In this document: piece by piece, positions 1 through 64,000 of the stretch
How positions within the stretch are numbered: the stretch's first letter is position 1
How the letters are laid out: every line of letters starts with the position of its first letter
Origin: Escherichia coli
GTDB taxonomy: Bacteria; Pseudomonadota; Gammaproteobacteria; Enterobacterales; Enterobacteriaceae
Length of the DNA: 64,000 nt
Assembly: GCF_001677475.2 (NCBI RefSeq)
Contig: NZ_CP015229.1
Strand: one strand, 5' to 3'
Notes under the pieces: model-generated
What the model was told of the DNA's origin: nothing
What the model saw: the letters and a program-made list of their open reading frames with translations, nothing else
Database searches by the model: none
Translations under genes and position numbers: made by a program

Positions 1-257
1 ATAGCATCAAAATAGCTGTAAACTCCATATGGAGAGTAAATCATTCTGGAAGTGAGTATAAATCCATTTACTGTGGTAAGAATATCATATAAGTCCTGAG
101 TTCTGTGTAGCTTATACACATTAATCAACTCCGGTCGTGGGTAAGCATCATATCTTAATGCACCATGCGCTGAGATAATATTCCTGTAATTTTGTATATT
201 ATATATAATCTGAGTACGTAGAAGAAAACTGTGCCACAATTCATTTTCATATATCAT
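1..257 (-). CDS. Hypothetical protein, N-terminal 85 codons only (continues past window start); first gene downstream of tnsD, candidate cargo or extra targeting gene
   Basis: ATG at 257 preceded by GAGG 5 nt upstream; frame stays open to position 1 (MIYENELWHSFLLRTQIIYNIQNYRN...); AT-rich; no recognisable similarity. Confidence 0.35.
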   Translation of the reverse strand, partial: MIYENELWHSFLLRTQIIYNIQNYRNIISAHGALRYDAYPRPELINVYKLHRTQDLYDILTTVNGFILTSRMIYSPYGVYSYFDA

Positions 258-272
258 ATCAACCTCATTCAA

Positions 273-1826
273 CTACTTAGATTTACTCATATTAATCAAA
301 GCCATAGTAACTGGAAGCTTATCTCTGTTTTTTAATAACCAGCCATGTCCCCCCAGTACAGAATCAAGTCTTGACAGTGACAGTGAGCACTGCCCCTGAG
401 CTAAAAAATTTTTTATTAATGATAATGAAAACTTATCCCTTTCATCCCAATTGACCCTTTTAACATTACAGCGCCGTGATTCCTTTGGTAAATAAAAATC
501 AAGCCATTGGCTTTCAAATCTGTTTAGCCAGAAAAAACTTGCATAACAATTCGCCCTGACTACTTTTCGAGTCACAGGACCAGTGAGGCCATGCATGAAC
601 CGCAGGATTTTTTGTTTATGACGTCGTCTTAAAGAGTCTCTTTTACATTTTTTACGCCATGAACATAATCCATAAAATGAAGAAATCACCGATGAAACAC
701 TCCCTTCCGATAAGGAGTTTTTCTTTGCTATTGATGCTAAACTAAACCCTCTCACAGCCATGGATTTAATAAGGAACTCAGTTAATATGTTTATTTTAAT
801 GCTACACTTATAATTCTTTACATACTTTTTATGGATTACTCCTTTAATAAAACATCTACTCTTGTTAAGTTCCTTAGCAAGAGAATTAATACTGTTATGT
901 TTTTCACTCAGGAGGCAAAACTGGGCTGTATCATCATCAAAAGCGATGCTCTTTGATTTTTTATGGATATCGGCATGTACTGGCCATGTTATTCTTAACA
1001 AACAATAGCACAGTAACAGATGCTTTGTTGGATGCTGGCATGATTGATTCCTGAGTAAAGGCTCCCAGTAGTGATAATCCGAAATGGATTCAGGCAAAAT
1101 TGCTGAAGAACCCGAATCTAATAACCTACATTTCGCATAAACATGTGAATAAAAAACCCCTTTTTTTATATTTCCTGATACTGATAATAAATTAAGTTGT
1201 TTCAGTATATCCATGTAATCAGGATGATTTGCATCTCCCCTTCGGATCATATTTATAAATTCGTAGCAAAATTTAGCAAAATCGAATTCAAACTCAGTAC
1301 TCAGATGTTCAATATATGAAACCGGGGGCATCAGCCCTTTGCGAATATGTGGCGAAGGAGGAACACAGATGCTTTCAAGTAATATCTGATGTCGATAGCA
1401 GGTCGTAATCCCCCGAAGTTGATGAAGAAGATGCCAGTATGTAACACCATGATGGTACGCATCTTCACGTGCACAAACCGGACAAAATTTTAAAACAGTC
1501 TGTAGCCCGGAGGAGAAATTACTAAGACGGCACAACCGATTTAGTCTGCCCGGTGTCGTTCTCAAATCCATAATTTCTTTGCGGCTGGATGGCAGGGCCC
1601 AGGAAAAAAGAGGGAGCAATGTCTGTTCATACAAGAGTTGCTCTGCACTCTCTGACGTATGAAGAGAAATATCGTTTAATCCGGAACTGAGTATTGGGTG
1701 TACGCTAACATCAGATTTTCCAAAAAGGATTTGTAACATGGTAGAAGGAGACATACCATACACAGTAACTGACCGACATATACGGCTAAACAAGGTTTCA
1801 TCAGGTAAAACAGGAAGTAGAATCAT
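273..1826 (-). CDS. tnsD: Tn7-like target-site selector TnsD/TniQ
   Basis: N-terminus aligns with Tn7 TnsD; CxxC...C..H zinc-finger-like segment (FCPVCAREDAYHHGVTYWH...CYRH). ATG at 1826 has a GAGGTGGG RBS; the ORF-track start at 1844 is a TTG. Confidence 0.8.
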   Translation of the reverse strand: MILLPVLPDETLFSRICRSVTVYGMSPSTMLQILFGKSDVSVHPILSSGLNDISLHTSESAEQLLYEQTLLPLFSWALPSSRKEIMDLRTTPGRLNRLCRLSNFSSGLQTVLKFCPVCAREDAYHHGVTYWHLLHQLRGITTCYRHQILLESICVPPSPHIRKGLMPPVSYIEHLSTEFEFDFAKFCYEFINMIRRGDANHPDYMDILKQLNLLSVSGNIKKGVFYSHVYAKCRLLDSGSSAILPESISDYHYWEPLLRNQSCQHPTKHLLLCYCLLRITWPVHADIHKKSKSIAFDDDTAQFCLLSEKHNSINSLAKELNKSRCFIKGVIHKKYVKNYKCSIKINILTEFLIKSMAVRGFSLASIAKKNSLSEGSVSSVISSFYGLCSWRKKCKRDSLRRRHKQKILRFMHGLTGPVTRKVVRANCYASFFWLNRFESQWLDFYLPKESRRCNVKRVNWDERDKFSLSLIKNFLAQGQCSLSLSRLDSVLGGHGWLLKNRDKLPVTMALINMSKSK

Positions 1827-1868
1827 TCGCCCACCTCTCAGCAACCACTCTGAACAATAAATTCAGTA

Positions 1869-3314
1869 TTACAATTCATTAAGTGGGTCTGTATTTAACA
1901 GACCGCAACGCTGAAGCGATGAGTAGGTTTCGTTGTTATCAGCAGCCCTGCTGATAATACGCTCCCGATCGAAAGATATGATTTTACTTTCGAAATTTTG
2001 CATAGCCTCATCAATTTTTTGTGCAAATTCTTTATGCTGTGGCCTGTCAATATCTCCAGGAATCAGAGCCTTCGCGTGCCTGTCGGCAGTAAAATCCGTT
2101 GAGGCTTCGCCTGCATGAGATACAGAGCAATATTTATCATCATACTCACCCACAGCTCCAGGTATCAAAGCCTCCTGATACTCCTCCGTATGACTGGCGA
2201 GCACCGGTACAGAAGACGACAACACTACACTACTGATCAGTTCATTGCCGCTTCCAATAACTTTTAATTGTGCCCTGCGATAAATCATCTGAGCCAGTCC
2301 GATGTTACCTTTAGATAAAACGAAAAGTTTTTCATTAAGCTCATCACTTAACGGAGTTTCAATATTTGTCCATTGTAATGGCCATAAATAATGAATAAAC
2401 GACTGCCAGTCCTGTGAGTCATACCTGACATTGAGAATATTCATATAACCACCCGATTCCGCTCGTCTGGCAATACGCATTTTTCTGGCCAGTGTTTCAT
2501 CAAAAGGGGGGTTTCCACAAAAAACCATTGATACACCCATTGAATCTACAATTTCATGAAGAAAATCAATGAGTTTATTTTCACCGCCCGTTCTGGAAAA
2601 TTTCAGCCGCTGCATTTCATCAATAACAAGAATACCCAAAAACGATGATTTAATTCTCTGCGCTATCTGCCTCGCCAGAGGACCATTCCTGATCTCTGAT
2701 GTAGTTCGTTCGATGCCGCTAGCATCATCTAACTTTAGAAGAATTTCTTCGCAAAGGTCTCTGACACTGGAGTTGTACGGACAATTAATCTTTAACCACA
2801 CGATTTGCTTGCTTAGCCCGGGAAAAGCACCTTTATAACTACTGTGCTCAATGACCTGGGGAAAGTAGTCCATAATTTGCTCAATCATGGTGGTTTTTCC
2901 GGAGCCACTCATCCCGACTATCGTAATAGTTTCAGCCTGAGACTTAAAATACCCGCTATCTGGCTCTATGTCAGGTCGCTCGTTACCATAGTAATGCAGG
3001 TACTGAACAGTACCACTTTTTAAAGGATTTCGGGCAGCATAACTTTCCCTCAAAGCCCGGTAAATCATTCTGTAAGCTTCGATAAGATTCGTTTGTGGAC
3101 ATCGAAATTTCTTTATCCGATCGACATACTGCTCCCTGATTTTAGCAGGAGCAGTCCAGCGAATATCTTCGTCAATTTCAGGAAAGTAACTCATTTCAAA
3201 AAACACTTCATCATCGGAAAGCGCTTCAGGAAGTGCCTCAATTAAGGGATTGCCCCGATATTCAGGCAAGCCCGGCTCTTTATAAATTGCTGAGACGCTC
3301 CGTAACATATTCAT
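1869..3314 (-). CDS. tnsC: Tn7-like transposition regulator TnsC (AAA+ ATPase)
   Basis: Walker A GMSGSGKTT; blocks matching Tn7 TnsC (YRGNPLIEALPE; LGILVIDEMQRL..SRTGG); ATGA overlap with tnsB stop. Confidence 0.9.
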   Translation of the reverse strand: MNMLRSVSAIYKEPGLPEYRGNPLIEALPEALSDDEVFFEMSYFPEIDEDIRWTAPAKIREQYVDRIKKFRCPQTNLIEAYRMIYRALRESYAARNPLKSGTVQYLHYYGNERPDIEPDSGYFKSQAETITIVGMSGSGKTTMIEQIMDYFPQVIEHSSYKGAFPGLSKQIVWLKINCPYNSSVRDLCEEILLKLDDASGIERTTSEIRNGPLARQIAQRIKSSFLGILVIDEMQRLKFSRTGGENKLIDFLHEIVDSMGVSMVFCGNPPFDETLARKMRIARRAESGGYMNILNVRYDSQDWQSFIHYLWPLQWTNIETPLSDELNEKLFVLSKGNIGLAQMIYRRAQLKVIGSGNELISSVVLSSSVPVLASHTEEYQEALIPGAVGEYDDKYCSVSHAGEASTDFTADRHAKALIPGDIDRPQHKEFAQKIDEAMQNFESKIISFDRERIISRAADNNETYSSLQRCGLLNTDPLNEL

Positions 3315-5437
3315 TTTTCTGCGTCCTCTTGTTTTTTCTTAGCGTTTAACCATCGCTGTTTTTCTTCACGGCCAGGCAAAAGCAGAATATTACTGGATGA
3401 AGGAAGTACAGGTTCATTTTTTTCATTAGGCAGATTTGTACGCCCTAATAGGTCCAGTTCAGCTTTTCTGTTCCGCCTGATATCTTTACCATGCACCCGG
3501 CGGGGATCAGAAATATCGTTCAGGCGTTCAATACCTTGCCTGTTGATTTTATCCTTAACTTTACTATTGTTAAAAACATTCAGTGTGAATGCATTTATTT
3601 CTTTTTGCGTATCTACCCAGTCGGCCATAACATCTGTATCAAGATGAGCTTTACCTTTAAATACATCTCTTTTTTTGAGTAGATAATGCTTTCTGAAGAC
3701 ACTATTTTTATCGAATCTTACGTACAAATAATCTACGCAATTATCATCAATTCTTGCTTCACAGGAGGTTCGTCCGAATACTCTTGCTGCTGAAGCAATG
3801 TCAGGATCGCATTCATAAAATAAATTATTATACTGAATTCCACCGGCTGTAATATTTGCTGTCACGGGGATTAACAAACGAGCAATGACTTCATCTGCTG
3901 TAACGACTCTTCCGCTGAACCGTCCTTGCTTTACGCTAATCATCCAGCTGTTTTTTGGCGAAATAATGAGATCATGTTCAATCAACAATGGATTAATATA
4001 AGCCAACTCCTCATACGTTCTTTGATTATGTGCAAGGATTTCCCGAATCAGCACTGAGGTGACCTCCTGAATCGTTAAACAGGCTCTGGATTGCGGTGTT
4101 GGTTCTCCTTTAACAATTTTGCCTCTTCGCGTTGCTCCTGTAAGCTCATGAATAGCTTCATCATTTAAAATCCCGAAACAACGCTCAACAATACTCTTTC
4201 TGTCCCCTCTGCCAACCGGTGCAAACTCAAGTTTAGTCAGAGGAGTCATCTTATCTTGAGGTTTAAGACCAATCATCTCTCCATTATCGCACATAAGTGT
4301 TAATGGTATATGAGAACAAGGCCATTCATCTTCATTAATAGAAACACCAAATATTCTACAGTATTCTTTTTTTGGCATAAAGCAATTTGCCAACGCTTGC
4401 CGGGCCGCTCGCCAGGAAGCATGATACAAAGAAACATGAAGACCAACAATCATCCTTGAAGCACGATCCACTACTGTATAAATAGTTGGTCGGCCAATAA
4501 CTTTACGCCTGTTTAAGCTTGAAACAAGGTGCACATCAGCTACAGTTGAGTCTATTTCAAAAACATCACCCGGCAATACGGTCGTATTAGCGGCACTCCC
4601 CAGAAGGCCACGCATCTTGAGGGCTATTTCTTTTTTAGAGTTTTTCTTATTTATAGAGAACTCTTTTGAAAACAACTTTCTATTCCAGTAAGTAAATTGT
4701 TTTAAAGAAGGAATGTAGGGAGCCCTGTTTTCAGCGTTTGCTTTCTTTATTTCATCCTTGAAATATAATTCAATGTGTCTTACCAGCGTTTTCTTTATCG
4801 TTTCCCCATGAGTTTTGTAATGAAACCTAGTTAGGGACTTTTTGATGTTTTCAATATCCCCTTCATTAAGGATATAAACTTTCGAACGTATATTGGGTAA
4901 TACTCTGTTTTTCTTTGCATTCCCGAGCTTAACTTCATGTCTGATTCTACTCTTACCTGCAGCACCGCAGTTCGGGTATGCGGGTAGCAAAGCATATATA
5001 TCCTGTCCATGTTTCCAGTAAAGAGTTAGAAGCGTCCTGATTGTACGTTGTGGGATTTGTTTTTTTCTGGAGTACTCTGTTAACAAATGTGATTTTTTAT
5101 GAATCGCATAATCAAATACGAATATTTTATCCTCTACAAGTTCTTTAATAATCTTATAGTTTACATCCCGTCGCTTTCTGTCTTCATTATTTATTTTTCT
5201 CTCATCAATCAACATATATGATGGGGGTGTATATTTCTTATGGGTTATTCTTTGCGAGTCCACACCATATGTAAATTGTGAAAGTGAGAATGGAATTGGT
5301 TTACTCGTTCTTTCTTTTTTTATTTCAAATAAAATCAACAAATCGGTATCTCTGTCAAAATCCAGAACGCGATAAAGCCCATCAGATAGCACGTCACTGT
5401 CGTGAGATTGCCATACTGAATTTCTAATAATATCCAT
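3311..5437 (-). CDS. tnsB: Tn7-like transposase TnsB (DDE/RNase H-fold)
   Basis: 708 aa; core similar to Tn7 TnsB (IGRPTIYTVVDRASRMIVG vs IGRPTLYIVIDVFSRMITG); overlaps tnsA 3' end by 14 nt. Confidence 0.9.
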   Translation of the reverse strand: MDIIRNSVWQSHDSDVLSDGLYRVLDFDRDTDLLILFEIKKERTSKPIPFSLSQFTYGVDSQRITHKKYTPPSYMLIDERKINNEDRKRRDVNYKIIKELVEDKIFVFDYAIHKKSHLLTEYSRKKQIPQRTIRTLLTLYWKHGQDIYALLPAYPNCGAAGKSRIRHEVKLGNAKKNRVLPNIRSKVYILNEGDIENIKKSLTRFHYKTHGETIKKTLVRHIELYFKDEIKKANAENRAPYIPSLKQFTYWNRKLFSKEFSINKKNSKKEIALKMRGLLGSAANTTVLPGDVFEIDSTVADVHLVSSLNRRKVIGRPTIYTVVDRASRMIVGLHVSLYHASWRAARQALANCFMPKKEYCRIFGVSINEDEWPCSHIPLTLMCDNGEMIGLKPQDKMTPLTKLEFAPVGRGDRKSIVERCFGILNDEAIHELTGATRRGKIVKGEPTPQSRACLTIQEVTSVLIREILAHNQRTYEELAYINPLLIEHDLIISPKNSWMISVKQGRFSGRVVTADEVIARLLIPVTANITAGGIQYNNLFYECDPDIASAARVFGRTSCEARIDDNCVDYLYVRFDKNSVFRKHYLLKKRDVFKGKAHLDTDVMADWVDTQKEINAFTLNVFNNSKVKDKINRQGIERLNDISDPRRVHGKDIRRNRKAELDLLGRTNLPNEKNEPVLPSSSNILLLPGREEKQRWLNAKKKQEDAEK

Positions 5438-6266
5438 TTGCGTTCAGCCCTATGCAGTAACCATTGGAAATTATTTTTATCAGACCTGTTTCGAGAATTG
5501 GATAAGATAGATCCACATTTATCATTTTTAACCCAATAATTGCCTGCAATAACATGATTGCTTCTTGTTCATCGACATCAAAGATTGATGAGATCATCGC
5601 GCGTAGTTCCACAATCGGATAAACATCCGGCTTAAGCCTCCATAAAATTTTATCAAGCGGATATTTATCAAAAAACTCAGACCCATTTCTCAGCACCGAG
5701 GTAGCCCAACATATGTTCTGCCCCGTGACATGATTCAGTTCCGAACCAGTATAGATTTGGAACTCAACATCAATCAGTTGCCAAAACATTCTCTCTATCT
5801 CAAGCTTTTCTGCTTCGCGTTTAGGTATGCTTTCGTTTTGCTTTACTGCAATTGCTTTATACCGAAGCCCCCCTCCCGGCATTCTCAGGGTCAGCAAGAA
5901 ATCAGTTGTCATAACATTCAGGACATCGGCTGGTACGCCTCTGACTCCCCTGACAAGCGGGTGCTGCACATCTAAGTGATTGGCTATCTGATGGGTGAGC
6001 AGTAGAGGTATGAGTGGGAATTGTTCGCGGATATCGATCACCAAGTCATTAAACTCAGCCAAGTAGAAAAAGTTACTTTCGACAGAAGAAAAGAAATGGT
6101 GATTCCGAAACGTCTTAAGGCCAAAGACTATCGAACGGTTTCCATGGGATCTAACGTCCTGAGCTCTAAGCCAGGGTTGATAACTTTGCCCATAGCCCAA
6201 CCCTATGCCGTCACCTAGCGCATTTTCATAATCCTGATAGGATTTAAGACGCCTGCCCCTAGCCAT
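5424..6266 (-). CDS. tnsA: Tn7-like transposase subunit TnsA (endonuclease-like)
   Basis: Matches Tn7 TnsA (YQPWLRAQDV...IDIREQFPLIP; KLEIERMFWQ). ATG at 6266 gives the same N-terminal length as Tn7 TnsA; the ORF-track start at 6278 is a GTG. Confidence 0.9.
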   Translation of the reverse strand: MARGRRLKSYQDYENALGDGIGLGYGQSYQPWLRAQDVRSHGNRSIVFGLKTFRNHHFFSSVESNFFYLAEFNDLVIDIREQFPLIPLLLTHQIANHLDVQHPLVRGVRGVPADVLNVMTTDFLLTLRMPGGGLRYKAIAVKQNESIPKREAEKLEIERMFWQLIDVEFQIYTGSELNHVTGQNICWATSVLRNGSEFFDKYPLDKILWRLKPDVYPIVELRAMISSIFDVDEQEAIMLLQAIIGLKMINVDLSYPILETGLIKIISNGYCIGLNANGYY

Positions 6267-6278
6267 GATCGTACCCAC

Positions 6279-6405
6279 AAAACATCATTGATACGTACCT
6301 GCATGAGTGTTTAATAGTCTACAACCCTATAACCACACATATAGTAAGTATACAACATTAGCGTCATTTTTTGAGAGTGGTTACAACTTTAGTGCTTAGG
6401 GCACA
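6279..6405 (-). repeat. Transposon right end: array of imperfect ~20-30 bp direct repeats carrying GTTGT(A) cores (putative TnsB-binding sites), terminus TGT at 6405 or 6385
   Basis: Minus-strand reading from the yhiN stop: AAAGTTGTGCC..AAAGTTGTAACC..AATGTTGTATAC..GGGTTGTAGAC..TTTTGTGGG; analogous to the Tn7-R site organisation. Confidence 0.55.
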
Positions 6406-6408
6406 ACT

Positions 6409-7611
6409 TTATTGTTTTTGAACAGCAATCAAATCCTGCGCACAAGCCCACGCACTCGACCACGCCCACTGGAAATTATAGCCCCCCAGCCAACCGGTGA
6501 CGTCCATCACTTCGCCGATGAAGTACAGCCCAGGCACTTTGCGCGCTTCCATCGTCCGTGAAGAGAGTTCGTTGGTGTCCACGCCGCCGAGCGTCACTTC
6601 GGCAGTGCGATAGCCTTCAGTGCCGTTGGGTTGTACGCGCCAGTCGGTCAATGTGCTAATCAGTGCCTGTTGGTCACGCACGTTGAGCTGTTTTAGCGAG
6701 ACATCCGGGATTTGCCCGAGTTGTTGTAAACGTTCAACCAACCGCTTCGGTAGATGAACCGCCAGTGTGTTTTTCAGGCTCTGATTCGGATGTGCATTAC
6801 GCTGCTCATTCAGGAAGGTTTCGAGGTCCACATCAGGTAGCAGATTGATACTGACAAATTCACCCGGTTGCCAGTAGCTGGAAATTTGCAACACCGCCGG
6901 TCCAGATAAACCGCGGTGGGTGAAGAGTAAGTTCTCACGGAAAACGGTGCCGTTTTCAGCGGTAATCACGGAAGGCACCGCCACGCCCGCCAGCACCTGT
7001 AACTCTTCGAGCAACGGTTTATGCAGAGTGAATGGCACCAGGCCCGCGCGGGTCGGCAGCACGTTGAGGCCAAATTGTTCGGCAATCTTATAACCAAACG
7101 GCGACGCGCCCAGCCCTGGCATTGACAGTCCACCGGTCGCGATGACCAGCTTTTCGCAACCGACAGTCATGCCGTTCAGTTCAAGCGTGAAGCCTGTTTC
7201 ATCCTTCGCCACACTCAGCACTTCGCTACGCAATCTGAAGGTCACATTGCCCTTCTCGCACTCATCCACCAGCATGTCGACAATCTGCTGCGCGGAGTCA
7301 TCGCAGAAGAGTTGTCCTAACGTTTTCTCGTGCCAGGCGATGCCGTGTTTATTGACCAGATCAATGAAATCCCACTGGGTAAAACGCGCGAGTGCAGATT
7401 TACAAAAATGCGGATTCTGGCTCAGATAAGCGCCCGGTTCGACATAAAGGTTGGTAAAGTTGCAGCGCCCACCGCCAGACATGAGGATTTTGCGCCCTGG
7501 TTTTTTACCATTATCGATCAGCAGAACCCGGCGTCCTGCCTGACCTGCCAGCGCAGAACAGAACATACCCGCCGCACCAGCGCCTATAATAATGGCATCA
7601 AACCTTTCCAC
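6409..7611 (-). CDS. yhiN: NAD(FAD)-utilising dehydrogenase YhiN (flavoprotein, HI0933 family)
   Basis: 400 aa, MERFDAIIIGAGAAG... dinucleotide-binding motif; GTG start with GGAG RBS. Confidence 0.9.
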   Translation of the reverse strand: MERFDAIIIGAGAAGMFCSALAGQAGRRVLLIDNGKKPGRKILMSGGGRCNFTNLYVEPGAYLSQNPHFCKSALARFTQWDFIDLVNKHGIAWHEKTLGQLFCDDSAQQIVDMLVDECEKGNVTFRLRSEVLSVAKDETGFTLELNGMTVGCEKLVIATGGLSMPGLGASPFGYKIAEQFGLNVLPTRAGLVPFTLHKPLLEELQVLAGVAVPSVITAENGTVFRENLLFTHRGLSGPAVLQISSYWQPGEFVSINLLPDVDLETFLNEQRNAHPNQSLKNTLAVHLPKRLVERLQQLGQIPDVSLKQLNVRDQQALISTLTDWRVQPNGTEGYRTAEVTLGGVDTNELSSRTMEARKVPGLYFIGEVMDVTGWLGGYNFQWAWSSAWACAQDLIAVQKQ

Positions 7612-7842
7612 GTTGCGCTCCTCTAAGAAAAAACGGGCGTGAATTGTAAAGATTCCTCAGTGGTCGCACCAGCATCAATATTACTAAAAGGAAGTATTTG
7701 CCTGAATTATATAAGATAATTATTTTTTGAGTGAAATCCATACAGGAGGCAAATCAAAAAAAGTCTATATTTCACTTTGCCCGCGCCGCGAAAGTCACTG
7801 ATAATGCGCCGCGTTCATGTCCTCAAAATGGCGTAACGTCCT

Positions 7843-9342
7843 ATGCTACATTTGTTTGCTGGCCTGGATTTGCATACCGGGCTGTTATTATTGCTTGCAC
7901 TGGCTTTTGTGCTGTTCTACGAAGCCATCAATGGTTTCCATGACACAGCCAACGCCGTGGCAACCGTTATCTATACCCGCGCGATGCGTTCTCAGCTCGC
8001 CGTGGTTATGGCGGCGGTGTTCAACTTTTTGGGTGTTTTGCTGGGTGGTCTGAGTGTTGCCTATGCCATTGTGCATATGCTGCCGACGGATCTGCTGCTT
8101 AATATGGGATCGTCTCATGGCCTTGCCATGGTGTTCTCTATGTTGCTGGCGGCGATTATCTGGAACCTGGGTACCTGGTACTTTGGTTTACCTGCATCCA
8201 GCTCTCATACGCTGATTGGCGCGATCATCGGGATTGGTTTAACCAATGCGTTGATGACCGGGACGTCAGTGGTGGATGCACTCAATATCCCGAAAGTATT
8301 AAGTATTTTCGGTTCTCTGATCGTTTCCCCTATTGTCGGCCTGGTGTTTGCTGGCGGTCTGATTTTCTTGCTGCGTCGCTACTGGAGCGGCACCAAGAAA
8401 CGCGCCCGTATCCACCTGACCCCAGCGGAGCGTGAAAAGAAAGACGGCAAGAAAAAGCCGCCGTTCTGGACGCGTATTGCGCTGATCCTTTCCGCTATCG
8501 GCGTGGCGTTTTCGCACGGCGCAAACGATGGTCAGAAAGGCATTGGTCTGGTTATGTTGGTATTGATTGGCGTCGCACCAGCAGGCTTCGTGGTGAACAT
8601 GAATGCCACTGGCTACGAAATCACCCGTACCCGTGATGCCATCAACAACGTGGAAGCTTACTTTGAGCAGCACCCTGCGCTGCTGAAACAGGCTACCGGT
8701 GCTGATCAGTTAGTACCGGCTCCGGAAGCTGGCGCAACGCAACCTGCGGAGTTCCATTGCCATCCGTCGAATACCATTAACGCGCTCAACCGCCTGAAAG
8801 GCATGTTGACTACCGATGTGGAAAGCTACGACAAGCTGTCGCTTGATCAACGTAGCCAGATGCGCCGCATTATGCTGTGCGTTTCTGACACTATCGACAA
8901 AGTGGTGAAGATGCCTGGCGTGAGTGCAGACGATCAGCGCCTGTTGAAGAAACTGAAGTCCGACATGCTTAGCACCATCGAGTATGCGCCGGTGTGGATC
9001 ATCATGGCGGTCGCGCTGGCGTTAGGTATCGGTACGATGATTGGCTGGCGTCGTGTGGCAACGACTATCGGTGAGAAAATCGGTAAGAAAGGCATGACCT
9101 ACGCTCAGGGGATGTCTGCCCAGATGACGGCGGCAGTGTCCATCGGCCTGGCGAGTTATACCGGGATGCCGGTTTCCACCACTCACGTACTCTCCTCTTC
9201 TGTCGCGGGGACGATGGTGGTAGATGGCGGCGGCTTACAGCGTAAAACCGTGACCAGTATTCTGATGGCCTGGGTGTTTACCCTTCCGGCTGCGGTACTG
9301 CTTTCCGGCGGGCTGTACTGGCTCTCCTTGCAGTTCCTGTAA
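7843..9342 (+). CDS. pitA: Low-affinity inorganic phosphate transporter PitA
   Basis: 499 aa, [18 protein letters not shown]..., PiT family. Confidence 0.95.
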
Positions 9343-9358
9343 TCGTACGCACCAAAAC

Positions 9359-9388
9359 AGCGGGTCAGTTTACTGGCCCGCTTTTTTT
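9359..9388 (+). terminator. Rho-independent terminator after pitA
   Basis: GC stem GCGGGTCAG-TTTA-CTGGCCCGC followed by T7. Confidence 0.55.
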
Positions 9389-9411
9389 ATGCGTCATTAT
9401 TGCTGAAGTGC

Positions 9412-9747
9412 TTAATGCCAAATCATCAATGCAATCAGGCTGATCACCACCAGACCACACAATGCGCTGGTCAGAATAAACTGCCGACGCACCCGCTCAC
9501 AGCGGCGAATAAACTCATCATCGTGATGATCGCGATAACGTTGGGCATAGATATACCAAACGAGACGCACCTGTTTGTTGGGTTGGCCATGTGAGGTAAA
9601 AAAGCCCCCTCCATCAACATATTGATAGAGCAATGGATCGCAGTTACGCAGTACCACTAACAACGCGCGTAGTGATGAGAAATAGCGCGCCATGTTAACA
9701 ATGCAAACGACACATAAAGCCCAAAATAATGCGACGGTGCTTATCAT
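9412..9747 (-). CDS. uspB: Universal stress protein B
   Basis: 111 aa membrane protein, [14 protein letters not shown]...; GGAGGA RBS. Confidence 0.95.
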
Positions 9748-10137
9748 ACCTCCTCCCCGGCGACCTGCCCGCGGAGTTCCACCCCGGGGCTACCGCTCCC
9801 GATACGCTGCCAATCAGTTAACACCAGGTCCTGGAGAAACCGCTTTTGTGGTGACCAACATCCGAGCGGCTCTATAGATAGTGTAGGAGATCAGGTTGTT
9901 TTTTTTCCAGAAGGTTAACCACTATCAATATATTCATGTCGAAAATTTGTTTATCTAACGAGTAAGCAAGGCGGATTGACGGATCATCCGGGTCGCTATA
10001 AGGTAAGGATGGTCTTAACACTGAATCTTTACGGCTGGGTTAGCCCCGCGCACGTAGTTCGCAGGACGCGGGTGACGTAACGGCACAAGAAACGCTAGCT
10101 GGCCAGTCATCGACAACTTTATGGAAGGAGTAACACT

Positions 10138-10572
10138 ATGGCTTATAAACACATTCTCATCGCGGTCGACCTCTCCCCGGAAAGCAAAGTTCTGGTAGAG
10201 AAAGCAGTCTCTATGGCTCGCCCCTACAATGCGAAAGTTTCTCTGATCCACGTAGATGTAAACTACTCTGACCTATACACCGGGCTTATTGATGTGAATC
10301 TGGGTGATATGCAGAAACGCATCTCTGAAGAGACACATCATGCGCTGACCGAGCTTTCCACTAATGCAGGCTACCCAATCACTGAAACCCTGAGCGGCAG
10401 CGGCGACCTGGGCCAGGTTCTGGTCGATGCAATCAAGAAATACGATATGGATTTGGTGGTTTGTGGTCACCACCAGGACTTCTGGAGCAAACTGATGTCT
10501 TCCGCACGTCAGCTGATCAACACCGTTCACGTTGATATGCTGATTGTTCCGCTGCGCGACGAAGAAGAATAA
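10138..10572 (+). CDS. uspA: Universal stress protein A
   Basis: 144 aa, [19 protein letters not shown]...; GGAAGGAG RBS. Confidence 0.95.
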
Positions 10573-10598
10573 TCTTCCCTCTACGACGTGTTCCTGAA

Positions 10599-10627
10599 CG
10601 CCCGCATATGCGGGCGTTTTGCTTTTT
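10599..10627 (+). terminator. Rho-independent terminator after uspA
   Basis: CGCCCGCATATGCGGGCG hairpin followed by a T-rich tract. Confidence 0.55.
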
Positions 10628-10887
10628 GGCGCGCCTTGTTACCTTGCAGCGTAAACACCTTATCTGGCCTACGGTCTGCGTACGCAATCAAAATCCCCTG
10701 CCAATACAACATTTAACACCATCATATTTTCCATCATTAGTGTGATCAGCTGGTTATTTTCTGTTGTAATAGTGTATTAATCTATTCACCGCATCAATAT
10801 TAAGAATCTCTGACAGATGTAAACTTTTTCGCGCGTTATCCCTTACGCGTTCATACTTTTCAGGATGGTATTGGAAGGTTAATAAAT

Positions 10888-12357
10888 ATGAATACAACAA
10901 CACCCATGGGGATGCTGCAGCAACCTCGCCCATTTTTCATGATCTTTTTTGTCGAGTTATGGGAGCGATTCGGCTACTACGGCGTGCAGGGCGTACTGGC
11001 GGTTTTCTTCGTTAAGCAGCTTGGATTCTCGCAAGAACAGGCTTTTGTCACTTTTGGTGCTTTTGCTGCGCTGGTCTATGGCCTCATTTCCATTGGCGGC
11101 TATGTCGGCGACCACCTGCTGGGGACCAAACGCACCATTGTCCTCGGAGCACTTGTGCTGGCGATTGGCTACTTCATGACCGGTCTGTCGCTACTTAAGC
11201 CTGACCTGATTTTCATCGCCCTGGGGACTATCGCTGTCGGTAACGGCCTGTTTAAAGCTAACCCAGCCAGCTTGCTTTCGAAGTGCTATCCGCCGAAAGA
11301 TCCACGGCTTGATGGCGCATTTACCCTGTTCTATATGTCGATCAACATCGGCTCGTTGATAGCGTTATCGCTGGCCCCTGTGATCGCTGATAGATTCGGC
11401 TATTCAGTCACCTACAACCTGTGCGGTGCGGGATTAATTATCGCGCTATTGGTTTACATCGCCTGTCGCGGAATGGTGAAAGACATTGGTTCTGAACCCG
11501 ACTTCCGGCCGATGAGCTTCAGCAAACTGTTGTACGTGTTACTTGGCAGCGTGGTGATGATCTTCGTCTGTGCATGGCTGATGCACAACGTAGAAGTCGC
11601 CAATCTGGTGCTGATTGTTCTCTCCATCGTCGTCACCATCATCTTCTTTCGTCAGGCATTCAAGCTGGATAAAACCGGGCGCAATAAAATGTTTGTCGCC
11701 TTTGTCCTGATGCTCGAAGCGGTGGTGTTTTACATTCTCTACGCCCAGATGCCAACGTCGCTGAACTTCTTTGCCATCAACAACGTGCATCATGAAATTC
11801 TCGGCTTTTCCATCAACCCGGTCAGCTTCCAGGCGCTTAACCCGTTCTGGGTAGTACTCGCCAGCCCAGTACTGGCAGGCATTTACACGCATCTGGGTAA
11901 CAAAGGCAAAGACCTCTCTATGCCGATGAAATTTACTCTCGGCATGTTTATGTGCTCGCTGGGCTTTCTTACAGCCGCCGCTGCGGGAATGTGGTTTGCG
12001 GATGCCCAGGGGCTGACATCGCCGTGGTTTATTGTGCTGGTTTACTTATTCCAGAGCCTGGGTGAACTGTTTATTAGCGCCCTTGGCCTGGCGATGATTG
12101 CTGCCCTGGTGCCGCAGCATTTGATGGGCTTTATTCTCGGGATGTGGTTCCTGACGCAGGCTGCCGCGTTCTTGCTGGGCGGCTATGTGGCAACATTTAC
12201 CGCAGTACCAGACAACATTACCGATCCGCTTGAGACGTTGCCCGTCTATACCAACGTGTTTGGTAAGATTGGCCTGGTTACGCTGGGCGTTGCGGTGGTG
12301 ATGCTGCTGATGGTGCCGTGGCTGAAACGAATGATTGCGACGCCCGAAAGCCATTAA
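10888..12357 (+). CDS. dtpB: Dipeptide/tripeptide:H+ symporter DtpB (POT family)
   Basis: 489 aa; ERFGYYG POT signature near the N-terminus. Confidence 0.95.
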
Positions 12358-12371
12358 TTATTCTTGCAGAA

Positions 12372-12400
12372 AGCAGGGTAGCGATAACGCTACCCTGCTT
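12372..12400. terminator. Hairpin between convergent dtpB and rsmJ (likely bidirectional terminator)
   Basis: AAGCAGGGTAGCG-ATAA-CGCTACCCTGCTT palindrome, T-rich on the + side. Confidence 0.5.
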
Positions 12401-12405
12401 TACTT

Positions 12406-13158
12406 TTACACCGGCGTTCCGGCATAAATATCAAAGCGATGCCCTTTGGTCACTACCGCGTTTGGCGTGGCGACATTCGCCAGCGGCGGCGCGTAGTCCG
12501 GGCGCTTTACCACCACGCGTTTGGTCGCCAGCAAGCGTGCAGGCTCCAGTAATCCATCGGCATCAAGATCCGGCCCCACCAGCGACTGAAAGACACGCAT
12601 CTCTTTTTTCACCAGCGCGCTTTTCTGCTTATGCGGGAACATCGGATCGAGATAGACCACCTGCGGGCGCGGAGTAATATCGGTTAGCGCCGTCAGGCTG
12701 GAAGCGTGAATTAACTGCAACCGCTCCTGCAACCAGCCGCCGATTTCCGCATCCGCATAACCACGCGCCAGGCCGTCGTCGAGCAATGCAGCAACCACCG
12801 GATTACGCTCCAGCATCCGCACGCGGCAGCCGACCGAAGCCAGCACAAAGGCATCGCGCCCCAGCCCTGCGGTGGCATCGACGACATCCGGCAAATAATC
12901 GCCTTTAATGCCCACCGCTTTTGCCACCGCCTCACCGCGACCACCGCCGAATTTGCGTCGGTGCGCCATCGCTCCGCCAACAAAATCAACAAAGATGCCA
13001 CCAAGTTTTGGCTCATCACGCTTGCGCAGTTCCAGATGCTCCGGTGTTAACACCAGCGCCATCAGGTTGTCTTCATCATGTTCCAGCCCCCAGCGAGCCG
13101 CCAGAACAGATAAGGCACCGTCTCCGGTGCCTGTTTCATCAATTAAGCAGATTTTCAC
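12406..13158 (-). CDS. rsmJ: 16S rRNA m2G1516 methyltransferase RsmJ
   Basis: 250 aa from GTG ([14 protein letters not shown]...); starts 8 nt after the prlC stop. Confidence 0.9.
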
Positions 13159-13165
13159 TGAATGA

Positions 13166-15208
13166 TCAGCCCTTAATGCCGTAATGCTCCAGCATCGCAT
13201 CCAGTTGCGGTTCACGACCACGGAAGCGTTTGAACAGATCCATCGGCTCTTCTGAACCACCACGGCTCAGAATGTTGTCGAGGAACGACTGTCCAGTATC
13301 ACGGTTGAAAATGCCCTCTTCCTCAAAGCGCGAGAAGGCATCTGCCGCCAGCACGTCGGCCCACAGGTAGCTGTAGTAACCTGCGGCATAACCACCGGCG
13401 AAAATATGGCTGAAAGCGTGCGGGAAGCGGCCCCAGGATGGAGACGGTACTACGGCAACCAGTTTCTTGATTTCTGCCAGGGTTTCGAGGATTTTCGCCC
13501 CCTGATCCGGGCGGAACTCGGCATGGAGGCGGAAATCGAACAGGCCGAACTCCAGCTGGCGCAGAATAAACAGCGCCGCCTGGTAGTTCTTCGCTGCCAG
13601 CATTTTATCCAGCAGCTCTTTCGGCAGCGGTTCGCCGGTTTCATAGTGACCGGAGATAAACGCCAGCGCCTCCGGCTCCCAGCACCAGTTTTCCATAAAC
13701 TGACTCGGCAGTTCGACCGCATCCCACGGCACCCCGCTGATACCAGACACACCAGCGGTTTCAATGCGGGTCAGCATATGATGCAGGCCGTGACCGAACT
13801 CATGGAACAGAGTGATCACCTCGTCGTGAGTGAACAGCGCCGGTTTACCATTCACCGGGCGGTTGAAGTTACAGGTCAGATACGCGACCGGTTTTTGCAG
13901 CGAACCGTCGGCTTTACGCATCTGGCCTACGCAGTCATCCATCCACGCCCCGCCGCGCTTGTTTTCACGGGCATACAGGTCGAGGTAGAAGCTGCCGCGC
14001 AGTTCGTTGTTCTCGTCATACAGTTCGAAGAAACGTACATCCGGATGCCAGACATCAACATCTTTACGCTCTTTAGCGGTGATGCCGTAAATACGTTTCA
14101 CCACTTCAAACAAGCCGTTAACCGCTTTGTTTTCCGGGAAGTACGGACGCAGTTGTTCGTCACTGATGCTGTAGAGGTGCTGTTTTTGTTTTTCGCTGTA
14201 GTACGCGATATCCCACGGCTGCAACTCATCCACGCCAAATTCGGCTTTAGCGAAGGCACGCAGTTGCGCCAGCTCTTTTTCACCTTGCGGACGCGCGCGT
14301 TTTGCCAGATCGGTTAAGAAATCCAGCACCTGCTGCGGATTTTCTGCCATTTTAGTGGCAAGGGATTTAAAGGCGTAGTTTTCAAAGCCCAGCAGTTGCG
14401 CCAGTTCGTGACGCAGCGCGAGGATCTCTTCCATCACCTTGCTGTTGTCCCACTTACCGGCGTTCGGACCTTGATCGGAGGCGCGGGTGCTGTAAGCGCG
14501 ATACATCTCTTCGCGCAGAGCCTGGTTGTCGCAGTAGGTCATTACCGGCAGGTAGCTTGGGATATCCAGCGTCAGCAGGTAGCCTTCAAGTTCTTTCGCT
14601 TCAGCCTGGGCTTTTGCCGCAGCCAGCGCGCTTTCTGGCATCCCCGCCAGTTCCGCTTCGTCGGTAACGAGTTTGGTCCAGCCCATTGTCGCATCGAGGA
14701 CGTTGTTGCTGTACTGGTTGCCCAGCTCGGAAAGACGAGTGGCAATCTCACCGTAACGCTGCTGTTTCTCTTTCGGCAGACCGATGCCAGAGAGTTCAAA
14801 GTCGCGCAGTGCGTTATCAACCGCTTTCTTCTGCGCCGTGTTCAGCGTGGCGTAATGATCGCCATCGCGCAGGTCGCGATACGCTTTATACAGCCCTTCA
14901 TGTTGCCCTACCCAGGTGCTGTATTCCGACAGCAGCGGCAGGGTTTGTTCGTAGGCTTCACGCAGTTCCGGGCTATTTTTCACCGAGTTCAGGTGGCTGA
15001 CCGGGGAGAAGATACGCCCCAGCACATCGTCCACTTCCGCCAGCGGCTGGCAGAGATTTTCCCAGGTGTACGGTGCTCCTTGCGCTACTACGCGCTCCAC
15101 ATTTTCGCGGCAGTCGTTCAGCGCCTTAGTCACGGCTGGAACGACATGTTCCGGGAGAATTTTAGAAAACGGAGGCAATTCAAAGGGAGTCAGTAACGGA
15201 TTCGTCAT
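13166..15208 (-). CDS. prlC: Oligopeptidase A (M3 family Zn metallopeptidase)
   Basis: 680 aa from [17 protein letters not shown]; HEFGH zinc motif present. Confidence 0.95.
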
Positions 15209-15410
15209 TAGCGCAGTCCTGGTTAAAGAGGTTAAGGAAGCGCTCAACAGGCGCTTTACATAATGTGTGTAGCATGGGGTTAAGTGTAGTGAATTTCAAT
15301 GAGAAACGTTACGCTTTCGCGGCGGCGGCCTCTTTTCGGTATACTGTCCTGATAGGCTTTTGTGCGCCCCGAATACGGGCCGATTTTTACTTACCGGAAC
15401 ACCTTTACCC

Positions 15411-16253
15411 ATGCTCAGTTATCGCCACAGCTTTCACGCTGGCAACCACGCCGACGTCCTTAAACATACCGTTCAGAGCCTGATCATCGAGTCGCTGAAA
15501 GAGAAAGATAAACCGTTTCTCTATCTCGATACCCACGCAGGGGCCGGGCGTTATCAGTTAGGCAGCGAACATGCCGAGCGTACCGGCGAATATCTCGAAG
15601 GTATCGCCCGTATCTGGCAGCAGGACGATTTGCCTGCGGAGCTGGAGGCGTACATCAATGTGGTAAAACACTTCAACCGTAGCGGTCAGTTGCGTTACTA
15701 CCCCGGTTCACCGTTGATTGCCCGTCAGTTACTGCGTGAACAGGACAGCCTGCAACTGACCGAACTGCACCCGAGCGATTACCCGTTGCTACGTTCTGAA
15801 TTTCAGAAAGACAGCCGTGCGCGCGTCGAAAAATCCGACGGTTTCCAGCAGCTTAAGGCCAAACTGCCGCCGGTTTCCCGCCGTGGTTTAATACTTATCG
15901 ACCCGCCGTATGAAATGAAAACCGACTATCAGGCGGTGGTCAGCGGGATAGCAGAAGGCTATAAACGTTTCGCCACTGGCACTTACGCACTGTGGTATCC
16001 GGTGGTTCTGCGCCAGCAAATTAAGCGCATGATCCACGACCTGGAAGCGACCGGCATTCGCAAAATTCTGCAAATTGAACTGGCGGTACTGCCAGACAGC
16101 GATCGCCGTGGCATGACCGCTTCCGGCATGATTGTGATTAATCCGCCGTGGAAGCTGGAACAGCAGATGAATAACGTGCTGCCGTGGCTGCACAGCAAAC
16201 TGGTTCCGGCTGGTACCGGGCACGCCACCGTAAGCTGGATCGTGCCGGAGTAA
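15411..16253 (+). CDS. rlmJ: 23S rRNA m6A2030 methyltransferase RlmJ
   Basis: 280 aa from MLSYRHSFHAGNHADVLKH. Confidence 0.9.
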   Translation: MLSYRHSFHAGNHADVLKHTVQSLIIESLKEKDKPFLYLDTHAGAGRYQLGSEHAERTGEYLEGIARIWQQDDLPAELEAYINVVKHFNRSGQLRYYPGSPLIARQLLREQDSLQLTELHPSDYPLLRSEFQKDSRARVEKSDGFQQLKAKLPPVSRRGLILIDPPYEMKTDYQAVVSGIAEGYKRFATGTYALWYPVVLRQQIKRMIHDLEATGIRKILQIELAVLPDSDRRGMTASGMIVINPPWKLEQQMNNVLPWLHSKLVPAGTGHATVSWIVPE

Positions 16254-16324
16254 TTGCAGCCATTGCTGGCACCTATTACGTCTCGCGCTACAATCGCGGT
16301 AATCAACGATAAGGACACTCTGTC

Positions 16325-17677
16325 ATGACTAAACACTATGATTACATCGCCATCGGCGGCGGCAGCGGCGGTATCGCCTCCATCAACCGCGCGGCTATGT
16401 ACGGCCAGAAATGTGCGCTGATTGAAGCCAAAGAACTGGGCGGCACCTGCGTGAACGTCGGCTGCGTACCGAAGAAAGTGATGTGGCACGCGGCGCAAAT
16501 CCGTGAAGCGATCCACATGTACGGTCCGGATTATGGTTTCGATACCACTATCAATAAATTCAACTGGGAAACGTTGATCGCCAGCCGTACCGCCTATATC
16601 GACCGTATTCATACTTCCTATGAAAACGTGCTCGGTAAAAATAACGTTGATGTAATCAAAGGCTTTGCCCGCTTCGTTGATGCCAAAACGCTGGAAGTTA
16701 ACGGTGAAACCATCACGGCCGATCATATTCTGATCGCCACCGGCGGTCGTCCGAGCCACCCGGATATTCCAGGCGTGGAATACGGTATTGATTCTGATGG
16801 CTTCTTCGCCCTTCCTGCTTTGCCAGAGCGCGTAGCAGTTGTTGGCGCGGGTTACATCGCCGTTGAACTGGCGGGCGTGATTAACGGCCTCGGCGCGAAA
16901 ACGCATCTGTTTGTGCGTAAACATGCGCCGCTGCGCAGCTTCGACCCGATGATCTCTGAAACGCTGGTCGAAGTGATGAACGCCGAAGGCCCACAGTTAC
17001 ATACCAACGCCATCCCGAAAGCGGTAGTGAAAAATGCCGATGGCAGCCTGACGCTGGAGCTGGAAGATGGTCGCAGTGAAACGGTGGATTGCCTGATTTG
17101 GGCGATTGGTCGCGAGCCTGCCAATGACAACATCAACCTGGAAGCCGCTGGCGTTAAAACTAACGAAAAAGGCTATATCGTCGTCGATAAATATCAAAAT
17201 ACCAACGTTGAAGGTATCTACGCGGTGGGCGATAACACGGGGGCAGTGGAACTGACACCGGTAGCAGTTGCAGCGGGTCGCCGTCTCTCTGAACGCCTGT
17301 TTAATAACAAGCCGGATGAGCATCTGGATTACAGCAACATTCCGACCGTGGTCTTCAGCCATCCGCCGATTGGGACTGTTGGTTTAACGGAACCGCAGGC
17401 GCGCGAGCAGTACGGCGACGATCAGGTGAAAGTGTATAAATCCTCTTTCACCGCGATGTATACCGCAGTCACCACTCACCGCCAGCCGTGCCGCATGAAA
17501 CTGGTATGCGTTGGACCGGAAGAGAAGATTGTCGGAATTCACGGCATTGGTTTTGGTATGGATGAAATGTTGCAGGGCTTCGCGGTGGCGCTGAAGATGG
17601 GGGCGACCAAAAAAGACTTCGACAATACCGTCGCCATTCACCCGACGGCGGCAGAAGAGTTCGTGACCATGCGTTAA
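16325..17677 (+). CDS. gor: Glutathione reductase
   Basis: 450 aa; GGGSGG FAD motif; redox-active [13 protein letters not shown]. Confidence 0.95.
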
Positions 17678-17683
17678 ATGTTA

Positions 17684-17714
17684 AAGGGCTAAGAGTAGTG
17701 TGCTCTTAGCCCTT
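17684..17714. terminator. Hairpin after gor (shared terminator with the convergent dinQ transcript)
   Basis: AAGGGCTAAGAG...CTCTTAGCCCTT inverted repeat. Confidence 0.4.
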
Positions 17715-17730
17715 AATTACGTTTCCGCTA

Positions 17731-17814
17731 TCAGTTCAGAAGCTGAAGCAGAAAGCGGATCAGTTCCAGCAGCGCAATTAACGCCCCAAGAACGATGATT
17801 GCTTTATCAATCAC
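17731..17814 (-). CDS. dinQ: DinQ, 27-aa membrane toxin peptide (type I toxin-antitoxin)
   Basis: Minus-strand ORF GTG-IDKAIIVLGALIALLELIRFLLQLLN-TGA matches the recalled DinQ peptide; below the ORF-track size cutoff. Confidence 0.75.
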   Translation of the reverse strand: MIDKAIIVLGALIALLELIRFLLQLLN

Positions 17815-18005
17815 CCGTTTTCTCCATGCGATGGAGTGAGAATGCATCCGCTTACTCATCCACTGCCTGTCACGGCGCATGTCTCATTGTTAGATAAGAA
17901 CTCTCTCACTCCGGCCAGAGCATCAGTTAACGGCACCACCCGTACTTCTGACCAGGACTTTGAAAGCGTTTATGCGCATTACCAGAGTGAAAATGCCTCA
18001 GAGCT

Positions 18006-18025
18006 AACTGGATAATCATACAGTA
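18006..18025. promoter_or_regulatory. LexA (SOS) box upstream of dinQ
   Basis: aaCTGgataatcataCAGta fits CTG-N10-CAG, about 190 nt upstream of the dinQ ORF on its coding strand. Confidence 0.5.
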
Positions 18026-18088
18026 CATGCAGGTTATAAAACCAGCACGTCCTTGCAATAGTTTCAGTATGGTATTAGCATTGATGCG

Positions 18089-18171
18089 TTAGATGATGGC
18101 TATCTCACTCCAGCCAGAGCCACCAACTCTGGGCTGAAGAGTAAAAAAACCGACGCAAAGTCGGTTTTTTT
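18089..18171 (+). ncRNA. agrA: agrA-like antisense sRNA (repeat unit 2 of the gor-arsR region)
   Basis: ~80-nt unit ending in a CCGACGCAAAGTCGG hairpin plus T7 on the + strand; shares the TCTCACTCCAGCCAGAGCC motif with the dinQ leader. 5' end not determined. Confidence 0.4.
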
Positions 18172-18323
18172 ACGTCCGGATTCGGACAAAGCTTGGTACG
18201 GCAGCGACCCGATGAAAGTATATAAATCCTCTTTCACCAACATGTATAGCAAACTGTCCCTTCTCCAGCTGAAGAAATCGCTAATTCTTGCAATGTTAGC
18301 CACTGGCTAATAGTATTGAACTG

Positions 18324-18405
18324 TTAGATAAGAGCTCTCTCACTCCAGCCAGAGCCACCAACTCTGGGCTGGAAAGTAAAAAACCGACGCAAAGTCGGTT
18401 TTTTT
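18324..18405 (+). ncRNA. agrB: agrB-like antisense sRNA (repeat unit 3)
   Basis: Near-identical copy of the unit at 18089..18171 with the same intrinsic terminator. 5' end not determined. Confidence 0.4.
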
Positions 18406-18557
18406 ACGTCCTGATTCAGACCTCCTTTCAAATGAATAGCCAACTCAAAATTCACACCTATTACCTTCCTCTGCACATACACATTCGTTAAGTCATATAT
18501 GTTTTTGACTTATCCGCTTCGCAGAGAGACACTACCTGCAGCAATCAGGAGCGCAAT

Positions 18558-18911
18558 ATGTCATTTCTGTTACCCATCCAACTGTTCAAAATTCTTGCCG
18601 ATGAAACCCGTCTGGGCATCGTTTTACTGCTCAGCGAGCTGGGTGAGTTATGCGTCTGCGATCTCTGTACCGCCCTCGACCAGTCGCAGCCCAAGATATC
18701 CCGCCATCTGGCATTGCTGCGTGAAAGCGGGCTATTGCTGGACCGCAAGCAAGGTAAGTGGGTTCATTACCGCCTATCGCCGCATATTCCAGCATGGGCG
18801 GCGAAAATTATTGAGCAGGCCTGGCGATGTGAACAGGAAAAGGTTCAGGCGATTGTCCGCAACCTGGCCCGACAAAACTGTTCCGTAGACAGTAAGAACA
18901 TTTGCAGTTAA
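18558..18911 (+). CDS. arsR: Arsenical resistance operon repressor ArsR
   Basis: 117 aa; ELCVCDLC As(III)-binding motif in the HTH region. Confidence 0.95.
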   Translation: MSFLLPIQLFKILADETRLGIVLLLSELGELCVCDLCTALDQSQPKISRHLALLRESGLLLDRKQGKWVHYRLSPHIPAWAAKIIEQAWRCEQEKVQAIVRNLARQNCSVDSKNICS

Positions 18912-18964
18912 AAAATTAGCTAAACACATATGGATTTTCGCATGTGTTTTATCCGGGAGGCATT

Positions 18965-20254
18965 ATGTTACTGGCAGGCGCTATCTTTGTCCTGACCATT
19001 GTATTGGTTATCTGGCAGCCGAAAGGTTTAGGCATCGGCTGGAGTGCAACGCTCGGCGCAGTACTGGCGTTAGTTACGGGCGTGGTACATCCGGGTGATA
19101 TTCCGGTGGTGTGGAATATCGTCTGGAACGCGACGGCGGCGTTTATTGCCGTTATTATCATCAGCCTGCTGCTGGATGAGTCCGGCTTTTTTGAATGGGC
19201 AGCGCTGCACGTCTCACGCTGGGGCAATGGACGCGGTCGCTTGCTGTTCACCTGGATTGTCCTGCTCGGTGCTGCCGTTGCAGCTCTGTTTGCCAATGAT
19301 GGTGCGGCGCTGATTTTAACGCCAATTGTCATCGCCATGCTGCTGGCTTTAGGGTTCAGTAAAGGCACGACGCTGGCGTTCGTGATGGCGGCCGGATTCA
19401 TTGCCGATACCGCCAGCCTGCCGCTTATTGTCTCCAACCTGGTGAATATCGTTTCCGCAGATTTCTTTGGCCTCGGCTTTCGCGAATACGCATCGGTGAT
19501 GGTGCCGGTGGATATCGCCGCGATTGTTGCCACGCTGGTGATGTTGCATCTCTATTTCCGCAAAGATATTCCGCAGAACTACGACATGGCGCTGCTGAAA
19601 TCTCCCGCAGAAGCGATTAAAGATCCTGCTACGTTCAAAACTGGCTGGGTTGTTTTACTGCTTCTGCTGGTGGGATTTTTCGTCCTGGAACCGCTCGGCA
19701 TTCCGGTCAGCGCCATTGCGGCAGTGGGCGCGTTGATATTATTTGTCGTCGCTAAACGCGGTCATGCGATTAATACGGGTAAGGTGCTACGCGGTGCACC
19801 CTGGCAGATTGTCATCTTCTCGCTCGGCATGTATCTGGTGGTTTATGGCCTGCGCAATGCCGGGTTAACGGAATATCTTTCTGGCGTACTCAACGTGCTG
19901 GCGGATAACGGCCTGTGGGCCGCGACGCTCGGCACCGGATTCCTCACCGCCTTCCTCTCTTCTATTATGAACAATATGCCGACGGTACTGGTTGGCGCGT
20001 TGTCCATTGATGGCAGCACGGCATCTGGCGTTATCAAAGAAGCGATGGTTTATGCCAACGTGATTGGCTGCGATTTGGGGCCGAAAATCACCCCAATTGG
20101 TAGCCTGGCTACGCTACTCTGGCTGCACGTTCTTTCGCAGAAGAATATGACTATCAGCTGGGGATATTACTTCCGTACAGGGATTATCATGACCCTGCCT
20201 GTGCTGTTTGTGACGCTGACTGCGCTGGCGCTACGTCTCTCTTTCACTTTGTAA
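18965..20254 (+). CDS. arsB: Arsenite efflux pump ArsB
   Basis: 429 aa from ATG ([11 protein letters not shown]...) with GGGAGG RBS; the ORF-track start at 18944 is a GTG. Confidence 0.95.
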
Positions 20255-20266
20255 TGAGATATTGAT

Positions 20267-20692
20267 ATGAGCAACATTACCATTTATCACAACCCGGCCT
20301 GCGGCACGTCGCGTAACACGCTGGAGATGATCCGCAACAGCGGCACAGAACCGACCATTGTCTATTATCTGGAAACCCCACCGACGCGTGATGAACTGGT
20401 CAAACTTATTGCCGATATGGGGATTTCCGTACGCGCGCTGCTGCGTAAAAACGTCGAGCCGTATGAGGAACTGGGCCTTGCAGAAGATAAATTTACTGAC
20501 GATCGGTTAATCGACTTTATGCTGCAACATCCTATCCTGATTAACCGTCCGATTGTGGTGACGCCGCTGGGAACTCGCCTGTGCCGCCCCTCGGAAGTGG
20601 TGCTGGAAATTCTGCCAGATGCGCAAAAAGGCGCGTTCACCAAGGAAGATGGCGAGAAAGTGGTTGATGAGGCGGGTAATCGCCTGAAATAG
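20267..20692 (+). CDS. arsC: Arsenate reductase ArsC (glutaredoxin-coupled)
   Basis: 141 aa; MSNITIYHNPACGTSRN with catalytic Cys. Confidence 0.95.
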   Translation: MSNITIYHNPACGTSRNTLEMIRNSGTEPTIVYYLETPPTRDELVKLIADMGISVRALLRKNVEPYEELGLAEDKFTDDRLIDFMLQHPILINRPIVVTPLGTRLCRPSEVVLEILPDAQKGAFTKEDGEKVVDEAGNRLK

Positions 20693-20712
20693 CTAAAGGG
20701 GGATATGCCCCC

Positions 20713-21033
20713 TTATTTGTTCTCCGCGGCTCCTTCGCCATTTGTTTTGCTATTTACGCAGCACTCCTCGCGTAAGAATTCAATTATCGCTTCCAGCATT
20801 GCGTATTGCGAAACACACATCAGCGTCCGACTCTCACGGTTTTGTTTGACCAGTCCTACCGATACCAGTGCTGATATATGGTGGCTGAGTGTGGAGCCAG
20901 GTATCCCAAGCTGCTTTTGCAACTCACCGACCGGCAACCCTTGTTCCCCAGCTTTGACAAGATGTTTAAATATGAACAAACGGGTCGGGTGACCTAGCTC
21001 TTTCAGCGCTTTAGCAACTTCTTCCAACTGCAT
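20713..21033 (-). CDS. ArsR/SmtB-family metalloregulator (second copy, non-K-12)
   Basis: 106 aa; winged-HTH core (LGHPTRLFIFKHL...PGSTLSHHISALVSVGLV); C-terminal vicinal Cys pair (REECCVN) rather than the ELCVC site. Confidence 0.8.
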   Translation of the reverse strand: MQLEEVAKALKELGHPTRLFIFKHLVKAGEQGLPVGELQKQLGIPGSTLSHHISALVSVGLVKQNRESRTLMCVSQYAMLEAIIEFLREECCVNSKTNGEGAAENK

Positions 21034-21140
21034 ATGACACCCCCTTTGTCTGGTTGATATTTCGATAATACCAGAAATATCTTGATCTGAATTTTATTTC
21101 GATTATTCTGGAAATATAGATTTATTCACTGAGGTTACGT

Positions 21141-22142
21141 ATGAGTAGTTGGCTTGCGATGCTGCAAGATGCCGCAGAGATGTTTGTGTTTCTCGCCGTC
21201 GAGCTTTCTTTGCTGTTTATAGTGATTAGTGCCGGTGTCAGCCTGATAAGACAAAAGGTGCCAGACCATAAAATCCAGCAGATGATGGGGGCCAGAAAAG
21301 GGAGAGGCTATCTCCTGGCTGCTCTGTTGGGAGCCGTTACCCCGTTCTGTAGTTGCTCGACAATCCCCATGTTACGTGGATTGTTATCAGCGAAAGCCGG
21401 GTTTGGTCCGACTCTCACTTTTTTATTTGTTTCCCCATTACTTAATCCCATTATCGTCGGGTTAATGTGGGTGACCTTTGGCTGGAAAGTTACCTTGTTG
21501 TACGCGATTATCGCCGCCGGCGTCTCCGTACTTGCCAGTATTATCCTGGATTCTCTGGGATTTGAACGTCATATCATTGCCAGTAAAAGCTCATCAGCAA
21601 ATTGTTGTGCTCAAGCCAAAACTTCGCCGGGGACGACATATACGCCAATAAAAGTGAGTTGCTGTAGTCCAGCGGCTAAAGCCATTGAGAAACCCGTAGT
21701 TACCTGTTGCAGTACCAAAGCTGTGGTAAGTATTAATCCCATAAAACTAGCCACCAAAGATGCGTTGCAACAGTTTAAAGATGTACTGCCATATCTTTTG
21801 TTGGGGGTATTAATAGGCTCTTTTATTTATGGCTTTATTCCCTCAGAGTGGATTGCCGCTCATGCAGGGGCAGATAATCCCTTCGCCATCCCATTGAGCG
21901 CCGTTGTCGGTATTCCGCTGTATATCCGGGCAGAGGCGGTTATCCCTCTGGCATCTGTTCTGATGACAAAAGGAATGGGTCTGGGAGCATTAATGGCATT
22001 AATCATCGGCAGTGCCGGAGCAAGCCTGACGGAAGTGATATTACTTAAATCAATGTTCAGAATGCCGATGATAGCTGCATTCCTGACGGTTATCTTAGGT
22101 ATGGCTATCTTGATGGGCTATTTGACTCAAATGCTATTTTAA
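21141..22142 (+). CDS. arsP: ArsP-like permease (putative organoarsenical efflux; DUF318 family)
   Basis: 333 aa polytopic membrane protein with TPFCSCSTIP motif (the ArsP signature as recalled); central loop with three Cys-Cys dyads. Confidence 0.65.
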   Translation: MSSWLAMLQDAAEMFVFLAVELSLLFIVISAGVSLIRQKVPDHKIQQMMGARKGRGYLLAALLGAVTPFCSCSTIPMLRGLLSAKAGFGPTLTFLFVSPLLNPIIVGLMWVTFGWKVTLLYAIIAAGVSVLASIILDSLGFERHIIASKSSSANCCAQAKTSPGTTYTPIKVSCCSPAAKAIEKPVVTCCSTKAVVSINPIKLATKDALQQFKDVLPYLLLGVLIGSFIYGFIPSEWIAAHAGADNPFAIPLSAVVGIPLYIRAEAVIPLASVLMTKGMGLGALMALIIGSAGASLTEVILLKSMFRMPMIAAFLTVILGMAILMGYLTQMLF

Positions 22143-22720
22143 ATAGATGCCAGCAGTAAACTATAAGGAGCATTGTGAGTGCCTTATCCTTCTGAGTAGA
22201 AAATCATAGATAGGATAATCCTTAAAAAGCACAAATAACTTAACTAATGCTTTGAGAATGATGACGGATCCATCAGTAAGTCATCAATCGACAATCACCA
22301 CGCAATCATGCTTCTCTTACATTTTATCGGAGAAGCAATGTCTCTTTGTCTCAGTGCTATCCCCCCTTTTAAAGGGCAGATTTCAGTCGCCAATACAACA
22401 CATTTTTAAATACACTTTAACCTGGTTCATTATTACACATCTAAAACATCACAAAAATATCACTTTACACACTATCGGAGAACATCATAACTTTTTAAAA
22501 TGAGCGCTTTTTGATAGTTATTAACGTATTCTTTTACGATACTATCACTGCCCTTTTTTATACACAAATATTACCGGGTGGAGATAAAAGGGAAGTCAAA
22601 GGTAATTATATCAGGAAGATATGACGCATTATATTTATTGTGTGTAGAAGAAAATCCATTCCTGTTCTAATTATCCAATTTAAAAATCCTAGCATAAACA
22701 GATGATGAATAAGGAATGTT

Positions 22721-23944
22721 ATGTCAATTGACTTTACCCCAGGTATAATAAATATTTATCACGGCGATATTTATAACTGCACAACAAATACCGATAATGC
22801 TAAAACGCCAGACACACCGAAGTGGCCTTGCGATAATTGGGAAGAACAACAACCCATTAATTCCACATTCTCTGGAGAAGGATATACCTCTGATCAATAT
22901 GATTTAGCGCAACACCAACTTCAACAAATTTATGCGTGCCGCACGAACACCACATATACAAATGCAGACTACTCCAAAGTTGTGGCTCAACTTGTAAGTC
23001 TTATTACTAACATTGAAACGATAAGTTCGACACCACTTACGCGGCAGGCACAGGGACTACTTAATCAAATTAATAACATTAGATACGAAAAGAACAAAAG
23101 TGCTGAATGTCGAATCATTGTTGTCGCTAATCCTAAACCCGACAAGGCAATCATAACTAAAATTAGCGTAGAAGAGGGAATCCCCATAACATTCAGTGTC
23201 CAAACCATGTTTTCAGATACTAATTTTATTGCTGAACAACGAGCTGACTTACCAACTAATATAAAAGATATTCAAAGCCTGTATCAAAAAATGACGAAGT
23301 TATATATTGCGCACAGTGAAAATAAAAACAGGATGAAAGTCTTTGCCGGAACCAACTTTATTGATTTCAATATGACAGGACAGAACCTGTCCGGGTTCGT
23401 TCTAACCTTGTCAAGGTTTTATTTCGAAGATCTACTTAATATAAATTTCACTGACGCAAATTTAGGTGACACTATTTTTTCACATAAAGAACACCCTACC
23501 CCCAAATTATATAAAGATGGACAATATCTTGACAAACAAATCGAAGGTTTATTTTCAACATTATTAACCATTAATGACAACTTTTTACGAGCAAAAGCGG
23601 AAATTGCTTCGACAATAATTAAATTTTTAGAGACCAGGATAACCAATCTTTCATACAACGACATATTAAAATATCAGCAAGAATTCAAAAAAGAATGTTA
23701 TAAGCAAGTTAAAGCCTTTACGACACTCTCTCGATACAATAAAATTCAAACATGGGCAGAAATGTCTGAATATCAATTCGAAGTATTTCAATACGAGACG
23801 CTTAACCCAAAAAAAATGTCACACACGCCTTATTTAAAGAGGCCACTTCCTAATGAAAAAGATATAAATTATGGGGTGGAAATAGAAATACCATCTGGCA
23901 AAAGAATTCGCTTATCAAATCATTATCAGAATATAATACCATAA
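22721..23944 (+). CDS. yhiS: YhiS-like protein, intact (407 aa), function unknown
   Basis: AT-rich ORF with AAGGA RBS at the K-12 yhiS position; no IS interruption. Confidence 0.7.
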
Positions 23945-24190
23945 TATTGATTATTAGCACTTTATAATCATTGAATAAAAATAGATTTTATGTAATTTTA
24001 AAACAAAGGGTTATATTATGGGGCGATGGATACTCATGCCACGCCCCAAAATAACGGAATTGAACTGAATCGAAGGGATATAAACATCAGACAGGTTTAC
24101 GTTACTATCAGGCATATCGCCTCAGAATCAGATGAAAACTATAAAGAAATATCTATTATGGCTTTAATATTTGTTGATAAGGATAGTAAC

Positions 24191-24757
24191 ATGAACATGA
24201 CAAAAGGTGCACTCATACTCAGCCTTTCATTTTTGCTTGCCGCATGTAGTTCAATTCCGCAAAATATCAAAGGCAATAACCAACCTGATATTCAAAAAAG
24301 TTTTGTTGCTGTTCATAACCAGCCGGGGTTATATGTTGGTCAACAAGCGCGCTTTGGTGGGAAGGTTATCAACGTTATCAATGGCAAAACGGATACGTTG
24401 TTAGAAATCGCTGTATTACCGTTGGATAGCTATGCGAAGCCTGATATTGAAGCCAACTATCAGGGCCGACTGCTCGCCAGACAAAGCGGCTTCCTTGATC
24501 CAGTGAACTATCGTAATCACTTTGTTACCATCCTCGGTACCATTCAGGGTGAACAACCAGGCTTTATCAATAAAGTCCCGTATAACTTCCTGGAAGTGAA
24601 TATGCAGGGCATCCAGGTGTGGCATTTGAGAGAAGTGGTTAATACCACCTATAACCTGTGGGATTACGGCTATGGTGCATTCTGGCCGGAACCGGGCTGG
24701 GGTGCGCCTTACTACACCAACGCGGTGAGTCAGGTAACACCTGAGCTGGTCAAATAA
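24191..24757 (+). CDS. slp: Starvation-inducible outer-membrane lipoprotein Slp
   Basis: 188 aa from MNMTKGALILSLSFLLAACSS (lipobox LAAC). Confidence 0.9.
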   Translation: MNMTKGALILSLSFLLAACSSIPQNIKGNNQPDIQKSFVAVHNQPGLYVGQQARFGGKVINVINGKTDTLLEIAVLPLDSYAKPDIEANYQGRLLARQSGFLDPVNYRNHFVTILGTIQGEQPGFINKVPYNFLEVNMQGIQVWHLREVVNTTYNLWDYGYGAFWPEPGWGAPYYTNAVSQVTPELVK

Positions 24758-24768
24758 CACCACCGAAA

Positions 24769-24797
24769 GATGCAGATGCTTTCTCAGCATCTGCATC
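24769..24797 (+). terminator. Hairpin after slp
   Basis: GATGCAGATGCT-TTCTC-AGCATCTGCATC perfect inverted repeat; weak T tract. Confidence 0.4.
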
Positions 24798-24912
24798 ATG
24801 CATTACATCAAATTAATACACAGTAAGCTAACTATTATTATTATAAGCCCTGTCCTGTTAATTACCTTTGGCAATCTGATTATAAAGTTAATGTCCGCAC
24901 CAGGAGTCGGTT

Positions 24913-25443
24913 ATGTTTCTTATAATTACCAGGGATACGATGTTCTTCACCGCGATGAAAAACATTCTGAGTAAAGGTAATGTCGTTCATATACAGAACG
25001 AAGAAGAGATCGACGTAATGTTGCATCAGAATGCCTTCGTCATTATTGATACATTAATGAATAATGTATTTCATTCTAATTTTCTCACTCAAATTGAACG
25101 ATTAAAACCTGTCCATGTGATTATTTTCTCCCCCTTTAATATTAAACGCTGCCTGGGGAAAGTGCCGGTGACCTTTGTTCCGCGGACTATCACTATCATT
25201 GATTTTGTCGCACTCATCAATGGCAGTTACTGCTCTGTGCCTGAAGCGGCTGTGTCCCTTTCGCGCAAGCAACATCAGGTTCTGAGCTGCATTGCGAATC
25301 AAATGACAACGGAAGATATTCTGGAGAAACTGAAAATATCGCTAAAAACGTTCTACTGCCATAAACACAATATCATGATGATCCTCAATCTTAAGCGGAT
25401 CAATGAGTTGGTACGCCATCAGCATATTGATTATCTGGTGTGA
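24913..25443 (+). CDS. dctR: LuxR-family regulator DctR (YhiF)
   Basis: 176 aa, MFLIITRDTMFFTAMKNIL...; C-terminal HTH. Confidence 0.9.
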   Translation: MFLIITRDTMFFTAMKNILSKGNVVHIQNEEEIDVMLHQNAFVIIDTLMNNVFHSNFLTQIERLKPVHVIIFSPFNIKRCLGKVPVTFVPRTITIIDFVALINGSYCSVPEAAVSLSRKQHQVLSCIANQMTTEDILEKLKISLKTFYCHKHNIMMILNLKRINELVRHQHIDYLV

Positions 25444-25503
25444 ACGATTGATCAATATAAAGAGGCCCAGCAATAAATAGCCAGACCTCCCGTTAATTAT
25501 ACG

Positions 25504-26532
25504 TTATGCAGTAACGCCTTCCGGTATCAGCGAAGCAATTTGCTTACGCCATTGCGCTTGCTCCTGTTCGCCTTCTGTACGTTGACCATAAAGTTGCGCT
25601 ATCTGCGTACCATCATGGGCAAACAATTCCAGACTGGTTACGTAGCCATCGCTGGTCGGTTTACGGGTAACCCAGGCTTCAGCAATGCTCTCTTCTAATA
25701 GATGAAGAGTAAACGTCGGGTTGAAAATATTCAGCCAACCTTTCATTGGCACCACTTTTTCTACCACACCCGTGAAAATCTGTACGCAGCCACGGTTGCC
25801 AACAAACACCATGATTTCATTGCCATCCTGCTGTGCAGATTCCAGAATCTGCGCCAGCGCACTACCAGATACTTTGCAGGCCAAATCGTCTGCCACCAGA
25901 TTGAACGCCTGTTGGCGCGTCAGATTGTGGCGCTTTAGCAACGTAAAAAACTGATGAACGTCGGTCATCGCCCGCCACTCTTGCTCGACCACAGTGGCAT
26001 CGGCTCGCGTTTGAACAACTGGCGCATCAACGGCTTTTAACTCAAGCGGCGTATTCTCATCGGTGATAAACCGTGCCAGAAGCTCATTCCATGCCGCCAT
26101 ATCGGTATTGTCGGTAGCATAAACTTTCAGTAATGCATCGCCCTGATGATCAAAGAACTGAATACTCTGACGTTCACCGCGAGCCGTGTTTTCTTTTATA
26201 TGGAAAACACTGGCCCACTGATTCAGAAACAGTCGCAAATCCAGCGCGCGCGGGTTGAGTATTAATCCGGCATGACCGTTCAAATGCTGGTTTGTGAACG
26301 AGCCAACTTGCTCATGGACTGCATATTCATTACGACAAATACATTTGGTTTCACCAACGCTTTCCAGCGCCGCCAGAATTTCACGGATATCGCCGCGCAT
26401 CCGCCACGCATCGTGCGTGACGCGTGCAAATGCCAGTTCTGCTTCGCTAATATTCATTAAACCTGCGATGTCACGCGCGTACTTTCCGGGATTTTGTTCT
26501 TTTAACTCAAGCCAGCGTGTGTAGTGGTTCAT
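25504..26532 (-). CDS. chuS: Haem-degrading/utilisation protein ChuS (HemS family)
   Basis: 342 aa, MNHYTRWLELKEQNPGKYARDIAGL... Confidence 0.9.
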   Translation of the reverse strand: MNHYTRWLELKEQNPGKYARDIAGLMNISEAELAFARVTHDAWRMRGDIREILAALESVGETKCICRNEYAVHEQVGSFTNQHLNGHAGLILNPRALDLRLFLNQWASVFHIKENTARGERQSIQFFDHQGDALLKVYATDNTDMAAWNELLARFITDENTPLELKAVDAPVVQTRADATVVEQEWRAMTDVHQFFTLLKRHNLTRQQAFNLVADDLACKVSGSALAQILESAQQDGNEIMVFVGNRGCVQIFTGVVEKVVPMKGWLNIFNPTFTLHLLEESIAEAWVTRKPTSDGYVTSLELFAHDGTQIAQLYGQRTEGEQEQAQWRKQIASLIPEGVTA

Positions 26533-26580
26533 TGTCTCTCTTCCTTCCAGATAAATGCCCCGAAATATCGGGGCAGATGA

Positions 26581-28563
26581 TTACCATTGATAACTCACGA
26601 AAATTTTTCCATTACGACCATCCTGTGGGATGCCTTGTGGCGACCAGTACTCTTTGTCGAAAGCGTTACCCAACACTAAAGTAGTGGTCATACCTTTGAG
26701 CGCCTGTTGTCCTTGATAACTGACGTAGAAATCATTCACGCCATAGCCTGGTTGTTTGCTGTAACTGCTGCTGATATGTGTTGAGCGATCGGCAAACGTA
26801 CCAACCCACCCAACAGAGAAGCCACTGTGAGCGATCGGAATATTCAGGGTGCTGGTAACGGTATCCGGGTTAATACTGGAGATATATTCGCCGGTATCGG
26901 TGTCTTTGCCGCGGGTACGGTTATAGGCCACATCAAGGCTAAACAGATCAGTGGTATATTTCGTCATCACATCCCAGCCCCAGATTTTGGCGTTCGGGAC
27001 GTTATACGACATAGTTGTCGCCGCCGCGAAATCGACGGTCGTGGAGATGTAATCCTTCGCTTTGGTATCAAAGTAGCTGGCTTTAAATTCCAGAGCATCA
27101 TTGGACAACATCAGATCATCAAAACGCAGCCCAAAACCGTACTCCTGAGTTTCGTTAGTTTCCGGACGTAAGTTCGGGTTTGGCACCCAATAGTTGGTAT
27201 AGAAGCGACCAATCGAGAAGTGCTTAGAATCGTTATACATTTCGCCCATCGTCGGGGCGCGGAATGCCTGGGCATATGAGCCAAATAACATCAGCCAGTT
27301 AGTCGGGTTGATAGTCATCCCCGCGCGAGATGACCATTTGTCGGCATCAACATCTTTGTAGCCGTCGCTGCTACCGCGATAACTGTCATAGCGGGTTCCG
27401 CCAAGCAGGGTAATCGGCAGATCGCGTAAGGTGATCTCATCCTGTAGCCAGCCGGAGCTAAAATCGATTTTTGCTTGCGGGAAGCCTGTCGTCGCGCCGC
27501 CCGGATGTTGTTCCTGACGATAATACTCACCGCCATATGTCAGTAAGTGAGAAGCGAAACTGTCGGCAAATAGAGTGGAACGGTTCTCCAGCCTGGCTCC
27601 TTTTGTTATCTGTTCACGATACTCGCCGGAACTCCCCGTGTTTTGCGCATTAATACGGACTTCCGACCAATAAATTTTTGCATCTGCATTTAACCAGTCG
27701 TTGCTCTGCGGGGCGAGTTTATAAGAAAGCTGCGCATCGCGTTGAATTGTTGAACGATCAACCATCGGATTGCTGCTTTCAGAAGCTTCAACGGTCTGCG
27801 GATTTTTTGGTTCACGCGCGTCGTTGTTGTAGTAACGCACTAAACCGCTCAGAGACTGGGCTGAATCAATTTGCCAGGTCCCCTTCGCCAGCATGTTATT
27901 AATGGACTCGTCATTCGGCGCGGTTTCACCATTGCTCTGGCGTAAATCACCCCGATCGCGACTGGACCAGGCCACAATACCATCCAGATTTTCAGTTCGC
28001 CCAAACGCGCTCGCGCCTAATCCCAGGCTATGGTCCCCCGTGCCGCCAGTACCAAAGACACGAAAACCACTGCTTTGTCCTTCCTGCAATAAATCTTTTG
28101 CATCGACCGTATCGTAGGAGATCACTCCACCCAGCGCGCCACTGCCATACAGTAATGCTGAAGGTCCACGAACAATCTCAACACGCTTGATCAGCGCCGG
28201 ATCGAGAAAAGTGCCATTCAGGTGTCCGGTATCCGTTCCCTGACGAACACCATCGACAAGAACCAGCACGCCGCGATGATCATAGCCACGCATATTTACA
28301 TCCTGACCGTTGGTTCGTCCGGTACCATCCAGAGTAATTCCAGGAACATGACGCAGCAGATCGGAGGCTGAAGTAGCCGTTTGATTTTCAGGAGCGGAAG
28401 TGTCGATGACGCTGACCATCATAGGCGCTTCGAAGGAACTACGGGCATTCCCCGTTGCCGTAACGGTTATGGTTTCAGTAGCAAAAGCAAACGTTGGCAA
28501 GGTGGCAGAAACAGCCAAAGCCAACAAACTCAAACGCAACGAGGTAAATTGCGGACGTGACAT
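26581..28563 (-). CDS. chuA: TonB-dependent outer-membrane haem receptor ChuA
   Basis: 660 aa; signal peptide, TonB box ETITVTA, C-terminal aromatic residue typical of a beta-barrel. Confidence 0.9.
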   Translation of the reverse strand: MSRPQFTSLRLSLLALAVSATLPTFAFATETITVTATGNARSSFEAPMMVSVIDTSAPENQTATSASDLLRHVPGITLDGTGRTNGQDVNMRGYDHRGVLVLVDGVRQGTDTGHLNGTFLDPALIKRVEIVRGPSALLYGSGALGGVISYDTVDAKDLLQEGQSSGFRVFGTGGTGDHSLGLGASAFGRTENLDGIVAWSSRDRGDLRQSNGETAPNDESINNMLAKGTWQIDSAQSLSGLVRYYNNDAREPKNPQTVEASESSNPMVDRSTIQRDAQLSYKLAPQSNDWLNADAKIYWSEVRINAQNTGSSGEYREQITKGARLENRSTLFADSFASHLLTYGGEYYRQEQHPGGATTGFPQAKIDFSSGWLQDEITLRDLPITLLGGTRYDSYRGSSDGYKDVDADKWSSRAGMTINPTNWLMLFGSYAQAFRAPTMGEMYNDSKHFSIGRFYTNYWVPNPNLRPETNETQEYGFGLRFDDLMLSNDALEFKASYFDTKAKDYISTTVDFAAATTMSYNVPNAKIWGWDVMTKYTTDLFSLDVAYNRTRGKDTDTGEYISSINPDTVTSTLNIPIAHSGFSVGWVGTFADRSTHISSSYSKQPGYGVNDFYVSYQGQQALKGMTTTLVLGNAFDKEYWSPQGIPQDGRNGKIFVSYQW

Positions 28564-28852
28564 AGCGATTCTCCATGAGGAAAATAAAAAATGCTGGCTG
28601 CCTGGGTTAATACCGGGGTGGCTGGCGAAAAATAAATTTATTTAAAATTCAGAGCGATAATATTCGCCGGGTGAATTTACAGGCGTTTATATCCCATGAA
28701 ATTGCCTGGTATCTCGGCAAATACGCAAAAGCACGCCCTCTTTGTCAGGCAAAACGATATGCCCCATCAGGAGTGAAGAGCGCTGTGCGTTATCCCTTGC
28801 AAATGCTATGGTTTTGTTATCCATATGGTCGTGATTTGTTAAGCTCAAACAT

Positions 28853-28871
28853 GATAATGAGAATTATTATC
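28853..28871. promoter_or_regulatory. Fur box in the chuA / chuT divergent promoter region
   Basis: GATAATGAGAATTATTATC vs consensus GATAATGATAATCATTATC. Confidence 0.5.
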
Positions 28872-29202
28872 GATCAATTTTTTATGATCAAGCTTTTTTT
28901 TAACCACCATTAACACAATAAACAGGGGGTTATGAAACCTATCCTGCGCCCTGTAAACCACCATGTTTTTATGGTTATTCCCCCATGCCTCATCACTAAA
29001 CTTTGTCGTTAACAGTGATAATTTTCTCTTCTCTTTGCTCTGCAAGCCTCGATATCTCTGGGTTCTCAGCTTTTTCCCGCGATGAAATTTAGTCGGTAAC
29101 AAGAACGTTAGCTGACGAAGCATCTTGATAAAAATCAAAAATAAATACGCTTGTAACGCCTTGCGTATTGAATCGACGGTTGTATTTCATATATAACTCA
29201 AA

Positions 29203-29223
29203 TGATAATCATGATCATTCTCA
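29203..29223. promoter_or_regulatory. Fur-box-like site upstream of chuT
   Basis: TGATAATCATGATCATTCTCA about 25 nt upstream of the chuT ATG. Confidence 0.45.
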
Positions 29224-29245
29224 ATTTGATAAGAGTTCTCATATT

Positions 29246-30160
29246 ATGCCAAGGATCATCACCAGGCCGTTTCTTTTTTCCCCACTGACGTTATGTATTT
29301 CAGCCGTGGCCTCTGCCGCGAAGACCGCGGTAAAACGAAAAAAATTGTTTACGGCAGTACTGGCTCTTAGCTGGGCTTTTAGCGTAACGGCTGCCGAACG
29401 TATCGTGGTCGCAGGAGGATCGCTGACGGAGCTAATCTACGCGATGGGCGCTGGCGAACGCGTGGTTGGTGTCGATGAAACGACATCTTATCCACCAGAA
29501 ACCGCCAAACTGCCGCATATTGGCTACTGGAAACAACTCAGCAGCGAAGGCATTTTGTCACTTCGCCCGGATAGCGTAATTACCTGGCAGGATGCTGGAC
29601 CGCAAATTGTGCTCGACCAACTACGGGCGCAGAAAGTCAACGTCGTTACCCTGCCGCGTGTGCCTGCCACCCTTGAGCAGATGTACGCCAACATTCGCCA
29701 ACTGGCAAAAACGTTACAGGTTCCTGAACAAGGGGACGCGCTGGTGACACAGATCAACCAACGCCTGGAGCGAGTACAGCAAAACGTGGCAGCCAAAAAA
29801 GCCCCGGTTAAAGCCATGTTTATTCTCTCCGCAGGCGGAAGTGCGCCACAAGTTGCCGGTAAAGGCAGCGTCGCGGACGCCATTCTTTCGCTTGCCGGAG
29901 CAGAAAACGTCGCTACCCACCAGCAGTACAAAAGCTACAGTGCAGAATCACTGATTGCGGCTAACCCTGAAGTGATTGTCGTAACCTCACAAATGGTCGA
30001 TGGCGATATTAATCGGCTACGTTCTATTGCCGGAATTACCCACACTGCCGCATGGAAAAACCAGCGCATTATCACCGTTGATCAAAACCTGATTCTGGGA
30101 ATGGGTCCGCGTATTGCTGATGTCGTTGAGTCTTTACACCAGCAGCTTTGGCCGCAATAA
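29246..30160 (+). CDS. chuT: Periplasmic haem-binding protein ChuT
   Basis: 304 aa from ATG 29246; the longer ORF-track start would lie inside the Fur box; signal peptide present. Confidence 0.85.
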   Translation: MPRIITRPFLFSPLTLCISAVASAAKTAVKRKKLFTAVLALSWAFSVTAAERIVVAGGSLTELIYAMGAGERVVGVDETTSYPPETAKLPHIGYWKQLSSEGILSLRPDSVITWQDAGPQIVLDQLRAQKVNVVTLPRVPATLEQMYANIRQLAKTLQVPEQGDALVTQINQRLERVQQNVAAKKAPVKAMFILSAGGSAPQVAGKGSVADAILSLAGAENVATHQQYKSYSAESLIAANPEVIVVTSQMVDGDINRLRSIAGITHTAAWKNQRIITVDQNLILGMGPRIADVVESLHQQLWPQ

Positions 30161-30179
30161 ATGGATTTAAATCAGACGA

Positions 30180-31517
30180 ATGAACGCAAATAACACCCTG
30201 GATCTCACGCCACATTTTGCTTTAGACGGTGATCAGCCATTTAAAGACAGGCGCGCCATGATGCCGTTTCGTGGAGCCATTCCAGTTGCCAAAGAGCAAC
30301 TGGCACAGACCTGGCAAGAGATGATCAATCAAACGGTATCACCACGTAAGCGACTGGTTTATCTACACATTCCTTTTTGTGCAACACACTGCACGTTTTG
30401 TGGTTTTTATCAGAACCGTTTTAATGAAGATGCGTGTGCTCATTATACCGACGCCCTGATTCGTGAAATAGAAATGGAAGCGGACAGCGTATTGCATCAG
30501 TCTGCCCCCATCCACGCGGTCTATTTCGGTGGCGGCACGCCTTCCGCGCTTTCGGCACACGATTTGGCCAGAATTATCACCACATTACGAGAAAAGCTGC
30601 CACTGGCCCCTGATTGTGAAATCACTATCGAAGGCCGGGTACTGAATTTTGACGCTGAGCGGATCGATGCTTGCCTTGATGCAGGAGCAAACCGCTTCTC
30701 AATTGGTATTCAGTCGTTTAACAGCAAAATCCGCAAGAAAATGGCCCGCACCTCGGATGGCCCAACCGCCATTGCGTTTATGGAAAGCCTGGTCAAACGC
30801 GACCGTGCAGCGGTGGTCTGTGACCTACTGTTTGGCCTGCCGGGTCAGGATGCGCAAACCTGGGGAGAAGATCTGGCTATTGCCCGCGATATCGGTCTCG
30901 ACGGCGTCGATCTTTATGCGCTCAATGTCCTGCCCAATACACCGCTGGGCAAAGCCGTGGAAAATGGGCGTACTACCGTGCCCTCTCCGGCAGAACGTCG
31001 CGATCTTTATCTGCAAGGGTGTGACTTCATGGACGAAGCCGGTTGGCGCTGTATTAGTAACAGCCACTGGGGCCGTACCACACGCGAACGCAATCTCTAC
31101 AACCTGCTGATTAAACAAGGTGCCGATTGTCTGGCCTTTGGTTCCGGAGCCGGCGGTTCGATTAATGGTTACTCCTGGATGAACGAACGCAATCTTCAGA
31201 CCTGGCATGAATCCGTCGCGGCAGGCAAAAAACCGCTGATGATGATCATGCGTAACGCCGAACGTAATGCGCAATGGCGTCATACCTTGCAGTCAGGTGT
31301 TGAAACAGCGCGTGTACCGCTGGATGAACTTACGCCACATGCCGAAAAACTCGCGCCGTTACTGGCTCAATGGCACCAAAAAGGCTTAAGCCGCGATGCG
31401 TCAACTTGCCTGCGGCTGACTAATGAAGGTCGTTTCTGGGCAAGCAATATTTTGCAGTCTCTTAATGAACTAATTCAGGCACTTAATGCGCCAGCGATTG
31501 TGCGTGAAAAACCATAA
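30180..31517 (+). CDS. chuW: Radical-SAM anaerobic haem-degrading enzyme ChuW (HemN-like)
   Basis: 445 aa; CxxxCxxC radical-SAM motif (CATHCTFCGF). Confidence 0.9.
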   Translation: MNANNTLDLTPHFALDGDQPFKDRRAMMPFRGAIPVAKEQLAQTWQEMINQTVSPRKRLVYLHIPFCATHCTFCGFYQNRFNEDACAHYTDALIREIEMEADSVLHQSAPIHAVYFGGGTPSALSAHDLARIITTLREKLPLAPDCEITIEGRVLNFDAERIDACLDAGANRFSIGIQSFNSKIRKKMARTSDGPTAIAFMESLVKRDRAAVVCDLLFGLPGQDAQTWGEDLAIARDIGLDGVDLYALNVLPNTPLGKAVENGRTTVPSPAERRDLYLQGCDFMDEAGWRCISNSHWGRTTRERNLYNLLIKQGADCLAFGSGAGGSINGYSWMNERNLQTWHESVAAGKKPLMMIMRNAERNAQWRHTLQSGVETARVPLDELTPHAEKLAPLLAQWHQKGLSRDASTCLRLTNEGRFWASNILQSLNELIQALNAPAIVREKP

Positions 31518-31529
31518 CAGGAGTGATTT

Positions 31530-32024
31530 ATGAGCCATGTCTCGTTACAAGAATTTTTGAAAACGGAGCCGGACGGTACGCTGGAGGTGGTAGCCGAACA
31601 ATACAACACCACACTGCTGGAGGTAGTGAGAAATCTACCCTCCTCTACCGTAGTGCCAGGCGATAAATTCGATACTGTCTGGGATACCGTCTGCGAATGG
31701 GGCAACGTCACCACGTTAGTACATACTGCCGATGTAATCCTCGAATTTAGCGGCGAACTGCCTTCGGGTTTCCACCGCCACGGCTATTTCAACCTACGCG
31801 GAAAGCACGGCATGTCCGGGCATATCAAAGCAGAAAACTGCACGCATATTGCCTTGATCGAACGTAAATTTATGGGCATGGACACCGCCTCTATTCTCTT
31901 TTTCAATAAGGAAGGCAGCGCCATGCTGAAAATCTTCCTCGGCAGGGATGACCATCGTCAGCTCCTGAGCGAACAAGTCAACGCCTTCCATGCTCTGGCG
32001 GCATCGTTAAAGGAACACGCCTGA
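31530..32024 (+). CDS. chuX: Haem-binding protein ChuX
   Basis: 164 aa; position and size in the chu operon. Confidence 0.85.
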   Translation: MSHVSLQEFLKTEPDGTLEVVAEQYNTTLLEVVRNLPSSTVVPGDKFDTVWDTVCEWGNVTTLVHTADVILEFSGELPSGFHRHGYFNLRGKHGMSGHIKAENCTHIALIERKFMGMDTASILFFNKEGSAMLKIFLGRDDHRQLLSEQVNAFHALAASLKEHA

Positions 32025-32647
32025 TGACGCCGTGGCTACTCTTTGGCGCAGGCGGAAAAGGTGTGGGTGCCAGAACGCTTGAACTGGCGCTGGCGGAACA
32101 ACGTCCGGTCGTTGCTGTCATTCGTCATGCCGATGCCGCCACGAAACTGACGCAACAAGGCGTACAGGTTTTTACAGGCGACGCCTGTGATGCCAGCGTA
32201 GTAGCGGCTGCTTGCCGCGCAGCTGGCCCGGATGCGCTTATCATCTCAACAATGGGAGGAGCTCAGGATTATCTGGCGCACAGAACAGTGATTGATGAGG
32301 CCGAAAAGGCCGGCATCAGTCGCATGATTCTGGTGACCTCTTTGGGATGCGGCGATAGCTGGCCGTTTTTATCGGAGCGGGCAAAGGCTGCGTTTGGTCA
32401 GGCGGTACGGGAAAAAACGCTGGCGGAAAGCTGGTTGCAAACCAGCCAGCTTGATTACGCCATTCTCCGCCCTGGCGGTCTGCTTGATGGGGCGGCAACG
32501 GGCAAAGCACAACGGATACAAAATCAGGAGTGTCATGGTTTTGTTCACCGTGCCGATGTCGCCGCACATATCCATAAACTGGCAAATGCGCCAGCACTTA
32601 ACCAGCAGGTCTACAGTCTGATTGAACCGGACCTGAAACCGGCGTGA
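32024..32647 (+). CDS. chuY: ChuY (NAD(P)H-dependent reductase-like)
   Basis: 207 aa; start overlaps the chuX stop; Rossmann-like N-terminus. Confidence 0.85.
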   Translation: MTPWLLFGAGGKGVGARTLELALAEQRPVVAVIRHADAATKLTQQGVQVFTGDACDASVVAAACRAAGPDALIISTMGGAQDYLAHRTVIDEAEKAGISRMILVTSLGCGDSWPFLSERAKAAFGQAVREKTLAESWLQTSQLDYAILRPGGLLDGAATGKAQRIQNQECHGFVHRADVAAHIHKLANAPALNQQVYSLIEPDLKPA

Positions 32648-32695
32648 TCCCCCGGCGCGGCATGTCCGCGCCGTAATGTCGTAACGGAGTTTTGC

Positions 32696-33688
32696 GTGCT
32701 CAAGGATTCACTCTCTTCCGCCAGGATCTTTATGGGGCTATCACTATTATTGCTAGCTCTGATGCTGTTCGGTGCCAGTCAGGGAGCGTTAAAGATCAGT
32801 TTTGATGCCCTTTTTGATGAGGAATACCGCGATATCTGGCTCAATATTCGTCTACCACGGGTTTTGCTGGCGGTGCTGGTAGGTGCAGCGTTGGCAACCG
32901 CAGGGGTAATTATGCAGGGGCTTTTTCGCAACCCAATGGCTGACCCTGGATTACTCGGCGTCAGTAGCGGTTCTGCATTAATGGTTGGCGTTGCTATTGT
33001 GCTGCCCTTCTCCTTCCCAGTGGTGCTGGTGCTCTATGAGCAAATGATGTTTGCCATTGCCGGAAGTTTAGTGGTCTGCACCATCATTTTTCTCATCACG
33101 CAGCGCCATCGCGATGGCAGCATGATGCAATTGTTACTCGCCGGTATCGCCATCAATGCCCTGTGCGGCGCAGCGATCGGCATCCTGAGCTATATCGGCG
33201 ATGAGCAGCAGCTACGACAACTCACATTGTGGATGATGGGCAATCTTGGACAGGCGCAATGGCCGACGTTATTGGTTGCCAGTTCATTCATCCTACCGGC
33301 CATTATCGCAACAACTTGTCTCGCCGGAACGCTGAATTTACTGCAGCTCGGTGATGAAGAAGCCCACTACCTCGGCGTGAACGTTAAGCGTAAACGCCAG
33401 CAATTACTGTTAGTGAGCTCACTGCTCGTTGGTGCTGCCGTATCGGTAAGCGGCATTATCGGCTTTATTGGCCTGGTGATCCCGCATCTGATTCGCATGA
33501 CTACCGGGGCAAATCACCGCTGGCTAATCCCTTGTTCCGCCCTCGCCGGAGCCTGTTTATTGCTGATGGCAGACACGCTTGCCCGCACGCTGGTACAGCC
33601 AGCAGAAATGCCCGTGGGATTATTAACCAGCCTGCTTGGTGGCCCTTATTTTATGTGGTTGATTCTGCGCAACCGGAGGATCACATGA
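32696..33688 (+). CDS. chuU: Haem ABC transporter permease ChuU
   Basis: 330 aa FecCD-family permease; GTG start with GGAG RBS. Confidence 0.85.
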
Positions 33689-34455
33689 TCAGCGCCCAGA
33701 ATCTGGTTTATAGCCTTCAGGGGCGGCGTCTGACTGACAATGTCTCGCTGACTTTTCCCGGTGGGGAAATTGTTGCCATTCTCGGCCCTAATGGTGCGGG
33801 AAAATCTACGCTGCTTCGCCAGTTAACCGGCTATCTTCAACCTGATAGCGGCGAATGTCGGTTGTTTAATAAGCCATTAAATGAATGGTCGATTACTGAA
33901 CTGGCGAAACACCGGGCCGTGATGCGTCAAAATAGCCACATGGCGTTTCCATTCAGCGTACAAGAAGTTATCCAGATGGGGCGGCATCCGCATCGTACTG
34001 GTAATCAGGATAATGAAACAGCACAAATAATGGCGTTATGTGACTGTCAGGCGTTAGCAAACCGCGACTATCGGCAATTATCCGGTGGTGAACAACAGCG
34101 CGTGCAATTAGCGCGCCTGCTGGTGCAACTCTGGGAACCTACTCCCTCACCGAAATGGTTATTTCTTGATGAACCAACTTCGGCGCTGGATATTCACCAT
34201 CAGCAGCACTTGTTCCGTTTATTACGCCAGTTAGTTCACGAACGGCAGTTCAATGTTTGCTGCGTATTGCACGATCTAAATCTTGCCGCACGTTATGCAG
34301 ACCGTATTGTATTAATGCAAAAAGGAAAGGTTATCGCAAATGGTAAACCGCAGGATGTATTGACACAGCAGGCGCTGACAATGCTCTACGGCGCGGATAT
34401 TACCGTACTTAAAGATCCTGCCAACCATTCACCACTGATCGTCCTCGATCATTAA
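33685..34455 (+). CDS. chuV: Haem ABC transporter ATPase ChuV/HmuV
   Basis: 256 aa from ATG overlapping the chuU stop (ATGA); Walker [10 protein letters not shown]; LSGGEQQR signature. Confidence 0.85.
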
Positions 34456-34506
34456 AAGCAACAGGAGTACCGCACTGGTACTCCTGCGAATAAATAACTA
34501 TACAGA

Positions 34507-35154
34507 TTAGCTAATTGAAACGCCTTTCACCCCTGCCATACCTTTTAATAATCGCAACAGATCTTCTATCGACGTTGTGGCATGAAGCTGGATATCAATG
34601 GCGACCACTTCATGATCTTCATTTTCCTGCAACGAAACTAAATCAGTTTTTATTTTTTGCTGCTTAAACCAGTCGAGCATTGATACCGTATTACCGTTCA
34701 CTAATGTCAGCTGTAAATGGTAATTTTTGTTCATCAGGCGGAAGGTTAATTGATGGAAGACTTCCAGCACCAGTAAGGTCATCACTGAACCATAAATGCC
34801 CAGTTCGTACATACCGCTGCCAATAACCATACCAATGGCGGCGGTCACCCAGATATCCGCTGCCGTCGTCAGACCTACAATATTTTGGTTACGAACGAGA
34901 ATGTTACCTGCACCGATAAACCCGACGCCCGTCACCACCTGAGCAGCAATACGGCTGGGGTCCAGTCCGACGTGATCTAAAGACAGCACGTCAGCAAAAC
35001 CATATTTCGAAACAATCATAAACAGGGCGCTTCCCATGCCAATTAATACATGTGTGCGTAACCCTGCTCCTTTGCCGCGCATTTGCCTTTCCATGCCAAT
35101 AGCGCCACAGGCAATTGCCGCGAGTATAAGACGTATAATAAATTCTGCTGTCAT
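34507..35154 (-). CDS. yhiD: MgtC-family inner-membrane protein YhiD
   Basis: 215 aa from MTAEFIIRLILAAIACGAIGMERQ. Confidence 0.85.
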   Translation of the reverse strand: MTAEFIIRLILAAIACGAIGMERQMRGKGAGLRTHVLIGMGSALFMIVSKYGFADVLSLDHVGLDPSRIAAQVVTGVGFIGAGNILVRNQNIVGLTTAADIWVTAAIGMVIGSGMYELGIYGSVMTLLVLEVFHQLTFRLMNKNYHLQLTLVNGNTVSMLDWFKQQKIKTDLVSLQENEDHEVVAIDIQLHATTSIEDLLRLLKGMAGVKGVSIS

Positions 35155-35217
35155 ATAAAAATGCAAAAAGGAGCAGCAAGATGGCTCAACTTGCTACTCC
35201 TTTTTACTTGTACCTCA

Positions 35218-35544
35218 TTAATTCGGCAAGTCATTAGATGCTTGATTTTTGAAGGTATACAAATTTTTCTGCGGGTTTTTCTTGCAGTATTCGATCACTT
35301 TAGGAATTTGAGTGAGATCGGTTTCATTTAAAGTAACGGTATCGCCACCTTTATATACTGTTTCTTCATGCAGCATCCACCATGCAACCGGTGTCATTGC
35401 TTTTGGATTCAGATCAATAAATTCCTGGCAGGTCATATCTTTAGCGGATTCATTGGCTGCCAGCGCAGATTGTGCGTTCACCAGTGACAAAGCCGCTACA
35501 GCGCCCATAAAAATAAACGCTTTACGGAGAGATGAAATGTTCAT
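35218..35544 (-). CDS. hdeB: Periplasmic acid-stress chaperone HdeB
   Basis: 108 aa from MNISSLRKAFIFMGAVAALS. Confidence 0.9.
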   Translation of the reverse strand: MNISSLRKAFIFMGAVAALSLVNAQSALAANESAKDMTCQEFIDLNPKAMTPVAWWMLHEETVYKGGDTVTLNETDLTQIPKVIEYCKKNPQKNLYTFKNQASNDLPN

Positions 35545-35659
35545 TTTGTAACCCATTCAATATAGAGATTATATACAAACAGGAGGAATAGCTGCTTTTA
35601 AAGAAGATATTCCGGCCTGTTCAATATGCAAGGAAATACAATGTAACGCATTCCCGGTA

Positions 35660-35992
35660 TTACATATCTTTCTTAATTTTGTCCCATTCGCCTTTAACTT
35701 TATCTTTAAAGCTGGCTTTTTTATCCTGAGTACAAGCCTGAACGATAGCTGGGGTTACGGTTGCAATACCCTGAACATCTAAAACCGCATCTTCTGGTTT
35801 ATCTTTGTTGTTCAGTGCTTCAGCAAAACCAACTGCAGTTGGCTGGAAGGATTCGTCCACAGCCAGGAAATCTTCACAGGTCCAGGAGTTGACCGGTTTT
35901 TTGTTATCAGCTGCTTTTTGTGCATCCGCTGCATTGCTCACTACTGGCAGAAGAAGCAGACCACCAAGAATAACGCCTAATACTTTTTTCAT
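35660..35992 (-). CDS. hdeA: Periplasmic acid-stress chaperone HdeA
   Basis: 110 aa, MKKVLGVILGGLLLLPVVSNA... Confidence 0.95.
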   Translation of the reverse strand: MKKVLGVILGGLLLLPVVSNAADAQKAADNKKPVNSWTCEDFLAVDESFQPTAVGFAEALNNKDKPEDAVLDVQGIATVTPAIVQACTQDKKASFKDKVKGEWDKIKKDM

Positions 35993-36246
35993 CGTAATAT
36001 CCTCAACTATAAAGTGAAAGAGCCGTCACGAATCAATTTCGACACTGAGGTTATAACCTGGTTTTCTGTATATGTCATGTTGATGGAAAATATCAAAATC
36101 AGATATTTTTATTTCAATACAATGAGTTACAGATACATCAGATACTGTAATTAGGAAATTTTTATTAAATCGCCTGCATTCTTAGACGCGTTTTTGGCAT
36201 AGATTGATAGCAGGGGATTTTCTTCTTAATTTTATAGGGTGGTTCT

Positions 36247-36819
36247 ATGTTATATATAGATAAGGCAACAATTTTGAAGTTTGATCTGGAGATGCTGAAA
36301 AAGCATCGCAGAGCAATCCAGTTTATTGCCGTGCTACTGTTTATCGTCGGGTTGCTGTGTATCAGTTTCCCGTTCGTCTCTGGCGATATTTTAAGCACAG
36401 TAGTGGGTGCATTATTAATCTGCTCGGGCATTGCGCTTATTGTCGGGTTATTCAGCAACCGCAGTCATAATTTCTGGCCGGTATTATCCGGTTTCCTCGT
36501 CGCAGTCGCCTATTTATTGATCGGCTATTTCTTCATCCGCGCACCGGAGCTGGGCATTTTTGCCATTGCGGCATTTATTGCCGGTTTGTTCTGTGTTGCA
36601 GGGGTTATTCGCCTGATGAGTTGGTATCGTCAGCGTTCAATGAAAGGCAGCTGGCTACAGCTCGTTATTGGTGTGCTGGATATCGTCATTGCCTGGATAT
36701 TCCTTGGTGCAACGCCGATGGTGTCTGTAACTTTGGTTTCCACACTGGTGGGTATTGAACTGATATTTAGCGCCGCCAGCCTGTTCAGCTTCGCCAGTTT
36801 GTTCGTTAAGCAGCAATAA
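36247..36819 (+). CDS. hdeD: Acid-resistance membrane protein HdeD
   Basis: 190 aa, multi-TM. Confidence 0.9.
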   Translation: MLYIDKATILKFDLEMLKKHRRAIQFIAVLLFIVGLLCISFPFVSGDILSTVVGALLICSGIALIVGLFSNRSHNFWPVLSGFLVAVAYLLIGYFFIRAPELGIFAIAAFIAGLFCVAGVIRLMSWYRQRSMKGSWLQLVIGVLDIVIAWIFLGATPMVSVTLVSTLVGIELIFSAASLFSFASLFVKQQ

Positions 36820-37617
36820 TTATCCCAGTTATCACCCGGATCATAGTCACTTGATGTGACTATGATCCGATTAATACTCTCTCCACTACACAGCGTTGTA
36901 GATCAATTGCGCACTATCATTGAAATAATTACCTGCTGATGATTATTTCAACCTACTGAATTTCATCTGATTTTTTTCACTCCATGGCAAATTAGCCATT
37001 TCAAACATTATCATGGCTGATATTTTCCGTAGTCAGGTTTAATGTTTTAAAAGTGCTGTGGGAAAGTGAACAAAGAGTTCCGTAAGCGTTGATGCTATGG
37101 GCGGTTAAATAAGTAATCCGGGTTCATTTTTTTGCAACAGGCGTTGATTACATTGCATAAATATCCGTGTCTCCAGACGCTATATAAAAACCTGAAGACA
37201 TGAATGAGTTATTTACTCAGGTAATTTCAATGCGTTAAAAGAAAGCTGGCAATCCAATTGCCAGCTTAAGTCGAAACAAGGAGACTCGATATTTAAATCG
37301 GATTACATTTTAACTTTAGTAATATTCTTCAGAGATCACAAACTGGTTATTGATAACTTATTCTTGGGCAGTAATCCGCAAACGTTAACTTTTTGTTTAC
37401 TATTTACAAACTGATAACAACCAGGAATCTTACTTAGGATCAATATATGGAGTGCGTGATGGAGAAATCTGAAGTATTGATTAGTGTTAATAGACGTATT
37501 AGTTCACGAAGGGCAAAGTTCTTATAGGCGTTTACTATATTGAACAACGATTCGGACAAGGATGTAAATAATGAAAAGGATGACATGTTCGAAACGATAA
37601 CGGCTAAGGAGCAAGTT
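36820..37617 (+). promoter_or_regulatory. Long AT-rich gadE upstream regulatory region
   Basis: About 800 bp non-coding AT-rich leader ahead of gadE; known in K-12 as a multi-promoter control region. Confidence 0.5.
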
Positions 37618-38145
37618 ATGATTTTTCTCATGACGAAAGATTCTTTTCTTTTACAGGGCTTTTGGCAGTTGAAAGATAATCACGAAATGATAAAAATCAA
37701 TTCCCTGTCAGAGATCAAAAAAGTAGGCAATAAACCCTTCAAGGTTATCATTGATACCTATCACAATCATATCCTTGATGAAGAAGCGATTAAATTTCTG
37801 GAGAAATTAGATGCCGAGAGAATTATTGTTTTGGCACCTTATCACATCAGTAAACTAAAAGCTAAAGCGCCTATTTATTTTGTCAGCCGCAAAGAAAGCA
37901 TCAAAAATCTTCTTGAGATTACTTATGGTAAACACTTGCCCCATAAGAATTCACAATTATGTTTTTCACATAATCAGTTCAAAATTATGCAACTGATTCT
38001 GAAAAATAAAAATGAAAGCAATATCACGTCGACGCTCAATATTTCGCAACAAACATTAAAGATTCAGAAATTCAACATTATGTACAAGCTGAAACTAAGA
38101 CGTATGAGCGACATCGTCACCCTGGGTATCACATCTTATTTTTAG
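37618..38145 (+). CDS. gadE: Acid-resistance transcriptional activator GadE (LuxR family)
   Basis: 175 aa from MIFLMTKDSFLLQGFWQL. Confidence 0.9.
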   Translation: MIFLMTKDSFLLQGFWQLKDNHEMIKINSLSEIKKVGNKPFKVIIDTYHNHILDEEAIKFLEKLDAERIIVLAPYHISKLKAKAPIYFVSRKESIKNLLEITYGKHLPHKNSQLCFSHNQFKIMQLILKNKNESNITSTLNISQQTLKIQKFNIMYKLKLRRMSDIVTLGITSYF

Positions 38146-38483
38146 TCAGGACATAAGCAACTGAAATTGATGGCTGGCATGACGAGGGATGCAGATGCTG
38201 ATTTCATTACCCCCGGTGATTACTAAAGGAGAGGTTAAAACGACTTTATTCCCCTGGTATGTGTATCCACCAGTAGAACCCTTCGTTGCCCGAATGCTGG
38301 CAGGAACTGTTGGCAGAACGGCAACATTTTTTTTGTCGTTGACCTCACCATGTCGATCACTATGCCTGTATCCCACCTTACTGGCTGACAACCCCACTAT
38401 GCCGCTGGTCTGTAAATCCCTCATATCTCTCCTCGCGCGCAATTTAAAGAACCGTTATTTCTCAAGAATTTTCAGGGACTAAA

Positions 38484-39641
38484 ATGAACAGAAGAAGAAA
38501 GCTGTTAATACCGTTGTTATTCTGCGGCGCGATGCTCACCGCCTGCGATGACAAATCGGCGGAAAACGCCGCCGCCATGACGCCTGAGGTCGGTGTCGTC
38601 ACACTCTCCCCCGGTTCGGTCAATGTATTGAGCGAATTGCCCGGTAGAACCGTTCCTTATGAAGTTGCCGAGATACGTCCCCAGGTGGGCGGTATTATCA
38701 TTAAACGCAACTTTATCGAAGGCGATAAAGTGAACCAGGGCGATTCGCTGTATCAGATTGATCCTGCACCTTTACAGGCCGAGCTGAACTCCGCCAAAGG
38801 CACGCTGGCGAAAGCGCTCTCTACCGCCAGCAATGCCCGCATCACCTTTAACCGCCAGGCATCGTTGCTGAAGACCAACTACGTTAGCCGTCAGGATTAC
38901 GACACCGCGCGCACCCAGTTGAATGAAGCAGAAGCCAATGTCACCGTCGCCAAAGCGGCTGTTGAACAGGCGACTATCAACCTGCAATACGCAAATGTCA
39001 CCTCGCCGATTACGGGCGTCAGCGGGAAATCGTCGGTGACCGTCGGCGCACTCGTTACCGCTAATCAGGCAGATTCGCTGGTTACCGTACAACGTCTGGA
39101 CCCGATTTATGTCGATCTCACGCAGTCGGTGCAGGATTTCTTGCGCATGAAAGAAGAGGTCGCCAGTGGGCAAATCAAACAGGTTCAGGGCAGTACGCCA
39201 GTACAGCTCAATCTGGAAAATGGTAAACGTTACAGCCAGACCGGCACGCTGAAATTCTCCGACCCAACGGTAGATGAAACCACGGGCTCCGTGACGTTAC
39301 GGGCGATTTTCCCCAACCCAAATGGTGACTTGCTGCCTGGCATGTATGTCACGGCATTAGTGGATGAAGGTAGCCGCCAGAATGTATTACTGGTGCCGCA
39401 GGAAGGCGTCACCCACAACGCCCAGGGTAAAGCAACGGCGCTCATTCTGGATAAAGACGATGTTGTGCAGCTACGCGAAATTGAAGCCAGCAAAGCCATC
39501 GGCGACCAGTGGGTCGTCACCTCTGGCTTGCAGGCTGGCGATCGGGTGATCGTTTCCGGTTTGCAACGCATTCGTCCGGGTATCAAAGCACGAGCAATTT
39601 CCTCCAGCCAGGAAAACGCCAGCACCGAATCGAAACAATAA
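38484..39641 (+). CDS. mdtE: RND efflux periplasmic adaptor MdtE
   Basis: 385 aa; lipoprotein signal LTAC. Confidence 0.95.
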   Translation: MNRRRKLLIPLLFCGAMLTACDDKSAENAAAMTPEVGVVTLSPGSVNVLSELPGRTVPYEVAEIRPQVGGIIIKRNFIEGDKVNQGDSLYQIDPAPLQAELNSAKGTLAKALSTASNARITFNRQASLLKTNYVSRQDYDTARTQLNEAEANVTVAKAAVEQATINLQYANVTSPITGVSGKSSVTVGALVTANQADSLVTVQRLDPIYVDLTQSVQDFLRMKEEVASGQIKQVQGSTPVQLNLENGKRYSQTGTLKFSDPTVDETTGSVTLRAIFPNPNGDLLPGMYVTALVDEGSRQNVLLVPQEGVTHNAQGKATALILDKDDVVQLREIEASKAIGDQWVVTSGLQAGDRVIVSGLQRIRPGIKARAISSSQENASTESKQ

Positions 39642-39665
39642 CGTTGCAGGCTTAAGGGGACTTTC

Positions 39666-42600
39666 ATGGCTAACTATTTTATTGATCGCCCGGTTTTTGC
39701 CTGGGTACTTGCCATTATTATGATGCTTGCAGGCGGTCTGGCGATCATGAACTTACCGGTTGCGCAGTATCCGCAGATTGCGCCACCGACCATTACCGTC
39801 AGCGCTACCTATCCTGGTGCCGATGCGCAAACAGTAGAAGACTCGGTCACTCAGGTGATTGAGCAAAATATGAATGGGCTTGATGGCCTGATGTACATGT
39901 CTTCAACCAGTGATGCGGCGGGTAATGCCTCTATCACTCTGACCTTCGAGACTGGGACATCGCCTGATATCGCACAGGTTCAGGTGCAAAATAAACTGCA
40001 ACTCGCTATGCCTTCATTACCTGAAGCGGTGCAGCAGCAGGGGATTAGCGTCGATAAGTCGAGCAGTAATATCCTGATGGTAGCGGCGTTCATTTCTGAT
40101 AACGGCAGCCTCAACCAGTACGATATCGCCGACTATGTCGCGTCTAATATCAAAGACCCGCTAAGCCGTACCGCGGGCGTTGGTAGCGTACAACTCTTTG
40201 GTTCCGAGTATGCCATGCGTATCTGGCTGGACCCGCAAAAACTCAATAAATATAACCTGGTACCTTCCGATGTTATTTCCCAGATTAAGGTGCAAAACAA
40301 CCAGATTTCCGGTGGTCAACTGGGTGGCATGCCACAGGCGGCAGACCAGCAACTGAACGCCTCGATCATTGTGCAGACTCGTCTGCAAACGCCGGAAGAA
40401 TTTGGCAAAATCCTGTTGAAAGTTCAGCAAGATGGTTCGCAAGTGCTGCTGCGTGATGTCGCCCGCGTCGAACTTGGGGCGGAAGATTATTCCACCGTGG
40501 CGCGCTATAACGGCAAACCTGCTGCCGGGATCGCCATCAAACTGGCTGCCGGAGCGAACGCCCTGGATACCTCGCGGGCAGTCAAAGAGGAGCTGAACCG
40601 CTTATCAGCCTATTTCCCCGCAAGTCTGAAGACGGTTTATCCTTACGACACCACGCCGTTTATCGAAATTTCTATTCAGGAAGTTTTCAAAACACTGGTT
40701 GAGGCTATCATCCTCGTCTTCCTGGTCATGTATCTGTTTTTGCAGAATTTCCGTGCCACAATCATCCCGACAATTGCCGTACCGGTGGTTATTCTCGGGA
40801 CGTTTGCGATCTTGTCGGCGGTCGGTTTTACCATCAACACGTTGACTATGTTCGGGATGGTGCTGGCGATAGGGTTACTGGTGGATGACGCCATCGTGGT
40901 GGTGGAGAACGTCGAGCGTGTCATTGCGGAAGATAAGCTACCGCCGAAGGAAGCGACGCATAAATCGATGGGGCAGATCCAACGTGCGCTGGTCGGTATT
41001 GCCGTTGTTCTTTCTGCAGTGTTTATGCCGATGGCCTTTATGAGCGGTGCAACCGGGGAGATCTACCGCCAGTTTTCCATCACGCTGATCTCCTCCATGC
41101 TGCTTTCAGTATTTGTGGCAATGAGCCTGACCCCTGCCCTGTGCGCCACCATTCTGAAAGCCGCGCCGGAAGGCGGTCACAAACCTAACGCCCTGTTCGC
41201 ACGCTTCAACACGCTGTTTGAAAAATCAACTCAGCACTATACCGACAGCACCCGCTCGCTATTGCGTTGTACCGGTCGCTACATGGTGGTCTACCTCCTG
41301 ATTTGCGCCGGGATGGCGGTGCTGTTCCTGCGCACGCCGACCTCTTTCTTACCAGAAGAGGATCAGGGGGTATTTATGACCACCGCGCAGTTACCGTCCG
41401 GTGCCACCATGGTTAACACCACGAAAGTGCTGCAACAGGTGACAGATTATTATCTGACTAAAGAGAAAGATAATGTTCAGTCGGTGTTTACCGTTGGCGG
41501 CTTTGGCTTCAGCGGCCAAGGGCAAAACAACGGTCTGGCGTTTATCAGTCTCAAACCGTGGTCTGAACGTGTCGGTGAGGAAAACTCGGTTACCGCGATC
41601 ATTCAGCGGGCAATGATCGCGCTAAGCAGTATCAATAAAGCCGTCGTCTTCCCGTTCAACTTACCCGCGGTGGCTGAACTGGGTACCGCGTCAGGTTTTG
41701 ATATGGAACTGCTGGACAACGGTAACCTGGGGCACGAAAAACTAACCCAGGCGCGAAACGAGCTGTTATCACTGGCAGCGCAATCACCGAATCAGGTCAC
41801 CGGGGTACGCCCGAACGGCCTGGAAGATACGCCGATGTTCAAAGTGAACGTCAACGCCGCGAAAGCTGAGGCAATGGGTGTGGCGCTGTCTGATATCAAC
41901 CAGACAATTTCCACCGCCTTCGGCAGCAGCTACGTGAACGACTTCCTCAACCAGGGGCGGGTGAAAAAAGTGTATGTCCAGGCAGGCACGCCGTTCCGTA
42001 TGTTGCCGGATAACATCAACCAGTGGTATGTACGCAACGCCTCTGGCACGATGGCACCGCTTTCGGCCTATTCGTCTACCGAATGGACCTATGGTTCACC
42101 GCGACTGGAACGCTACAACGGCATCCCGTCAATGGAGATTTTAGGTGAAGCGGCTGCCGGGAAAAGTACCGGTGACGCCATGAAATTTATGGCAGACCTG
42201 GTCGCTAAACTTCCGGCAGGCGTCGGCTACTCATGGACCGGACTGTCGTATCAGGAAGCGTTATCCTCAAACCAGGCTCCCGCGCTGTATGCCATTTCAC
42301 TGGTCGTGGTGTTCCTCGCCCTCGCCGCACTTTATGAGAGCTGGTCAATTCCGTTCTCGGTGATGTTGGTTGTACCGTTAGGCGTCGTTGGCGCATTACT
42401 GGCCACCGATCTACGTGGCTTAAGTAATGACGTCTACTTCCAGGTTGGTTTGCTGACCACCATCGGGCTTTCCGCCAAGAACGCCATCCTGATTGTCGAA
42501 TTTGCCGTTGAGATGATGCAGAAAGAAGGGAAAACGCCGATAGAGGCGATCATCGAAGCGGCGCGAATGCGTTTACGCCCAATCCTGATGACCTCTCTGG

Positions 42601-42779
42601 CCTTTATTCTCGGCGTGCTGCCGCTGGTAATCAGTCATGGTGCCGGTTCCGGCGCGCAAAACGCGGTAGGTACCGGCGTGATGGGCGGGATGTTTGCCGC
42701 AACAGTGCTGGCCATTTACTTCGTTCCAGTCTTTTTCGTTGTAGTGGAACATCTCTTTGCCCGCTTTAAAAAAGCGTAA
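39666..42779 (+). CDS. mdtF: RND efflux transporter MdtF
   Basis: 1037 aa, AcrB-like. Confidence 0.95.
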
Positions 42780-43141
42780 CGTGTAAATGAGAGTAAGGTT
42801 GAACGTGAGGGTTCAGCCTTACTCTTTCCTGCTAACCATTCACCACTCAACAACCAGCTAACCGTCAGGAATACCAGGCTTAGTACACAGCACTGAAAGT
42901 AAAAACCACTCCAGCCATTCGTCATCAATTTGAACAGCACAATACTGACCCACATTCCCGTAATCGTATGAATTGTCAGCTTAATAATCCCAAACATGCC
43001 GAGTCTTTTCCTCCTGAAAATACCTGTACCGCCTGGCAAACTGCGAAAGAGAACTAGCCGGTAGCCCGGCAGAAATCATCAGGGAAGAGTTTCACATGAA
43101 GCACGTGTGAGATCCTGACCAATATTCAAATGCGAAATATG

Positions 43142-43870
43142 TCAGGAAAAGGTACCTGGCGAATGTTGCGCAAACTGATGTGGCGTTACACCATAATATT
43201 GTCGAAATGTGTTTATAAAGTACGACGTACTGCTATATCCACATTTTTCCGCAATAGTATGCAGAGGAATTTGACGTAACTCGAGTAATCGTCTGGCCAT
43301 CGACATCCTGGAGGCGAGTAATATTTTACTGAAACAGGTATTTTCATCCTGCAACTTTTTTTTGATGAGACTCTCGCTGGTATACATTCTTTCCGCGATA
43401 TCGCGCAGATACCAACGTTTGGCGATATCAAAGCTAATAAGGCGTTCAACTTTTCCTGAAACAGTACTGATACTATTGAAAAGTAAGGGGATCAGTTCTT
43501 TCTTATGAGAAAACATCGATAAACAGGAAAGATAGAGCATTTTGCTCAGTATCGGCGAATTTACCCCGGAGTCATTGAAACTATCAAAAATCGCCGTCAC
43601 CAGAGGCATGGGGGGGGACTGGTTAATTAACAAACGGTCTTTGCTATGTAACCCTAAATTGCGTGGTAGCTGACGAATATTTTGTAAGTAATGGCAAATT
43701 GTCAGCTCATCGATATCCAGCCGTCGCGTATCCGGTGAACAAAACGCAAAATCGTCTGCCAAATTTTTATCCAGTAACAGGATACTCTCGTTGTGCAACG
43801 ATATTTTTTGCTGTTCATGATAAATATCGAATGAACGACGAACGAGGATCACCGAGCAGACATGAGTCAT
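43142..43870 (-). CDS. gadW: AraC-family acid-resistance regulator GadW
   Basis: 242 aa; C-terminal AraC HTH. Confidence 0.9.
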   Translation of the reverse strand: MTHVCSVILVRRSFDIYHEQQKISLHNESILLLDKNLADDFAFCSPDTRRLDIDELTICHYLQNIRQLPRNLGLHSKDRLLINQSPPMPLVTAIFDSFNDSGVNSPILSKMLYLSCLSMFSHKKELIPLLFNSISTVSGKVERLISFDIAKRWYLRDIAERMYTSESLIKKKLQDENTCFSKILLASRMSMARRLLELRQIPLHTIAEKCGYSSTSYFINTFRQYYGVTPHQFAQHSPGTFS

Positions 43871-44116
43871 GACTATCCCTTATATTTCATTACTGCGATT
43901 ATTTCAATTTCAGTATACTAATGAAATGATGCCAGACTGTTTCTTCGTGCAAAAACTGCCATATTTGGTAGGACCAAAATTTATCCACAAAGTAGTTTTG
44001 CATAACATTTAATTGATAATAAGTAAATGCAACACGAATATATTTTCACACGGCGTATAGCTTATGTTTATAAAAAAATGGCTGATCTTATTTCCAGTAA
44101 AAGTTATATTTAACTT

Positions 44117-44222
44117 ACTGAGAGCACAAAGTTTCCCGTGCCAACAGGGAGTGTTATAACGGTTTATTAGTCTGGAGACGGCAGACTATCCTCTTCCCGG
44201 TCCCCTATGCCGGGTTTTTTTT
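44117..44222 (+). ncRNA. gadY: GadY small RNA (antisense to the gadX 3' end)
   Basis: ACTGAGAGCACAAAGTTTCCC...CCGGTCCCCTATGCCGGG + T8 matches the recalled gadY; intrinsic terminator on + strand. Confidence 0.6.
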
Positions 44223-44238
44223 ATCTCTGAGTAAAACT

Positions 44239-45063
44239 CTACAATCTTATTCCTTCCGCAGAACGGTCAGTGCCGTAAAAATTCCCTTGTGCAACAATAC
44301 TTGCCGCCGAGTCACGGTTCGGCAATCCCTGCGCTGATCGCTCCTGATACTCTGTGGGCGTCATCCCATAATAATTTCGAAAAACGAAAATGAAATACGA
44401 CACGCTGTGATATCCACAGGACACTGCAACTCGCTTAATTGAAAAACCATGTATAACAATAAGTTGCAAAGCACGTTGCATTCTACACTCAGTAAGCAAC
44501 TGTGAATATGATGTCTCTTCTTCGCGCAATTTTTTCTTTAACAGGCTTGGACTCATCAACAGCTCGCTGGCGATTCGGGCTAGTGTCCACTCATGTGCGA
44601 TATTATTATTGATAACCGTACAAACTCGTGTTCGCATGTTCGGTTGCAAAACGTTCAGAAGTAGCGGTATAAACTGCTCATCCTCCAGAAAAACAGATAA
44701 CAGCGCAAAGATTAATGCTCTTTTACGTAGCGTTTCTGCATAGCGAAGATTCTTATTCTGCGATAGTTGCGCAACTTCCTGAAAAACAGGAATATCTCTG
44801 GTACAGTGATGAACGAGTAATGAAGGAACTTTTTTATGTGCATGAAGTTTTAATGCCTCCTCCTTGAGCATCGGGAGAAATAATGAAAGCGTATCCCTTG
44901 AAACTAATACGAAATGTTCAACACACTTATCTACTCGAATTTGGCTTGCATCCGCAAAAACCAGATCACCGCCATTAAAATAGCGATATTCACCATTAAC
45001 CATGGTGAGAATATATTTATGTCTTGCGTACGCAATTAGACAATTCCCATGTAGTGATTGCAT
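44239..45063 (-). CDS. gadX: AraC-family acid-resistance regulator GadX
   Basis: 274 aa, MQSLHGNCLIAYARHKYILTMVNGEY... Confidence 0.9.
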   Translation of the reverse strand: MQSLHGNCLIAYARHKYILTMVNGEYRYFNGGDLVFADASQIRVDKCVEHFVLVSRDTLSLFLPMLKEEALKLHAHKKVPSLLVHHCTRDIPVFQEVAQLSQNKNLRYAETLRKRALIFALLSVFLEDEQFIPLLLNVLQPNMRTRVCTVINNNIAHEWTLARIASELLMSPSLLKKKLREEETSYSQLLTECRMQRALQLIVIHGFSIKRVAVSCGYHSVSYFIFVFRNYYGMTPTEYQERSAQGLPNRDSAASIVAQGNFYGTDRSAEGIRL

Positions 45064-45422
45064 AGTTGGCTTAATATTACATAAACATATTACTGTTTAT
45101 TAATGTAGCACGCCGCCCTCTTAAGTCAAATTGATTGATAAATAAATTTAAACGAAGCGGGAAAACAGGATGATAATCTACGGGCAGGATGACTGGATTT
45201 ATAATACAAAAGGCGTGCTTAAGAACGCAGTGAAATTAATAGTAAGCAAATAATCTCTTACAGTGACATTAAAAACATCCGTTACATTGAATAAACATTC
45301 ATATAACATATATCTTATCAACACGATGAATAGACAGCCAATATATTATTGCTATTAATAAGCAACCGAATGCCCAACTGTTTTTTAAAGGTTGGGCATT
45401 CGGTTTTTACAACGTTATGTTA

Positions 45423-46823
45423 TCAGGTGTGTTTAAAGCTGTTCTGCTGGGCAATACCCTGTAGTTTCGGGTGATCGCTGAGATATTTCAGGGAGGCTTT
45501 GTAGTCTTCCAGCAACAGTTCAGCAAAGTCCATTTCGAAGCCGCGACGACACATAATGCGCATCACCACGATGTCAGTGGCTTCACCGCCGAGAGTGAAG
45601 GCCGGAACCTGCCAGCCGCGCAGACGCAGACGTTCAGAGAGGTCGTAGAGGGTGTATCCCGGATCTTCACCATCTTTCAGTTTGAAGCAAACCGCCGGGA
45701 TGCCTTCATCCGGGCGACCGGTACAGATAAACTCATACGGCCCCAGTTTGGCGATTTCATCCGCCAGATAAGCGGCAACCTGGTAGGAAGCGTTCTGTAC
45801 TTTGGTATAGCCTTCACGACCAAGGCGCAGGAATTCATAGTACTGTGCAATCACCTGACCCGCCGGGCGGGAGAAGTTGATGGCGAAAGTCCCAATCTGA
45901 CCACCGAGGTAGTCAACGTTGAACACCAGTTCCTGCGGCAGCGCTTCTTCATCACGCCAGATAACCCAGCCGCAGCCCAGCGGAGCCAGACCGAATTTAT
46001 GGCCTGAAGCACTGATCGATTTCACACGCGGCAGGCGGAAGTCCCAGACGATATCCGGGGCAACGAACGGTGCCAGGAAGCCACCGCTGGCAGCGTCGAT
46101 GTGCATGTCGATGTCGATACCGGTGTCGGCCTGGAATTTATCCAGTGCATCGTGCAGCGGTTGCGGGAACTCATAGTTACCGGTGTAGGTCACGCCGAAA
46201 GTCGGCACCACGCCGATGGTGTTTTCGTCGCAGGCTTCAATCATGCGTTTCGGGTCCATAAACAACTGACCGGGGCGCATAGGGATCTCACGCAGCTCCA
46301 CATCCCAGTAGCGGGCGAATTTATGCCAGCAGATTTGTACCGGACCGCACACCAGGTTTGGTTTATCCGTTGGTTTGCCTGCAGCTTCCATACGCTTGCG
46401 CCAACGCCATTTCATCGCCATCCCGCCGAGCATACAGGCCTCGGAAGAACCAATGGTGTTGGTGCCAACGGCCTGACCATTTTTCGGCGCAGGCGCATGC
46501 CACAGATCGGCAACCATATTTACGCAACGCAGGTCGATGGCTGCGGATTGCGGATATTCTTCTTTGTCGATCCAGTTTTTATTGATCGACAAATCCATCA
46601 ATTTATGGACGTTTTCGTCGTCCCAGGTCTGGCAAAAAGTGGCCAGGTTCTGACGAGCGTTGCCATCAAGATATAATTCGTCATTGATAATCTGGAATGC
46701 GACATCATCTCGCATTTCATGCAGCGGAAATCGTTTTGACTCCGCGATAGTAGAAATGGCCTTTGCGCCAAAACGTGAATCGAGTAGCTCTGAGCGGAAA
46801 TCCGTTAACAGCTTCTGGTCCAT
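45423..46823 (-). CDS. gadA: Glutamate decarboxylase alpha
   Basis: 466 aa from [21 protein letters not shown]; PLP-lysine region SISASGHKF; adjacent to gadX as for gadA. Confidence 0.95.
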
Positions 46824-47033
46824 TTCGAACTCCTTAAATTTATTTGAAGGCAATAAAAAAGTAGGATTTATCCGCAATGGAAGCAAGGCATTACAGGCTT
46901 AATTTAAATAACAAAATCCTAAGCAGAAAAACGACTTTTTATAATATAAACATTTAACATGATAATATTAAAAACAGACTTTATTATCGCAATAAAAATC
47001 ACCCGAACATTCCTGTTCGGGCGATTAAATTAA

Positions 47034-48431
47034 TTATTGTTTATCCTGCATATACGGCGTGTAAACCCCGTTCAGACTGTGCAGGAAAGCTACGATATCA
47101 TCCACATCCTCCTGCGGCAGCTCTTTGCCTACCTGATAGCGCAACATCAGTTTCACCGCCCCGTCCAGCGTCGGCACATCACCGCGATGGAAGTACGGTG
47201 CCGTTAGTGCAACGTTACGTAAACCGGGTACTTTCTGACGCAATTTATCGCGCTCTTCTTTAGTAACATTCATACGACCAATATCCGCCGCCGTAATTTC
47301 ACCAAAGTTAAAGTCTTTTTTCAGCCCCAACGGTTCGAAGGAACGTCCGCCGAGAATAATACCACCATGACAAGTTGCACATTTATTATCTTTAAATAAT
47401 TGATAACCTTTTTTCTGTTGTGCCGTCAGCGCATTCTCATCTCCACGCAACCATTTATCAAATGGGGAATCCGGCGTAATTAATGTTTTCTCAAATTCAG
47501 CAATGGCATCAGTAATATTTTCGCCACTGAAACCTTGCGGATAGACTTCAAGGAACTGCGCTTTAAGCTGCGGATCTTTTTCCAGCTTAGCAATAATTTC
47601 GTCCCAGGATTTCGACGCCATTTCAATCGGATTCAACGGCGGTCCACCAGCCTGATCCTGCAATGTTGCCGCACGACCATCCCAGAACTGCTCAACGTTA
47701 AATACTGAGTTAAATACCGTCGGCGCGTTAATCGGCCCCACTGCGCCACCAACACCAATCGATGTTTTTCTGCCATCGACGCCCCCCGCATTCAACGCAT
47801 GGCAATGAGCGCATGAAATGGTGCTATCAGCCGATAAACGGGGATCGTGATACAGCGCAAAGCCCAACGCCACTTTTTGCGCATCGGTAGGCAGTTTTTG
47901 CGGGATGGGCTGCACCGGTTCATTGCGATGCTCCGGAGCAGTGTCATTACTGGCGTAATATTCCGCGCGCTGTTTTGCAATCCAGGCCAGTATTTCCGCC
48001 CGCTCTTCATCACTCACCTTACCCGCCCAGTGTAGCGCGGTATAACGCGTTGGTGGCATAGTTTCATACTGCATCACCCATTCAATCTTATTCAGATCGC
48101 TTTGCGAAACGGGTTTATCAGCCAACAGAGCCGCACGCACGGCCTCAAGATTAAAAGATTTATATCCGAGCTTAATGTCGTAATCCATCAACTGTTTCGC
48201 GCCAGGAATATAATAATAGGCGGGTAATTCTGCCGAAGGCGTATGGCAATAGTCGCATCCCTTTTCGCGGAGAAAGCCTAAAACCTTATTATTTTCACTG
48301 ACAGCAGATGCCTGAACATCGGCCTGTTTACTGCGTTTATTATCGTGGTACCACACATAACCAGATAACCCTAAATAGCAAATCGCGACGCCAGCCAGGC
48401 CGATCGCGGTAATACGTGAGACCATTTTCAT
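47034..48431 (-). CDS. yhjA: Cytochrome c peroxidase YhjA (Ccp)
   Basis: 465 aa; three CxxCH haem motifs (CDYCH, CAHCH, CATCH). Confidence 0.9.
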   Translation of the reverse strand: MKMVSRITAIGLAGVAICYLGLSGYVWYHDNKRSKQADVQASAVSENNKVLGFLREKGCDYCHTPSAELPAYYYIPGAKQLMDYDIKLGYKSFNLEAVRAALLADKPVSQSDLNKIEWVMQYETMPPTRYTALHWAGKVSDEERAEILAWIAKQRAEYYASNDTAPEHRNEPVQPIPQKLPTDAQKVALGFALYHDPRLSADSTISCAHCHALNAGGVDGRKTSIGVGGAVGPINAPTVFNSVFNVEQFWDGRAATLQDQAGGPPLNPIEMASKSWDEIIAKLEKDPQLKAQFLEVYPQGFSGENITDAIAEFEKTLITPDSPFDKWLRGDENALTAQQKKGYQLFKDNKCATCHGGIILGGRSFEPLGLKKDFNFGEITAADIGRMNVTKEERDKLRQKVPGLRNVALTAPYFHRGDVPTLDGAVKLMLRYQVGKELPQEDVDDIVAFLHSLNGVYTPYMQDKQ

Positions 48432-48805
48432 TATTCTTCCCTCACGGTGGTGAGTTATTGTGACCCAGAAAATTTTCCAGAATGCTGCAAACGTCTCTGC
48501 GAGACAAAGCCATCATAAAAAACAGGGAGATACGCTTTTTGATAGGAATCAATCAATTACATGAATATAAACTATCAATAAGATAGCCTGTGCCTATTAC
48601 CCAGATCAGGAATGGCATATCATGATTGCGGCGAGAGCAGGATTGAATGTTCTGAAAATGAAAAACAACACGAAATCTGTATTTTTATAAATTCCATTGA
48701 TATTAGTGCGTTATATTTTTTGATAAGTTAATAAACGTGATCCACCGCACGCTTTGTCGCCCACCAGGCGGAGCGAATGACTACCCTTAAAGAAAAGCCC
48801 GATAA

Positions 48806-50485
<1,680 letters not shown>

Positions 50486-50492
50486 TATTTTT

Positions 50493-50522
50493 ACAGCCAG
50501 CCGCTAACTTCCTGCTGGCTGT
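50493..50522. terminator. Bidirectional hairpin between convergent treF and yhjB
   Basis: ACAGCCAGC-CGCTAACTTCCT-GCTGGCTGT flanked by T5 / A4. Confidence 0.5.
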
Positions 50523-50535
50523 AAAATTATCCTCT

Positions 50536-51138
50536 TCAGGAGGAGATATTTAACATCATTGCCGCCTGGGTGCGATTTTTCACTTCCAGACGGCGATACA
50601 GTGATTCCAGATGCGCTTTTACCGTTCCGGTACTGATATTCAGCGCCCTGCCGATCTCTTTATTTGATTCGCCCGCCGCTAACATGGTTAAAATCTCCCG
50701 CTGGCGGGCGCTTAACGATTTGAGATCTTTAATGTCCTTTTCCGGCGTCGTTCGCCAGTCTCCAGGCAGAAACATCATCCCCATCGCCGCACTATTTACC
50801 GCCAACGCAAATGTCTCAACGGTAGAATCACGAGGCACAATGGCCAGCACATTAAAATGGATAACTTCCTGTAACCACCGTTTATTGCAATCCGTCGCCG
50901 TGATTAACACCTTAACCTCAGGAAACTGCACCACGGTTTTTTGCAGCAACCAGTAGCAAAACTCACCATCCTGATCGCCATCGAGCATAACTAAGGCTTC
51001 AGGGTAACTTTCCAGCTTTTGCCATAACTCATCTGCCTGACTGGCCCCCTGAATACTCACTCCTGGAATACGTTGCTGTAAACTGATTTTCATTCCATGA
51101 ATAAATATTGACTGCCTGTCAAACATGACTATTTGCAT
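50536..51138 (-). CDS. yhjB: LuxR/FixJ-family response-regulator-like YhjB
   Basis: 200 aa; C-terminal LuxR HTH. Confidence 0.85.
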   Translation of the reverse strand: MQIVMFDRQSIFIHGMKISLQQRIPGVSIQGASQADELWQKLESYPEALVMLDGDQDGEFCYWLLQKTVVQFPEVKVLITATDCNKRWLQEVIHFNVLAIVPRDSTVETFALAVNSAAMGMMFLPGDWRTTPEKDIKDLKSLSARQREILTMLAAGESNKEIGRALNISTGTVKAHLESLYRRLEVKNRTQAAMMLNISS

Positions 51139-51658
51139 AACTGAATCTCCACCTGAATACGTTAAAAAGACTTAAGTAGTGGAAGGGTATTACCCGCGAG
51201 AAAAAATAAGAATTCGCCATTTGGCGGTGGCCATTCTACAGAGATGACGCGTAGAAAATAGTTACCGATATAAATAGTTACAGCTAAACGCCTGAAATTA
51301 CATGTCGAGGGCACTATTTAAAACAATTTTGAGGATTTCCTTATATTGGTGGTTAGTACGCATGCAATTAAAAAATGAAATTCCGCGACCACAAGCCAAA
51401 ATAACAAACGGCAATGAGACAAAAATAAGCACAAATAACCAATACGTCCTCTGTTCACTTTAAAGGGAATCGCTGAAAAATACGCTCTGTTTAGGGAAAT
51501 TCAGCTTTCTCATAAAGCTATTCCTCCCTTTTCCTGCTGAGAAATCGCCACATTCGTCACGACTACATTGTGAAACCCGGCATTAGATGTTAGAAAAAAT
51601 AATAAACAATGCGATATACGCGTTACTGTTTCGTTGTGAACAACAATCGGTCAAAGAA

Positions 51659-52558
51659 ATGGATAAAATTCACGCAATGCAGTTGTTCATCAAAGTCGCG
51701 GAGCTGGAAAGTTTTTCCCGCGCGGCGGATTTCTTTGCTTTGCCAAAGGGAAGTGTTTCGCGCCAGATACAGGCACTGGAACATCAACTTGGCACCCAGC
51801 TTCTCCAGCGCACCACGCGACGGGTCAAACTCACGCCAGAAGGCATGACCTATTATCAACGGGCAAAAGATGTGTTGAGTAATCTCAGCGAACTGGACGG
51901 TCTGTTTCAACAGGATGCCACCAGTATCAGTGGTAAATTACGCATCGACATCCCGCCAGGAATCGCGAAAAACCTGTTACTGCCGCGTCTGTCGGAATTT
52001 CTCTATCTGCATCCGGGAATTGAGCTGGAACTGAGTAGCCATGACCGTCCGGTAGATATTCTTCATGATGGTTTTGATTGCGTGATACGCACTGGCGCGT
52101 TACCGGAAGATGGCGTTATCGCCCGTCCCCTCGGCAAACTGACCATGGTCAACTGTGCCAGTCCGCACTATCTGACGCGCTTTGGTTATCCGCAAAGCCC
52201 CGATGATCTGACTTCACACGCAATAGTGCGTTATACACCGCACCTGGGTGTACATCCGTTAGGTTTTGAGGTTGCCAGCGTTAATGGCGTCCAGTGGTTT
52301 AAGTCTGGCGGCATGTTGACGGTAAACAGTAGCGAAAACTATCTCGCCGCCGGTCTTGCCGGTCTGGGGATTATTCAGATCCCGCGCATTGCCGTGCGCG
52401 AAGCCCTGCGTGCCGGGCGGCTTATTGAAGTATTACCTGGCTACCGTGCCGAGCCGCTCTCCCTTTCGCTGGTTTATCCGCAGCGTCGGGAGCTTTCCCG
52501 GCGTGTAAACCTGTTTATGCAGTGGCTGGCTGGCGTAATGAAAGAGCACCTGGACTGA
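51659..52558 (+). CDS. yhjC: LysR-family transcriptional regulator YhjC
   Basis: 299 aa from MDKIHAMQLFIKVAELESFSRAA (LysR HTH). Confidence 0.85.
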   Translation: MDKIHAMQLFIKVAELESFSRAADFFALPKGSVSRQIQALEHQLGTQLLQRTTRRVKLTPEGMTYYQRAKDVLSNLSELDGLFQQDATSISGKLRIDIPPGIAKNLLLPRLSEFLYLHPGIELELSSHDRPVDILHDGFDCVIRTGALPEDGVIARPLGKLTMVNCASPHYLTRFGYPQSPDDLTSHAIVRYTPHLGVHPLGFEVASVNGVQWFKSGGMLTVNSSENYLAAGLAGLGIIQIPRIAVREALRAGRLIEVLPGYRAEPLSLSLVYPQRRELSRRVNLFMQWLAGVMKEHLD

Positions 52559-52606
52559 CCGACTATACTTTTTAAGAATGACCACGACAGAAGGACAAAA
52601 GAGCGG

Positions 52607-53620
52607 ATGACGCAGGAAAACGAGATCAAACGTCCCACCCAGGATCTGGAGCACGAGCCGATTAAGCAGTTGGATAATAGCGAGAAAGGCGGCAAAGTTA
52701 GCCAGGCGCTGGAAACCGTCACCACCACTGCCGAAAAAGTCCAACGCCAACCGGTTATTGCGCACCTGATTCGCGCGACAGAACGCTTTAACGATCGGCT
52801 GGGTAACCAGTTTGGTGCGGCTATCACCTATTTCTCATTTTTGTCGATGATACCAATTTTGATGGTGTCGTTTGCCGCAGGGGGCTTTGTGCTGGCCTCC
52901 CATCCGATGTTGCTACAGGATATCTTCGACAAAATTCTACAAAACATCAGCGATCCGACGCTAGCCGCCACGTTGAAAAACACCATCAACACCGCCGTTC
53001 AGCAGCGTACGACTGTAGGGCTTGTCGGCCTGGCGGTGGCACTTTATTCCGGCATCAACTGGATGGGTAACCTGCGTGAAGCGATTCGTGCCCAGTCGCG
53101 CGATGTCTGGGAACGCTCGCCGCAAGATCAGGAGAAGTTCTGGGTAAAATATCTGCGTGATTTTATTTCGCTCATTGGTTTGTTGATTGCGCTGATTGTG
53201 ACGCTTTCGATCACCTCGGTTGCCGGTTCGGCGCAGCAAATGATTATTAGCGCCCTGCACCTGAACAGCATTGAGTGGCTGAAACCGACGTGGCGATTGA
53301 TTGGCCTGGCGATTTCCATCTTCGCCAACTATCTGCTTTTCTTCTGGATTTTCTGGCGGTTACCGCGCCACCGTCCGCGCAAAAAAGCCCTGATTCGCGG
53401 AACATTTCTGGCTGCTATTGGTTTTGAAGTGATTAAAATCGTGATGACCTACACCCTGCCATCGTTGATGAAATCCCCCTCTGGCGCAGCATTTGGTTCC
53501 GTGCTGGGGCTGATGGCATTTTTCTACTTCTTCGCCCGTTTGACGCTGTTTTGCGCGGCGTGGATTGCCACCGCCGAATATAAAGACGACCCGCGAATGC
53601 CGGGGAAAACGCAGCCTTAA
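52607..53620 (+). CDS. yhjD: Inner-membrane protein YhjD (YihY/virulence factor BrkB family)
   Basis: 337 aa multi-TM. Confidence 0.85.
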   Translation: MTQENEIKRPTQDLEHEPIKQLDNSEKGGKVSQALETVTTTAEKVQRQPVIAHLIRATERFNDRLGNQFGAAITYFSFLSMIPILMVSFAAGGFVLASHPMLLQDIFDKILQNISDPTLAATLKNTINTAVQQRTTVGLVGLAVALYSGINWMGNLREAIRAQSRDVWERSPQDQEKFWVKYLRDFISLIGLLIALIVTLSITSVAGSAQQMIISALHLNSIEWLKPTWRLIGLAISIFANYLLFFWIFWRLPRHRPRKKALIRGTFLAAIGFEVIKIVMTYTLPSLMKSPSGAAFGSVLGLMAFFYFFARLTLFCAAWIATAEYKDDPRMPGKTQP

Positions 53621-53624
53621 AATA

Positions 53625-53718
53625 GGCCGGATGCGGCGTAAACGCCTTATCCGGCATACGTTTTTATTCGGCCTGGCTCCCCGTAGGCCGGATAAGATGC
53701 GCCAGCATCGCATCCGGC
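53625..53718. repeat. REP/BIME elements
   Basis: GCCGGATGCGGCGTAAACGCCTTATCCGGC and GTAGGCCGGATAAGATGCGCCAGCATCGCATCCGGC palindromic units. Confidence 0.6.
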
Positions 53719-54030
53719 TATAATGCGCACATAACCTCTTGAAACTCTTCCCCAGAGCCTCTTCAGCCATCTATTTGGGAGCAAACAATTTCATACCAAC
53801 TCATAACCCCAGCATATAAATCCAGTTGGTAACTTTTATTTAACCTGAAACCAGTTTTATCCACTATTTATAAAATTATGTGAAGCATTTCATAGAAGAA
53901 AAATCACTGGCCTAAACATTATCCCCTTTTTGCCTGGTTTTTGACCATTTTCGCGATTTGTTACACATTGAAATATCACTTTTGCTGTGCGTAATATGGC
54001 TATTCGTTAGCCAAAAAATAAGAAAAGATT

Positions 54031-55353
54031 ATGCAAGCAACAGCCACAACACTCGACCACGAGCAAGAATACACGCCGATCAACTCGCGTAATAAAGTCC
54101 TTGTCGCCTCTCTCATTGGCACGGCCATTGAGTTCTTCGACTTTTACATTTACGCCACTGCGGCCGTTATTGTGTTTCCGCATATCTTCTTCCCGCAGGG
54201 CGATCCTACGGCAGCAACGCTACAGTCGCTCGCCACCTTCGCCATCGCCTTCGTCGCGCGCCCCATTGGCTCTGCCGTATTTGGTCATTTTGGCGATCGC
54301 GTTGGGCGTAAAGCGACGCTGGTCGCCTCGTTGCTAACGATGGGGATTTCGACCGTGGTGATTGGTCTGCTGCCGGGCTATGCCACGATTGGTATTTTCG
54401 CCCCGCTGCTGCTGGCACTGGCTCGATTTGGTCAGGGTCTGGGCTTAGGCGGTGAATGGGGCGGCGCGGCGCTGCTGGCGACTGAAAACGCCCCACCGCG
54501 CAAACGTGCACTGTATGGCTCCTTCCCACAGCTGGGCGCACCGATTGGCTTCTTCTTTGCCAACGGCACTTTCTTGCTGCTTTCCTGGCTACTGACCGAC
54601 GAGCAGTTTATGAGCTGGGGCTGGCGTGTGCCATTTATCTTCTCGGCGGTGCTGGTCATTATCGGCCTGTATGTTCGCGTGTCGCTGCATGAGTCGCCGG
54701 TGTTTGAGAAAGTCGCTAAAGCGAAAAAACAGGTGAAGATCCCGCTGGGTACGCTGCTGACCAAACATGTTCGCGTAACCGTACTGGGTACGTTCATTAT
54801 GCTGGCAACCTATACGCTGTTTTACATCATGACGGTCTACTCTATGACCTTTAGTACCGCCGCCGCGCCAGTTGGGCTTGGCCTGCCGCGTAACGAAGTG
54901 TTGTGGATGCTGATGATGGCAGTTATTGGTTTTGGCGTGATGGTGCCAGTCGCCGGATTACTGGCTGATGCCTTTGGTCGCCGTAAAAGCATGGTAATCA
55001 TCACCACGCTGATCATCCTGTTCGCGCTGTTCGCCTTTAACCCGCTGCTCGGTTCTGGCAACCCGATTCTGGTTTTTGCCTTCCTGCTGTTGGGGTTAAG
55101 TCTGATGGGGCTGACCTTCGGGCCAATGGGTGCGCTGTTACCGGAGCTGTTCCCGACAGAAGTGCGTTACACCGGAGCATCGTTCTCTTACAACGTATCG
55201 TCGATTCTCGGGGCTTCCGTTGCGCCGTATATCGCAGCCTGGTTGCAGACTAACTACGGGTTAGGTGCGGTGGGGTTATATCTGGCGGCGATGGCTGGCT
55301 TGACGTTAATCGCCCTGCTGCTGACCCATGAGACGCGACATCAGTCGTTGTAA
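54031..55353 (+). CDS. yhjE: MFS transporter YhjE (metabolite:H+ symporter family)
   Basis: 440 aa, 12-TM MFS. Confidence 0.9.
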   Translation: MQATATTLDHEQEYTPINSRNKVLVASLIGTAIEFFDFYIYATAAVIVFPHIFFPQGDPTAATLQSLATFAIAFVARPIGSAVFGHFGDRVGRKATLVASLLTMGISTVVIGLLPGYATIGIFAPLLLALARFGQGLGLGGEWGGAALLATENAPPRKRALYGSFPQLGAPIGFFFANGTFLLLSWLLTDEQFMSWGWRVPFIFSAVLVIIGLYVRVSLHESPVFEKVAKAKKQVKIPLGTLLTKHVRVTVLGTFIMLATYTLFYIMTVYSMTFSTAAAPVGLGLPRNEVLWMLMMAVIGFGVMVPVAGLLADAFGRRKSMVIITTLIILFALFAFNPLLGSGNPILVFAFLLLGLSLMGLTFGPMGALLPELFPTEVRYTGASFSYNVSSILGASVAPYIAAWLQTNYGLGAVGLYLAAMAGLTLIALLLTHETRHQSL

Positions 55354-55366
55354 TAAGAGTGAAAAG

Positions 55367-55529
55367 CCTGATGCGCTACGCTTATCAGGCCTGAATTTCC
55401 ATACAATATATTGAATTCGCAAGGATTTGTAGGCCGGATAAGGCGTTCACGCCGCATCCGGCATGAACAAAGCACACTTTGCCAACAATCTAAATCTGTT
55501 TAATTGCCGGATGTCAGACATCCGGCAAT
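55367..55529. repeat. REP-like palindromic units plus hairpin between yhjE and yhjG
   Basis: GCCTGATGCGCTACGCTTATCAGGC; GTAGGCCGGATAAGGCGTTCACGCCGCATCCGGC; ATTGCCGGATGTCAGACATCCGGCAAT. Confidence 0.55.
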
Positions 55530-55534
55530 TATCA

Positions 55535-57595
55535 TCACTTCTTCATCTGCGACAAAATCGTCCGACACTGATTAGCCTCCCCTTCGGAAGGTGAGATCAG
55601 CGCCAGTAACGCCGCCGCCGGTGTTACCAGCGTTGCCAGTGCCGCCGCAACGGCTCCGCGAGCAATCAGCGGTCCGGCTTTCACCCCAGCCTGCGGATTT
55701 TTAAACGTCCCACGCACATACAGCGGTGAACGCAGCGTGATAATGCGAATCCCTTTACTCTCCGGATCAATAGTCAAATCCAACTGTTCCGAAGCAAAAC
55801 TTGCCGTGCCGGTAACGTTAATCAACGCGTTCTCAGTATCGAAAGCAAAAATCTGCGGGCGTGCCACGCCGTTGGCAATATTCAGATTCGCCGCCGCGCA
55901 GTTCACCCGCACCTCATCGTCACCAAATATCGCACCGACAATGTAGTTGCCGACATTCAGCCCAACAATCTCCATCAGGTTGCGGCTCACCAGCCCGTCA
56001 TTCATCAACAGTTTCAGGTTGCCGTTACTGTTGCCTAAAAGCGCCGCCACCGAGTTACCGCTACCGCGTAGTTCCGCGTCACCGTTCATTTCCCCCAGCG
56101 TCTTCTGCATCAGTTCCACATCGGGCATCAGTTCTTTCAGTTTCAGTCGACGAGCCTGAATATCTGCCCGCCCCTGCATCGGCTTTTTATCGCCTTCCAG
56201 ATGAATATTCGCCGCAATGCTGCCGCCCGCCATGCCAAATTTCAGCGGTTGCAGGCGCAGGTCAGCATTTTTGAGGATAATATGAGTAGAAAGATCGCTA
56301 ATCGGCAGGCTACTGCCATGCTCGATACGTCGGCCTTTGAAGCGAACATCGGCATCCATAACGTCCCATTTATCGGTTTCGAAGCGGTCATAAGGCAGCA
56401 CTTTGCCCGCAGGCTGAACGCTTTTTTCGCCCTTCTTCTGTTCAGACCGTTTCGACTTTTCTGCCCCTTTCCCGGAATCAACGCCAATCAACGGTCCCAG
56501 GTCCGCCAGCCGCAATTGCCGCGACTCGACATCACCTTCCAGTTTTGGTCGTGGCTTGCCGGTGGTGTAGACCAGAGAACCGTGGATATCGCTATCGCCA
56601 ATTCGCCCATTAAAACCGCGATAATCAAAGGCCGACGATTTTTCAGTGTCGATTTTCGCTACCAGCCGACCATCTGTTTCAAACGGCGGCGTATCGGGCA
56701 GCAGAACGCCCGTCAGTTCATAGAGATCACCCAGCGAATCGCCAGAAAATTTAAGCCGTAAATCGACACCGCCCATCTTCATTGGGTCATTCACGACGCC
56801 ATCAAAAGCAACACGGGTATTACCTGAACGGAAATCAGCCTGTACCGGAAACGGCGTCCCTTCGCCACGCAGCGCCAGCATACCGCCTATTCTTCCCGTA
56901 CCAGTGAGCGGTTCACCGTTATAACGTCCCTGCGCCTTCAGGCCAAAAACGTAATCGCCCACCTTTTCTTTATCCGCTTTACCTTTCGATCCAGTAACTT
57001 CGCTGAACGGCAGCGGCTTGCCTAAGGGATCAACAAAAATCTCCAGATCCGCTTTGCTTACTTTGTCATCAATGGCGATCCGCCCTTGATCGAAAAGAAT
57101 ATTATCCAGCCGAAACGACCATGCCGACGGCTTTGCATTCGCGTCTTTGTTGTCATCGTTGGCAAGATTAAACGTCCAGTTATTGTTCTTTTCAGAGAGG
57201 CGAATCAGGCGCGCGTCGGGCTTTTCGAGCTTGATCCACGGCAGCCAGACCGTTTTGGTCAGCAGCGCCAGCGGGGCCAGCGTTGCCTCTACGCGTGGCA
57301 AATGCACCATCGTGACTTCGGGAATATCCGGTGGATTGCCAAGAATGATGTCTTCCGCGTGTACATGTGGCCACGGCACCCAGCTGCGCCAGCCAGTTTC
57401 TTGTTTTTGCCGCTCCCACACCACGCCCAGATCGCCACGGATAGCGAACGGACGATTCAACTCCGCAGAGACTTTCTGGTTGATGGTCGGTTTGAGTCGA
57501 TTCCAGTCAAAAGTTGCAATCAAAATGATCGCCACGACAATCAACAACAAGAAAGCCCCTGAAATCGCAGCGGTTATTTTGCCTGCCTTGCTCAT
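55535..57595 (-). CDS. yhjG: AsmA-family protein YhjG
   Basis: 686 aa from MSKAGKITAAISGAFLLLIVV. Confidence 0.85.
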   Translation of the reverse strand: MSKAGKITAAISGAFLLLIVVAIILIATFDWNRLKPTINQKVSAELNRPFAIRGDLGVVWERQKQETGWRSWVPWPHVHAEDIILGNPPDIPEVTMVHLPRVEATLAPLALLTKTVWLPWIKLEKPDARLIRLSEKNNNWTFNLANDDNKDANAKPSAWSFRLDNILFDQGRIAIDDKVSKADLEIFVDPLGKPLPFSEVTGSKGKADKEKVGDYVFGLKAQGRYNGEPLTGTGRIGGMLALRGEGTPFPVQADFRSGNTRVAFDGVVNDPMKMGGVDLRLKFSGDSLGDLYELTGVLLPDTPPFETDGRLVAKIDTEKSSAFDYRGFNGRIGDSDIHGSLVYTTGKPRPKLEGDVESRQLRLADLGPLIGVDSGKGAEKSKRSEQKKGEKSVQPAGKVLPYDRFETDKWDVMDADVRFKGRRIEHGSSLPISDLSTHIILKNADLRLQPLKFGMAGGSIAANIHLEGDKKPMQGRADIQARRLKLKELMPDVELMQKTLGEMNGDAELRGSGNSVAALLGNSNGNLKLLMNDGLVSRNLMEIVGLNVGNYIVGAIFGDDEVRVNCAAANLNIANGVARPQIFAFDTENALINVTGTASFASEQLDLTIDPESKGIRIITLRSPLYVRGTFKNPQAGVKAGPLIARGAVAAALATLVTPAAALLALISPSEGEANQCRTILSQMKK

Positions 57596-57664
57596 CGTTC
57601 GCTTCCTCATATTCTTCCTGTGCCAGTCCTAAAGATAGTCCAGCCAGGCGGAAAATGAGGCAGC

Positions 57665-58432
57665 TTATAGCGCCAGAACCGCCGTATTCAGCGTTTCTAT
57701 CGGTGCCGGGCGTGAAAGAAACCAGCCTTGTGCGGCGAATGCGGGCGAGTTCTGAACATCACGCCACTCTTCCGGCGTTTCTACGCCCTCGACGATCACC
57801 CCGCGACAATAGCGATTCATTAGATGTAAAAGCTGAGAAAAGAGTGTGCGGCCTTCCGGCGACTGACGCAGCATCACAAACAGTTCTCGCGCGATTTTGA
57901 TGTAATCATAACGCACTTCACTTAGTGCAGAGAAATTTGCCATCCCGGTACCAAAATCATCCAGCCACAGCGGGCCAAATTCACACATCGAGGCAAAGGT
58001 TGAATCTTTCGGCAGACGGATATGCTCCACCAGTTCGAAACGCAGCCAGGGAAGACGCTCGATTTGGCGCAGGATTTTTGGTTGCTGGCGCAGGGCGATG
58101 AGCGTAGGGCCATCAATATTGACCGATGCCAGCAGGCCGTGCTCTATAAAGAAGTCGGCTTTTTGCGCCAGTAAATCAATCTGCTCTTTCACAACCTCCA
58201 TCCGATGGCTGACGGTGATTTCAGTAAAATAACGATCCGGCGGCAGGCGTTGCGAAGGGTTCAAGGGATGCGTGACCACCGTTAATAGCTCCACGGCCAT
58301 TAACCGCCCGCATGTTTGATAGATCGGCTGCCAGGTGTAAGCACGCTCACACTGCAACCAAAAACGCCGTTCCTGCAAGCTCTCGATGCTTGCTTCAGGG
58401 TTGCTTATTCGCTGGATAACCTGCCTTATCAT
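57665..58432 (-). CDS. pdeH: c-di-GMP phosphodiesterase PdeH (YhjH), EAL domain
   Basis: 255 aa from MIRQVIQRISNPEASIESLQERRFWLQCE; contains the ELLTVV motif. Confidence 0.9.
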   Translation of the reverse strand: MIRQVIQRISNPEASIESLQERRFWLQCERAYTWQPIYQTCGRLMAVELLTVVTHPLNPSQRLPPDRYFTEITVSHRMEVVKEQIDLLAQKADFFIEHGLLASVNIDGPTLIALRQQPKILRQIERLPWLRFELVEHIRLPKDSTFASMCEFGPLWLDDFGTGMANFSALSEVRYDYIKIARELFVMLRQSPEGRTLFSQLLHLMNRYCRGVIVEGVETPEEWRDVQNSPAFAAQGWFLSRPAPIETLNTAVLAL

Positions 58433-58663
58433 CAAAGATGTCCTGTGTTTAAAAGTGATGCTGCCCGGACTCGACAAAGATTATCGGCGCGCAAGGGCAG
58501 AACTTTACCGCCTGGCCGGGGTAAATTTCCCCACTCCACAACGGAATCTTTCAGGAATACGTTCTGGCTCAAAAAAATAATGGAACACTGTTTTAATATG
58601 GTTGACCAGCAAACCACCACAGCGCAAACTAACGCTAATTTTTTACAGATCAGGTTCACGACT

Positions 58664-59593
58664 ATGTCCAAAAAGATTGCCGTGATTGGCGAATGCATGA
58701 TTGAGCTTTCCGAGAAAGGCGCGGACGTTAAGCGCGGTTTCGGCGGCGATACCCTGAACACTTCCGTCTATATCGCCCGTCAGGTCGATCCTGCGGCATT
58801 AACCGTTCATTACGTAACGGCGCTGGGAACGGACAGTTTTAGCCAGCAGATGCTGGACGCCTGGCACGGCGAGAACGTTGATACTTCCCTAACCCAACGG
58901 ATGGAAAACCGTCTGCCGGGCCTTTACTACATTGAAACCGACAGCACCGGTGAACGTACGTTCTACTACTGGCGTAACGAAGCCGCCGCCAAATTCTGGC
59001 TGGAGAGTGAGCAATCCGCGGCGATTTGCGAAGAGCTGGCGAATTTCGATTATCTCTACCTGAGCGGGATTAGCCTGGCGATCTTAAGCCCGACCAGCCG
59101 CGAGAAACTGCTTTCCCTGCTGCGCGAATGCCGCGCCAACGGCGGAAAAGTGATTTTCGACAATAACTATCGTCCGCGCCTGTGGGCCAGCAAAGAAGAG
59201 ACACAGCAGGTGTACCAGCAAATGCTGGAATGCACGGATATCGCCTTCCTGACGCTGGACGATGAAGACGCGCTGTGGGGTCAACAGCCGGTGGAAGACG
59301 TCATTGCGCGCACCCATAACGCGGGCGTGAAAGAAGTGGTGGTGAAACGCGGGGCGGATTCTTGCCTGGTGTCTATTGCTGGCGAAGGGTTAGTGGATGT
59401 TCCGGCGGTGAAACTGCCGAAAGAAAAAGTGATCGATACCACCGCAGCTGGCGACTCTTTCAGTGCCGGTTATCTGGCGGTACGTTTGACGGGCGGCAGT
59501 GCGGAAGACGCGGCGAAACGCGGGCACCTGACCGCAAGTACCGTTATTCAGTATCGCGGCGCGATTATCCCGCGTGAGGCGATGCCAGCGTAA
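58664..59593 (+). CDS. kdgK: 2-dehydro-3-deoxygluconokinase KdgK
   Basis: 309 aa from MSKKIAVIGECMIELSEKG; PfkB-family AAGDSF motif. Confidence 0.9.
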   Translation: MSKKIAVIGECMIELSEKGADVKRGFGGDTLNTSVYIARQVDPAALTVHYVTALGTDSFSQQMLDAWHGENVDTSLTQRMENRLPGLYYIETDSTGERTFYYWRNEAAAKFWLESEQSAAICEELANFDYLYLSGISLAILSPTSREKLLSLLRECRANGGKVIFDNNYRPRLWASKEETQQVYQQMLECTDIAFLTLDDEDALWGQQPVEDVIARTHNAGVKEVVVKRGADSCLVSIAGEGLVDVPAVKLPKEKVIDTTAAGDSFSAGYLAVRLTGGSAEDAAKRGHLTASTVIQYRGAIIPREAMPA

Positions 59594-59688
59594 AAGCAGC
59601 ATATGCAAAAGGCTGGATAAAGTGTTACCCCTCTATCCAGCTCATCCATAAATACCTGATGGTTGTGCTAACTCATCACCATCAGGCA

Positions 59689-61185
59689 TTACTGTGCAGG
59701 TGGAATATCCGTCACTTCAGGATGTACGTCATCCGTGGCGACAGAGGTGGTCGCAGCGGCGGTAGATGGGGCCATGATTTGATCCCAGGCCGCCTGCAAC
59801 GCTTTCATGTTAAATTCCGGCTCGCCTTTCGGCTGCAGCAGTATTAACGCCATATCATTCGACAACTGCTGACGCAGATCCTGATTTAACATCTCCACCG
59901 TCAGGCTGTTAAGGAAATCCTGCCGCAGTTTCTGATACTGCTCCGGCGCGATATCGACAACCTGATTTTGCAACGAACGCATCCGCTGGCCCATCAGAAT
60001 ATCGGTATCAGCCCGCGCATAGGCGGCAAACAGTTTCTGCAGCTCCAGTTTCTTTTGCGCCACTAACGCATTGAACTCTTCTTCCGGCAGACCTTTATCG
60101 CGAACCTTCGCCAGTTCACGCGCCACCAGATTAAGGTTGCTGTTCAGCTTGTCGTTTGGTGATTCGATGTTAATGGCACACTGCGCACGCAGATACAGCA
60201 CACGGCAGTCAAATCCAAGACCGATGTCTTTGCTGTTACTGGCGCTTAACGCTTGCTGAACATGCCAGAACAGCGCCTCACGGGCCAGGTCCGCACGCCA
60301 GTAGCGCAGCAGTGCGGCTGATTCACGAATCGGCTGCCACGGCGTATCCCACATGATAGATAACCGGTCCTGACGCACCGCGTCAGTCATAATACTCACC
60401 GCTTCCGCACGCAGCGGAGAAAGCGTCGGCACCGGAGCTGGCGTTTCACGTTTGCCTTTCAGTTCGCCAAACGTTTTGTTGATTTGGTCGACAACCGAGC
60501 GCGCATCCACGTTTCCCACCACCAGCAGCGTCATTGCATCCGGGGTGTACCATTTCTGATAGAAATCTTTAATCTTTTCCGCTTCAACGGGTTGTTTCAG
60601 CGGATCGGCAGGATCGTGACCTAACAAGGTTGATCCTTTCAAGCGATAGCGCCACCAGCCCTCTTTAGTATCGGCAGGCCAGGTTGCCACCATGTCCTGA
60701 CTTTGCAGCGCGTGGTTGATGGTTTCTGGTGTGATGGTCAGTTTGCCAGTGGCATTTGCCAGATAAGAGAGCGCTTCTTTCAGCAAGTCGTTACGGTTAT
60801 TGGGCAAACTCAGATTAAACAGCGTGGTGTCATAAGAGACAATTACCGGCGGCATCGGGCGTTTAGGGTCGATCCCCTGCTGCCACAATGAACGCGCCTG
60901 TGCTGCGTCAAGGCCACCGCTTTGCGTTAGCGCAATACGAGGGATGGCGTGACTGTAACCGCTCTGTTGTGTACTTTCGGCGAGCGAACCGGTATTAACC
61001 AGCAGGCGAATTTCAACACGATCGCTGGGACGCTGGGGCGTGGTCAGCACTTGCCACTGTAAACCGTTGGAAAGCGTCCCCTGTTGCCATGCTGGATCAG
61101 GCTGGAGCGCATCTGCCTGCACATAGCCAGCAGTGGCCATCATCAGCAAACCGCCCGCTAAAAGTCGAATTTTTGTGCCCTGCAT
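59689..61185 (-). CDS. yhjJ: M16-family peptidase-like protein YhjJ
   Basis: 498 aa with signal peptide. Confidence 0.85.
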   Translation of the reverse strand: MQGTKIRLLAGGLLMMATAGYVQADALQPDPAWQQGTLSNGLQWQVLTTPQRPSDRVEIRLLVNTGSLAESTQQSGYSHAIPRIALTQSGGLDAAQARSLWQQGIDPKRPMPPVIVSYDTTLFNLSLPNNRNDLLKEALSYLANATGKLTITPETINHALQSQDMVATWPADTKEGWWRYRLKGSTLLGHDPADPLKQPVEAEKIKDFYQKWYTPDAMTLLVVGNVDARSVVDQINKTFGELKGKRETPAPVPTLSPLRAEAVSIMTDAVRQDRLSIMWDTPWQPIRESAALLRYWRADLAREALFWHVQQALSASNSKDIGLGFDCRVLYLRAQCAINIESPNDKLNSNLNLVARELAKVRDKGLPEEEFNALVAQKKLELQKLFAAYARADTDILMGQRMRSLQNQVVDIAPEQYQKLRQDFLNSLTVEMLNQDLRQQLSNDMALILLQPKGEPEFNMKALQAAWDQIMAPSTAAATTSVATDDVHPEVTDIPPAQ

Positions 61186-61404
61186 GTGAACCCCTGATCA
61201 ACTATCCTGGTAATAAAAAACTGCCCGTTGTCGGTCAGTCTAAATGACGTTAAAAACACTTCGTGTTAGACCGCAAGAACATGAAAATGTCACGGAAGAA
61301 GTGAAATAAACCTGAACTCACCCAGGTGGTAAGTTCAGGCACAGGGGTCAATTATGCGCAAACACCCGCACTCGGGGAAGGGAGTGCGGGCATAAGTGGT
61401 GAGA

Positions 61405-62727
<1,323 letters not shown>

Positions 62728-62873
62728 TTATGGGGTACCTGCGGCCTTAAAATAACACCCAGACAACATCACAGAAATGTACCTGGATCATAATTGAAAC
62801 AAAAAGGTTAAAAAGTTTGAGCTGGCTCGCACAAACCAGCACTTTTTAAAGTTTTGTAATCAGTTTGGGGTAG

Positions 62874-64000
62874 CTACTTTTCTTCCAGGTAACTCTCTTC
62901 GAAGATTTCAATAGGGAGTGGGCGAGCAAAAAGGAAGCCCTGGGCAATACCAACGCCCGCTTTTGCCAGCCAGTCGCGTTGTGCTTCAGTCTCCACGCCT
63001 TCGGCAATCATTTGTAAGTTTAGGCTCTGCGCCAGCATGATAATTGCAGCAATCATGCTGCTATCTTCCGGCAAGCCTTCAACAAACATTTTGTCGATTT
63101 TTAGCACGTCGATTGGCAACGATTTCATATGCTGCAGCTGACGCAGCCCTGCGTAGCCCATGCCGAAATCATCCAGCGCCACCCGAACTCCGGCATTACG
63201 CAACGGACGGAGGATTGCCACCGCAGCATGAGGGTCGTCAATACGTCGGCTTTCTGTCACTTCCAGAATCAGTGTTCCCGGCTGAATGCGATAGCGGGTT
63301 AACAGTTCCAGCATATCCGCCACCATATTCGGGTGCATCAGTTGCAGCGCTGAGAGGTTTACCGACAAGGGCAGCATAATGCCGCGCTCTTGCCAGGCAG
63401 CCAGCAGTCGACAGGACTCTTCCAGCACCCAGTGACCAACGGTAACCATCAGCCCACAGCATTCAATGCGATCAATTAAGCCATCCGGCAGGTCCCAACT
63501 GCCATCCGGTTGCTGGATACGCAGTAACACTTCCGCACTGACCAGTTTACCGCTGGTCATCTCGACCTGTGGCTGTAACCAAATCGCAAACTGATGATTT
63601 TCCAGCGCATTAAGGATATCGCTCTCTTCCGTCAACCGCTTCTGGGCAGCTTCCATCTGCTGCGGATCAAAGAACTGAATCTGATTCTTGCCTTTATGGC
63701 GAGCGGTAAATGCCGCAGAAATAGCGCGACTGTAAAGCTGTTCGGCGGTGAGATCGCCGTAGAACATCGCCACGCCAATGCTACAGTGCGGACGGAGTTG
63801 AATACGTTCAATCGGCAGGCGCTCGCTCATGATGGTGAGCACTTGCTGACCCAAAGTGATTGCGTGCCACGGTTCCTGTACACCGTTGGCAATGACAGCA
63901 AAGTCATAACCGCTAATCTGCGCGAGGATCATACGTGGCGACAGTACCGATTTGAGTTTTTCCACCAGCGTCAGCAGCAGAATTTCTCGTTGCGCCTCTT
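62874..64000 (-). CDS. pdeK: c-di-GMP phosphodiesterase PdeK (YhjK), C-terminal EAL part only; 5' end beyond window
   Basis: Open frame runs to the window edge; EAL-domain region (ILEVTE) present. Confidence 0.85.

Follow-up and report, generated by a model that had tools for sequence, protein, structure and literature searches.

A regulator-permease gene pair beside arsRBC

The window analysed here, a 64,000-nucleotide stretch of an Escherichia coli genome (contig NZ_CP015229.1), contains a canonical arsenite/arsenate unit, arsR-arsB-arsC, which encodes the antiporter ArsB and a Grx-type ArsC. The three products score 232.5, 729.7 and 305.3 bits, respectively, against their NCBIfam profiles, each above the cut-off, and the gene calls match the RefSeq annotation of a near-identical locus. 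These are the only ars genes at this Escherichia locus, arsA and arsD being absent. A gap of 20 nt separates the arsC stop codon from a divergent gene pair, which consists of a regulator gene (106 residues) and a permease gene (333 residues) on either side of a 107-bp spacer (Table 1). Both genes were recovered from the list of open reading frames, in agreement with the sequence-only reading, which had placed such a pair directly after arsC. The arsC and regulator genes are convergent, and the GC-rich hairpin between them, which overlaps the regulator stop codon in the window, is likely to be a bidirectional terminator, as judged from its sequence. The regulator of another E. coli is shorter, with a stop codon 21 nt earlier and 99 residues. 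The RefSeq product names for the pair are generic, namely "permease" and "ArsR/SmtB family transcription factor".

Table 1 Features of the arsRBC-proximal gene pair, in window coordinates
Feature	Position	Strand	Description
arsR-arsB-arsC	18558..20692	+	Canonical arsenite/arsenate unit
arsR of this unit	18558..18911	+	Encodes the ELCVCDLC site
GC-rich hairpin	20696..20714		Between arsC and the regulator gene
Regulator gene	20713..21033	-	ArsR/SmtB-family repressor, SpArsR type (Pfam, NCBIfam, SpArsR alignment)
Counterpart of the K-12 relic	20745..20799		3' end of the regulator gene
Cys91-Cys92 codons	20758..20763	-	Predicted two-coordinate methylarsenite site, C-terminal end of helix alpha5
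Cys73 codon	20815..20817	-	Invariant third cysteine, wing/alpha5 junction
Spacer	21034..21140		Between regulator and permease genes
Promoter-like site	21054..21083	+	TTGATA-18-TATCTT, facing the permease gene; consensus match only
Operator 1 (predicted)	21056..21081		GATATTTC-N10-GAAATATC, perfect 8-nt inverted repeat
Stretch shared with Shewanella	21061..21082		TTCGATAATACCAGAAATATCT
Operator 2 (predicted)	21093..21118		ATTTCGATTATTCTGGAAAT, imperfect second copy, 37 nt from operator 1
Permease gene	21141..22142	+	PF03773 (ArsP_1, TC 2.A.119) permease, predicted trivalent organoarsenical exporter (Pfam, relatives)
TPFCSCSTIP	21339..21368	+	Residues 67-76, read from the sequence
Central loop	21591..21722	+	Residues 151-194; hypervariable, Lys-rich and Cys-rich, three vicinal Cys-Cys pairs, pLDDT <50

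Alignment to E. coli K-12 MG1655 showed that homology ends at window position 20691 and restarts at 22404. A 55-bp relic of the 3' end of the regulator gene, with 85% identity, persists in K-12. The pair is thus absent from K-12, as had been proposed, and on this alignment the absence is a loss through deletion. Approximately 41% of complete E. coli genomes carry the pair, and 647 plasmid records contain it; most of these plasmids are conjugative, and genes such as blaCTX-M-55 often accompany it.

Across genera, the regulator, its operator and the permease are inherited together: of 80 related loci in other genera, 51-58 combine them, and in 54 the permease gene has an orthologue of the regulator no more than 600 nt away. 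Ars genes are found nearby in only about 4 of the 80. The clustering of two arsenical systems, as suggested earlier, would therefore apply to this locus, where the pair abuts arsRBC, but not to the subfamily, in which such adjacency is exceptional. Because adjacency to ars genes is so rare among the relatives, we regard the pair as an autonomous mobile unit. The reading of the pair as part of an ars operon was dropped, as the pair occurs by itself in Aeromonas, on plasmids of the IncF type and in the remaining loci of other genera (about 76 of the 80).

The pair became linked to ars genes on several independent occasions. In addition to Escherichia arsRBC, the linked cases comprise a Citrobacter prophage with arsRDABC, an Aeromonas tecta island with arsR-arsD-arsA-gapdh-arsJ and an Endozoicomonas arsR-acr3-arsD-arsA-permease-regulator cluster. 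The last two could indicate that the permease is an extra inorganic arsenite/antimonite exporter, possibly a partner of the ArsA ATPase, induced by As(III) in the same way as arsRBC. The A. tecta pair abuts arsD-arsA, and in Endozoicomonas a single gene string runs from arsD-arsA into the permease gene. A role for ArsP as a partner of ArsA has also been suggested (PMC6205960). We consider an arsenite exporter improbable for the Escherichia locus, which lacks both arsA and arsD and has arsRBC only; the cysteines of the regulator, described below, also bear on this point.

The regulator and its predicted operators

The regulator has the ArsR/SmtB winged-helix DNA-binding fold. It matches Pfam HTH_20 (E = 2.9e-14) and also HTH_5, both of the ArsR family, and scores 61.5 bits against NCBIfam HTH_metalloreg (cut-off 55). 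It lacks the ELCVCDLC motif of the neighbouring ArsR, to which it is 32% identical over 57 residues. This motif holds the type 1 As(III) site, Cys32-Cys34-Cys37, of R773 and E. coli chromosomal ArsR. The profile search thus agrees with the initial description of a winged-HTH core without the ELCVC site of its neighbour. That description also included a C-terminal cysteine pair, which is present as Cys91-Cys92, but its account of the cysteines was incomplete, since the invariant Cys73 had been overlooked. All three cysteines are conserved in 62 of 62 orthologues, and the tail beyond residue 95 is variable. The tail behind the pair in the window regulator is free of cysteine (VNSKTNGEGAAENK), and no cysteine follows the pair in the Escherichia, Citrobacter, Aeromonas and plasmid forms. 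An extra cysteine just behind the pair was found in 18 of the 62 orthologues, chiefly from Vibrio, and these proteins may sense arsenite or a metal. Cys73 could contribute to a three-sulfur site that spans the dimer. PADLOC matched the regulator to generic wHTH (Csa3-like) profiles only and the permease to nothing, and a reading of the locus as a defence system was dropped on this result.

The regulator is orthologous to SpArsR (Sput200_1227) from Shewanella putrefaciens 200. The two proteins share 57.6% identity over 92 residues in a gapless alignment, for which the SpArsR sequence was translated from Supplementary Text S3 of PMC12124457, and SpArsR Cys83, Cys101 and Cys102 align with Cys73, Cys91 and Cys92. 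SpArsR has been characterised by experiment as a MAs(III)-selective repressor of the adjacent arsP gene, Sput200_1226 (Chen, Nadar & Rosen 2017, as cited in PMC11868830 and PMC13236881). When paired with the arsP promoter in an E. coli reporter, SpArsR responds to 0.1-1 µM methylarsenite; derepression is 73% of full at 1 µM MMAs(III) and approximately 9% at 50 µM As(III), and DMAs(III), MMAs(V) and DMAs(V) elicit no response (PMC12124457). The same three-cysteine pattern is found in NdArsR (Cys74, Cys92, Cys93; 42% identity to the regulator) from Noviherbaspirillum denitrificans HC18, which is reported to belong to a MAs(III)-inducible arsRM operon (Zhang et al. 2022, as cited in PMC12124457). 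NdArsR differs in that its target is the methyltransferase gene arsM, with no permease, and in that it responds to DMAs(III) too. Of these regulators, SpArsR and NdArsR are the ones shown to be derepressed by MAs(III) and not by As(III).

The top solved relative of the regulator is AfArsR from Acidithiobacillus ferrooxidans (PDB 6J05; E = 3.5e-10, 33% identity), a type 2 As(III)-responsive ArsR. The As-binding residues Cys95 and Cys96 of AfArsR align with the CC pair of the regulator (LTENCC versus LREECC, after helix alpha5). However, the third AfArsR ligand, Cys102, has no counterpart in the regulator, and Cys73 has none in AfArsR. The regulator thus contains only the first two cysteines of the type 2 three-coordinate site (Cys95-Cys96-Cys102). 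Its combination of a vicinal cysteine pair, no equivalent of AfArsR Cys102, similarity to SpArsR and a neighbouring permease gene places it in the SpArsR type. An arsenite-responsive exporter would be in keeping with those orthologous regulators that have a third cysteine near the CC pair, at approximately the position of AfArsR Cys102. The Escherichia regulator, however, has no cysteine behind its pair, and SpArsR, with the same three cysteines, hardly responds to As(III) at 50 µM. An SpArsR variant with an added cysteine is reported to have gained an As(III) response.

After AfArsR, the best solved relatives are YgaV (3CUO) and BigR (3PQJ), in that order. They raise a different scenario, in which the regulator would be a thiol-redox or reactive-sulfur/electrophile sensor that forms a disulfide or persulfide at Cys91-Cys92 or Cys73-Cys91, paired with unrelated sulfur or organic export. 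NCBIfam BigR is a weak match to the regulator, and a distant PF03773 gene adjoins thioredoxin-like genes. We judge such a sensor to be highly improbable: the BigR match reaches 38 bits against a cut-off of 155, the nearest characterised relatives of the regulator are MAs(III) sensors, and the neighbourhoods of the 80 loci show no recurrent sulfur-metabolism gene.

The spacer contains two predicted operators, which form a direct repeat with 73% identity at 37-nt spacing. A 22-nt stretch that covers most of operator 1 is identical to a stretch of the S. putrefaciens arsP promoter, so that the orthology to the Shewanella system extends from the regulator to its operator. Operator 1 is kept in the Citrobacter, Aeromonas and plasmid copies, and operator 2 is kept in other genera. 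The operator core, allowing up to 3 mismatches, was found upstream of the permease gene in 51 of the 80 loci, against a chance expectation of approximately 3e-4 per locus. A promoter-like site facing the permease gene overlaps operator 1. Promoter positions are tentative because such sites are no commoner in the scanned sequence than in shuffled sequence (3 found, 2.8 expected).

The PF03773 permease and its cysteines

The permease matches Pfam ArsP_1 (PF03773) over its full length (E = 7e-53, residues 9-330). Its AF2 model (pLDDT 82, pTM 0.77) consists of two helical halves that flank the disordered central loop, consistent with the ArsP fold of two 4-TMS-type repeats around a hydrophilic loop, as the family is described in PMC7176098. 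In the model, Cys70 and Cys72 lie at the break between two short helices (residues 55-66 and 71-83). Inspection of the alignment of relatives revealed that P68, F69, C70, S71, C72, S73 and T74 are invariant. All ars-operon ArsP homologues have a C(S/T)C motif, and tPF-C(S/T)C characterizes cluster 2 (PMC4435449). The permease contains this motif as TPFCSCS at residues 67-73.

The sequence-only reading had taken TPFCSCSTIP to be the ArsP signature. The presence of the motif stands, together with the PF03773 profile match, but its specificity does not: TPFCSCS(T/S) occurs in most permease relatives, down to approximately 30% identity, and the CSC core is common to SO_0444 Cu/Zn exporters and SaoE. 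The notion that TPFCSCS by itself proves an ArsP was dropped for this reason. Among the NCBIfam profiles, no ArsP-named family matched the permease. The closest curated models are the SO_0444 Cu/Zn efflux family (NF033936; 109.7 bits, cut-off 300) and then SaoE (NF040736; 87.6 bits, cut-off 325), both far under cut-off, and the SAO ABC-import neighbours are absent. No solved structure of the permease family exists, with 0 matches to the permease in a phmmer search of the PDB. In Foldseek, the AF2 model reached a best E of 0.39 and no TM-score above 0.40, so that the fold provided no functional lead.

The top NCBIfam match suggests an alternative in which the pair is a soft-metal efflux unit (Zn, Cu or Cd, perhaps Hg or Ag), the CSC motif and the Cys-rich loop bind thiophilic cations in the manner proposed for SO_0444 and Shew_3410, and the regulator senses the metal through its cysteines. 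SO_0444 and Shew_3410, which share PF03773 and the CSC motif with the permease, are required for Zn/Cu tolerance. Furthermore, the loop has many cysteine pairs, and the three invariant cysteines of the regulator could make a trigonal metal site. We nevertheless think a metal exporter improbable. Since its score is far below the family cut-off, the permease is not a member of the SO_0444 family. The metal exporters are partnered by ZntR-like regulators of the MerR type (SO_0443 and Shew_3411), whereas the partner here is an ArsR/SmtB protein, and this regulator and its operator match a repressor that responds to MAs(III). Finally, the repeated linkage of the pair is to ars genes, not to czc, cop or znt.

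The central loop ranges from 36 to 113 residues among the relatives; it contains at least 2 cysteines in 67 of 69, with a median of 7. Length variants occur inside both E. coli and E. fergusonii.

The permease is approximately 49% identical to a permease of S. xiamenensis, a sister species of S. putrefaciens, next to which lies a regulator that is 92.6% identical to SpArsR. We know of no transport assay of the Shewanella permease. The identities to the Shewanella pair, 57.6% for the regulator and approximately 49% for the permease, leave room for a shift in specificity.

Proposed function and relation to known arsenical systems

The original proposal, an organoarsenical-sensing ArsR with an ArsP-type permease, gives the best fit to the SpArsR identity, the three cysteines and the 22-nt operator stretch. 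We consider it likely, though well short of certain, that the pair is an autonomous detoxification unit for trivalent organoarsenicals, chiefly methylarsenite, MAs(III). Reduced aromatic arsenicals such as roxarsone(III) are probably among its substrates. By analogy, we infer that the E. coli proteins keep the MAs(III) specificities of their relatives.

In the proposed mechanism, SpArsR-type repressor dimers would occupy both tandem operators of the spacer when no inducer is present, silencing the permease gene and, probably, the regulator's own gene. MAs(III), which needs two sulfur ligands, would bind the Cys91-Cys92 pair where the dimerisation helix ends and thereby release the repressor. 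Arsenite needs three ligands and would be a poor inducer because a suitably placed third cysteine is missing. The induced permease would then expel MAs(III), and the proton-motive force presumably powers this export, as it does for Campylobacter ArsP. Cys70 and Cys72 in the broken membrane helix would be the substrate site. The cysteine-pair-rich loop may be a capture site, its sidedness being equally putative.

A more far-reaching proposition, which we put forward tentatively and hold to be rather unlikely as a whole, is that the pair is a widespread and unrecognised determinant of resistance to trivalent organoarsenicals, both MAs(III) made by microbes and reduced feed additives of the roxarsone type. 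Its carriers are approximately 41% of the complete E. coli genomes and, in E. coli and Salmonella, hundreds of conjugative multidrug-resistance plasmids, many from poultry or swine. Because the pair rides on these plasmids, exposure to organoarsenicals could co-select them. The fast-evolving loop with its cysteine pairs would, under this proposition, be a built-in capture domain resembling ArsD that passes the arsenical on to the CSC site, and such a domain is undescribed for the Campylobacter protein.

Methylarsenite is the most toxic common arsenic species. It is made by anaerobic gut and soil microbes and also derives from organoarsenical herbicides and feed additives. If the methylarsenite assignment is correct, many natural E. 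coli and their relatives, unlike K-12, own a dedicated methylarsenite sensor and pump. AW3110 is one K-12-derived host for MAs(III) work. MG1655 ΔarsRBC is another (PMC12124457). The pair may have been overlooked in E. coli because these hosts descend from a lineage that lost it. The 647 plasmid records would make the relation between organoarsenical use and plasmid maintenance a testable link. The regulator and its operator would also be a ready-made, E. coli-native biosensor part for MAs(III); SpArsR has already been reused as a biosensor (PMC12124457).

The permease can be compared with ArsP from Campylobacter jejuni (TC 2.A.119.1.1), for which efflux of methylarsenite and roxarsone(III) is described (Shen 2014 and Chen 2015, as cited in PMC6205960 and PMC7176098). 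According to the account given in PMC6205960, its substrates are MAs(III) and Rox(III) and it does not transport As(III), which again speaks against an inorganic arsenite exporter. C. jejuni ArsP is assigned to the same TCDB and Pfam family; it has two conserved cysteines in a C-S-C motif and, like the permease here, adjoins a second, inorganic-arsenite transporter. The Campylobacter arsP gene is reportedly the first of an arsP-arsR-arsC-acr3 operon, whereas the permease gene here has a dedicated divergent repressor. Similarly, only two cysteines are said to be conserved in the Campylobacter protein, whereas the permease here has a variable loop rich in cysteine pairs.

The arrangement in the window is the same as that of SpArsR/arsP, a regulator gene adjoining a PF03773 permease gene, and differs in several respects. 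The regulator lacks the 10-residue N-terminal extension of SpArsR and has a longer, unrelated C-terminal tail. Its gene pair adjoins arsRBC, and the 107-bp spacer contains two tandem operators 37 nt apart, where the Shewanella promoter used in the reporter is 222 bp. A system of the SpArsR/arsP type is thus already known from Shewanella, and its sequence relationships suggest that the E. coli pair is a further member.

The gene pair, its setting and its loss from K-12

The regulator and permease genes diverge from a 107-bp spacer, and ORF reading bore out the coordinates and strands assigned to them in the sequence-only reading. Canonical arsR, arsB and arsC genes, all far over their NCBIfam cut-offs, lie upstream of the pair, and an intact yhiS-like ORF, slp and dctR lie downstream. 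In RefSeq, the two genes are labelled only 'permease' and 'ArsR/SmtB family transcription factor'. The yhiS-like ORF (22721..23944, 407 aa; G+C 0.347 vs 0.484 for the window) is an IS5-split pseudogene in K-12 and is frameshifted in another E. coli. Upstream of arsR, 118 bp (18304..18421) show 87% identity to the K-12 agrA/agrB small-RNA region, beside dinQ.

Features of the regulator-permease locus
Feature	Coordinates	Strand	Type
Regulator, ArsR/SmtB type, 106 aa	20713..21033	-	ORF
Permease, PF03773 (ArsP_1), 333 aa	21141..22142	+	ORF
GC-rich hairpin, between converging arsC and regulator genes	20696..20714	n/a	terminator-like site
Operator 1 (predicted), GATATTTC-N10-GAAATATC	21056..21081	n/a	inverted repeat
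Operator 2 (predicted)	21093..21118	n/a	tandem repeat copy

The pair is missing from K-12, as had been proposed: homology to MG1655 stops at window position 20691 and restarts at 22404. The K-12 arsC-yhiS interval holds a 55-bp relic of the regulator 3' end (85% identity to window 20745..20799), located at about 3650814..3650868 of NC_000913.3 (locus L098, 4815..4869) beside REP-like sequence. The relic marks a loss by deletion in K-12, not an insertion at the window locus or elsewhere. At least 80% of 20600..22300 was found in 2225 of 5426 complete E. coli genomes, and the E. fergusonii permease is ~90% identical to that of the window. The pair is notable for this breadth in Escherichia and enterobacterial plasmids, and for its absence from the laboratory strain. 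The maximum identity to any complete E. coli genome is 97.5% for window 14000..24000 and 98.3% for the pair alone; the window probably derives from a divergent Escherichia lineage or a recombinant region. E. coli E69, the E. coli member of the species-representative set, has a version of the pair at 74% identity (L018, CP089930.1, 7599..8999), and no ars gene was matched within 8 kb of it.

The regulator and its operators

Profile searches placed both proteins in the families proposed for them. Pfam HTH_20 and HTH_5 both hit the regulator, which scores 61.5 bits against the cut-off of 55 for the NCBIfam metalloregulator ArsR/SmtB model, while the permease gives a full-length match to PF03773 (ArsP_1; E 7e-53). 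ELCVCDLC, the site present in the adjoining ArsR, is indeed missing from the regulator. Its CC pair had been recognized correctly (Cys91-Cys92), but a third cysteine, Cys73, went unmentioned; all three are invariant in 62 of 62 aligned regulators. An extra cysteine ~5 residues past the CC pair occurs in 18 of the 62, mainly from Vibrio, which may sense differently. The tail beyond the CC pair is freely variable across orthologues. The window regulator, at 106 aa, runs into the arsC terminator hairpin (20713..20733), and the regulator in another E. coli (L001, 6135..6434) has 99 aa, ending in …VNSKTDG and a stop.

The best solved relative is AfArsR (6J05), whose arsenic ligands Cys95 and Cys96 align with the CC pair, whereas its third ligand, Cys102, has no counterpart in the window regulator. 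[quoted passage not shown] SpArsR (Sput200_1227) targets the promoter of the adjoining arsP (Sput200_1226) (PMC12124457). We translated SpArsR from the construct in the supplement of PMC12124457 after restoring two single bases that had dropped out of the PDF text. The product, 105 aa with cysteines at 83, 101 and 102, agrees with the published numbering. It is 57.6% identical to the window regulator over 92 residues, gap-free and with all three cysteines aligned; NdArsR, which PMC12124457 gives as another MAs(III)-responsive ArsR, is 42% identical with the same three cysteines. YgaV and BigR, the next-best PDB relatives, would favor thiol-redox sensing, a reading weakened by the SpArsR match and by sub-threshold family scores.

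Within the spacer lie two tandem 37-nt repeats, both of which hold an inverted repeat. A 22-nt stretch of operator 1 (TTCGATAATACCAGAAATATCT) recurs identically in the S. putrefaciens arsP promoter, and Citrobacter, Aeromonas and plasmid copies keep both predicted operators. Promoter positions are consensus guesses, such sites being no commoner than in shuffled sequence. SpArsR with the arsP promoter in E. coli ΔarsRBC reached 73% of full derepression at 1 uM MMAs(III) (methylarsenite) and 9% at 50 uM As(III), and this biosensor gave no response to DMAs(III), MMAs(V) or DMAs(V) (PMC12124457). By analogy, this is the specificity expected for the window unit.

Scanning one genome per species gave 80 loci with permeases ~50-74% identical; Vibrio, Shewanella, Photobacterium and other marine Gammaproteobacteria contribute most of them. 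In 54 of these loci, a regulator orthologue of at least 45% identity sits no more than 600 nt from the permease, and in 51 the operator core (up to 3 mismatches) lies 5' of the permease (chance ~3e-4 per locus). The regulator is the only consistently recurrent permease neighbour (58 loci), a LysR gene coming next (16 loci). Regulator, operator and permease travel together. At the S. xiamenensis locus L065, the regulator is 92.6% identical to SpArsR and the adjacent permease ~49% identical to that of the window, which links the window permease to Shewanella arsP. We know of no transport assay on the Shewanella permease. In about a dozen Vibrio loci (L026, L029, L032, L038, L040, L043, L049, L054, L055, L058, L076), the gene just downstream of the regulator encodes a ~200-aa sigma-70-like protein with a Cys-rich C-terminus (…ENCCELQ…CGC). 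A Citrobacter plasmid (L013) carries a distant PF03773 gene after a sigma-70-family gene and before a thioredoxin-like gene.

The permease and its substrate

Permease residues 67-76 read TPFCSCSTIP, which had been taken as an ArsP signature; the motif is present but is not specific. All ArsP homologues from ars operons contain C(S/T)C, with tPF ahead of it in 'cluster 2' (PMC4435449), and no motif is better conserved than CSC in the SO_0444 Cu/Zn exporters and SaoE (bioRxiv 10.1101/2022.07.06.499078). TPFCSCS(T/S) recurs in most relatives, down to ~30% identity, and TPFCSCS was rejected as proof of ArsP. SO_0444 and Shew_3410, PF03773 proteins with a ZntR-like regulator adjacent, are required for Zn/Cu tolerance. 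Similarity to SO_0444 and cysteine richness would suit a soft-metal efflux unit, a reading weakened by the SpArsR match and by the scores to the nearest NCBIfam models, 109.7 bits for SO_0444 (cut-off 300) and 87.6 for SaoE (cut-off 325), which rule out membership in either family. Since CSC is common to metal exporters and the nearest models are sub-threshold, the substrate is not fixed by permease sequence alone. It is the regulator, not the permease motif, that decides for the organoarsenical reading.

An AlphaFold2 model of the permease, built from 21 relatives (pLDDT 82, pTM 0.77), has two helical halves, each with an interrupted pair of short helices. The interruption falls at YIR (261-263) in the second half and at TPFC (67-70) in the first, which would place the CSC cysteines at a helix break. 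Substrate sites of secondary transporters often lie at helix breaks. We found no solved structures resembling the model. Residues 151-194 (21591..21722), disordered in the model, form a lysine-rich loop with three Cys-Cys pairs that, by the positive-inside rule, is probably cytoplasmic. The loop spans 36 to 113 residues among relatives, with at least two cysteines in 67 of 69 (median 7), and differs in length even between alleles in E. coli and in E. fergusonii, which as whole proteins measure 322-341 aa. Across L018-L097 it is hypervariable in length and sequence, almost always Cys-rich and often with Cys-Cys pairs. We speculate that it may capture MAs(III).

Linkage to ars genes and the proposed mechanism

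We rejected the pair as an ars-operon part: it stands alone in ~76 of the 80 loci, on Aeromonas chromosomes and on IncF-type plasmids of Salmonella and E. coli. Linkage to ars genes arose several times in differing arrangements. The pair lies beside arsRBC in Escherichia, adjoins arsRDABC within a lambdoid prophage in Citrobacter, abuts an arsR-arsD-arsA-gapdh-arsJ island in Aeromonas tecta (L019, 421..9068) and forms the tail of an arsR-acr3-arsD-arsA-permease-regulator string, all on one strand, in Endozoicomonas (L042, 3845..9388; L037). This repeated linkage fits an arsenical function and is not strong statistics alone. Adjacency to arsD-arsA in two genera supports inorganic As(III) efflux, and the permease may work with ArsA in Endozoicomonas and A. 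tecta; inorganic efflux is nonetheless weakened by the regulator's match to SpArsR and by the sub-threshold family scores. The integrase-flanked A. tecta island contains an AfArsR-type arsR (CC…C), arsD, arsA, a phosphatase-like gene, gapdh, arsJ and arsC.

In PLSDB, a variant of the pair occurs on 647 plasmid records (457 conjugative; 400 Escherichia, 186 Salmonella), its permease ~75-81% identical to that of the window (loci L008-L011; database matches H56-H115). IS26, IncFII repA, a ProQ/FinO gene and blaCTX-M-55 frequently lie close by. Of 60 plasmid records sampled evenly, 18 were of poultry or poultry-meat origin and 4 of swine or pork origin, counts that, lacking a baseline, leave enrichment unproven. 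On an IncHI1-type plasmid (L012, NZ_MW800636.1, 5563..7023), a PF03773 permease at 49% identity is paired with a divergent small HTH regulator of its own and adjoins tet(B)/tetR(B) within a region resembling Tn10.

For the organoarsenical reading, we propose that the repressor would occupy both operators, that MAs(III) or a reduced aromatic arsenical would bind Cys91-Cys92 and release it, and that the permease would then export the arsenical via a Cys70/Cys72 site. NADH-energised vesicles were reportedly used for Campylobacter ArsP by Chen in 2015. Export would presumably be driven by the proton motive force, as summarised for Campylobacter ArsP in PMC6205960. The scheme takes its anatomy, family membership and regulator and operator orthology from this analysis, and its inducer selectivity and transport, by analogy, from experiments on relatives. 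We infer retention of these properties by the E. coli proteins, autoregulation of the repressor and the role of the loop. The earlier proposal of a second, organoarsenical unit beside arsRBC stands on the SpArsR and operator match, with corrections: the motif is unspecific, the regulator has three invariant cysteines and linkage to ars genes is the exception among relatives. The pair is a new, generically annotated example of the known SpArsR/ArsP kind, with a mechanism that would be ordinary.

Follow-up and report, generated by a model that had tools for sequence, protein, structure and literature searches.

What three pairs of adjacent cysteines are doing in the central loop of an arsenical-type permease is the question raised by this locus, which was analysed within a stretch of 64,000 nucleotides of Escherichia coli DNA (the window). 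The permease gene (21141-22142, plus strand) is an ORF of 333 codons plus stop, and its product contains eight cysteines (residues 70, 72, 155, 156, 174, 175, 189 and 190), every one of which falls either in a TPFCSCS motif (C70 and C72) or in one of three CC dyads. The dyads, Cys155-Cys156 (21603-21608, codons TGT TGT), Cys174-Cys175 (21660-21665, TGC TGT) and Cys189-Cys190 (21705-21710, TGT TGC), are all encoded on the plus strand within a central linker of residues 139-199 (21555-21737, plus strand), which is hydrophilic and rich in A, S, T, P and K. Translation bore out the three vicinal pairs described in an earlier note on this DNA, and the peptide quoted there was found; the note had it start at 21603, which is the codon of Cys155, whereas the string begins at Ser151. 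The description of the segment as hydrophilic and lying between hydrophobic blocks likewise agreed with the Kyte-Doolittle profile, in which the 15-residue mean is about -0.4 to +0.7 at residues 143-213, compared with 1.3-2.6 in the flanks. Three CC dyads from six cysteines in a loop of 61 aa are unlikely to have arisen by chance (about 6e-4, from 200,000 shuffles).

The identification of the gene as an ArsP-like permease also held, as the ArsP_1 HMM (PF03773, TC 2.A.119) matched the protein over its full length (residues 9-330) at 180.3 bits (E = 6.2e-53), above the gathering threshold of 32.3. The C(S/T)C motif of the ArsP family (PMC4435449) is present in the first half of the permease as TPFCSCS (residues 67-73; 21339-21359, plus strand), where helix 52-66 breaks off before helix 71-83; conservation at every one of its positions reaches at least 90% among 90 family members, and the 'tPF' preceding C(S/T)C is shared with ArsP cluster 2 of Yang et al. 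Homology between the N- and C-terminal halves (hhalign probability 97.5%, E = 6.9e-12, over 110 columns) is in keeping with the description of ArsP proteins as two four-segment halves that have a hydrophilic loop of variable size between them (PMC7176098). The best NCBIfam matches were the SO_0444 Cu/Zn efflux equivalog (NF033936; 109.7 bits, curated cut-off 300) and the SaoE equivalog (NF040736; 87.6 bits, cut-off 325), both far under threshold, and no SAO-locus genes were found near the permease among the ORFs of the window.

The loop was compared across a sample of 96 distinct loops from close homologues, in which identity to the query is 86-99% for the membrane core and 24-68% for the loop, whose length is 63-111 aa. 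At least one CC was present in all 96 loops and at least two in 92; the mean number per loop was 2.61, against 0.51 expected when each loop was shuffled, and 72% of the loop cysteines sit in dyads, usually in the context S/A/N-CC-S/A/T/P. Because the core is nearly constant while the loop drifts and the CC dyads are kept above the shuffled level, these alignments argue that the dyads are retained by selection as the remainder of the loop drifts. The number of dyads spans 1 to 8 among loops of the clade: seven were found in a metagenomic relative, and three, four or eight in Craterilacuibacter and Crenobacter, where the loop is built of tandem 12-aa 'PVEPKASCCxPK' modules, encoded in Craterilacuibacter by a 36-nt DNA repeat present in 6.1 copies. 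A second sample comprised 120 further TPFCSCS-clade proteins (Photobacterium, Shewanella, Vibrio, Yersinia and others); all 120 had loop cysteines and 89 had CC, and in the 36-40-aa loops of short-loop relatives these take the form CC-x3-C or C-x3-5-C. Across the whole PF03773 family the loop ranges from 34 to 143 aa, some members carry CxC-rich or His-rich loops at the same central position (for example, HHCNGHEHNHEHCACGHE), and loop cysteines are missing altogether from about a third of the more distant representatives, so that the family as such can do without the loop. No fused soluble domain by which the topology might have been fixed was recognised in longer homologues (10 proteins, matching ArsP_1 only).

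The earlier note had held that its reading would fall if the loop were absent or variable in functional homologues. Half of this came true: loop length and sequence did prove extremely variable, while the cysteine clusters are kept; as judged from the homologues, what is conserved is the presence of clusters rather than the positions of individual cysteines, and the loop is an accessory, tunable element and not a fixed motif. Such variability could also be expected of a neutral, low-complexity linker whose CC dyads are a by-product of repeat slippage and composition, a reading with which the hypervariable, A/S/T/P-rich sequence, the tandem DNA repeat of some lineages and the sufficiency of short or Cys-free linkers in many family members all agree. 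It is nevertheless very improbable, given that CC occurs five-fold over shuffles in every one of the 96 loops despite their low identity to the query, and that all proteins of the second sample have loop cysteines; moreover, a DNA tandem repeat like that of Craterilacuibacter was looked for under the loop of the window and not found, and its three dyads use different codons.

An AlphaFold2 model of the permease had a mean pLDDT of 88.4 and a pTM of 0.84. The linker is predicted to be intrinsically disordered, with pLDDT values of 51-58 and no secondary structure over about residues 150-198, while the core exceeds 90. The predicted secondary-structure elements follow in the order 52-66/71-83, then 88-100/103-113, and 249-260/264-276, then 281-293/296-302. 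Together with the opposite charge bias of the two halves, this order would fit an inverted repeat in which each unit consists of a re-entrant hairpin and then a discontinuous helix. [quoted passage not shown] No sequence similarity between the permease and ArsB/DASS was detected, and with 333 aa, compared with 428-541 aa, the permease is without most of the scaffold helices. On this fold, TPFCSCS would form the tip of a cytoplasm-facing re-entrant hairpin and supply the transport-site thiols; in ArsB, As(OH)3 is hydrogen-bonded to Asn/Ser, whereas the permease family has the CSC thiols at the equivalent hairpin position. There is no solved structure for the ArsP family, which published bioinformatics places in the TOG superfamily, a placement that the IT-fold assignment challenges.

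The side of the membrane on which the linker lies was approached through the distribution of positive charge in 90 homologues, where K/R content is 4.5 in L1 and 1.7 in L7, and L5 is acidic (0.6 K/R, net charge -1.3), the two homologous halves of the permease carrying opposite charge bias. From this distribution, and because the inter-repeat linker of ArsB is cytoplasmic, we infer that the permease linker is probably cytoplasmic as well. If instead all eight hydrophobic segments spanned the membrane and the K/R-rich loop 1 were inside, a simple eight-TM protein with its N-terminus out would result, and the loop would be periplasmic, its dyads forming disulfides or binding metal outside against re-entry. 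That arrangement is hard to credit: it puts L1, L5 and L7 on the same side although L1 and L7 are K/R-rich and L5 is acidic, which conflicts with the charge distribution in the 90 homologues, it disregards the opposite bias of the homologous halves, and the fold matches IT transporters whose inter-repeat linker is cytoplasmic.

The genomic surroundings point to arsenic. In keeping with ArsP sensu stricto, which is encoded in or beside an ars operon, the permease lies directly downstream of a canonical inorganic-arsenic operon (18558-20692), consisting of ORFs for an ArsR of the CVCDLC type (18558-18911), ArsB (18944-20254) and ArsC (20267-20692, with an ArsC Pfam match), all on the plus strand; the RefSeq annotation of a syntenic E. 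coli locus backs the arsRBC assignment. Together with a divergently transcribed ArsR gene the permease forms a module that adjoins ars genes in most genera sampled, the neighbours being arsRBC, arsRDABC-arsH or arsDA depending on the locus (arsR-arsH-arsD-arsA on an IncI plasmid, arsD-arsA in six Aeromonas species), and in three Neisseriales genomes the permease is embedded in arsR-arsC-arsD-arsA-permease-acr3. Members of the query clade were thus found in ars loci of Escherichia, Salmonella, Citrobacter, Buttiauxella, the six Aeromonas species, Craterilacuibacter and Crenobacter, and on plasmids. Of 5426 complete E. coli genomes, 2225 carry the module, and it occurs as well on about 1000 plasmid records (PLSDB), of which 639 are conjugative. 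Poultry was the source of several of the plasmid records listed.

Two further explanations bear on this context. The loop thiols might bind another soft metal (Cu(I), Zn, Cd, or Hg/organomercury), in which case the permease would export thiophilic metals in general, in the manner of the SO_0444 Cu/Zn family. The identity of the best NCBIfam matches, the CxC-rich or His-rich central loops of other family members and the link drawn by Haft between CSC/USC motifs and heavy metals would fit this, as would a Syntrophorhabdaceae homologue with four loop dyads, whose neighbours are genes for a PadR regulator, a CDF transporter and a Metal_resist protein rather than ars genes. Because this homologue sits outside ars genes, the loop thiols may serve other soft metals in some lineages. 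For the query clade the explanation is unlikely, considering how far the NCBIfam scores fall below their cut-offs, the embedding of the clade in ars loci of several genera and plasmids, and an adjacent regulator that has the As(III) sensor AfArsR as its nearest relative of solved structure and whose CC aligns with that of AfArsR. Alternatively, the ArsD chaperone or the ArsA ATPase could dock at the loop for hand-off, giving an ATP-driven pump, as proposed for ArsA-ArsP by Castillo and Saier, who also suggested ArsA/ArsP co-evolution (PMC2963123). That arsD-arsA directly precede the permease, in the same orientation, in the three Neisseriales genomes, and lie in the divergent operon in the six Aeromonas species and on plasmid pM105, speaks for such docking, as does the suggested co-evolution. 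The Neisseriales operon, however, also encodes Acr3, an alternative partner of ArsA, and the loops of the window and of many other loci (A. veronii, E. coli E69 and Limnobaculum among them) have two to three dyads yet no arsA or arsD nearby, which makes docking quite improbable as the role of the loop.

The divergent partner (20713-21033, minus strand) is an ArsR/SmtB regulator of 106 aa with matches to Pfam HTH_20/HTH_5 and to an NCBIfam metalloregulator model. Its cysteines are Cys73 and a C-terminal Cys91-Cys92 dyad (EECCVN, 20758-20763), and the dyad aligns with Cys95-Cys96 of AfArsR (PDB 6J05; '...FLREECCVNSK' versus '...YLTENCCHGTR'), an As(III) sensor that is the closest solved relative. 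The As(III)-type ArsRs of the same loci carry Cys91, 92 and 99, with the third cysteine seven residues past the first of the dyad, and no third cysteine was found downstream of the dyad in the regulator, that is, after residue 92. A pair at this position with no downstream third ligand is the two-Cys arrangement that has been reported in SpArsR, which is selective for MAs(III) (PMC13236881). Cys73, which is conserved, could be a third ligand, and this would weaken the case for organoarsenicals. Among the loci of Escherichia, Salmonella, Citrobacter, Buttiauxella, Limnobaculum and Aeromonas the regulator keeps 83-98% identity, compared with 59% in a metagenomic relative. Between the two genes, a control region (21044-21117) was found by repeat search to contain two 37-nt direct repeats, the first holding the palindrome GATATTTC-N10-GAAATATC and the second being an imperfect copy. 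By their sequence the repeats are putative operators, and they overlap hexamers that look like promoter elements (21034-21061 and 21054-21083), although the number of such sites is not above shuffle expectation.

The earlier note had proposed either substrate capture or sensing, and of these capture is favoured, sensing being less likely because a dedicated ArsR-type sensor is encoded next door and because the dyads number anywhere from 1 to 8. The same observations weigh on a related explanation, in which the dyads are a regulatory or redox gate, metalloid binding or disulfide formation switching the transporter or its stability, or, in a passive variant, a membrane-tethered arsenical sponge. 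Vicinal dithiols are redox-active, and conserved CC, disorder and a probable cytoplasmic position fit a gate as well. A dyad number of 1 to 8, free spacing and tandem expansion, on the other hand, suit dosage or avidity better than an allosteric switch, the adjacent ArsR already senses at the transcriptional level, and the handful of thiols on each transporter could soak up hardly any arsenical, so that a gate or sponge appears rather unlikely.

We consider that the loop is a multi-dithiol arm that captures trivalent (organo)arsenicals and hands them off, with a probability of about one half. It is the best reading because ArsP family membership, a hydrophilic inter-domain loop, CC dyads under selection and an arsenical context coincide; the soft-metalloid capture site of the earlier note is therefore supported by inference, with the qualification that the loop is accessory and variable and not a fixed motif. 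According to the capture model, the disordered and probably cytoplasmic linker (residues 139-199) would join the two inverted structural repeats of the exporter, and each vicinal dithiol would chelate one trivalent thiophilic arsenical, stripping it from glutathione. Methylarsenite and aromatic As(III) species, for which two sulfur ligands are needed, would be the main candidate substrates, with As(III) or Sb(III) possible given a third ligand. Thiol ligand exchange would then carry the arsenical from the flexible arm to Cys70/Cys72 in the TPFCSCS motif, at the hairpin tip of the transport domain, from where it would be exported, and the loop would act as a built-in metallochaperone or antenna of tunable copy number.

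By analogy, the arm is proposed to resemble the Cys pairs of ArsD that feed ArsA, or the C-terminal CC tail of MerA. The MerA tail, the TM4-5 loop of CDF proteins and the TM3-4 loop of ZIP proteins are all disordered, variable and ligand-rich, and deliver metal to an adjacent site; vicinal dithiols and a presumed arsenical substrate set the permease loop apart from the His- or Cys-rich loops of CDF and ZIP. The loop dyads are adjacent pairs, as are Cys12-13, 112-113 and 119-120 of ArsD and Cys95-96 of AfArsR, and the CC-x3-C of short-loop homologues resembles the CC-x4-C of ArsD (the Cys12-13-18 cluster, PMC12607644). The pairs of ArsD and of ArsRs (AfArsR, CgArsR, SpArsR) are independent As(III)/MAs(III) sites that pass the metalloid on by ligand exchange; these pairs belong to soluble folded proteins, whereas the permease dyads lie in the disordered linker of a transporter, vary in copy number and would be putative binding sites.

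Among characterised transporters, C. jejuni ArsP, which effluxes methylarsenite and roxarsone(III), shares with the permease its Pfam family, the C(S/T)C motif, the company of ars genes and the 4+4 hydrophobic segments. ArsP sensu stricto is marked by resistance to and transport of MAs(III)/Rox(III), and not of As(III). The C. jejuni protein is 315 aa long, and so has a much shorter linker; it reportedly depends on only two conserved cysteines, which, like the dispensability of the loop in the family, speaks against the capture reading, and the two motif cysteines were reportedly the only ones tested. A homology search seeded with an AT-rich homologue (P0128) returned no Campylobacter proteins. 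[quoted passage not shown] A '~100 aa hydrophilic insertion between TMS 4 and 5' in some homologues was noted, without further comment, by Castillo and Saier (PMC2963123), and no description of a Cys-rich ArsP loop was found in our literature searches.

ArsP is, to our knowledge, the sole known dedicated exporter of trivalent organoarsenicals. More tentatively, ArsP-type permeases as a group could be minimal ArsB/DASS-fold elevators that combine a covalent thiol relay with an ArsD-like poly-dithiol arm, the number of dyads being tuned by repeat expansion under arsenical selection. One suggested example of such selection is roxarsone in poultry, where plasmid-borne copies are common. As the module is common in E. 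coli genomes and plasmids, and several plasmid records are of poultry origin, the range of substrates it handles matters for co-selection by arsenical additives to feed. If the capture reading is true, an expandable vicinal-dithiol array in a cytoplasmic linker would be a new functional element, in effect a chaperone fused into a pump, and would contrast with ArsB, whose recognition of As(OH)3 uses hydrogen bonds only.

The permease gene (21141..22142, + strand) encodes a 333-aa protein matched end to end by PF03773 (ArsP_1; Pfam, E 6e-53), and on sequence grounds it is assigned to the ArsP family, at family level. Membership in the SO_0444 Cu/Zn-efflux or SaoE equivalogs was ruled out, since both NCBIfam matches were sub-threshold (110 bits vs a 300-bit cut-off, and 88 bits vs a 325-bit cut-off, respectively). 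Its TPFCSCS motif, almost invariant among 90 homologues, corresponds to the universal C(S/T)C motif plus the 'tPF' prefix that marks ArsP cluster 2 (PMC4435449). The eight cysteines of the protein are residues 70 and 72, both in TPFCSCS, and three adjacent pairs (CC dyads) at 155/156, 174/175 and 189/190, placed by translation of the ORF at nt 21603-21608, 21660-21665 and 21705-21710 (+ strand), respectively. An earlier note had described three cysteine pairs in a hydrophilic stretch flanked by hydrophobic blocks, and this was confirmed by translation and hydropathy position; its coordinates and peptide were each correct but offset by four residues, the quoted string running from S151 and the start coordinate being that of C155. 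Three dyads arose by chance in about 6e-4 of shuffles of a 61-aa loop with six cysteines. The dyad codons are a mixture of TGT and TGC, and no DNA tandem repeat was found beneath the loop in the window.

Loop conservation was assessed in 118 close homologues (Escherichia, Salmonella, Citrobacter, a Proteus plasmid and Aeromonas), which yielded 96 distinct loops 63-111 aa long. Relative to the query, the membrane core was 86-99% identical but the loop only 24-68%, so that what is conserved is not the loop sequence but the cysteine-dyad array: all 96 distinct loops carried at least one CC and 92 at least two, with a mean of 2.61 per loop vs 0.51 expected from shuffling. Dyads held 72% of the loop cysteines, most commonly in the surroundings S/A/N-CC-S/A/T/P; these figures count against the alternative that the loop is a neutral linker. 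In three related genomes of Craterilacuibacter and Crenobacter, the loops were overt tandem 12-aa modules (PVEPKASCCxPK) with 8, 4 or 3 dyads, encoded in Craterilacuibacter sp. RT1T by a 36-nt tandem repeat (locus L026, 6470-6688; 6.1 copies, 85% matches), and the loop of a metagenomic relative contained seven. When another 120 proteins of the TPFCSCS clade were sampled (Photobacterium, Shewanella, Vibrio, Yersinia and others), all had loop cysteines (120/120) and 89 had CC. Minimal loops of 36-40 aa (homologues of the P0305-P0410 set; Photobacterium, Shewanella and others) held a compact CC-x3-C or C-x3-5-C cluster resembling the CC-x4-C site of ArsD; multi-dyad loops may have arisen by expansion of such a cluster as the ancestral form. 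Among distant family representatives, the loop spanned 34-143 aa and was CC-rich, CxC-rich, His-rich or Cys-free. Taken across close and distant homologues, these sequence comparisons indicate that the dyad loop is real, selected and modular, yet accessory.

An AlphaFold2 model built from a 90-sequence alignment had a confident core (mean pLDDT 88.4, pTM 0.84), and the dyad loop is predicted to be disordered because roughly residues 150-198 had a pLDDT of 51-58 and no secondary structure. In the predicted first half, a long TM helix (residues 2-39), a helix-break-helix (52-66 and 71-83, the break falling exactly at TPFC), a discontinuous helix (88-100 and 103-113) and a TM helix (115-138) lead into the loop, and the same four-element order follows it (200-232; 249-260 and 264-276; 281-293 and 296-302; and a final TM helix at 308-332). 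By hhalign the halves proved homologous (probability 97.5%, E 6.9e-12), and TPFCSCS was aligned with IPLYIRA of the second half. Mean K+R counts over 90 homologues were 4.5 for the post-TM1 loop, 6.0 for the central loop, 1.7 for the pre-TM8 loop, 1.0 for the N-terminus, 0.1 for the C-terminus and 0.6 for the post-TM5 loop (net charge -1.3). A plain 8-TM topology was at odds with this distribution, with which the modelled helix layout agrees. As the charge statistics fit the modelled topology, the CC loop, for which the earlier note had called for topology prediction, probably lies in the cytoplasm rather than the periplasm, the rival location, and its thiols would hence be reduced. On this topology, TPFCSCS would form the tip of a cytoplasm-facing hairpin, the position occupied in DASS and ArsB by the substrate-binding SNT/Asn motifs; the predicted ArsB/DASS-like fold conflicts with the published TOG-superfamily assignment of ArsP.

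From sequence comparison, the loop is probably a functional soft-metalloid-binding element (probability about 0.7). For arsenical capture and relay specifically, we would put the chances at roughly even: a disordered cytoplasmic linker, tethered next to the transport domain and bearing several vicinal dithiols, would bind trivalent arsenicals, two thiolates sufficing for organoarsenicals, and pass them by ligand exchange to Cys70/Cys72, from where they would be exported. Arsenic is known to be bound by adjacent cysteine pairs in ArsR sensors and in ArsD, where Cys12-13, 112-113 and 119-120 each form an independent site, and the flexible CC tail of MerA has the same delivery role. The loop may work in a manner analogous to these ArsD and MerA sites, and to the loops rich in His or Cys that CDF and ZIP transporters have. 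As rival functions, it could be a gate (regulatory or redox) or a sponge; dyad number and spacing vary freely, which favours avidity or an antenna over a precise switch. For some ArsP homologues, Castillo and Saier (2010) noted a hydrophilic insertion of roughly 100 aa between TMS 4 and 5, with no comment on cysteines. A literature search found no paper describing or testing ArsP loop dyads, and a dyad array inside an arsenical permease appears to be undescribed. The dyad loop itself is confirmed, and its reading, drawn wholly from comparative inference, is readily testable.

The divergent partner regulator (ArsR/SmtB, 106 aa; 20713-21033, - strand) has AfArsR (PDB 6J05) as its closest solved relative (E 3.5e-10). 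Its Cys91-Cys92 (codons at 20758-20763, - strand) align exactly with Cys95-Cys96 of AfArsR, the As(III) ligands, and no third cysteine follows them in this alignment. By sequence, this dyad without a third ligand is like the two-cysteine arrangement reported for SpArsR, an MAs(III)-selective ArsR (PMC13236881), and unlike the As(III)-type ArsRs of the same Aeromonas and Neisseriales loci, which have Cys91, Cys92 and Cys99. Regulator identity was 83-98% across Escherichia, Salmonella, Citrobacter, Buttiauxella, Limnobaculum and Aeromonas loci, far above that of the permease loop, and fell to 59% in a metagenomic relative; all copies examined retained both 'ECC' and Cys73. The 107-bp regulator-permease intergenic region contains two 37-nt direct repeats (21044-21117) that overlap promoter-like hexamers, the first carrying the palindrome GATATTTC-N10-GAAATATC and the second being an imperfect copy; from their sequence, they are probably ArsR operators.

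Gene order in the window is arsR, arsB, arsC, the divergent ArsR/SmtB gene and the permease, and two ArsR types are therefore present, the partner (20713-21033) carrying the CC dyad vs a CVCDLC As(III) site in arsR (18558-18911). Downstream (3') of the permease lies a 407-aa ORF (22721-23944, + strand) with no Pfam match, whose syntenic counterpart in E. coli E300010 carries the annotation 'hypothetical protein' and is marked as frameshifted. Of 5426 complete E. coli genomes, only 2225 carry the regulator-permease module, with the gene order seen here, and the best nucleotide identity of 20600-22300 to any of these was 98.3%; the window therefore represents an Escherichia lineage or allele that has diverged somewhat. 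Regulator and permease travel as one unit. The pair adjoins arsRDABC-arsH on a transposon-rich island in Salmonella and Citrobacter, adjoins arsRBC and arsH in Buttiauxella, heads a divergent arsR-arsR-arsD-arsA...arsC operon in six Aeromonas species, and on the IncI plasmid pM105 (L032, 31653-32690) lies beside a divergent arsR-arsH-(sigma-70-family factor gene)-arsD-arsA operon. In three Neisseriales genomes (loci L022, L026 and L027) the permease lies within arsR-arsC-arsD-arsA-permease-acr3, and in A. veronii, E. coli E69 and Limnobaculum the pair stands alone; the former setting speaks for, and the latter against, the rival reading that the loop docks ArsA or ArsD. A further rival, that the thiols serve a different soft metal, draws some support from a Syntrophorhabdaceae MAG (L007, 4494-6107), where a 4-dyad homologue has a PadR regulator as its partner and CDF, TauE and Metal_resist genes around it, not ars; in some lineages, CC loops may act on other soft metals. 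About 1000 PLSDB plasmid records carried a homologue, 639 of them conjugative, and several among the matches listed came from chicken, duck or turkey. These plasmid-borne homologues in poultry sources may reflect a link to organoarsenical feed additives.

Follow-up and report, generated by a model that had tools for sequence, protein, structure and literature searches.

The open reading frame between arsC and slp in the Escherichia coli DNA analyzed here (a stretch of 64,000 nucleotides, referred to below as the window) is an intact allele of yhiS, a gene that is already catalogued and uncharacterised. We consider it probable (roughly 60%) that this Escherichia-restricted gene is weakly constrained and decaying, and that its product would act as a dispensable, normally silenced binding protein. 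The position and integrity of the frame, a short repeat segment in the protein, and the balance between coding constraint and loss among alleles are the observations that bear on this reading.

An intact allele of yhiS at the arsC-slp junction

An earlier note had taken the frame to be an intact yhiS at the place where E. coli K-12 carries yhiS fragments split by IS5, and position, sequence identity and the frame itself all agree with that identification. The K-12 gene (b3504, UniProt P37635) is by annotation an IS5-interrupted pseudogene which shares the arsC-slp locus and the 407-codon frame with the window. Its 5' fragment is 97.2% identical at the nucleotide level to the window's copy over nucleotides 1-746 of the ORF, and removal of IS5 in silico restores a 407-amino acid ORF. 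The window's copy aligns without gaps to other intact 407-amino acid alleles. The same protein is recorded on at least 24 independent contigs [for example ANO91444.1, on a 5.5-Mb contig], and the intact frame is therefore not a sequencing accident. The start originally proposed for the gene (22150) takes in 571 bp of non-coding spacer upstream of the ATG (Table 1). The product is computed from its sequence to be a soluble protein of 47 kDa with a pI of 6.4 that lacks a signal peptide and membrane segments.

The gene order arsC-yhiS-slp-dctR was found at every locus examined, with yhiS on the same strand as slp, and the arsC-slp junction that holds yhiS lies at the left-hand boundary of the acid fitness island. 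The gene is solitary: it is flanked by spacers of 578 bp and 246 bp and has no conserved partner gene. An ArsR-like regulator and an ArsP permease adjoin yhiS in the window, and both are deleted in K-12. From about position 22404 onwards, the upstream spacer is common to K-12-type, B2 and non-coli Escherichia loci. A promoter and terminator scan of the region gave counts at chance level, promoter-like sites included, and the sole match in an Rfam scan of positions 20600-25600 was a sub-threshold eukaryotic element.

Table 1. Features of the yhiS region, in window coordinates
Feature	Position	Strand	Basis or remark
Upstream spacer, AT-rich, 33.6% GC	22143..22720	.	Published for K-12 as a 'promoter island' bound by H-NS (PMC3661553)
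Candidate sigma-70 promoter, TTGATA-18-TACGAT	22511..22540	+	Kept in all aligned alleles, including non-coli Escherichia
Nearly invariant block AAAGGTAATTATATCAGGAAGATATGACGCAT, presumed leader	22598..22629	+	Allele alignment
Shine-Dalgarno AAGGA, 5 nt before ATG	22711..22715	+	Invariant across alleles
yhiS CDS, 407 codons + stop (ATG at 22721, stop ends at 23944)	22721..23944	+	ORF call, dN/dS, ORF-retention tests
Pentapeptide-repeat-like segment, aa 206-255, ten 5-residue units	23336..23485	+	Period-5 pattern, profile searches, hhalign
TTAG, position of IS5 insertion in K-12 (ORF nt 742-745)	23462..23465	+	Comparison with K-12
T6 tract; the common allele has T7	23475..23480	+	Commonest inactivating -1 frameshift elsewhere, stop at aa 281
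A6 tract; alleles of the 76%-identity group have A7	23687..23692	+	+1 frameshift in other strains, stop at aa 327
A8 tract	23811..23818	+	Frameshift giving 371-aa variants on several allele backgrounds

The impression, first gained by eye, that the gene is markedly AT-rich compared with its flanking genes was borne out by calculation. The GC content of the ORF is 34.7% (40, 33 and 31% at the first, second and third codon positions) versus 48.4% for the 64-kb window, and arsB and arsC have a GC content of 53-54% with about 60% at the third position. Windows of 1224 bp that are as GC-poor as yhiS make up 1.8% of the whole stretch, the GC minimum of which falls inside the yhiS ORF. The horizontal origin that had been suggested on this basis fits the composition, as well as the published foreign-gene predictions and H-NS binding at the K-12 locus (PMC3661553), but is not demonstrated: no donor or mobile element was found for yhiS and no copy occurs in phages or true plasmids. 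Plasmid matches obtained by tblastn were really chromosomes (4.8-4.9 Mb) filed as plasmids. The neighbours of the orthologue in non-coli Escherichia are unchanged, and its ORF, start codon and Shine-Dalgarno sequence are kept. Any acquisition of yhiS must therefore be old, dating from the split of that lineage or before.

A pentapeptide-repeat-like segment in a genus-restricted protein

The central part of YhiS had been described in the earlier note as resembling a pentapeptide repeat, and the in-register units, the profile searches and hhalign agree on this point. Phe, Leu or Met occupies every fifth residue ten consecutive times (208, 213 ... 253), a register that did not arise once when the protein was shuffled 20,000 times. 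The residue before the central position (i-1) is Asn or Asp in six of the ten units, and i-2 is Ala, Ser or Thr in four of them (consensus A(D/N)LXX). At least eight tandem units with a central Leu, Phe or Met were taken as characteristic of the pentapeptide family (PF00805), and YhiS has ten; at the DNA level, the ORF contains no tandem repeat. The match to the Pfam Pentapeptide model scores 11.6 bits, under the gathering cut-off of 20.2 bits, and we therefore speak of a pentapeptide-like segment within YhiS and refrain from counting the protein among the curated PF00805 members. This sub-threshold match was found in 61 of 66 yhiS alleles (best E-value 0.037), and no other family was consistently recurrent. 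A match to Pfam DDE_Tnp_1_3 (E = 0.028) was seen in a single one of the 66 alleles and was discarded as noise.

Searches with the family profile gave the same picture. The non-self matches in the PDB were the pentapeptide proteins 2f3l (E = 0.006) and 3n90, and no others. All ten distant matches that were tested from a search of 1.84 billion representatives are PF00805 proteins; they cover only profile positions ~178-330, with the repeat (204-290) at the centre. The hhalign comparison with pentapeptide proteins resulted in probabilities of 93% and 91% over 54 columns. Residues 206-255 are the sole recognisable module of YhiS, and as a quadrilateral beta-helix they would complete about 2.5 turns; this module is missed by current Pfam and NCBIfam annotation.

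Rfr32 of Cyanothece (2f3l) and TL15 of Arabidopsis (3n90) combine a central Phe, Leu or Met with a preceding Asn or Asp as in six of the ten YhiS units, and one 10-residue stretch of YhiS agrees with the PF00805 family consensus. Classical members of the family consist mostly of repeat, whereas about 12% of YhiS is repeat, with a score below the cut-off and a fold that is predicted only; moreover, its i-2 position is often bulky (Phe, Gln, Glu, Lys), unlike the small residue of the consensus. Proteins of the Qnr/MfpA/AlbG type use a rigid pentapeptide beta-helix as a binding surface, and the mode of action proposed below for YhiS is modelled on them. These DNA mimics share the repeat type with YhiS but are almost wholly repeat, with 30-40 or more units that form DNA-sized rods, whereas YhiS combines 10 units (50 of 407 residues) with ~350 unrelated residues, and the ten units are too short for DNA mimicry of the Qnr type. 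YjbI (COG1357), PipB2, the EspX family and the N-domain of SopA/NleL resemble YhiS in being enterobacterial, AT-rich, pentapeptide-containing and often pseudogenes, but YjbI and the pentapeptide type III effectors have no sequence similarity to YhiS outside the repeat. The yjbI gene of K-12, too, is among the published H-NS-bound promoter islands (PMC3661553).

Judged by sequence clustering, the N- and C-terminal regions of YhiS are without relatives outside the genus. A single 50%-identity cluster among the 1.84 billion representatives contains every full-length relative, and the source names are E. coli, Shigella or Escherichia sp. only. Short matches that looked divergent (P0156, P0122, P0129 and others) came from poor assemblies and were fragments with frameshifts. 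A scan of genome contigs with the family alignment yielded zero confirmed loci, which probably reflects the limit of the two peptide patterns used and is not evidence of absence. YhiS had no match in NCBIfam or PHROGs, and no defence-protein match in PADLOC-DB 2.0 at E-values up to 1. AlphaFold2 models built with 13 and then 66 family sequences had a pLDDT of 36.1 and 35.5, respectively, with residues 206-255 not built as a beta-helix; this low confidence is explained by the shallowness of the family (alignment Neff 1.4). Beyond the short repeat no domain was detectable, leaving 88% of the protein without an assignable fold, and enzymatic or other activity may reside in this part. The expectation that an intact copy would offer a chance to assign a function was not borne out: the models stayed at a pLDDT of about 36 and no function was obtained. 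Such a chance is not rare either, for open copies are found in many genomes.

Coding constraint, divergence and repeated loss

yhiS is genuinely protein-coding and is subject to weak purifying selection. The dN/dS ratio is 0.28-0.59 and significantly below 1 in every comparison (Fisher p 2e-3 to 7e-15), including the closest allele pair, which has 31 differences (p = 0.002); being pairwise, these ratios cannot separate old constraint from recent neutrality. The ORF stays open across 22% DNA divergence. In a simulation of 173 or 265 random substitutions, 0.14% or 0% of the ORFs, respectively, were still open, whereas the real alleles are open.

The YhiS protein evolves 10-20 times faster than its neighbours, with a dN of 0.10-0.20 versus 0.000-0.019 for arsB, arsC, slp, dctR and chuS when the same pairs of strains are compared. 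Identity in the coding sequence is 86.0%, versus 94.2% and 97.2% in the flanking spacers. At the amino acid level, alleles are 65-96% identical across the genus and down to 76% within E. coli, a divergence within one species that is far above that of the neighbouring proteins. The allele in the window is one of the rarer ones: the best match among complete RefSeq genomes reaches 96.6% identity over the 1795-bp region, and the window's protein differs at 16 amino acids from the common phylogroup-A-type allele. Blockwise identity among alleles shows a mosaic pattern, which is consistent with intragenic recombination. Positive selection was considered and rejected, the ratio piN/piS ranging from 0.13 to 0.95 and exceeding 1 in none of the 30-residue blocks. 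Synonymous divergence is also raised (dS 0.16-0.30 within E. coli and 0.62 against non-coli Escherichia), but the excess is proportionate within and between species as in the neighbours, so that balancing selection is not indicated by this crude polymorphism-divergence comparison.

The gene has been lost independently and repeatedly across E. coli. Among 23 evenly spaced complete genomes, the 407-amino acid frame is open in 11 and disrupted in 12, and at least six different lesions are involved (homopolymer frameshifts, IS5, IS1, a nonsense codon and a deletion; tracts in Table 1). B2 strains have a truncated remnant only, and intact copies are present in small phylogroup-A-like genomes (for example L019-L022). 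For these counts the ORFs were re-derived from the DNA, and PGAP 'frameshifted' flags were distrusted. RefSeq/PGAP marks some open 407-amino acid alleles as 'frameshifted', a label that appears to be caused by a truncated 371-amino acid reference. Automated pseudogene counts at this locus are therefore unreliable.

Both constraint and loss bear on the reading that yhiS is a relic, once useful and now neutral everywhere, of which the intact copies mark the lineages not yet hit. The independent lesions in 12 of the 23 genomes, a dN/dS that is high for E. coli and the binding of H-NS and StpA to the K-12 locus (PMC3661553; bioRxiv 10.64898/2026.02.10.705075) are in line with it, as is the lack of a phenotype of the Keio yhiS deletion and the ASKA clone in the single assay found, a chlorhexidine MIC (PMC8170033). 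A dN/dS significantly below 1 even for the closest pair, and an ORF, start codon and Shine-Dalgarno sequence that are kept in non-coli Escherichia at a dS of 0.62, argue against it. We give this reading appreciable but minority weight.

Regulation and possible roles of YhiS

YhiS could also be an Escherichia-specific factor in phage, plasmid or host interactions, with a helix that would mimic DNA or dock a foreign protein and with deeply diverse mosaic alleles and recurrent homopolymer on/off states as signs of fluctuating selection instead of simple decay, which we hold to be rather unlikely. We are more doubtful that it is a conflict protein such as a one-gene defence against phages or plasmids, in which the helix would serve as DNA mimic or sensor and an arms race would account for the allele diversity. 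Fast protein evolution, mosaic alleles, AT-richness, restriction to one lineage and frequent loss would suit such a role. In addition, one distant pentapeptide match (P0168) is fused to a HEPN domain, indicating that pentapeptide modules do occur in defence-like architectures. However, neither PADLOC nor PHROGs contains a match, piN/piS stays below 1 in all blocks, the dS ratios are like those of the neighbours with no sign of balancing selection, and the locus is fixed and without defence-island neighbours.

Pentapeptide-containing effectors are known in Salmonella and EHEC, and YhiS might be a type III secretion substrate of the PipB2/EspX kind that is decaying along with a degenerate ETT2. 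It has no Sec signal, its N-terminus is rich in Ser, Thr, Asn and Ile, the gene is AT-rich and frequently a pseudogene, and the B2 strains, which lack ETT2, keep the truncated remnant only. We nevertheless regard this as very unlikely, given that no effector similarity beyond the generic repeat was found among the 1.84 billion representatives and the PDB, that YhiS has no WEX5F-type motif, that the small phylogroup-A-like genomes have intact alleles and that the link with ETT2 is anecdotal.

The literature on the regulation of yhiS concerns K-12, a strain in which the gene is disrupted. There, H-NS-bound promoter islands lie on both sides of yhiS (PMC3661553) and the locus has a high-affinity StpA/H-NS site (bioRxiv 10.64898/2026.02.10.705075). 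A YdeO-binding site is located between yhiS and slp; over-expression of YdeO left yhiS unaffected and raised slp-dctR more than 3-fold (PMC4222967), a result that is weak because the K-12 gene is interrupted by IS5. A GAD-box core, TAGGATTTT (22683-22691), lies 30 bp upstream of the ATG in the window; it is absent from every other allele and was put down to chance, and the one other place where this core occurs is the true gadA GAD box. That yhiS works as part of the acid fitness island, under joint control with slp-dctR and aiding acid resistance, is most improbable, for its place directly beside slp on the same strand, its island-like low GC content and the YdeO site in the yhiS-slp interval are set against the missing YdeO response of the disrupted K-12 gene, a GAD-box core that is not conserved, and the acid resistance of K-12 and B2 strains without an intact yhiS.

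In the reading we prefer, that of a weakly constrained and decaying gene, YhiS would be a non-enzymatic and dispensable binding protein. By analogy with the general roles of pentapeptide beta-helices, its short helix would provide a rigid surface for a protein partner. Expression would take place only once silencing by H-NS is lifted, and the usefulness of the protein would vary from niche to niche, which would account for the loss of the gene from many lineages; losses as frequent as these fit the absence of a present function just as well.

The understanding of any pathway is left unchanged by this result. K-12 is one IS5 element away from an open yhiS frame, and open alleles are common. yhiS is one of many E. 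coli y-genes to which no function is assigned and has been dismissed as a pseudogene in K-12, yet it is under real, weak constraint, and it illustrates cleanly how a gene that is taxonomically restricted and bound by H-NS can stand between maintenance and loss.

The intact yhiS gene and its locus

We are highly confident that the ORF between arsC and slp is an open allele of yhiS, a known, uncharacterised gene that occurs only in Escherichia. The earlier note had described an intact 407-aa frame, and such a frame was indeed found, preceded at 5 nt by an AAGGA motif that is invariant across alleles. The span it had marked (22150-23944) takes in 571 bp of the spacer upstream of this ORF (578 bp in all) as well as the ORF itself. 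The exact protein is on record on at least 24 contigs (e.g., ANO91444.1, on a 5.5-Mb E. coli contig), so that the intact state is not a sequencing artefact, and one source record names it 'YhiS'. In a K-12-type genome the ORF is split by IS5 at TTAG (ORF nt 742-745), and joining the fragments in silico restored the 407-aa frame, which identifies the window ORF as yhiS and leaves K-12 a single IS5 short of an open gene. Of 5,426 complete E. coli genomes, 5,415 match the 1795-bp yhiS region; every match is chromosomal, and there is essentially one per genome. Among RefSeq complete genomes, the best match to the window had 96.6% identity in the yhiS region and 98.0% in arsBC; the lineage of the window itself is not in that set.

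Features of the yhiS locus in the window
Feature	Position	Strand	Remarks
arsB	18944-20254		left of yhiS
arsC	20267-20692		left of yhiS
ArsR/SmtB-like regulator gene	20713-21033	-	between arsC and yhiS
ArsP_1-family permease gene	21141-22142		between arsC and yhiS
yhiS ORF	22721-23944	+	ATG start, 407 aa; from the ORF list
slp	24191 (annotated start)-24757		right of yhiS
dctR	24913-25443		right of yhiS
chuS/chuA haem-uptake genes	25504-28563 and beyond		after dctR

Several features of the surroundings differ between lineages. The dctR gene is followed by chuS/chuA in the window and directly by yhiD in K-12, which places the window in a chu-positive E. coli lineage. The regulator and permease genes (20713-22142; junction near 22404) are missing from the K-12-type, B2 (Nissle) and non-coli Escherichia loci, K-12 carrying a REP-like element in their place. 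Because remnants of 23-62 bp of both genes are kept in these three loci, the window seems to represent the ancestral arsC-yhiS arrangement, with deletions in the other lineages. The mechanically called slp ORF encodes 243 aa (24026-24757), whereas all RefSeq annotations begin slp 165 nt later (188 aa), at the lipoprotein signal MNMTKGALIL...

In a library of 5.8 billion clusters, all 136 matches were yhiS sequences, whether full-length or partial, and came from E. coli, Shigella or unnamed Escherichia, and a library at 50% identity held one full-length yhiS cluster. The most distant orthologue (library proteins P0115/P0206; 410 aa, 65% identity), labelled 'Escherichia sp.' or 'MULTISPECIES: Escherichia', lies in the order arsRBC-yhiS-slp-dctR-chuS-chuA, the same place as in the window. 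No yhiS was found in phage records, and the only three 'plasmid' matches were rejected as chromosomes of 4.8-4.9 Mb. A family-alignment scan of one genome per species gave no confirmed locus, which we attribute to the limits of the patterns used. As far as these records go, yhiS is genus-restricted, chromosomal and fixed in position.

The ORF had also been called markedly AT-rich, and calculation bears this out: it has 34.7% GC (GC1/2/3 = 40/33/31%) vs. 48.4% for the window, and just 1.8% of 1224-bp windows are as AT-rich. The GC minimum of the window (32.9%) falls inside the ORF. The upstream spacer has 33.6% GC, and arsB and arsC have 53-54% (GC3 ~60%). The low-GC tract extends, less extreme, across slp and dctR and reappears at the acid-fitness-island genes further right. 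The horizontal origin that the earlier note read from this composition is consistent with it, but no donor is visible, and any acquisition would predate the split from the non-coli lineage; such an event would be old and is unproven.

Constraint, divergence and loss of yhiS

Compared with other open alleles, the window yhiS shows a dN/dS of 0.28-0.59, and 0.32 compared with the non-coli orthologue, with a significant excess of synonymous differences in every comparison (Fisher p 2e-3 to 7e-15). When the observed numbers of differences were placed randomly on this AT-rich ORF, the share of simulations that left it open was 2.2% for 101 changes, 0.14% for 173 and 0% for 265, whereas the real alleles at those difference counts are all open. 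On both grounds yhiS is a real protein-coding gene. Its constraint is weak, and it evolves much faster than its neighbours: for the same strain pairs, dN was 0.07-0.20 for yhiS and 0.000-0.019 for arsB, arsC, slp, dctR and chuS (dN/dS 0.00-0.11), and YhiS identity among E. coli alleles was as low as 76-77% with neighbouring proteins at 95.7-100%. In sharp contrast, the adjoining Slp does not vary (100% identity) among the four strains compared, which include the non-coli lineage. Between E. coli strains, arsC has a dS of 0.17-0.22, well above that of slp or dctR (0.02-0.10), so the left flank of yhiS is likewise unusually polymorphic.

Compared with L007, a locus from another complete E. coli genome, the CDS (86.0% identity) is more diverged than both the upstream (94.2%) and downstream (97.2%) spacers. 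Identity to L007 is 91-97% over the first 300 nt of the CDS and 79-85% over the remainder; the pattern is reversed against a second such locus, L005, and in the comparison with L019, a close allele, a single 100-nt block falls to 88%. The aligned proteins are patchy in the same way, and this suggests that old alleles have recombined within the gene. In none of the 30-residue blocks did piN/piS exceed 1 (range 0.13-0.95), and the most constrained parts are the repeat, the helix after it and the last 17 residues. For yhiS, dS is elevated in both comparisons, at 0.16-0.30 among E. coli strains and 0.62 relative to the non-coli lineage, roughly in proportion to its neighbours, and this crude within- vs. 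between-lineage comparison gave no evidence of balancing selection. Weak purifying selection with recombination is the simplest reading.

The ORF was re-derived from DNA for 23 of 40 evenly spaced genome-search rows. It was open at 407 aa in 11 and not open in 12. Eight genomes carry a -1 frameshift that leads to a stop at aa 281, located at a T7 tract which is T6 in the window (23475-23480), and one combines this frameshift with a nonsense codon at aa 104. Two have a +1 at an A7 tract (23687-23692, where the window has A6), and IS1 is also present in one of these two; one has the K-12-type IS5, and one a B2-type remnant keeping the first ~380 nt, which matches the 7 of 40 rows at ~38% coverage. 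Allowing for these rows, yhiS is open in roughly 40% of complete genomes, the sample being small and biased. An intact copy, in which the earlier note saw a chance to assign function, is thus not unusual, and no function could be assigned. Variants of 371 aa, due to slippage in an A8 tract (23811-23818), occur in the protein library in several allele backgrounds. RefSeq/PGAP flags open 407-aa ORFs as 'frameshifted' [L001 (NZ_LR778147.1) and L024 (NZ_CP053259.1), from other complete genomes; search rows H1 and H30], and the flagged CDS, which ends at nt 1116-1117, is as long as that of the 371-aa variant. This frameshift product apparently serves as the reference, and pseudogene flags at the locus are unreliable.

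A short pentapeptide-repeat segment in YhiS

The pentapeptide-like centre noted earlier holds up, with a Pfam score that stays sub-threshold. If the sequence is split into five-residue units starting at residue 206, position 3 of successive units is F, F, M, L, L, F, L, F, L and F. Such a run of ten in-register positions was not reached in any of 20,000 shuffled versions of the protein. Position 2 is occupied by N or D in six of the ten units. The Pfam Pentapeptide model scores 11.6 bits (E = 0.21; cut-off 20.2); this weak match recurs in 61 of 66 alleles, and no other family recurs consistently. A 13-allele profile matched only two chains among all PDB sequences (E up to 10), both pentapeptide proteins [Rfr32 (2f3l, E = 0.006) and TL15 (3n90)]. 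Among 1.84 billion representatives it matched, beyond yhiS and its fragments, only multi-repeat proteins (E down to 1e-8), over profile positions ~178-330 centred on the repeat at 204-290. All ten distant matches scanned were strong PF00805 proteins, named, where a name was given, 'YjbI with pentapeptide repeats' or 'pentapeptide repeat-containing protein'. With hhalign, a 66-allele profile aligned in register to two PF00805 matches (93% and 91% probability, 54 columns, 35-37% identity). No repeat was found at the DNA level. We conclude that residues 206-255 form a genuine but short pentapeptide-repeat segment, with ~2.5 predicted helical turns, below the curated Pfam threshold.

YhiS (47 kDa, pI 6.4) has no signal peptide or membrane segment (maximum 19-residue hydropathy 0.99), and outside the repeat no match was found in Pfam, NCBIfam, PHROGs, PADLOC or PDB. 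AlphaFold2 gave a mean pLDDT of 36.1 with 13 and 35.5 with 66 sequences, at an effective alignment depth of only 1.4.

Regulatory sequence and possible roles of YhiS

A candidate sigma-70-like promoter (TTGATA-18-TACGAT, 22511-22540) and a nearly invariant 32-nt block in the presumed leader (22598-22629) are conserved up to the 65%-identity non-coli locus, better than most of the coding sequence. AT-rich H-NS-bound DNA commonly contains spurious intragenic promoters; a near-consensus antisense promoter-like site (TTGTCA-18-TATAAT, 11/12) lies inside the ORF at 23506-23535 (-). The GAD-box core TAGGATTTT occurs only twice in the window, within a perfect 20-bp GAD box by gadA (46903-46922, -) and 30 bp 5' of the yhiS ATG (22683-22691, -). 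The latter is missing from all other alleles and was rejected as a probable chance occurrence.

No published work on yhiS function was found, and the reports cited here all concern K-12, where the gene is disrupted. Deletion or over-expression left the chlorhexidine MIC unchanged (PMC8170033). Both the arsC/yhiS spacer and the interval between insH11 and slp are classed as 'promoter islands'; they are H-NS-bound in ChIP studies and coincide with a predicted genomic island and with foreign-gene predictions (PMC3661553); yhiS is among the high-affinity StpA sites (bioRxiv 10.64898/2026.02.10.705075). According to these reports yhiS is bound by H-NS/StpA in K-12, and it lies outside the YdeO regulon: YdeO binds between yhiS and slp and raises slp-dctR >3-fold with yhiS unaffected (PMC4222967).

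The observation in the earlier note is confirmed and its interpretation was largely right, for a gene that was already known. The gene is AT-rich, solitary, weakly constrained, mosaic and repeatedly inactivated, and its product is a soluble protein containing a pentapeptide segment of ten units. Tentatively, YhiS may be a dispensable, usually silenced binding protein whose short predicted beta-helix would serve as the interaction surface. Alternatively, yhiS could be a functionless relic or a conflict or defence factor, or its product a PipB2/EspX-like type III effector. Membership of the acid fitness island is the least likely of these alternatives, because of the YdeO result, the non-conserved GAD-box core and the existence of acid-resistant K-12 and B2 strains without an intact gene. 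Three results deserve to be retained: the pentapeptide annotation at sub-threshold score, the exceptional divergence of YhiS within the species and the unreliability of automated pseudogene calling at the locus.

Follow-up and report, generated by a model that had tools for sequence, protein, structure and literature searches.

Between dctR and yhiD, which adjoin directly in E. coli K-12, the E. coli DNA analysed here (a window of 64,000 nucleotides, or 64 kb) carries a block of eight genes. The segment raises the questions of what system these genes encode, which signals control its two divergent halves, and how it came to reside at this site.

Gene content and regulatory signals

Eight intact genes fill positions 25504–34455, with chuS and chuA on the minus strand and chuT, chuW, chuX, chuY, chuU and chuV on the plus strand; the open reading frames have the expected lengths and exactly the limits given for them in an earlier note on this DNA. 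In the RefSeq annotation of E. coli XH990, the collinear locus likewise holds these eight genes, flanked by dctR and yhiD. The earlier note had allowed that the proteins might fail to match the Chu/Hmu families, and every product was assigned to its expected family by NCBIfam and Pfam. ChuS matches the PDB structures of ChuS (4CDP/1U9T, E about 1e-229), ChuA matches 9DIR/3FHH (ShuA) and departs at a few positions from the sequences of the solved ChuA/ShuA structures, and residues 49–304 of ChuT are identical to ShuT (2R7A). We are highly confident that the segment is the chromosomal chu locus (shu in Shigella) for haem acquisition and utilisation, consisting of two divergent units that are each repressed by Fe2+-Fur at an operator of their own. 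This agrees with published experiments, as does the identification in the earlier note of a haem locus with Fur-controlled divergent promoters, and no observation speaks against it. The locus is ordinary, since the cluster is well studied and both Fur switches are already published. The present analysis itself supplies the identities of the genes, the boundaries, the statistics of the boxes, the data on conservation and the match to the Rfam thermometer; for start sites, Fur dependence and thermoregulation we rely on published work on identical sequence.

Table 1. Features of the chu locus and its surroundings (positions in the window)
Feature	Position	Strand	Details
chu segment absent from K-12	25444..34506		K-12 alignment; stands in place of the 41-bp dctR-yhiD spacer
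chuS	25504..26532	-	haem oxygenase / haem-degrading protein, 342 aa; Pfam HemS x2, 9.7e-83
Hairpin between chuA and chuS	26556..26575	-	GC-rich; fold -16.3 kcal/mol, z -2.78
chuA	26581..28563	-	TonB-dependent outer-membrane haem/haemoglobin receptor, 660 aa; TIGR01785, 589 bits (cutoff 317)
FourU RNA thermometer	28561..28592	-	occludes chuA Shine-Dalgarno sequence; Rfam RF02597 (shuA_thermo)
chuA 5'UTR, 291 nt	28564..28854	-	start site transferred from EHEC dRNA-seq (PMC9002310)
Fur box 1	28853..28871		operator of chuAS promoter; GATAATGAGAATTATTATC, 17/19
chuA sigma-70 promoter	28863..28891	-	-35 TTGATC (28891-28886), -10 AATAAT (28868-28863); consistent with +1 at 28854
Conserved block	28904..28933		50-80 bp upstream of chuA start site
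Candidate FNR site	29125..29138		perfect consensus TTGATAAAAATCAA; candidate class I activator site centred at -72.5 of chuT promoter
chuT promoter	29168..29197	+	-35 TTGAAT (29168-29173), -10 TATAAC (29192-29197); read from sequence
Fur box 2	29198..29222		operator of chuTWXYUV; core 29204-29222 GATAATCATGATCATTCTC, 16/19; overlapping 15/19 match 29198-29216
chuT 5'UTR, 42 nt	29204..29245	+	published RNA thermometer (PMC5458455)
Putative fossil signal peptide	29246..29332	+	first ~29 codons of chuT; left over from a lost ancestral gene for a TonB-dependent receptor
chuT	29246..30160	+	periplasmic haem-binding protein, 304 aa; Pfam Peripla_BP_2
chuW	30180..31517	+	radical-SAM anaerobic haem-degrading methyltransferase; TIGR04107, 571 bits (cutoff 400)
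chuX	31530..32024	+	cytosolic haem carrier; TIGR04108, 211 bits (cutoff 110)
chuY	32024..32647	+	anaerobilin reductase, NAD(P)H-binding fold; Pfam NAD_binding_10, 6e-37; RefSeq name
chuU	32696..33688	+	ABC permease; Pfam FecCD, 1.5e-95
chuV (hmuV)	33685..34455	+	ABC ATPase; NF010068, 395 bits (cutoff 261)
Terminator-like hairpin between chuV and yhiD	34461..34487	-	11-bp stem, T-run on yhiD side

The 64-kb window was scanned for the Fur consensus GATAATGATAATCATTATC with up to three mismatches, and the expectation was derived from 100 shuffles. Only two matches were found, 28853–28871 (two mismatches) and 29204–29222 (three mismatches), against 0.04 expected, and this count was reached in none of the 100 shuffles; in a full scan the best score elsewhere was 14/19. 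Both Fur-box-like sites of the earlier note were thereby recovered, the second having been given as 29203–29223, one base wider on each side, and the divergent promoter region put there at roughly 680 bp is the 682-bp intergenic interval 28564–29245. Fur box 1 spans both the -10 element and the transcription start of chuA and is invariant in O157, B2, 33F4, XH990 and two Escherichia species of about 91% identity. Fur box 2, invariant across all Escherichia loci compared, occupies +1 to +19 of the chuT transcript, its first base being the start site. Each is thus a 19-bp near-consensus sequence overlapping a promoter or start site. The shuT Fur site of Shigella dysenteriae also lies at +1 to +19, has three mismatches and is Fur-dependent, and the 42-nt shuT leader alone makes a foreign promoter Fur-regulated (PMC5458455); in strain CFT073, chuAS and chuTWXYU are direct Fur targets by ChIP-seq (PMC7157518). 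By analogy with these published cases, both units would be repressed directly by Fur. No Fur-like box was found upstream of chuS or chuU in the window scan, which fits two Fur-controlled units and lends no support to an earlier prediction of four shu promoters, taken here as it is cited in PMC5458455.

The 291-nt chuA leader was mapped in EHEC, which places +1 at 28854 (PMC9002310), and is a published target of Rho, CyaR, ChiX, RyhB and Esr41. It has no indels relative to O157; its middle is the fastest-evolving part, especially against B2, and its last ~105 nt are invariant in O157 and UPEC. The thermometer within it scores 60.1 bits against RF02597 (gathering score 58) and is identical to the consensus; its hairpin, which folds in the published way, pairs UUUUCC with GGAGAA (-8.2 kcal/mol, z -2.37), and FourU thermometer function has been demonstrated (PMC3660397). 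Upstream of the promoter, the conserved block is largely kept across Escherichia species; its core TAAACAGGGGGTTA (28920–28933) is invariant and the sequence diverges beyond 28933. The hairpin between chuA and chuS could possibly act as an attenuator or stabiliser of the bicistronic chuAS mRNA. The chuT promoter agrees with the published promoter and start site of shuT, in whose leader U+15 and U+16 pair with the Shine-Dalgarno sequence (PMC5458455). The predicted fold of the chuT leader pairs 29217–29221 with the Shine-Dalgarno AGAGU at an energy no better than that of shuffled sequences (z -0.12), so thermometer function here rests on the published mutagenesis (PMC5458455). The earlier note had missed the RNA thermometers, as well as the long leader of chuA and the FNR-type box described below.

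Candidate FNR site and receptor remnant at chuT

Upstream of the chuT promoter lies an exact copy of the FNR consensus. There are two such copies in 64 kb (0.15 expected), and the second is located 114 bp upstream of ccp/yhjA, which we take to be an FNR-activated gene. Class I FNR promoters have a TTGAT-N4-ATCAA site centred near -61.5, -71.5, -82.5 or -92.5. The chuT site agrees in sequence and in position; its centre at 29131.5 is -72.5 relative to 29204, with an error of about 1 bp because the start site was transferred from 5'-RACE in S. dysenteriae (PMC5458455). In eight genera (Escherichia, Citrobacter, Klebsiella, Yokenella, Limnobaculum, Paramixta, an Intestinirhabdus-like genome and another Enterobacteriaceae genome), FNR-type boxes with at most one mismatch precede the Fur box by 76–80 bp. 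All are of the FNR type (TTGA...TCAA) and none of the CRP type (GTGA...TCAC). No comparable box was found at Pectobacterium hutWXY or at the W-side promoter of Leminorella.

To a competing reading we assign somewhat less than an even chance, namely that the TTGATAAAAATCAA box does not serve activation of chuT by FNR but is a chance AT-rich palindrome kept by promoter conservation, a site for another member of the CRP/FNR family, or an element acting on chuA. The absence of the box from the two more distant loci favours such a reading. It is opposed by the pattern of conservation, as the half-sites are invariant across the eight genera while the N4 spacer and the flank upstream of the box vary, and another family member is disfavoured by the base before TGA, which is T, as in FNR sites, in every case. 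Action on chuA would fit the effect of FNR reported in APEC O1 for chuA-lacZ and not for chuT (PMC5481319). The fragment used there, however, maps to 28484–28801 and excludes the box. At 277.5 bp upstream of the start site of chuA, the box is also beyond the reach of ordinary activation, and the genera with unidirectional operons lack any divergent chuA-like gene and differ in their upstream neighbours.

We regard the candidate FNR site at -72.5, recognised by sequence comparison, as a modest lead. A shuT promoter fragment that lacks the box, its described start lying 26 nt before the -35 element (about 29142), is active aerobically (PMC5458455), so that FNR would modulate the chuT promoter rather than be required for it. 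No description of this candidate site was found in the searchable literature, and bacterial haem systems were reviewed in 2025 with no mention of FNR (PMC12670364).

The chuT promoter, leader and ATG align with receptor operons of the Citrobacter type. The first ~29 codons of chuT match the N-terminus of the Citrobacter receptor (55% identity over 29 aa), and residues 32–305 of the translation including the stop (32–304 of the protein) share 80% identity with the Citrobacter T protein. This suggests that in Escherichia the ancestral receptor gene has disappeared except for its first ~29 codons, which are now fused to chuT. A fossil receptor signal peptide on chuT was not found in the searchable literature; it and the conserved candidate FNR site are the new elements of the present analysis.

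In the model that we propose, chuAS would be transcribed from a sigma-70 promoter that Fur box 1 overlaps at the -10 hexamer and at the start site (about 28854), and chuTWXYUV from position 29204, the first base of the Fur box 2 core; both units would be transcribed when iron is scarce. Translation of chuA and chuT would be gated by temperature through leader hairpins that, below 37 °C, mask the Shine-Dalgarno sequence; Rho and several small RNAs additionally target the 291-nt leader of chuA. ChuA would import haem with energy from TonB, and ChuT would deliver it to the ABC importer ChuUV; degradation would then proceed through ChuS with oxygen and through ChuW, ChuX and ChuY anaerobically. 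The site at -72.5 would add activation of chuTWXYUV, with its anaerobic haem-degrading enzymes, by FNR under anoxia. ChuW, ChuX and ChuY are oxygen-sensitive haem degraders, ChuS requires oxygen, and the small RNA FnrS is FNR-dependent. FnrS reportedly represses chuS, which FNR activation of chuTWXYUV, if true, would complement. We speculate further, with chances that we judge to be evenly balanced, that the chuT promoter could be an ancestral dual-input module across Enterobacterales (FNR class I site at about -72.5, Fur operator at +1), so that the chuWXY operon would be induced only at low iron without oxygen; that shutdown of ChuS by FnrS would make this a complete oxygen switch between the two routes; and that the promoter, leader and ~29 codons would be the scar of a deleted receptor gene fused to chuT.

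Age of the locus and arrangement of its operators

Homology with K-12 ends at the dctR stop codon (25443) and restarts at the yhiD stop codon (34507), leaving 9,063 bp in place of the spacer, so the description of a replaced dctR-yhiD junction in the earlier note is correct. Its placement of the locus directly against the acid-fitness island needs revision; that island spans slp to gadA (PMC9144400, PMC10562709), and chu lies inside it, between the island genes dctR and yhiD. The same note had called chu a pathogenic-E. coli trait and a strain marker. With a 10-kb query including the dctR and yhiD flanks, the locus was found in 2238 of the 5426 complete E. coli genomes, always chromosomal and in a single copy (59% lack it), which makes it a lineage marker and not a strict pathogen trait. 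In 2234 genomes at least 80% of the query is covered, at 96.6–98.5% identity; none of the 5426 genomes exceeds 98.5% identity to the present allele, whose private changes are mostly in chuS.

A recent pathogenicity island inserted into a K-12-like dctR-yhiD junction is unlikely. Such an insertion would account for the absence of chu from K-12 and from 59% of the genomes, and 'inserted island' is a frequent label in the literature (PMC10562709). The hallmarks of mobile islands (integrase or transposase, tRNA target, flanking direct repeats, deviant G+C) are nevertheless not seen: the segment contains the eight chu genes only, with no integrase, tRNA or IS element and no border repeats of at least 9 bp, and its coding G+C (0.48–0.55) is species-typical, against 0.32–0.44 in the surrounding island. 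No remnant of the segment was found in the 41-bp K-12 spacer. The single chromosomal copy and the coverage, in 2234 genomes, of at least 80% of the query that includes both flanks also speak against recent arrival. B2 differs from other lineages by about 3.4%, much as core genes do, which fits ancient residence. Given the lack of integrase, tRNA and border repeats, the normal G+C, and the presence of chu with the same right-hand yhiD-hde flank in an Escherichia genome of only 91.7% identity, the locus was probably already present in the ancestor of Escherichia, the K-12 lineage having lost it.

Fur polymerises along AT-rich DNA. A single paired operator, at which Fur would oligomerise or loop across the intergenic region and repress both promoters jointly, could draw on this property (discussed in PMC5458455) and on the location of both boxes in one 682-bp interval, but is very improbable, as the boxes lie 351 bp apart from centre to centre and each coincides with a promoter or start site of its own (PMC9002310, PMC5458455), the shuT leader confers Fur regulation by itself (PMC5458455), and chuT-type promoters of other genera have a single box; the Fur boxes called 'paired' in the earlier note are two separate operators.

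Comparison with known haem systems

The shu locus of S. dysenteriae has the same eight genes in the same order, an identical mature ShuT (PDB 2R7A), an identical shuA thermometer (Rfam), and a Fur box with three mismatches at the same position (+1 to +19, 42-nt leader; PMC5458455); no functional difference is apparent. The chu loci of O157:H7 and UPEC occupy the same dctR-yhiD site inside the acid-fitness island (PMC10562709). The alignment to these loci proposed in the earlier note gave 97.9% identity to O157 and 96.7% to ST131, with both Fur boxes, the FNR-type box and the distal part of the chuA leader invariant.

Among the Yersinia hemR-hemS/hmuRSTUV systems, ChuS matches HemS (E = 1e-150), and ChuA is a HemR-type receptor. 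The Yersinia hem/hmu genes are Fur-regulated, like chu; to our knowledge they include no W/X/Y genes for anaerobic degradation, and the operon is unidirectional.

The receptor-T-W-X-Y-U-V operons of Citrobacter, Klebsiella, Yokenella, Limnobaculum, Paramixta and others encode orthologs of ChuT, ChuW, ChuX, ChuY, ChuU and ChuV (67–87% identity for ChuW, 74–80% for T) behind a homologous promoter module, in which an FNR-type box, -35 and -10 elements are followed by a Fur box. These operons begin with a receptor of 710–718 aa that is ~29% identical to ChuA, and they lack chuS. In Escherichia, by contrast, the receptor is supplied by the separate, divergent chuA-chuS unit.

The chu locus, its setting and its lineage

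The eight chu genes proposed in the earlier note are intact open reading frames at exactly the limits it gives, in agreement with the collinear RefSeq annotation of strain XH990. All eight products fall in the expected NCBIfam and Pfam families of Chu/Hmu systems, with NCBIfam scores of 589 bits for the TonB-dependent haem receptor, 571 for ChuW/HutW, 211 for HutX and 395 for the haem ABC ATPase, and with the Pfam domains HemS, Peripla_BP_2, FecCD and NAD_binding_10. The solved structures of ShuT, ChuA/ShuA and ChuS match the window proteins nearly residue for residue; the mature part of ChuT is identical to that of ShuT from S. dysenteriae, and ChuA differs from the solved ChuA/ShuA sequences. 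The observation of the earlier note is thereby confirmed, and its interpretation is supported with minor corrections.

Coordinates of the chu genes, their candidate control elements and neighboring features
Feature	Position	Strand	Basis
chuS	25504-26532	-	ORF listing, XH990 RefSeq
chuA	26581-28563	-	ORF listing, XH990 RefSeq
chuT	29246-30160	+	ORF listing, XH990 RefSeq
chuW	30180-31517	+	ORF listing, XH990 RefSeq
chuX	31530-32024	+	ORF listing, XH990 RefSeq
chuY	32024-32647	+	ORF listing, XH990 RefSeq
chuU	32696-33688	+	ORF listing, XH990 RefSeq
chuV	33685-34455	+	ORF listing, XH990 RefSeq
shuA/chuA FourU thermometer	28561-28592	-	Rfam
Fur box 1 (chuA promoter)	28853-28871		Consensus scan
Fur box 2 (chuT promoter)	29204-29222		Consensus scan
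Candidate FNR box (chuT)	29125-29138		Footprinting
FNR consensus (ccp/yhjA)	48539-48552		Exact match
ccp/yhjA	47034-48431	-	
Tn7-like module	273-6278	-	
AgrB-type antisense RNAs	18089-18173, 18324-18407		Rfam
ArsR/SmtB-family regulator and permease genes	20705-22142		
yhiS-like ORF	22721-23944		
ES205 sRNA	38263-38334		Rfam
GadY	44114-44227		Rfam

As had been suggested, the locus stands in for the dctR-yhiD junction of K-12: in the MG1655 alignment, homology stops at the dctR stop codon (25443) and restarts at the yhiD stop codon (34507), and the segment 25444-34506 (9,063 bp) corresponds to a 41-bp spacer. The proposed relation to the acid-fitness island stands in a modified form. By definition this island extends from slp to gadA (PMC9144400, Table 2), and both dctR and yhiD are its members; therefore, chu sits within the island instead of against it, as previously described for EDL933-like strains (PMC10562709).

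No remnant of the chu island is recognisable in the 41-bp K-12 spacer, where no local alignment scores above the range of shuffled sequences. Direct or inverted border repeats of at least 9 bp were not found, and neither the ORF listing nor the XH990 annotation has an integrase, transposase or tRNA gene inside the chu segment. The G+C content of the chu coding stretches (0.48-0.55) is normal for E. coli; that of the flanking acid-fitness genes is 0.32-0.44. The locus is present in 2238 of 5426 complete E. coli genomes, in every case as a single chromosomal copy, and an Escherichia genome of 91.7% identity has chu followed by the same yhiD-hde flank. On these grounds we favour ancient residence of chu and its loss in the K-12 lineage over a recent insertion.

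None of the 5426 complete RefSeq E. coli genomes exceeds 98.5% identity to the island, the best identities of its flanks among them are no higher than 97.7-98.4%, and the exact ChuA and ChuS proteins are also present in NCBI E. coli assemblies. The strain therefore represents a sparsely sampled chuA-positive E. coli lineage; the chu locus as such shows only membership in a chuA-positive lineage. Of the 70 island substitutions private to the window, 28 fall in chuS (25504-26503); a recombination tract or a divergent lineage may account for this. A partial chu deletion was observed in E. coli HH97 (NZ_CP116409.1, 531304-533408), where a chuY fragment, chuU and chuV are left (24% of the island).

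Several neighboring features were noted in the window. Four minus-strand ORFs beside yhiN match a Tn7-like transposition module, encoding a TnsD-family protein, an ATP-binding protein, a transposase and a TnsA-like protein; the 25-kb flank with this module is at least 80% covered in only 243 of the 5426 complete genomes. The ArsR/SmtB-family regulator and permease genes are flanked by arsC and the yhiS-like ORF, an arrangement shared with JNEC-KY174, and are missing from the arsC-slp interval in XH990 and NT1F34. The yhiS-like ORF (407 aa, low G+C) is intact; IS5 interrupts it in K-12, and other strains have frameshifted copies. The two AgrB-type antisense RNAs next to dinQ, ES205 and GadY, all above the Rfam gathering scores, are expected K-12-like features. 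The region 35001-60000 matched a median of 31 places per E. coli genome by megablast and so contains a dispersed repeat.

Fur operators and leader regions of chuA and chuT

The whole window was scanned with the 19-bp Fur consensus allowing at most three mismatches (0.04 matches expected). The sole matches are the two Fur boxes noted earlier from the sequence, with scores of 17/19 (box 1) and 16/19 (box 2); the best score elsewhere in the window is 14/19, and a 15/19 match that overlaps box 2 (29198-29216) widens the second operator. Neither box varies in O157:H7, ST131 (B2), 33F4, XH990 or two further Escherichia species, not even next to intergenic DNA that has diverged, and the O157 alignment has no indels across the chuA 5'UTR stretch. 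A genome-contig scan with the chuT Fur box yielded two relevant loci, from other Escherichia species, and five chance matches.

The two boxes coincide with separate published promoters. The chuA 5'UTR was mapped as 291 nt by dRNA-seq in EHEC Sakai (PMC9002310), which, with no indels between the window and O157 there, places the start site at 28854. The minus strand has a promoter-like site with the -10 hexamer at 28868-28863, and therefore Fur box 1 covers this hexamer as well as the start site. The shuT leader was found by 5'-RACE to be 42 nt long, and a Fur site at +1 to +19 with three mismatches confers Fur- and iron-dependence (PMC5458455); this site is exactly Fur box 2 of the window. The chuAS and chuTWXYU genes are among the direct targets in Fur ChIP-seq of CFT073 (PMC7157518). 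The earlier description of the boxes as paired is not upheld: they are 351 bp apart on separate promoters and are thus two independent operators. Extra Fur boxes before chuS and chuU, which would support an old four-promoter model, were not found: no site there reaches 14/19.

The earlier note missed the FourU thermometer, the chuT leader thermometer and the regulation of the chuA leader. The shuA/chuA FourU thermometer, the function of which is published (PMC3660397), reaches 60.1 bits (gathering score 58) with a sequence identical to the consensus, and its fold pairs the U-run with GGAG. The chuT leader can adopt the hairpin published for the shuT thermometer; in the prediction, +14 to +18 pair with the Shine-Dalgarno sequence, and the stability of the fold is no better than that of shuffles. 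The chuA leader is a published target of Rho-dependent termination, CyaR, ChiX, RyhB and Esr41, and chuS is a published FnrS target (PMC9002310). The final ~105 nt of this leader before the ATG are invariant. Its middle part (28645-28850) is the fastest-evolving stretch of the locus and by far the most divergent between B2 and other lineages, with 76 differences in the 500-bp bin 28504-29001 versus 3-27 in other bins.

Escherichia species share a largely conserved block at 28904-28933, 50-80 bp upstream of the start site of chuA; its core TAAACAGGGGGTTA is invariant, the sequence past 28933 diverges, and no known motif was recognised in the block. Two spacer ORFs, one of 26 codons with a strong Shine-Dalgarno sequence (28933-29013) and one of 97 codons on the minus strand (28845-29138), were rejected because of frameshifting indels and many non-synonymous changes in XH990 and B2. 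A Hammerhead_HH9 match at 29299-29374 (20 bits; gathering score 52) is due to chance.

A candidate FNR box upstream of chuT

Phylogenetic footprinting of the intergenic region revealed a conserved block upstream of the chuT -35 element that holds TTGATAAAAATCAA, a perfect FNR consensus centred at -72.5 from the chuT start site, a position of the class I activator type. Two exact copies of the consensus are present in the window versus 0.15 expected. The second copy, TTGATAGGAATCAA, is found 114 bp upstream of ccp/yhjA, an FNR-activated gene, and so was used as an internal positive control.

ChuW homologues were retrieved and their loci were compared for promoter boxes. A unidirectional receptor-T-W-X-Y(-U-V) operon was found in Citrobacter, Klebsiella huaxiensis, Yokenella, an Intestinirhabdus-like genome, another member of Enterobacteriaceae, Limnobaculum and Paramixta; a chuS-like gene is absent from all these loci. 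Each of their promoters has an FNR-type box with 0-1 mismatch located 76-80 bp upstream of the Fur box. The spacing in the window is 79 bp, and it is similar across eight genera including Escherichia. In the nine-sequence alignment, conservation forms two islands, one at the FNR half-sites and one at the Fur core; the N4 spacer is variable, as is the upstream flank, and the upstream neighbor genes differ. A comparable box was not found at Pectobacterium hutWXY or at the Leminorella W-side promoter. On balance, the candidate box is slightly more likely than not to function as an FNR site.

ChuW is an oxygen-sensitive radical-SAM enzyme. FNR control of the chuT operon would be attractive and logical, given this sensitivity and the repression of the oxygen-requiring ChuS by FnrS. 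Oxygen sensing by FNR may feed directly into the operon for haem transport and anaerobic degradation; if true, such wiring would account for the choice that facultative anaerobes make in the gut between ChuS and ChuW.

No report of the candidate box was found in the searchable literature, and a 2025 review of bacterial haem systems (PMC12670364) does not mention FNR. An FNR effect on chuA was described in APEC O1 with a fragment corresponding to 28484-28801 of the window (PMC5481319); the FNR site predicted in that study, TTGTAATGTTTCAA, was not found in the chu region of either the window or EC958, even with three mismatches allowed. The shuT promoter reporter, by its description, begins 26 nt upstream of the -35 element, at ~29142, and excludes the candidate box (PMC5458455). 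That neither the shuT nor the chuA reporters contained the box would explain why it went unseen.

A putative fossil signal peptide in ChuT

In alignments with other genera, the chuT-type promoter, leader and start codon have their counterparts at the receptor gene. Residues 1-29 of ChuT (codons 1-29, 29246-29332) are 55% identical to the receptor signal peptide, and residues 32-304 are 80% identical to the Citrobacter T protein from the second residue of the latter (32-305 in the aligned translation, where the stop codon is counted). Therefore, ChuT has two tandem signal peptides at its N-terminus; the crystallised ShuT chain starts at residue 49. The ancestral-type receptor of other genera is only ~29% identical to ChuA.

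In the simplest reading, the first signal peptide is a scar of the ancestral receptor gene, which was lost in Escherichia via an in-frame deletion of ~2 kb, and Escherichia now uses a separate unit, the HemR/HemS-like chuA-chuS, which has a Fur promoter of its own and a long leader. Both the FNR box and the ChuT fossil should be regarded as leads, not established findings, in what is otherwise the textbook chu locus, already known and re-identified here. The fossil would give a clear view of the way in which two older modules were brought together to form the Escherichia locus.
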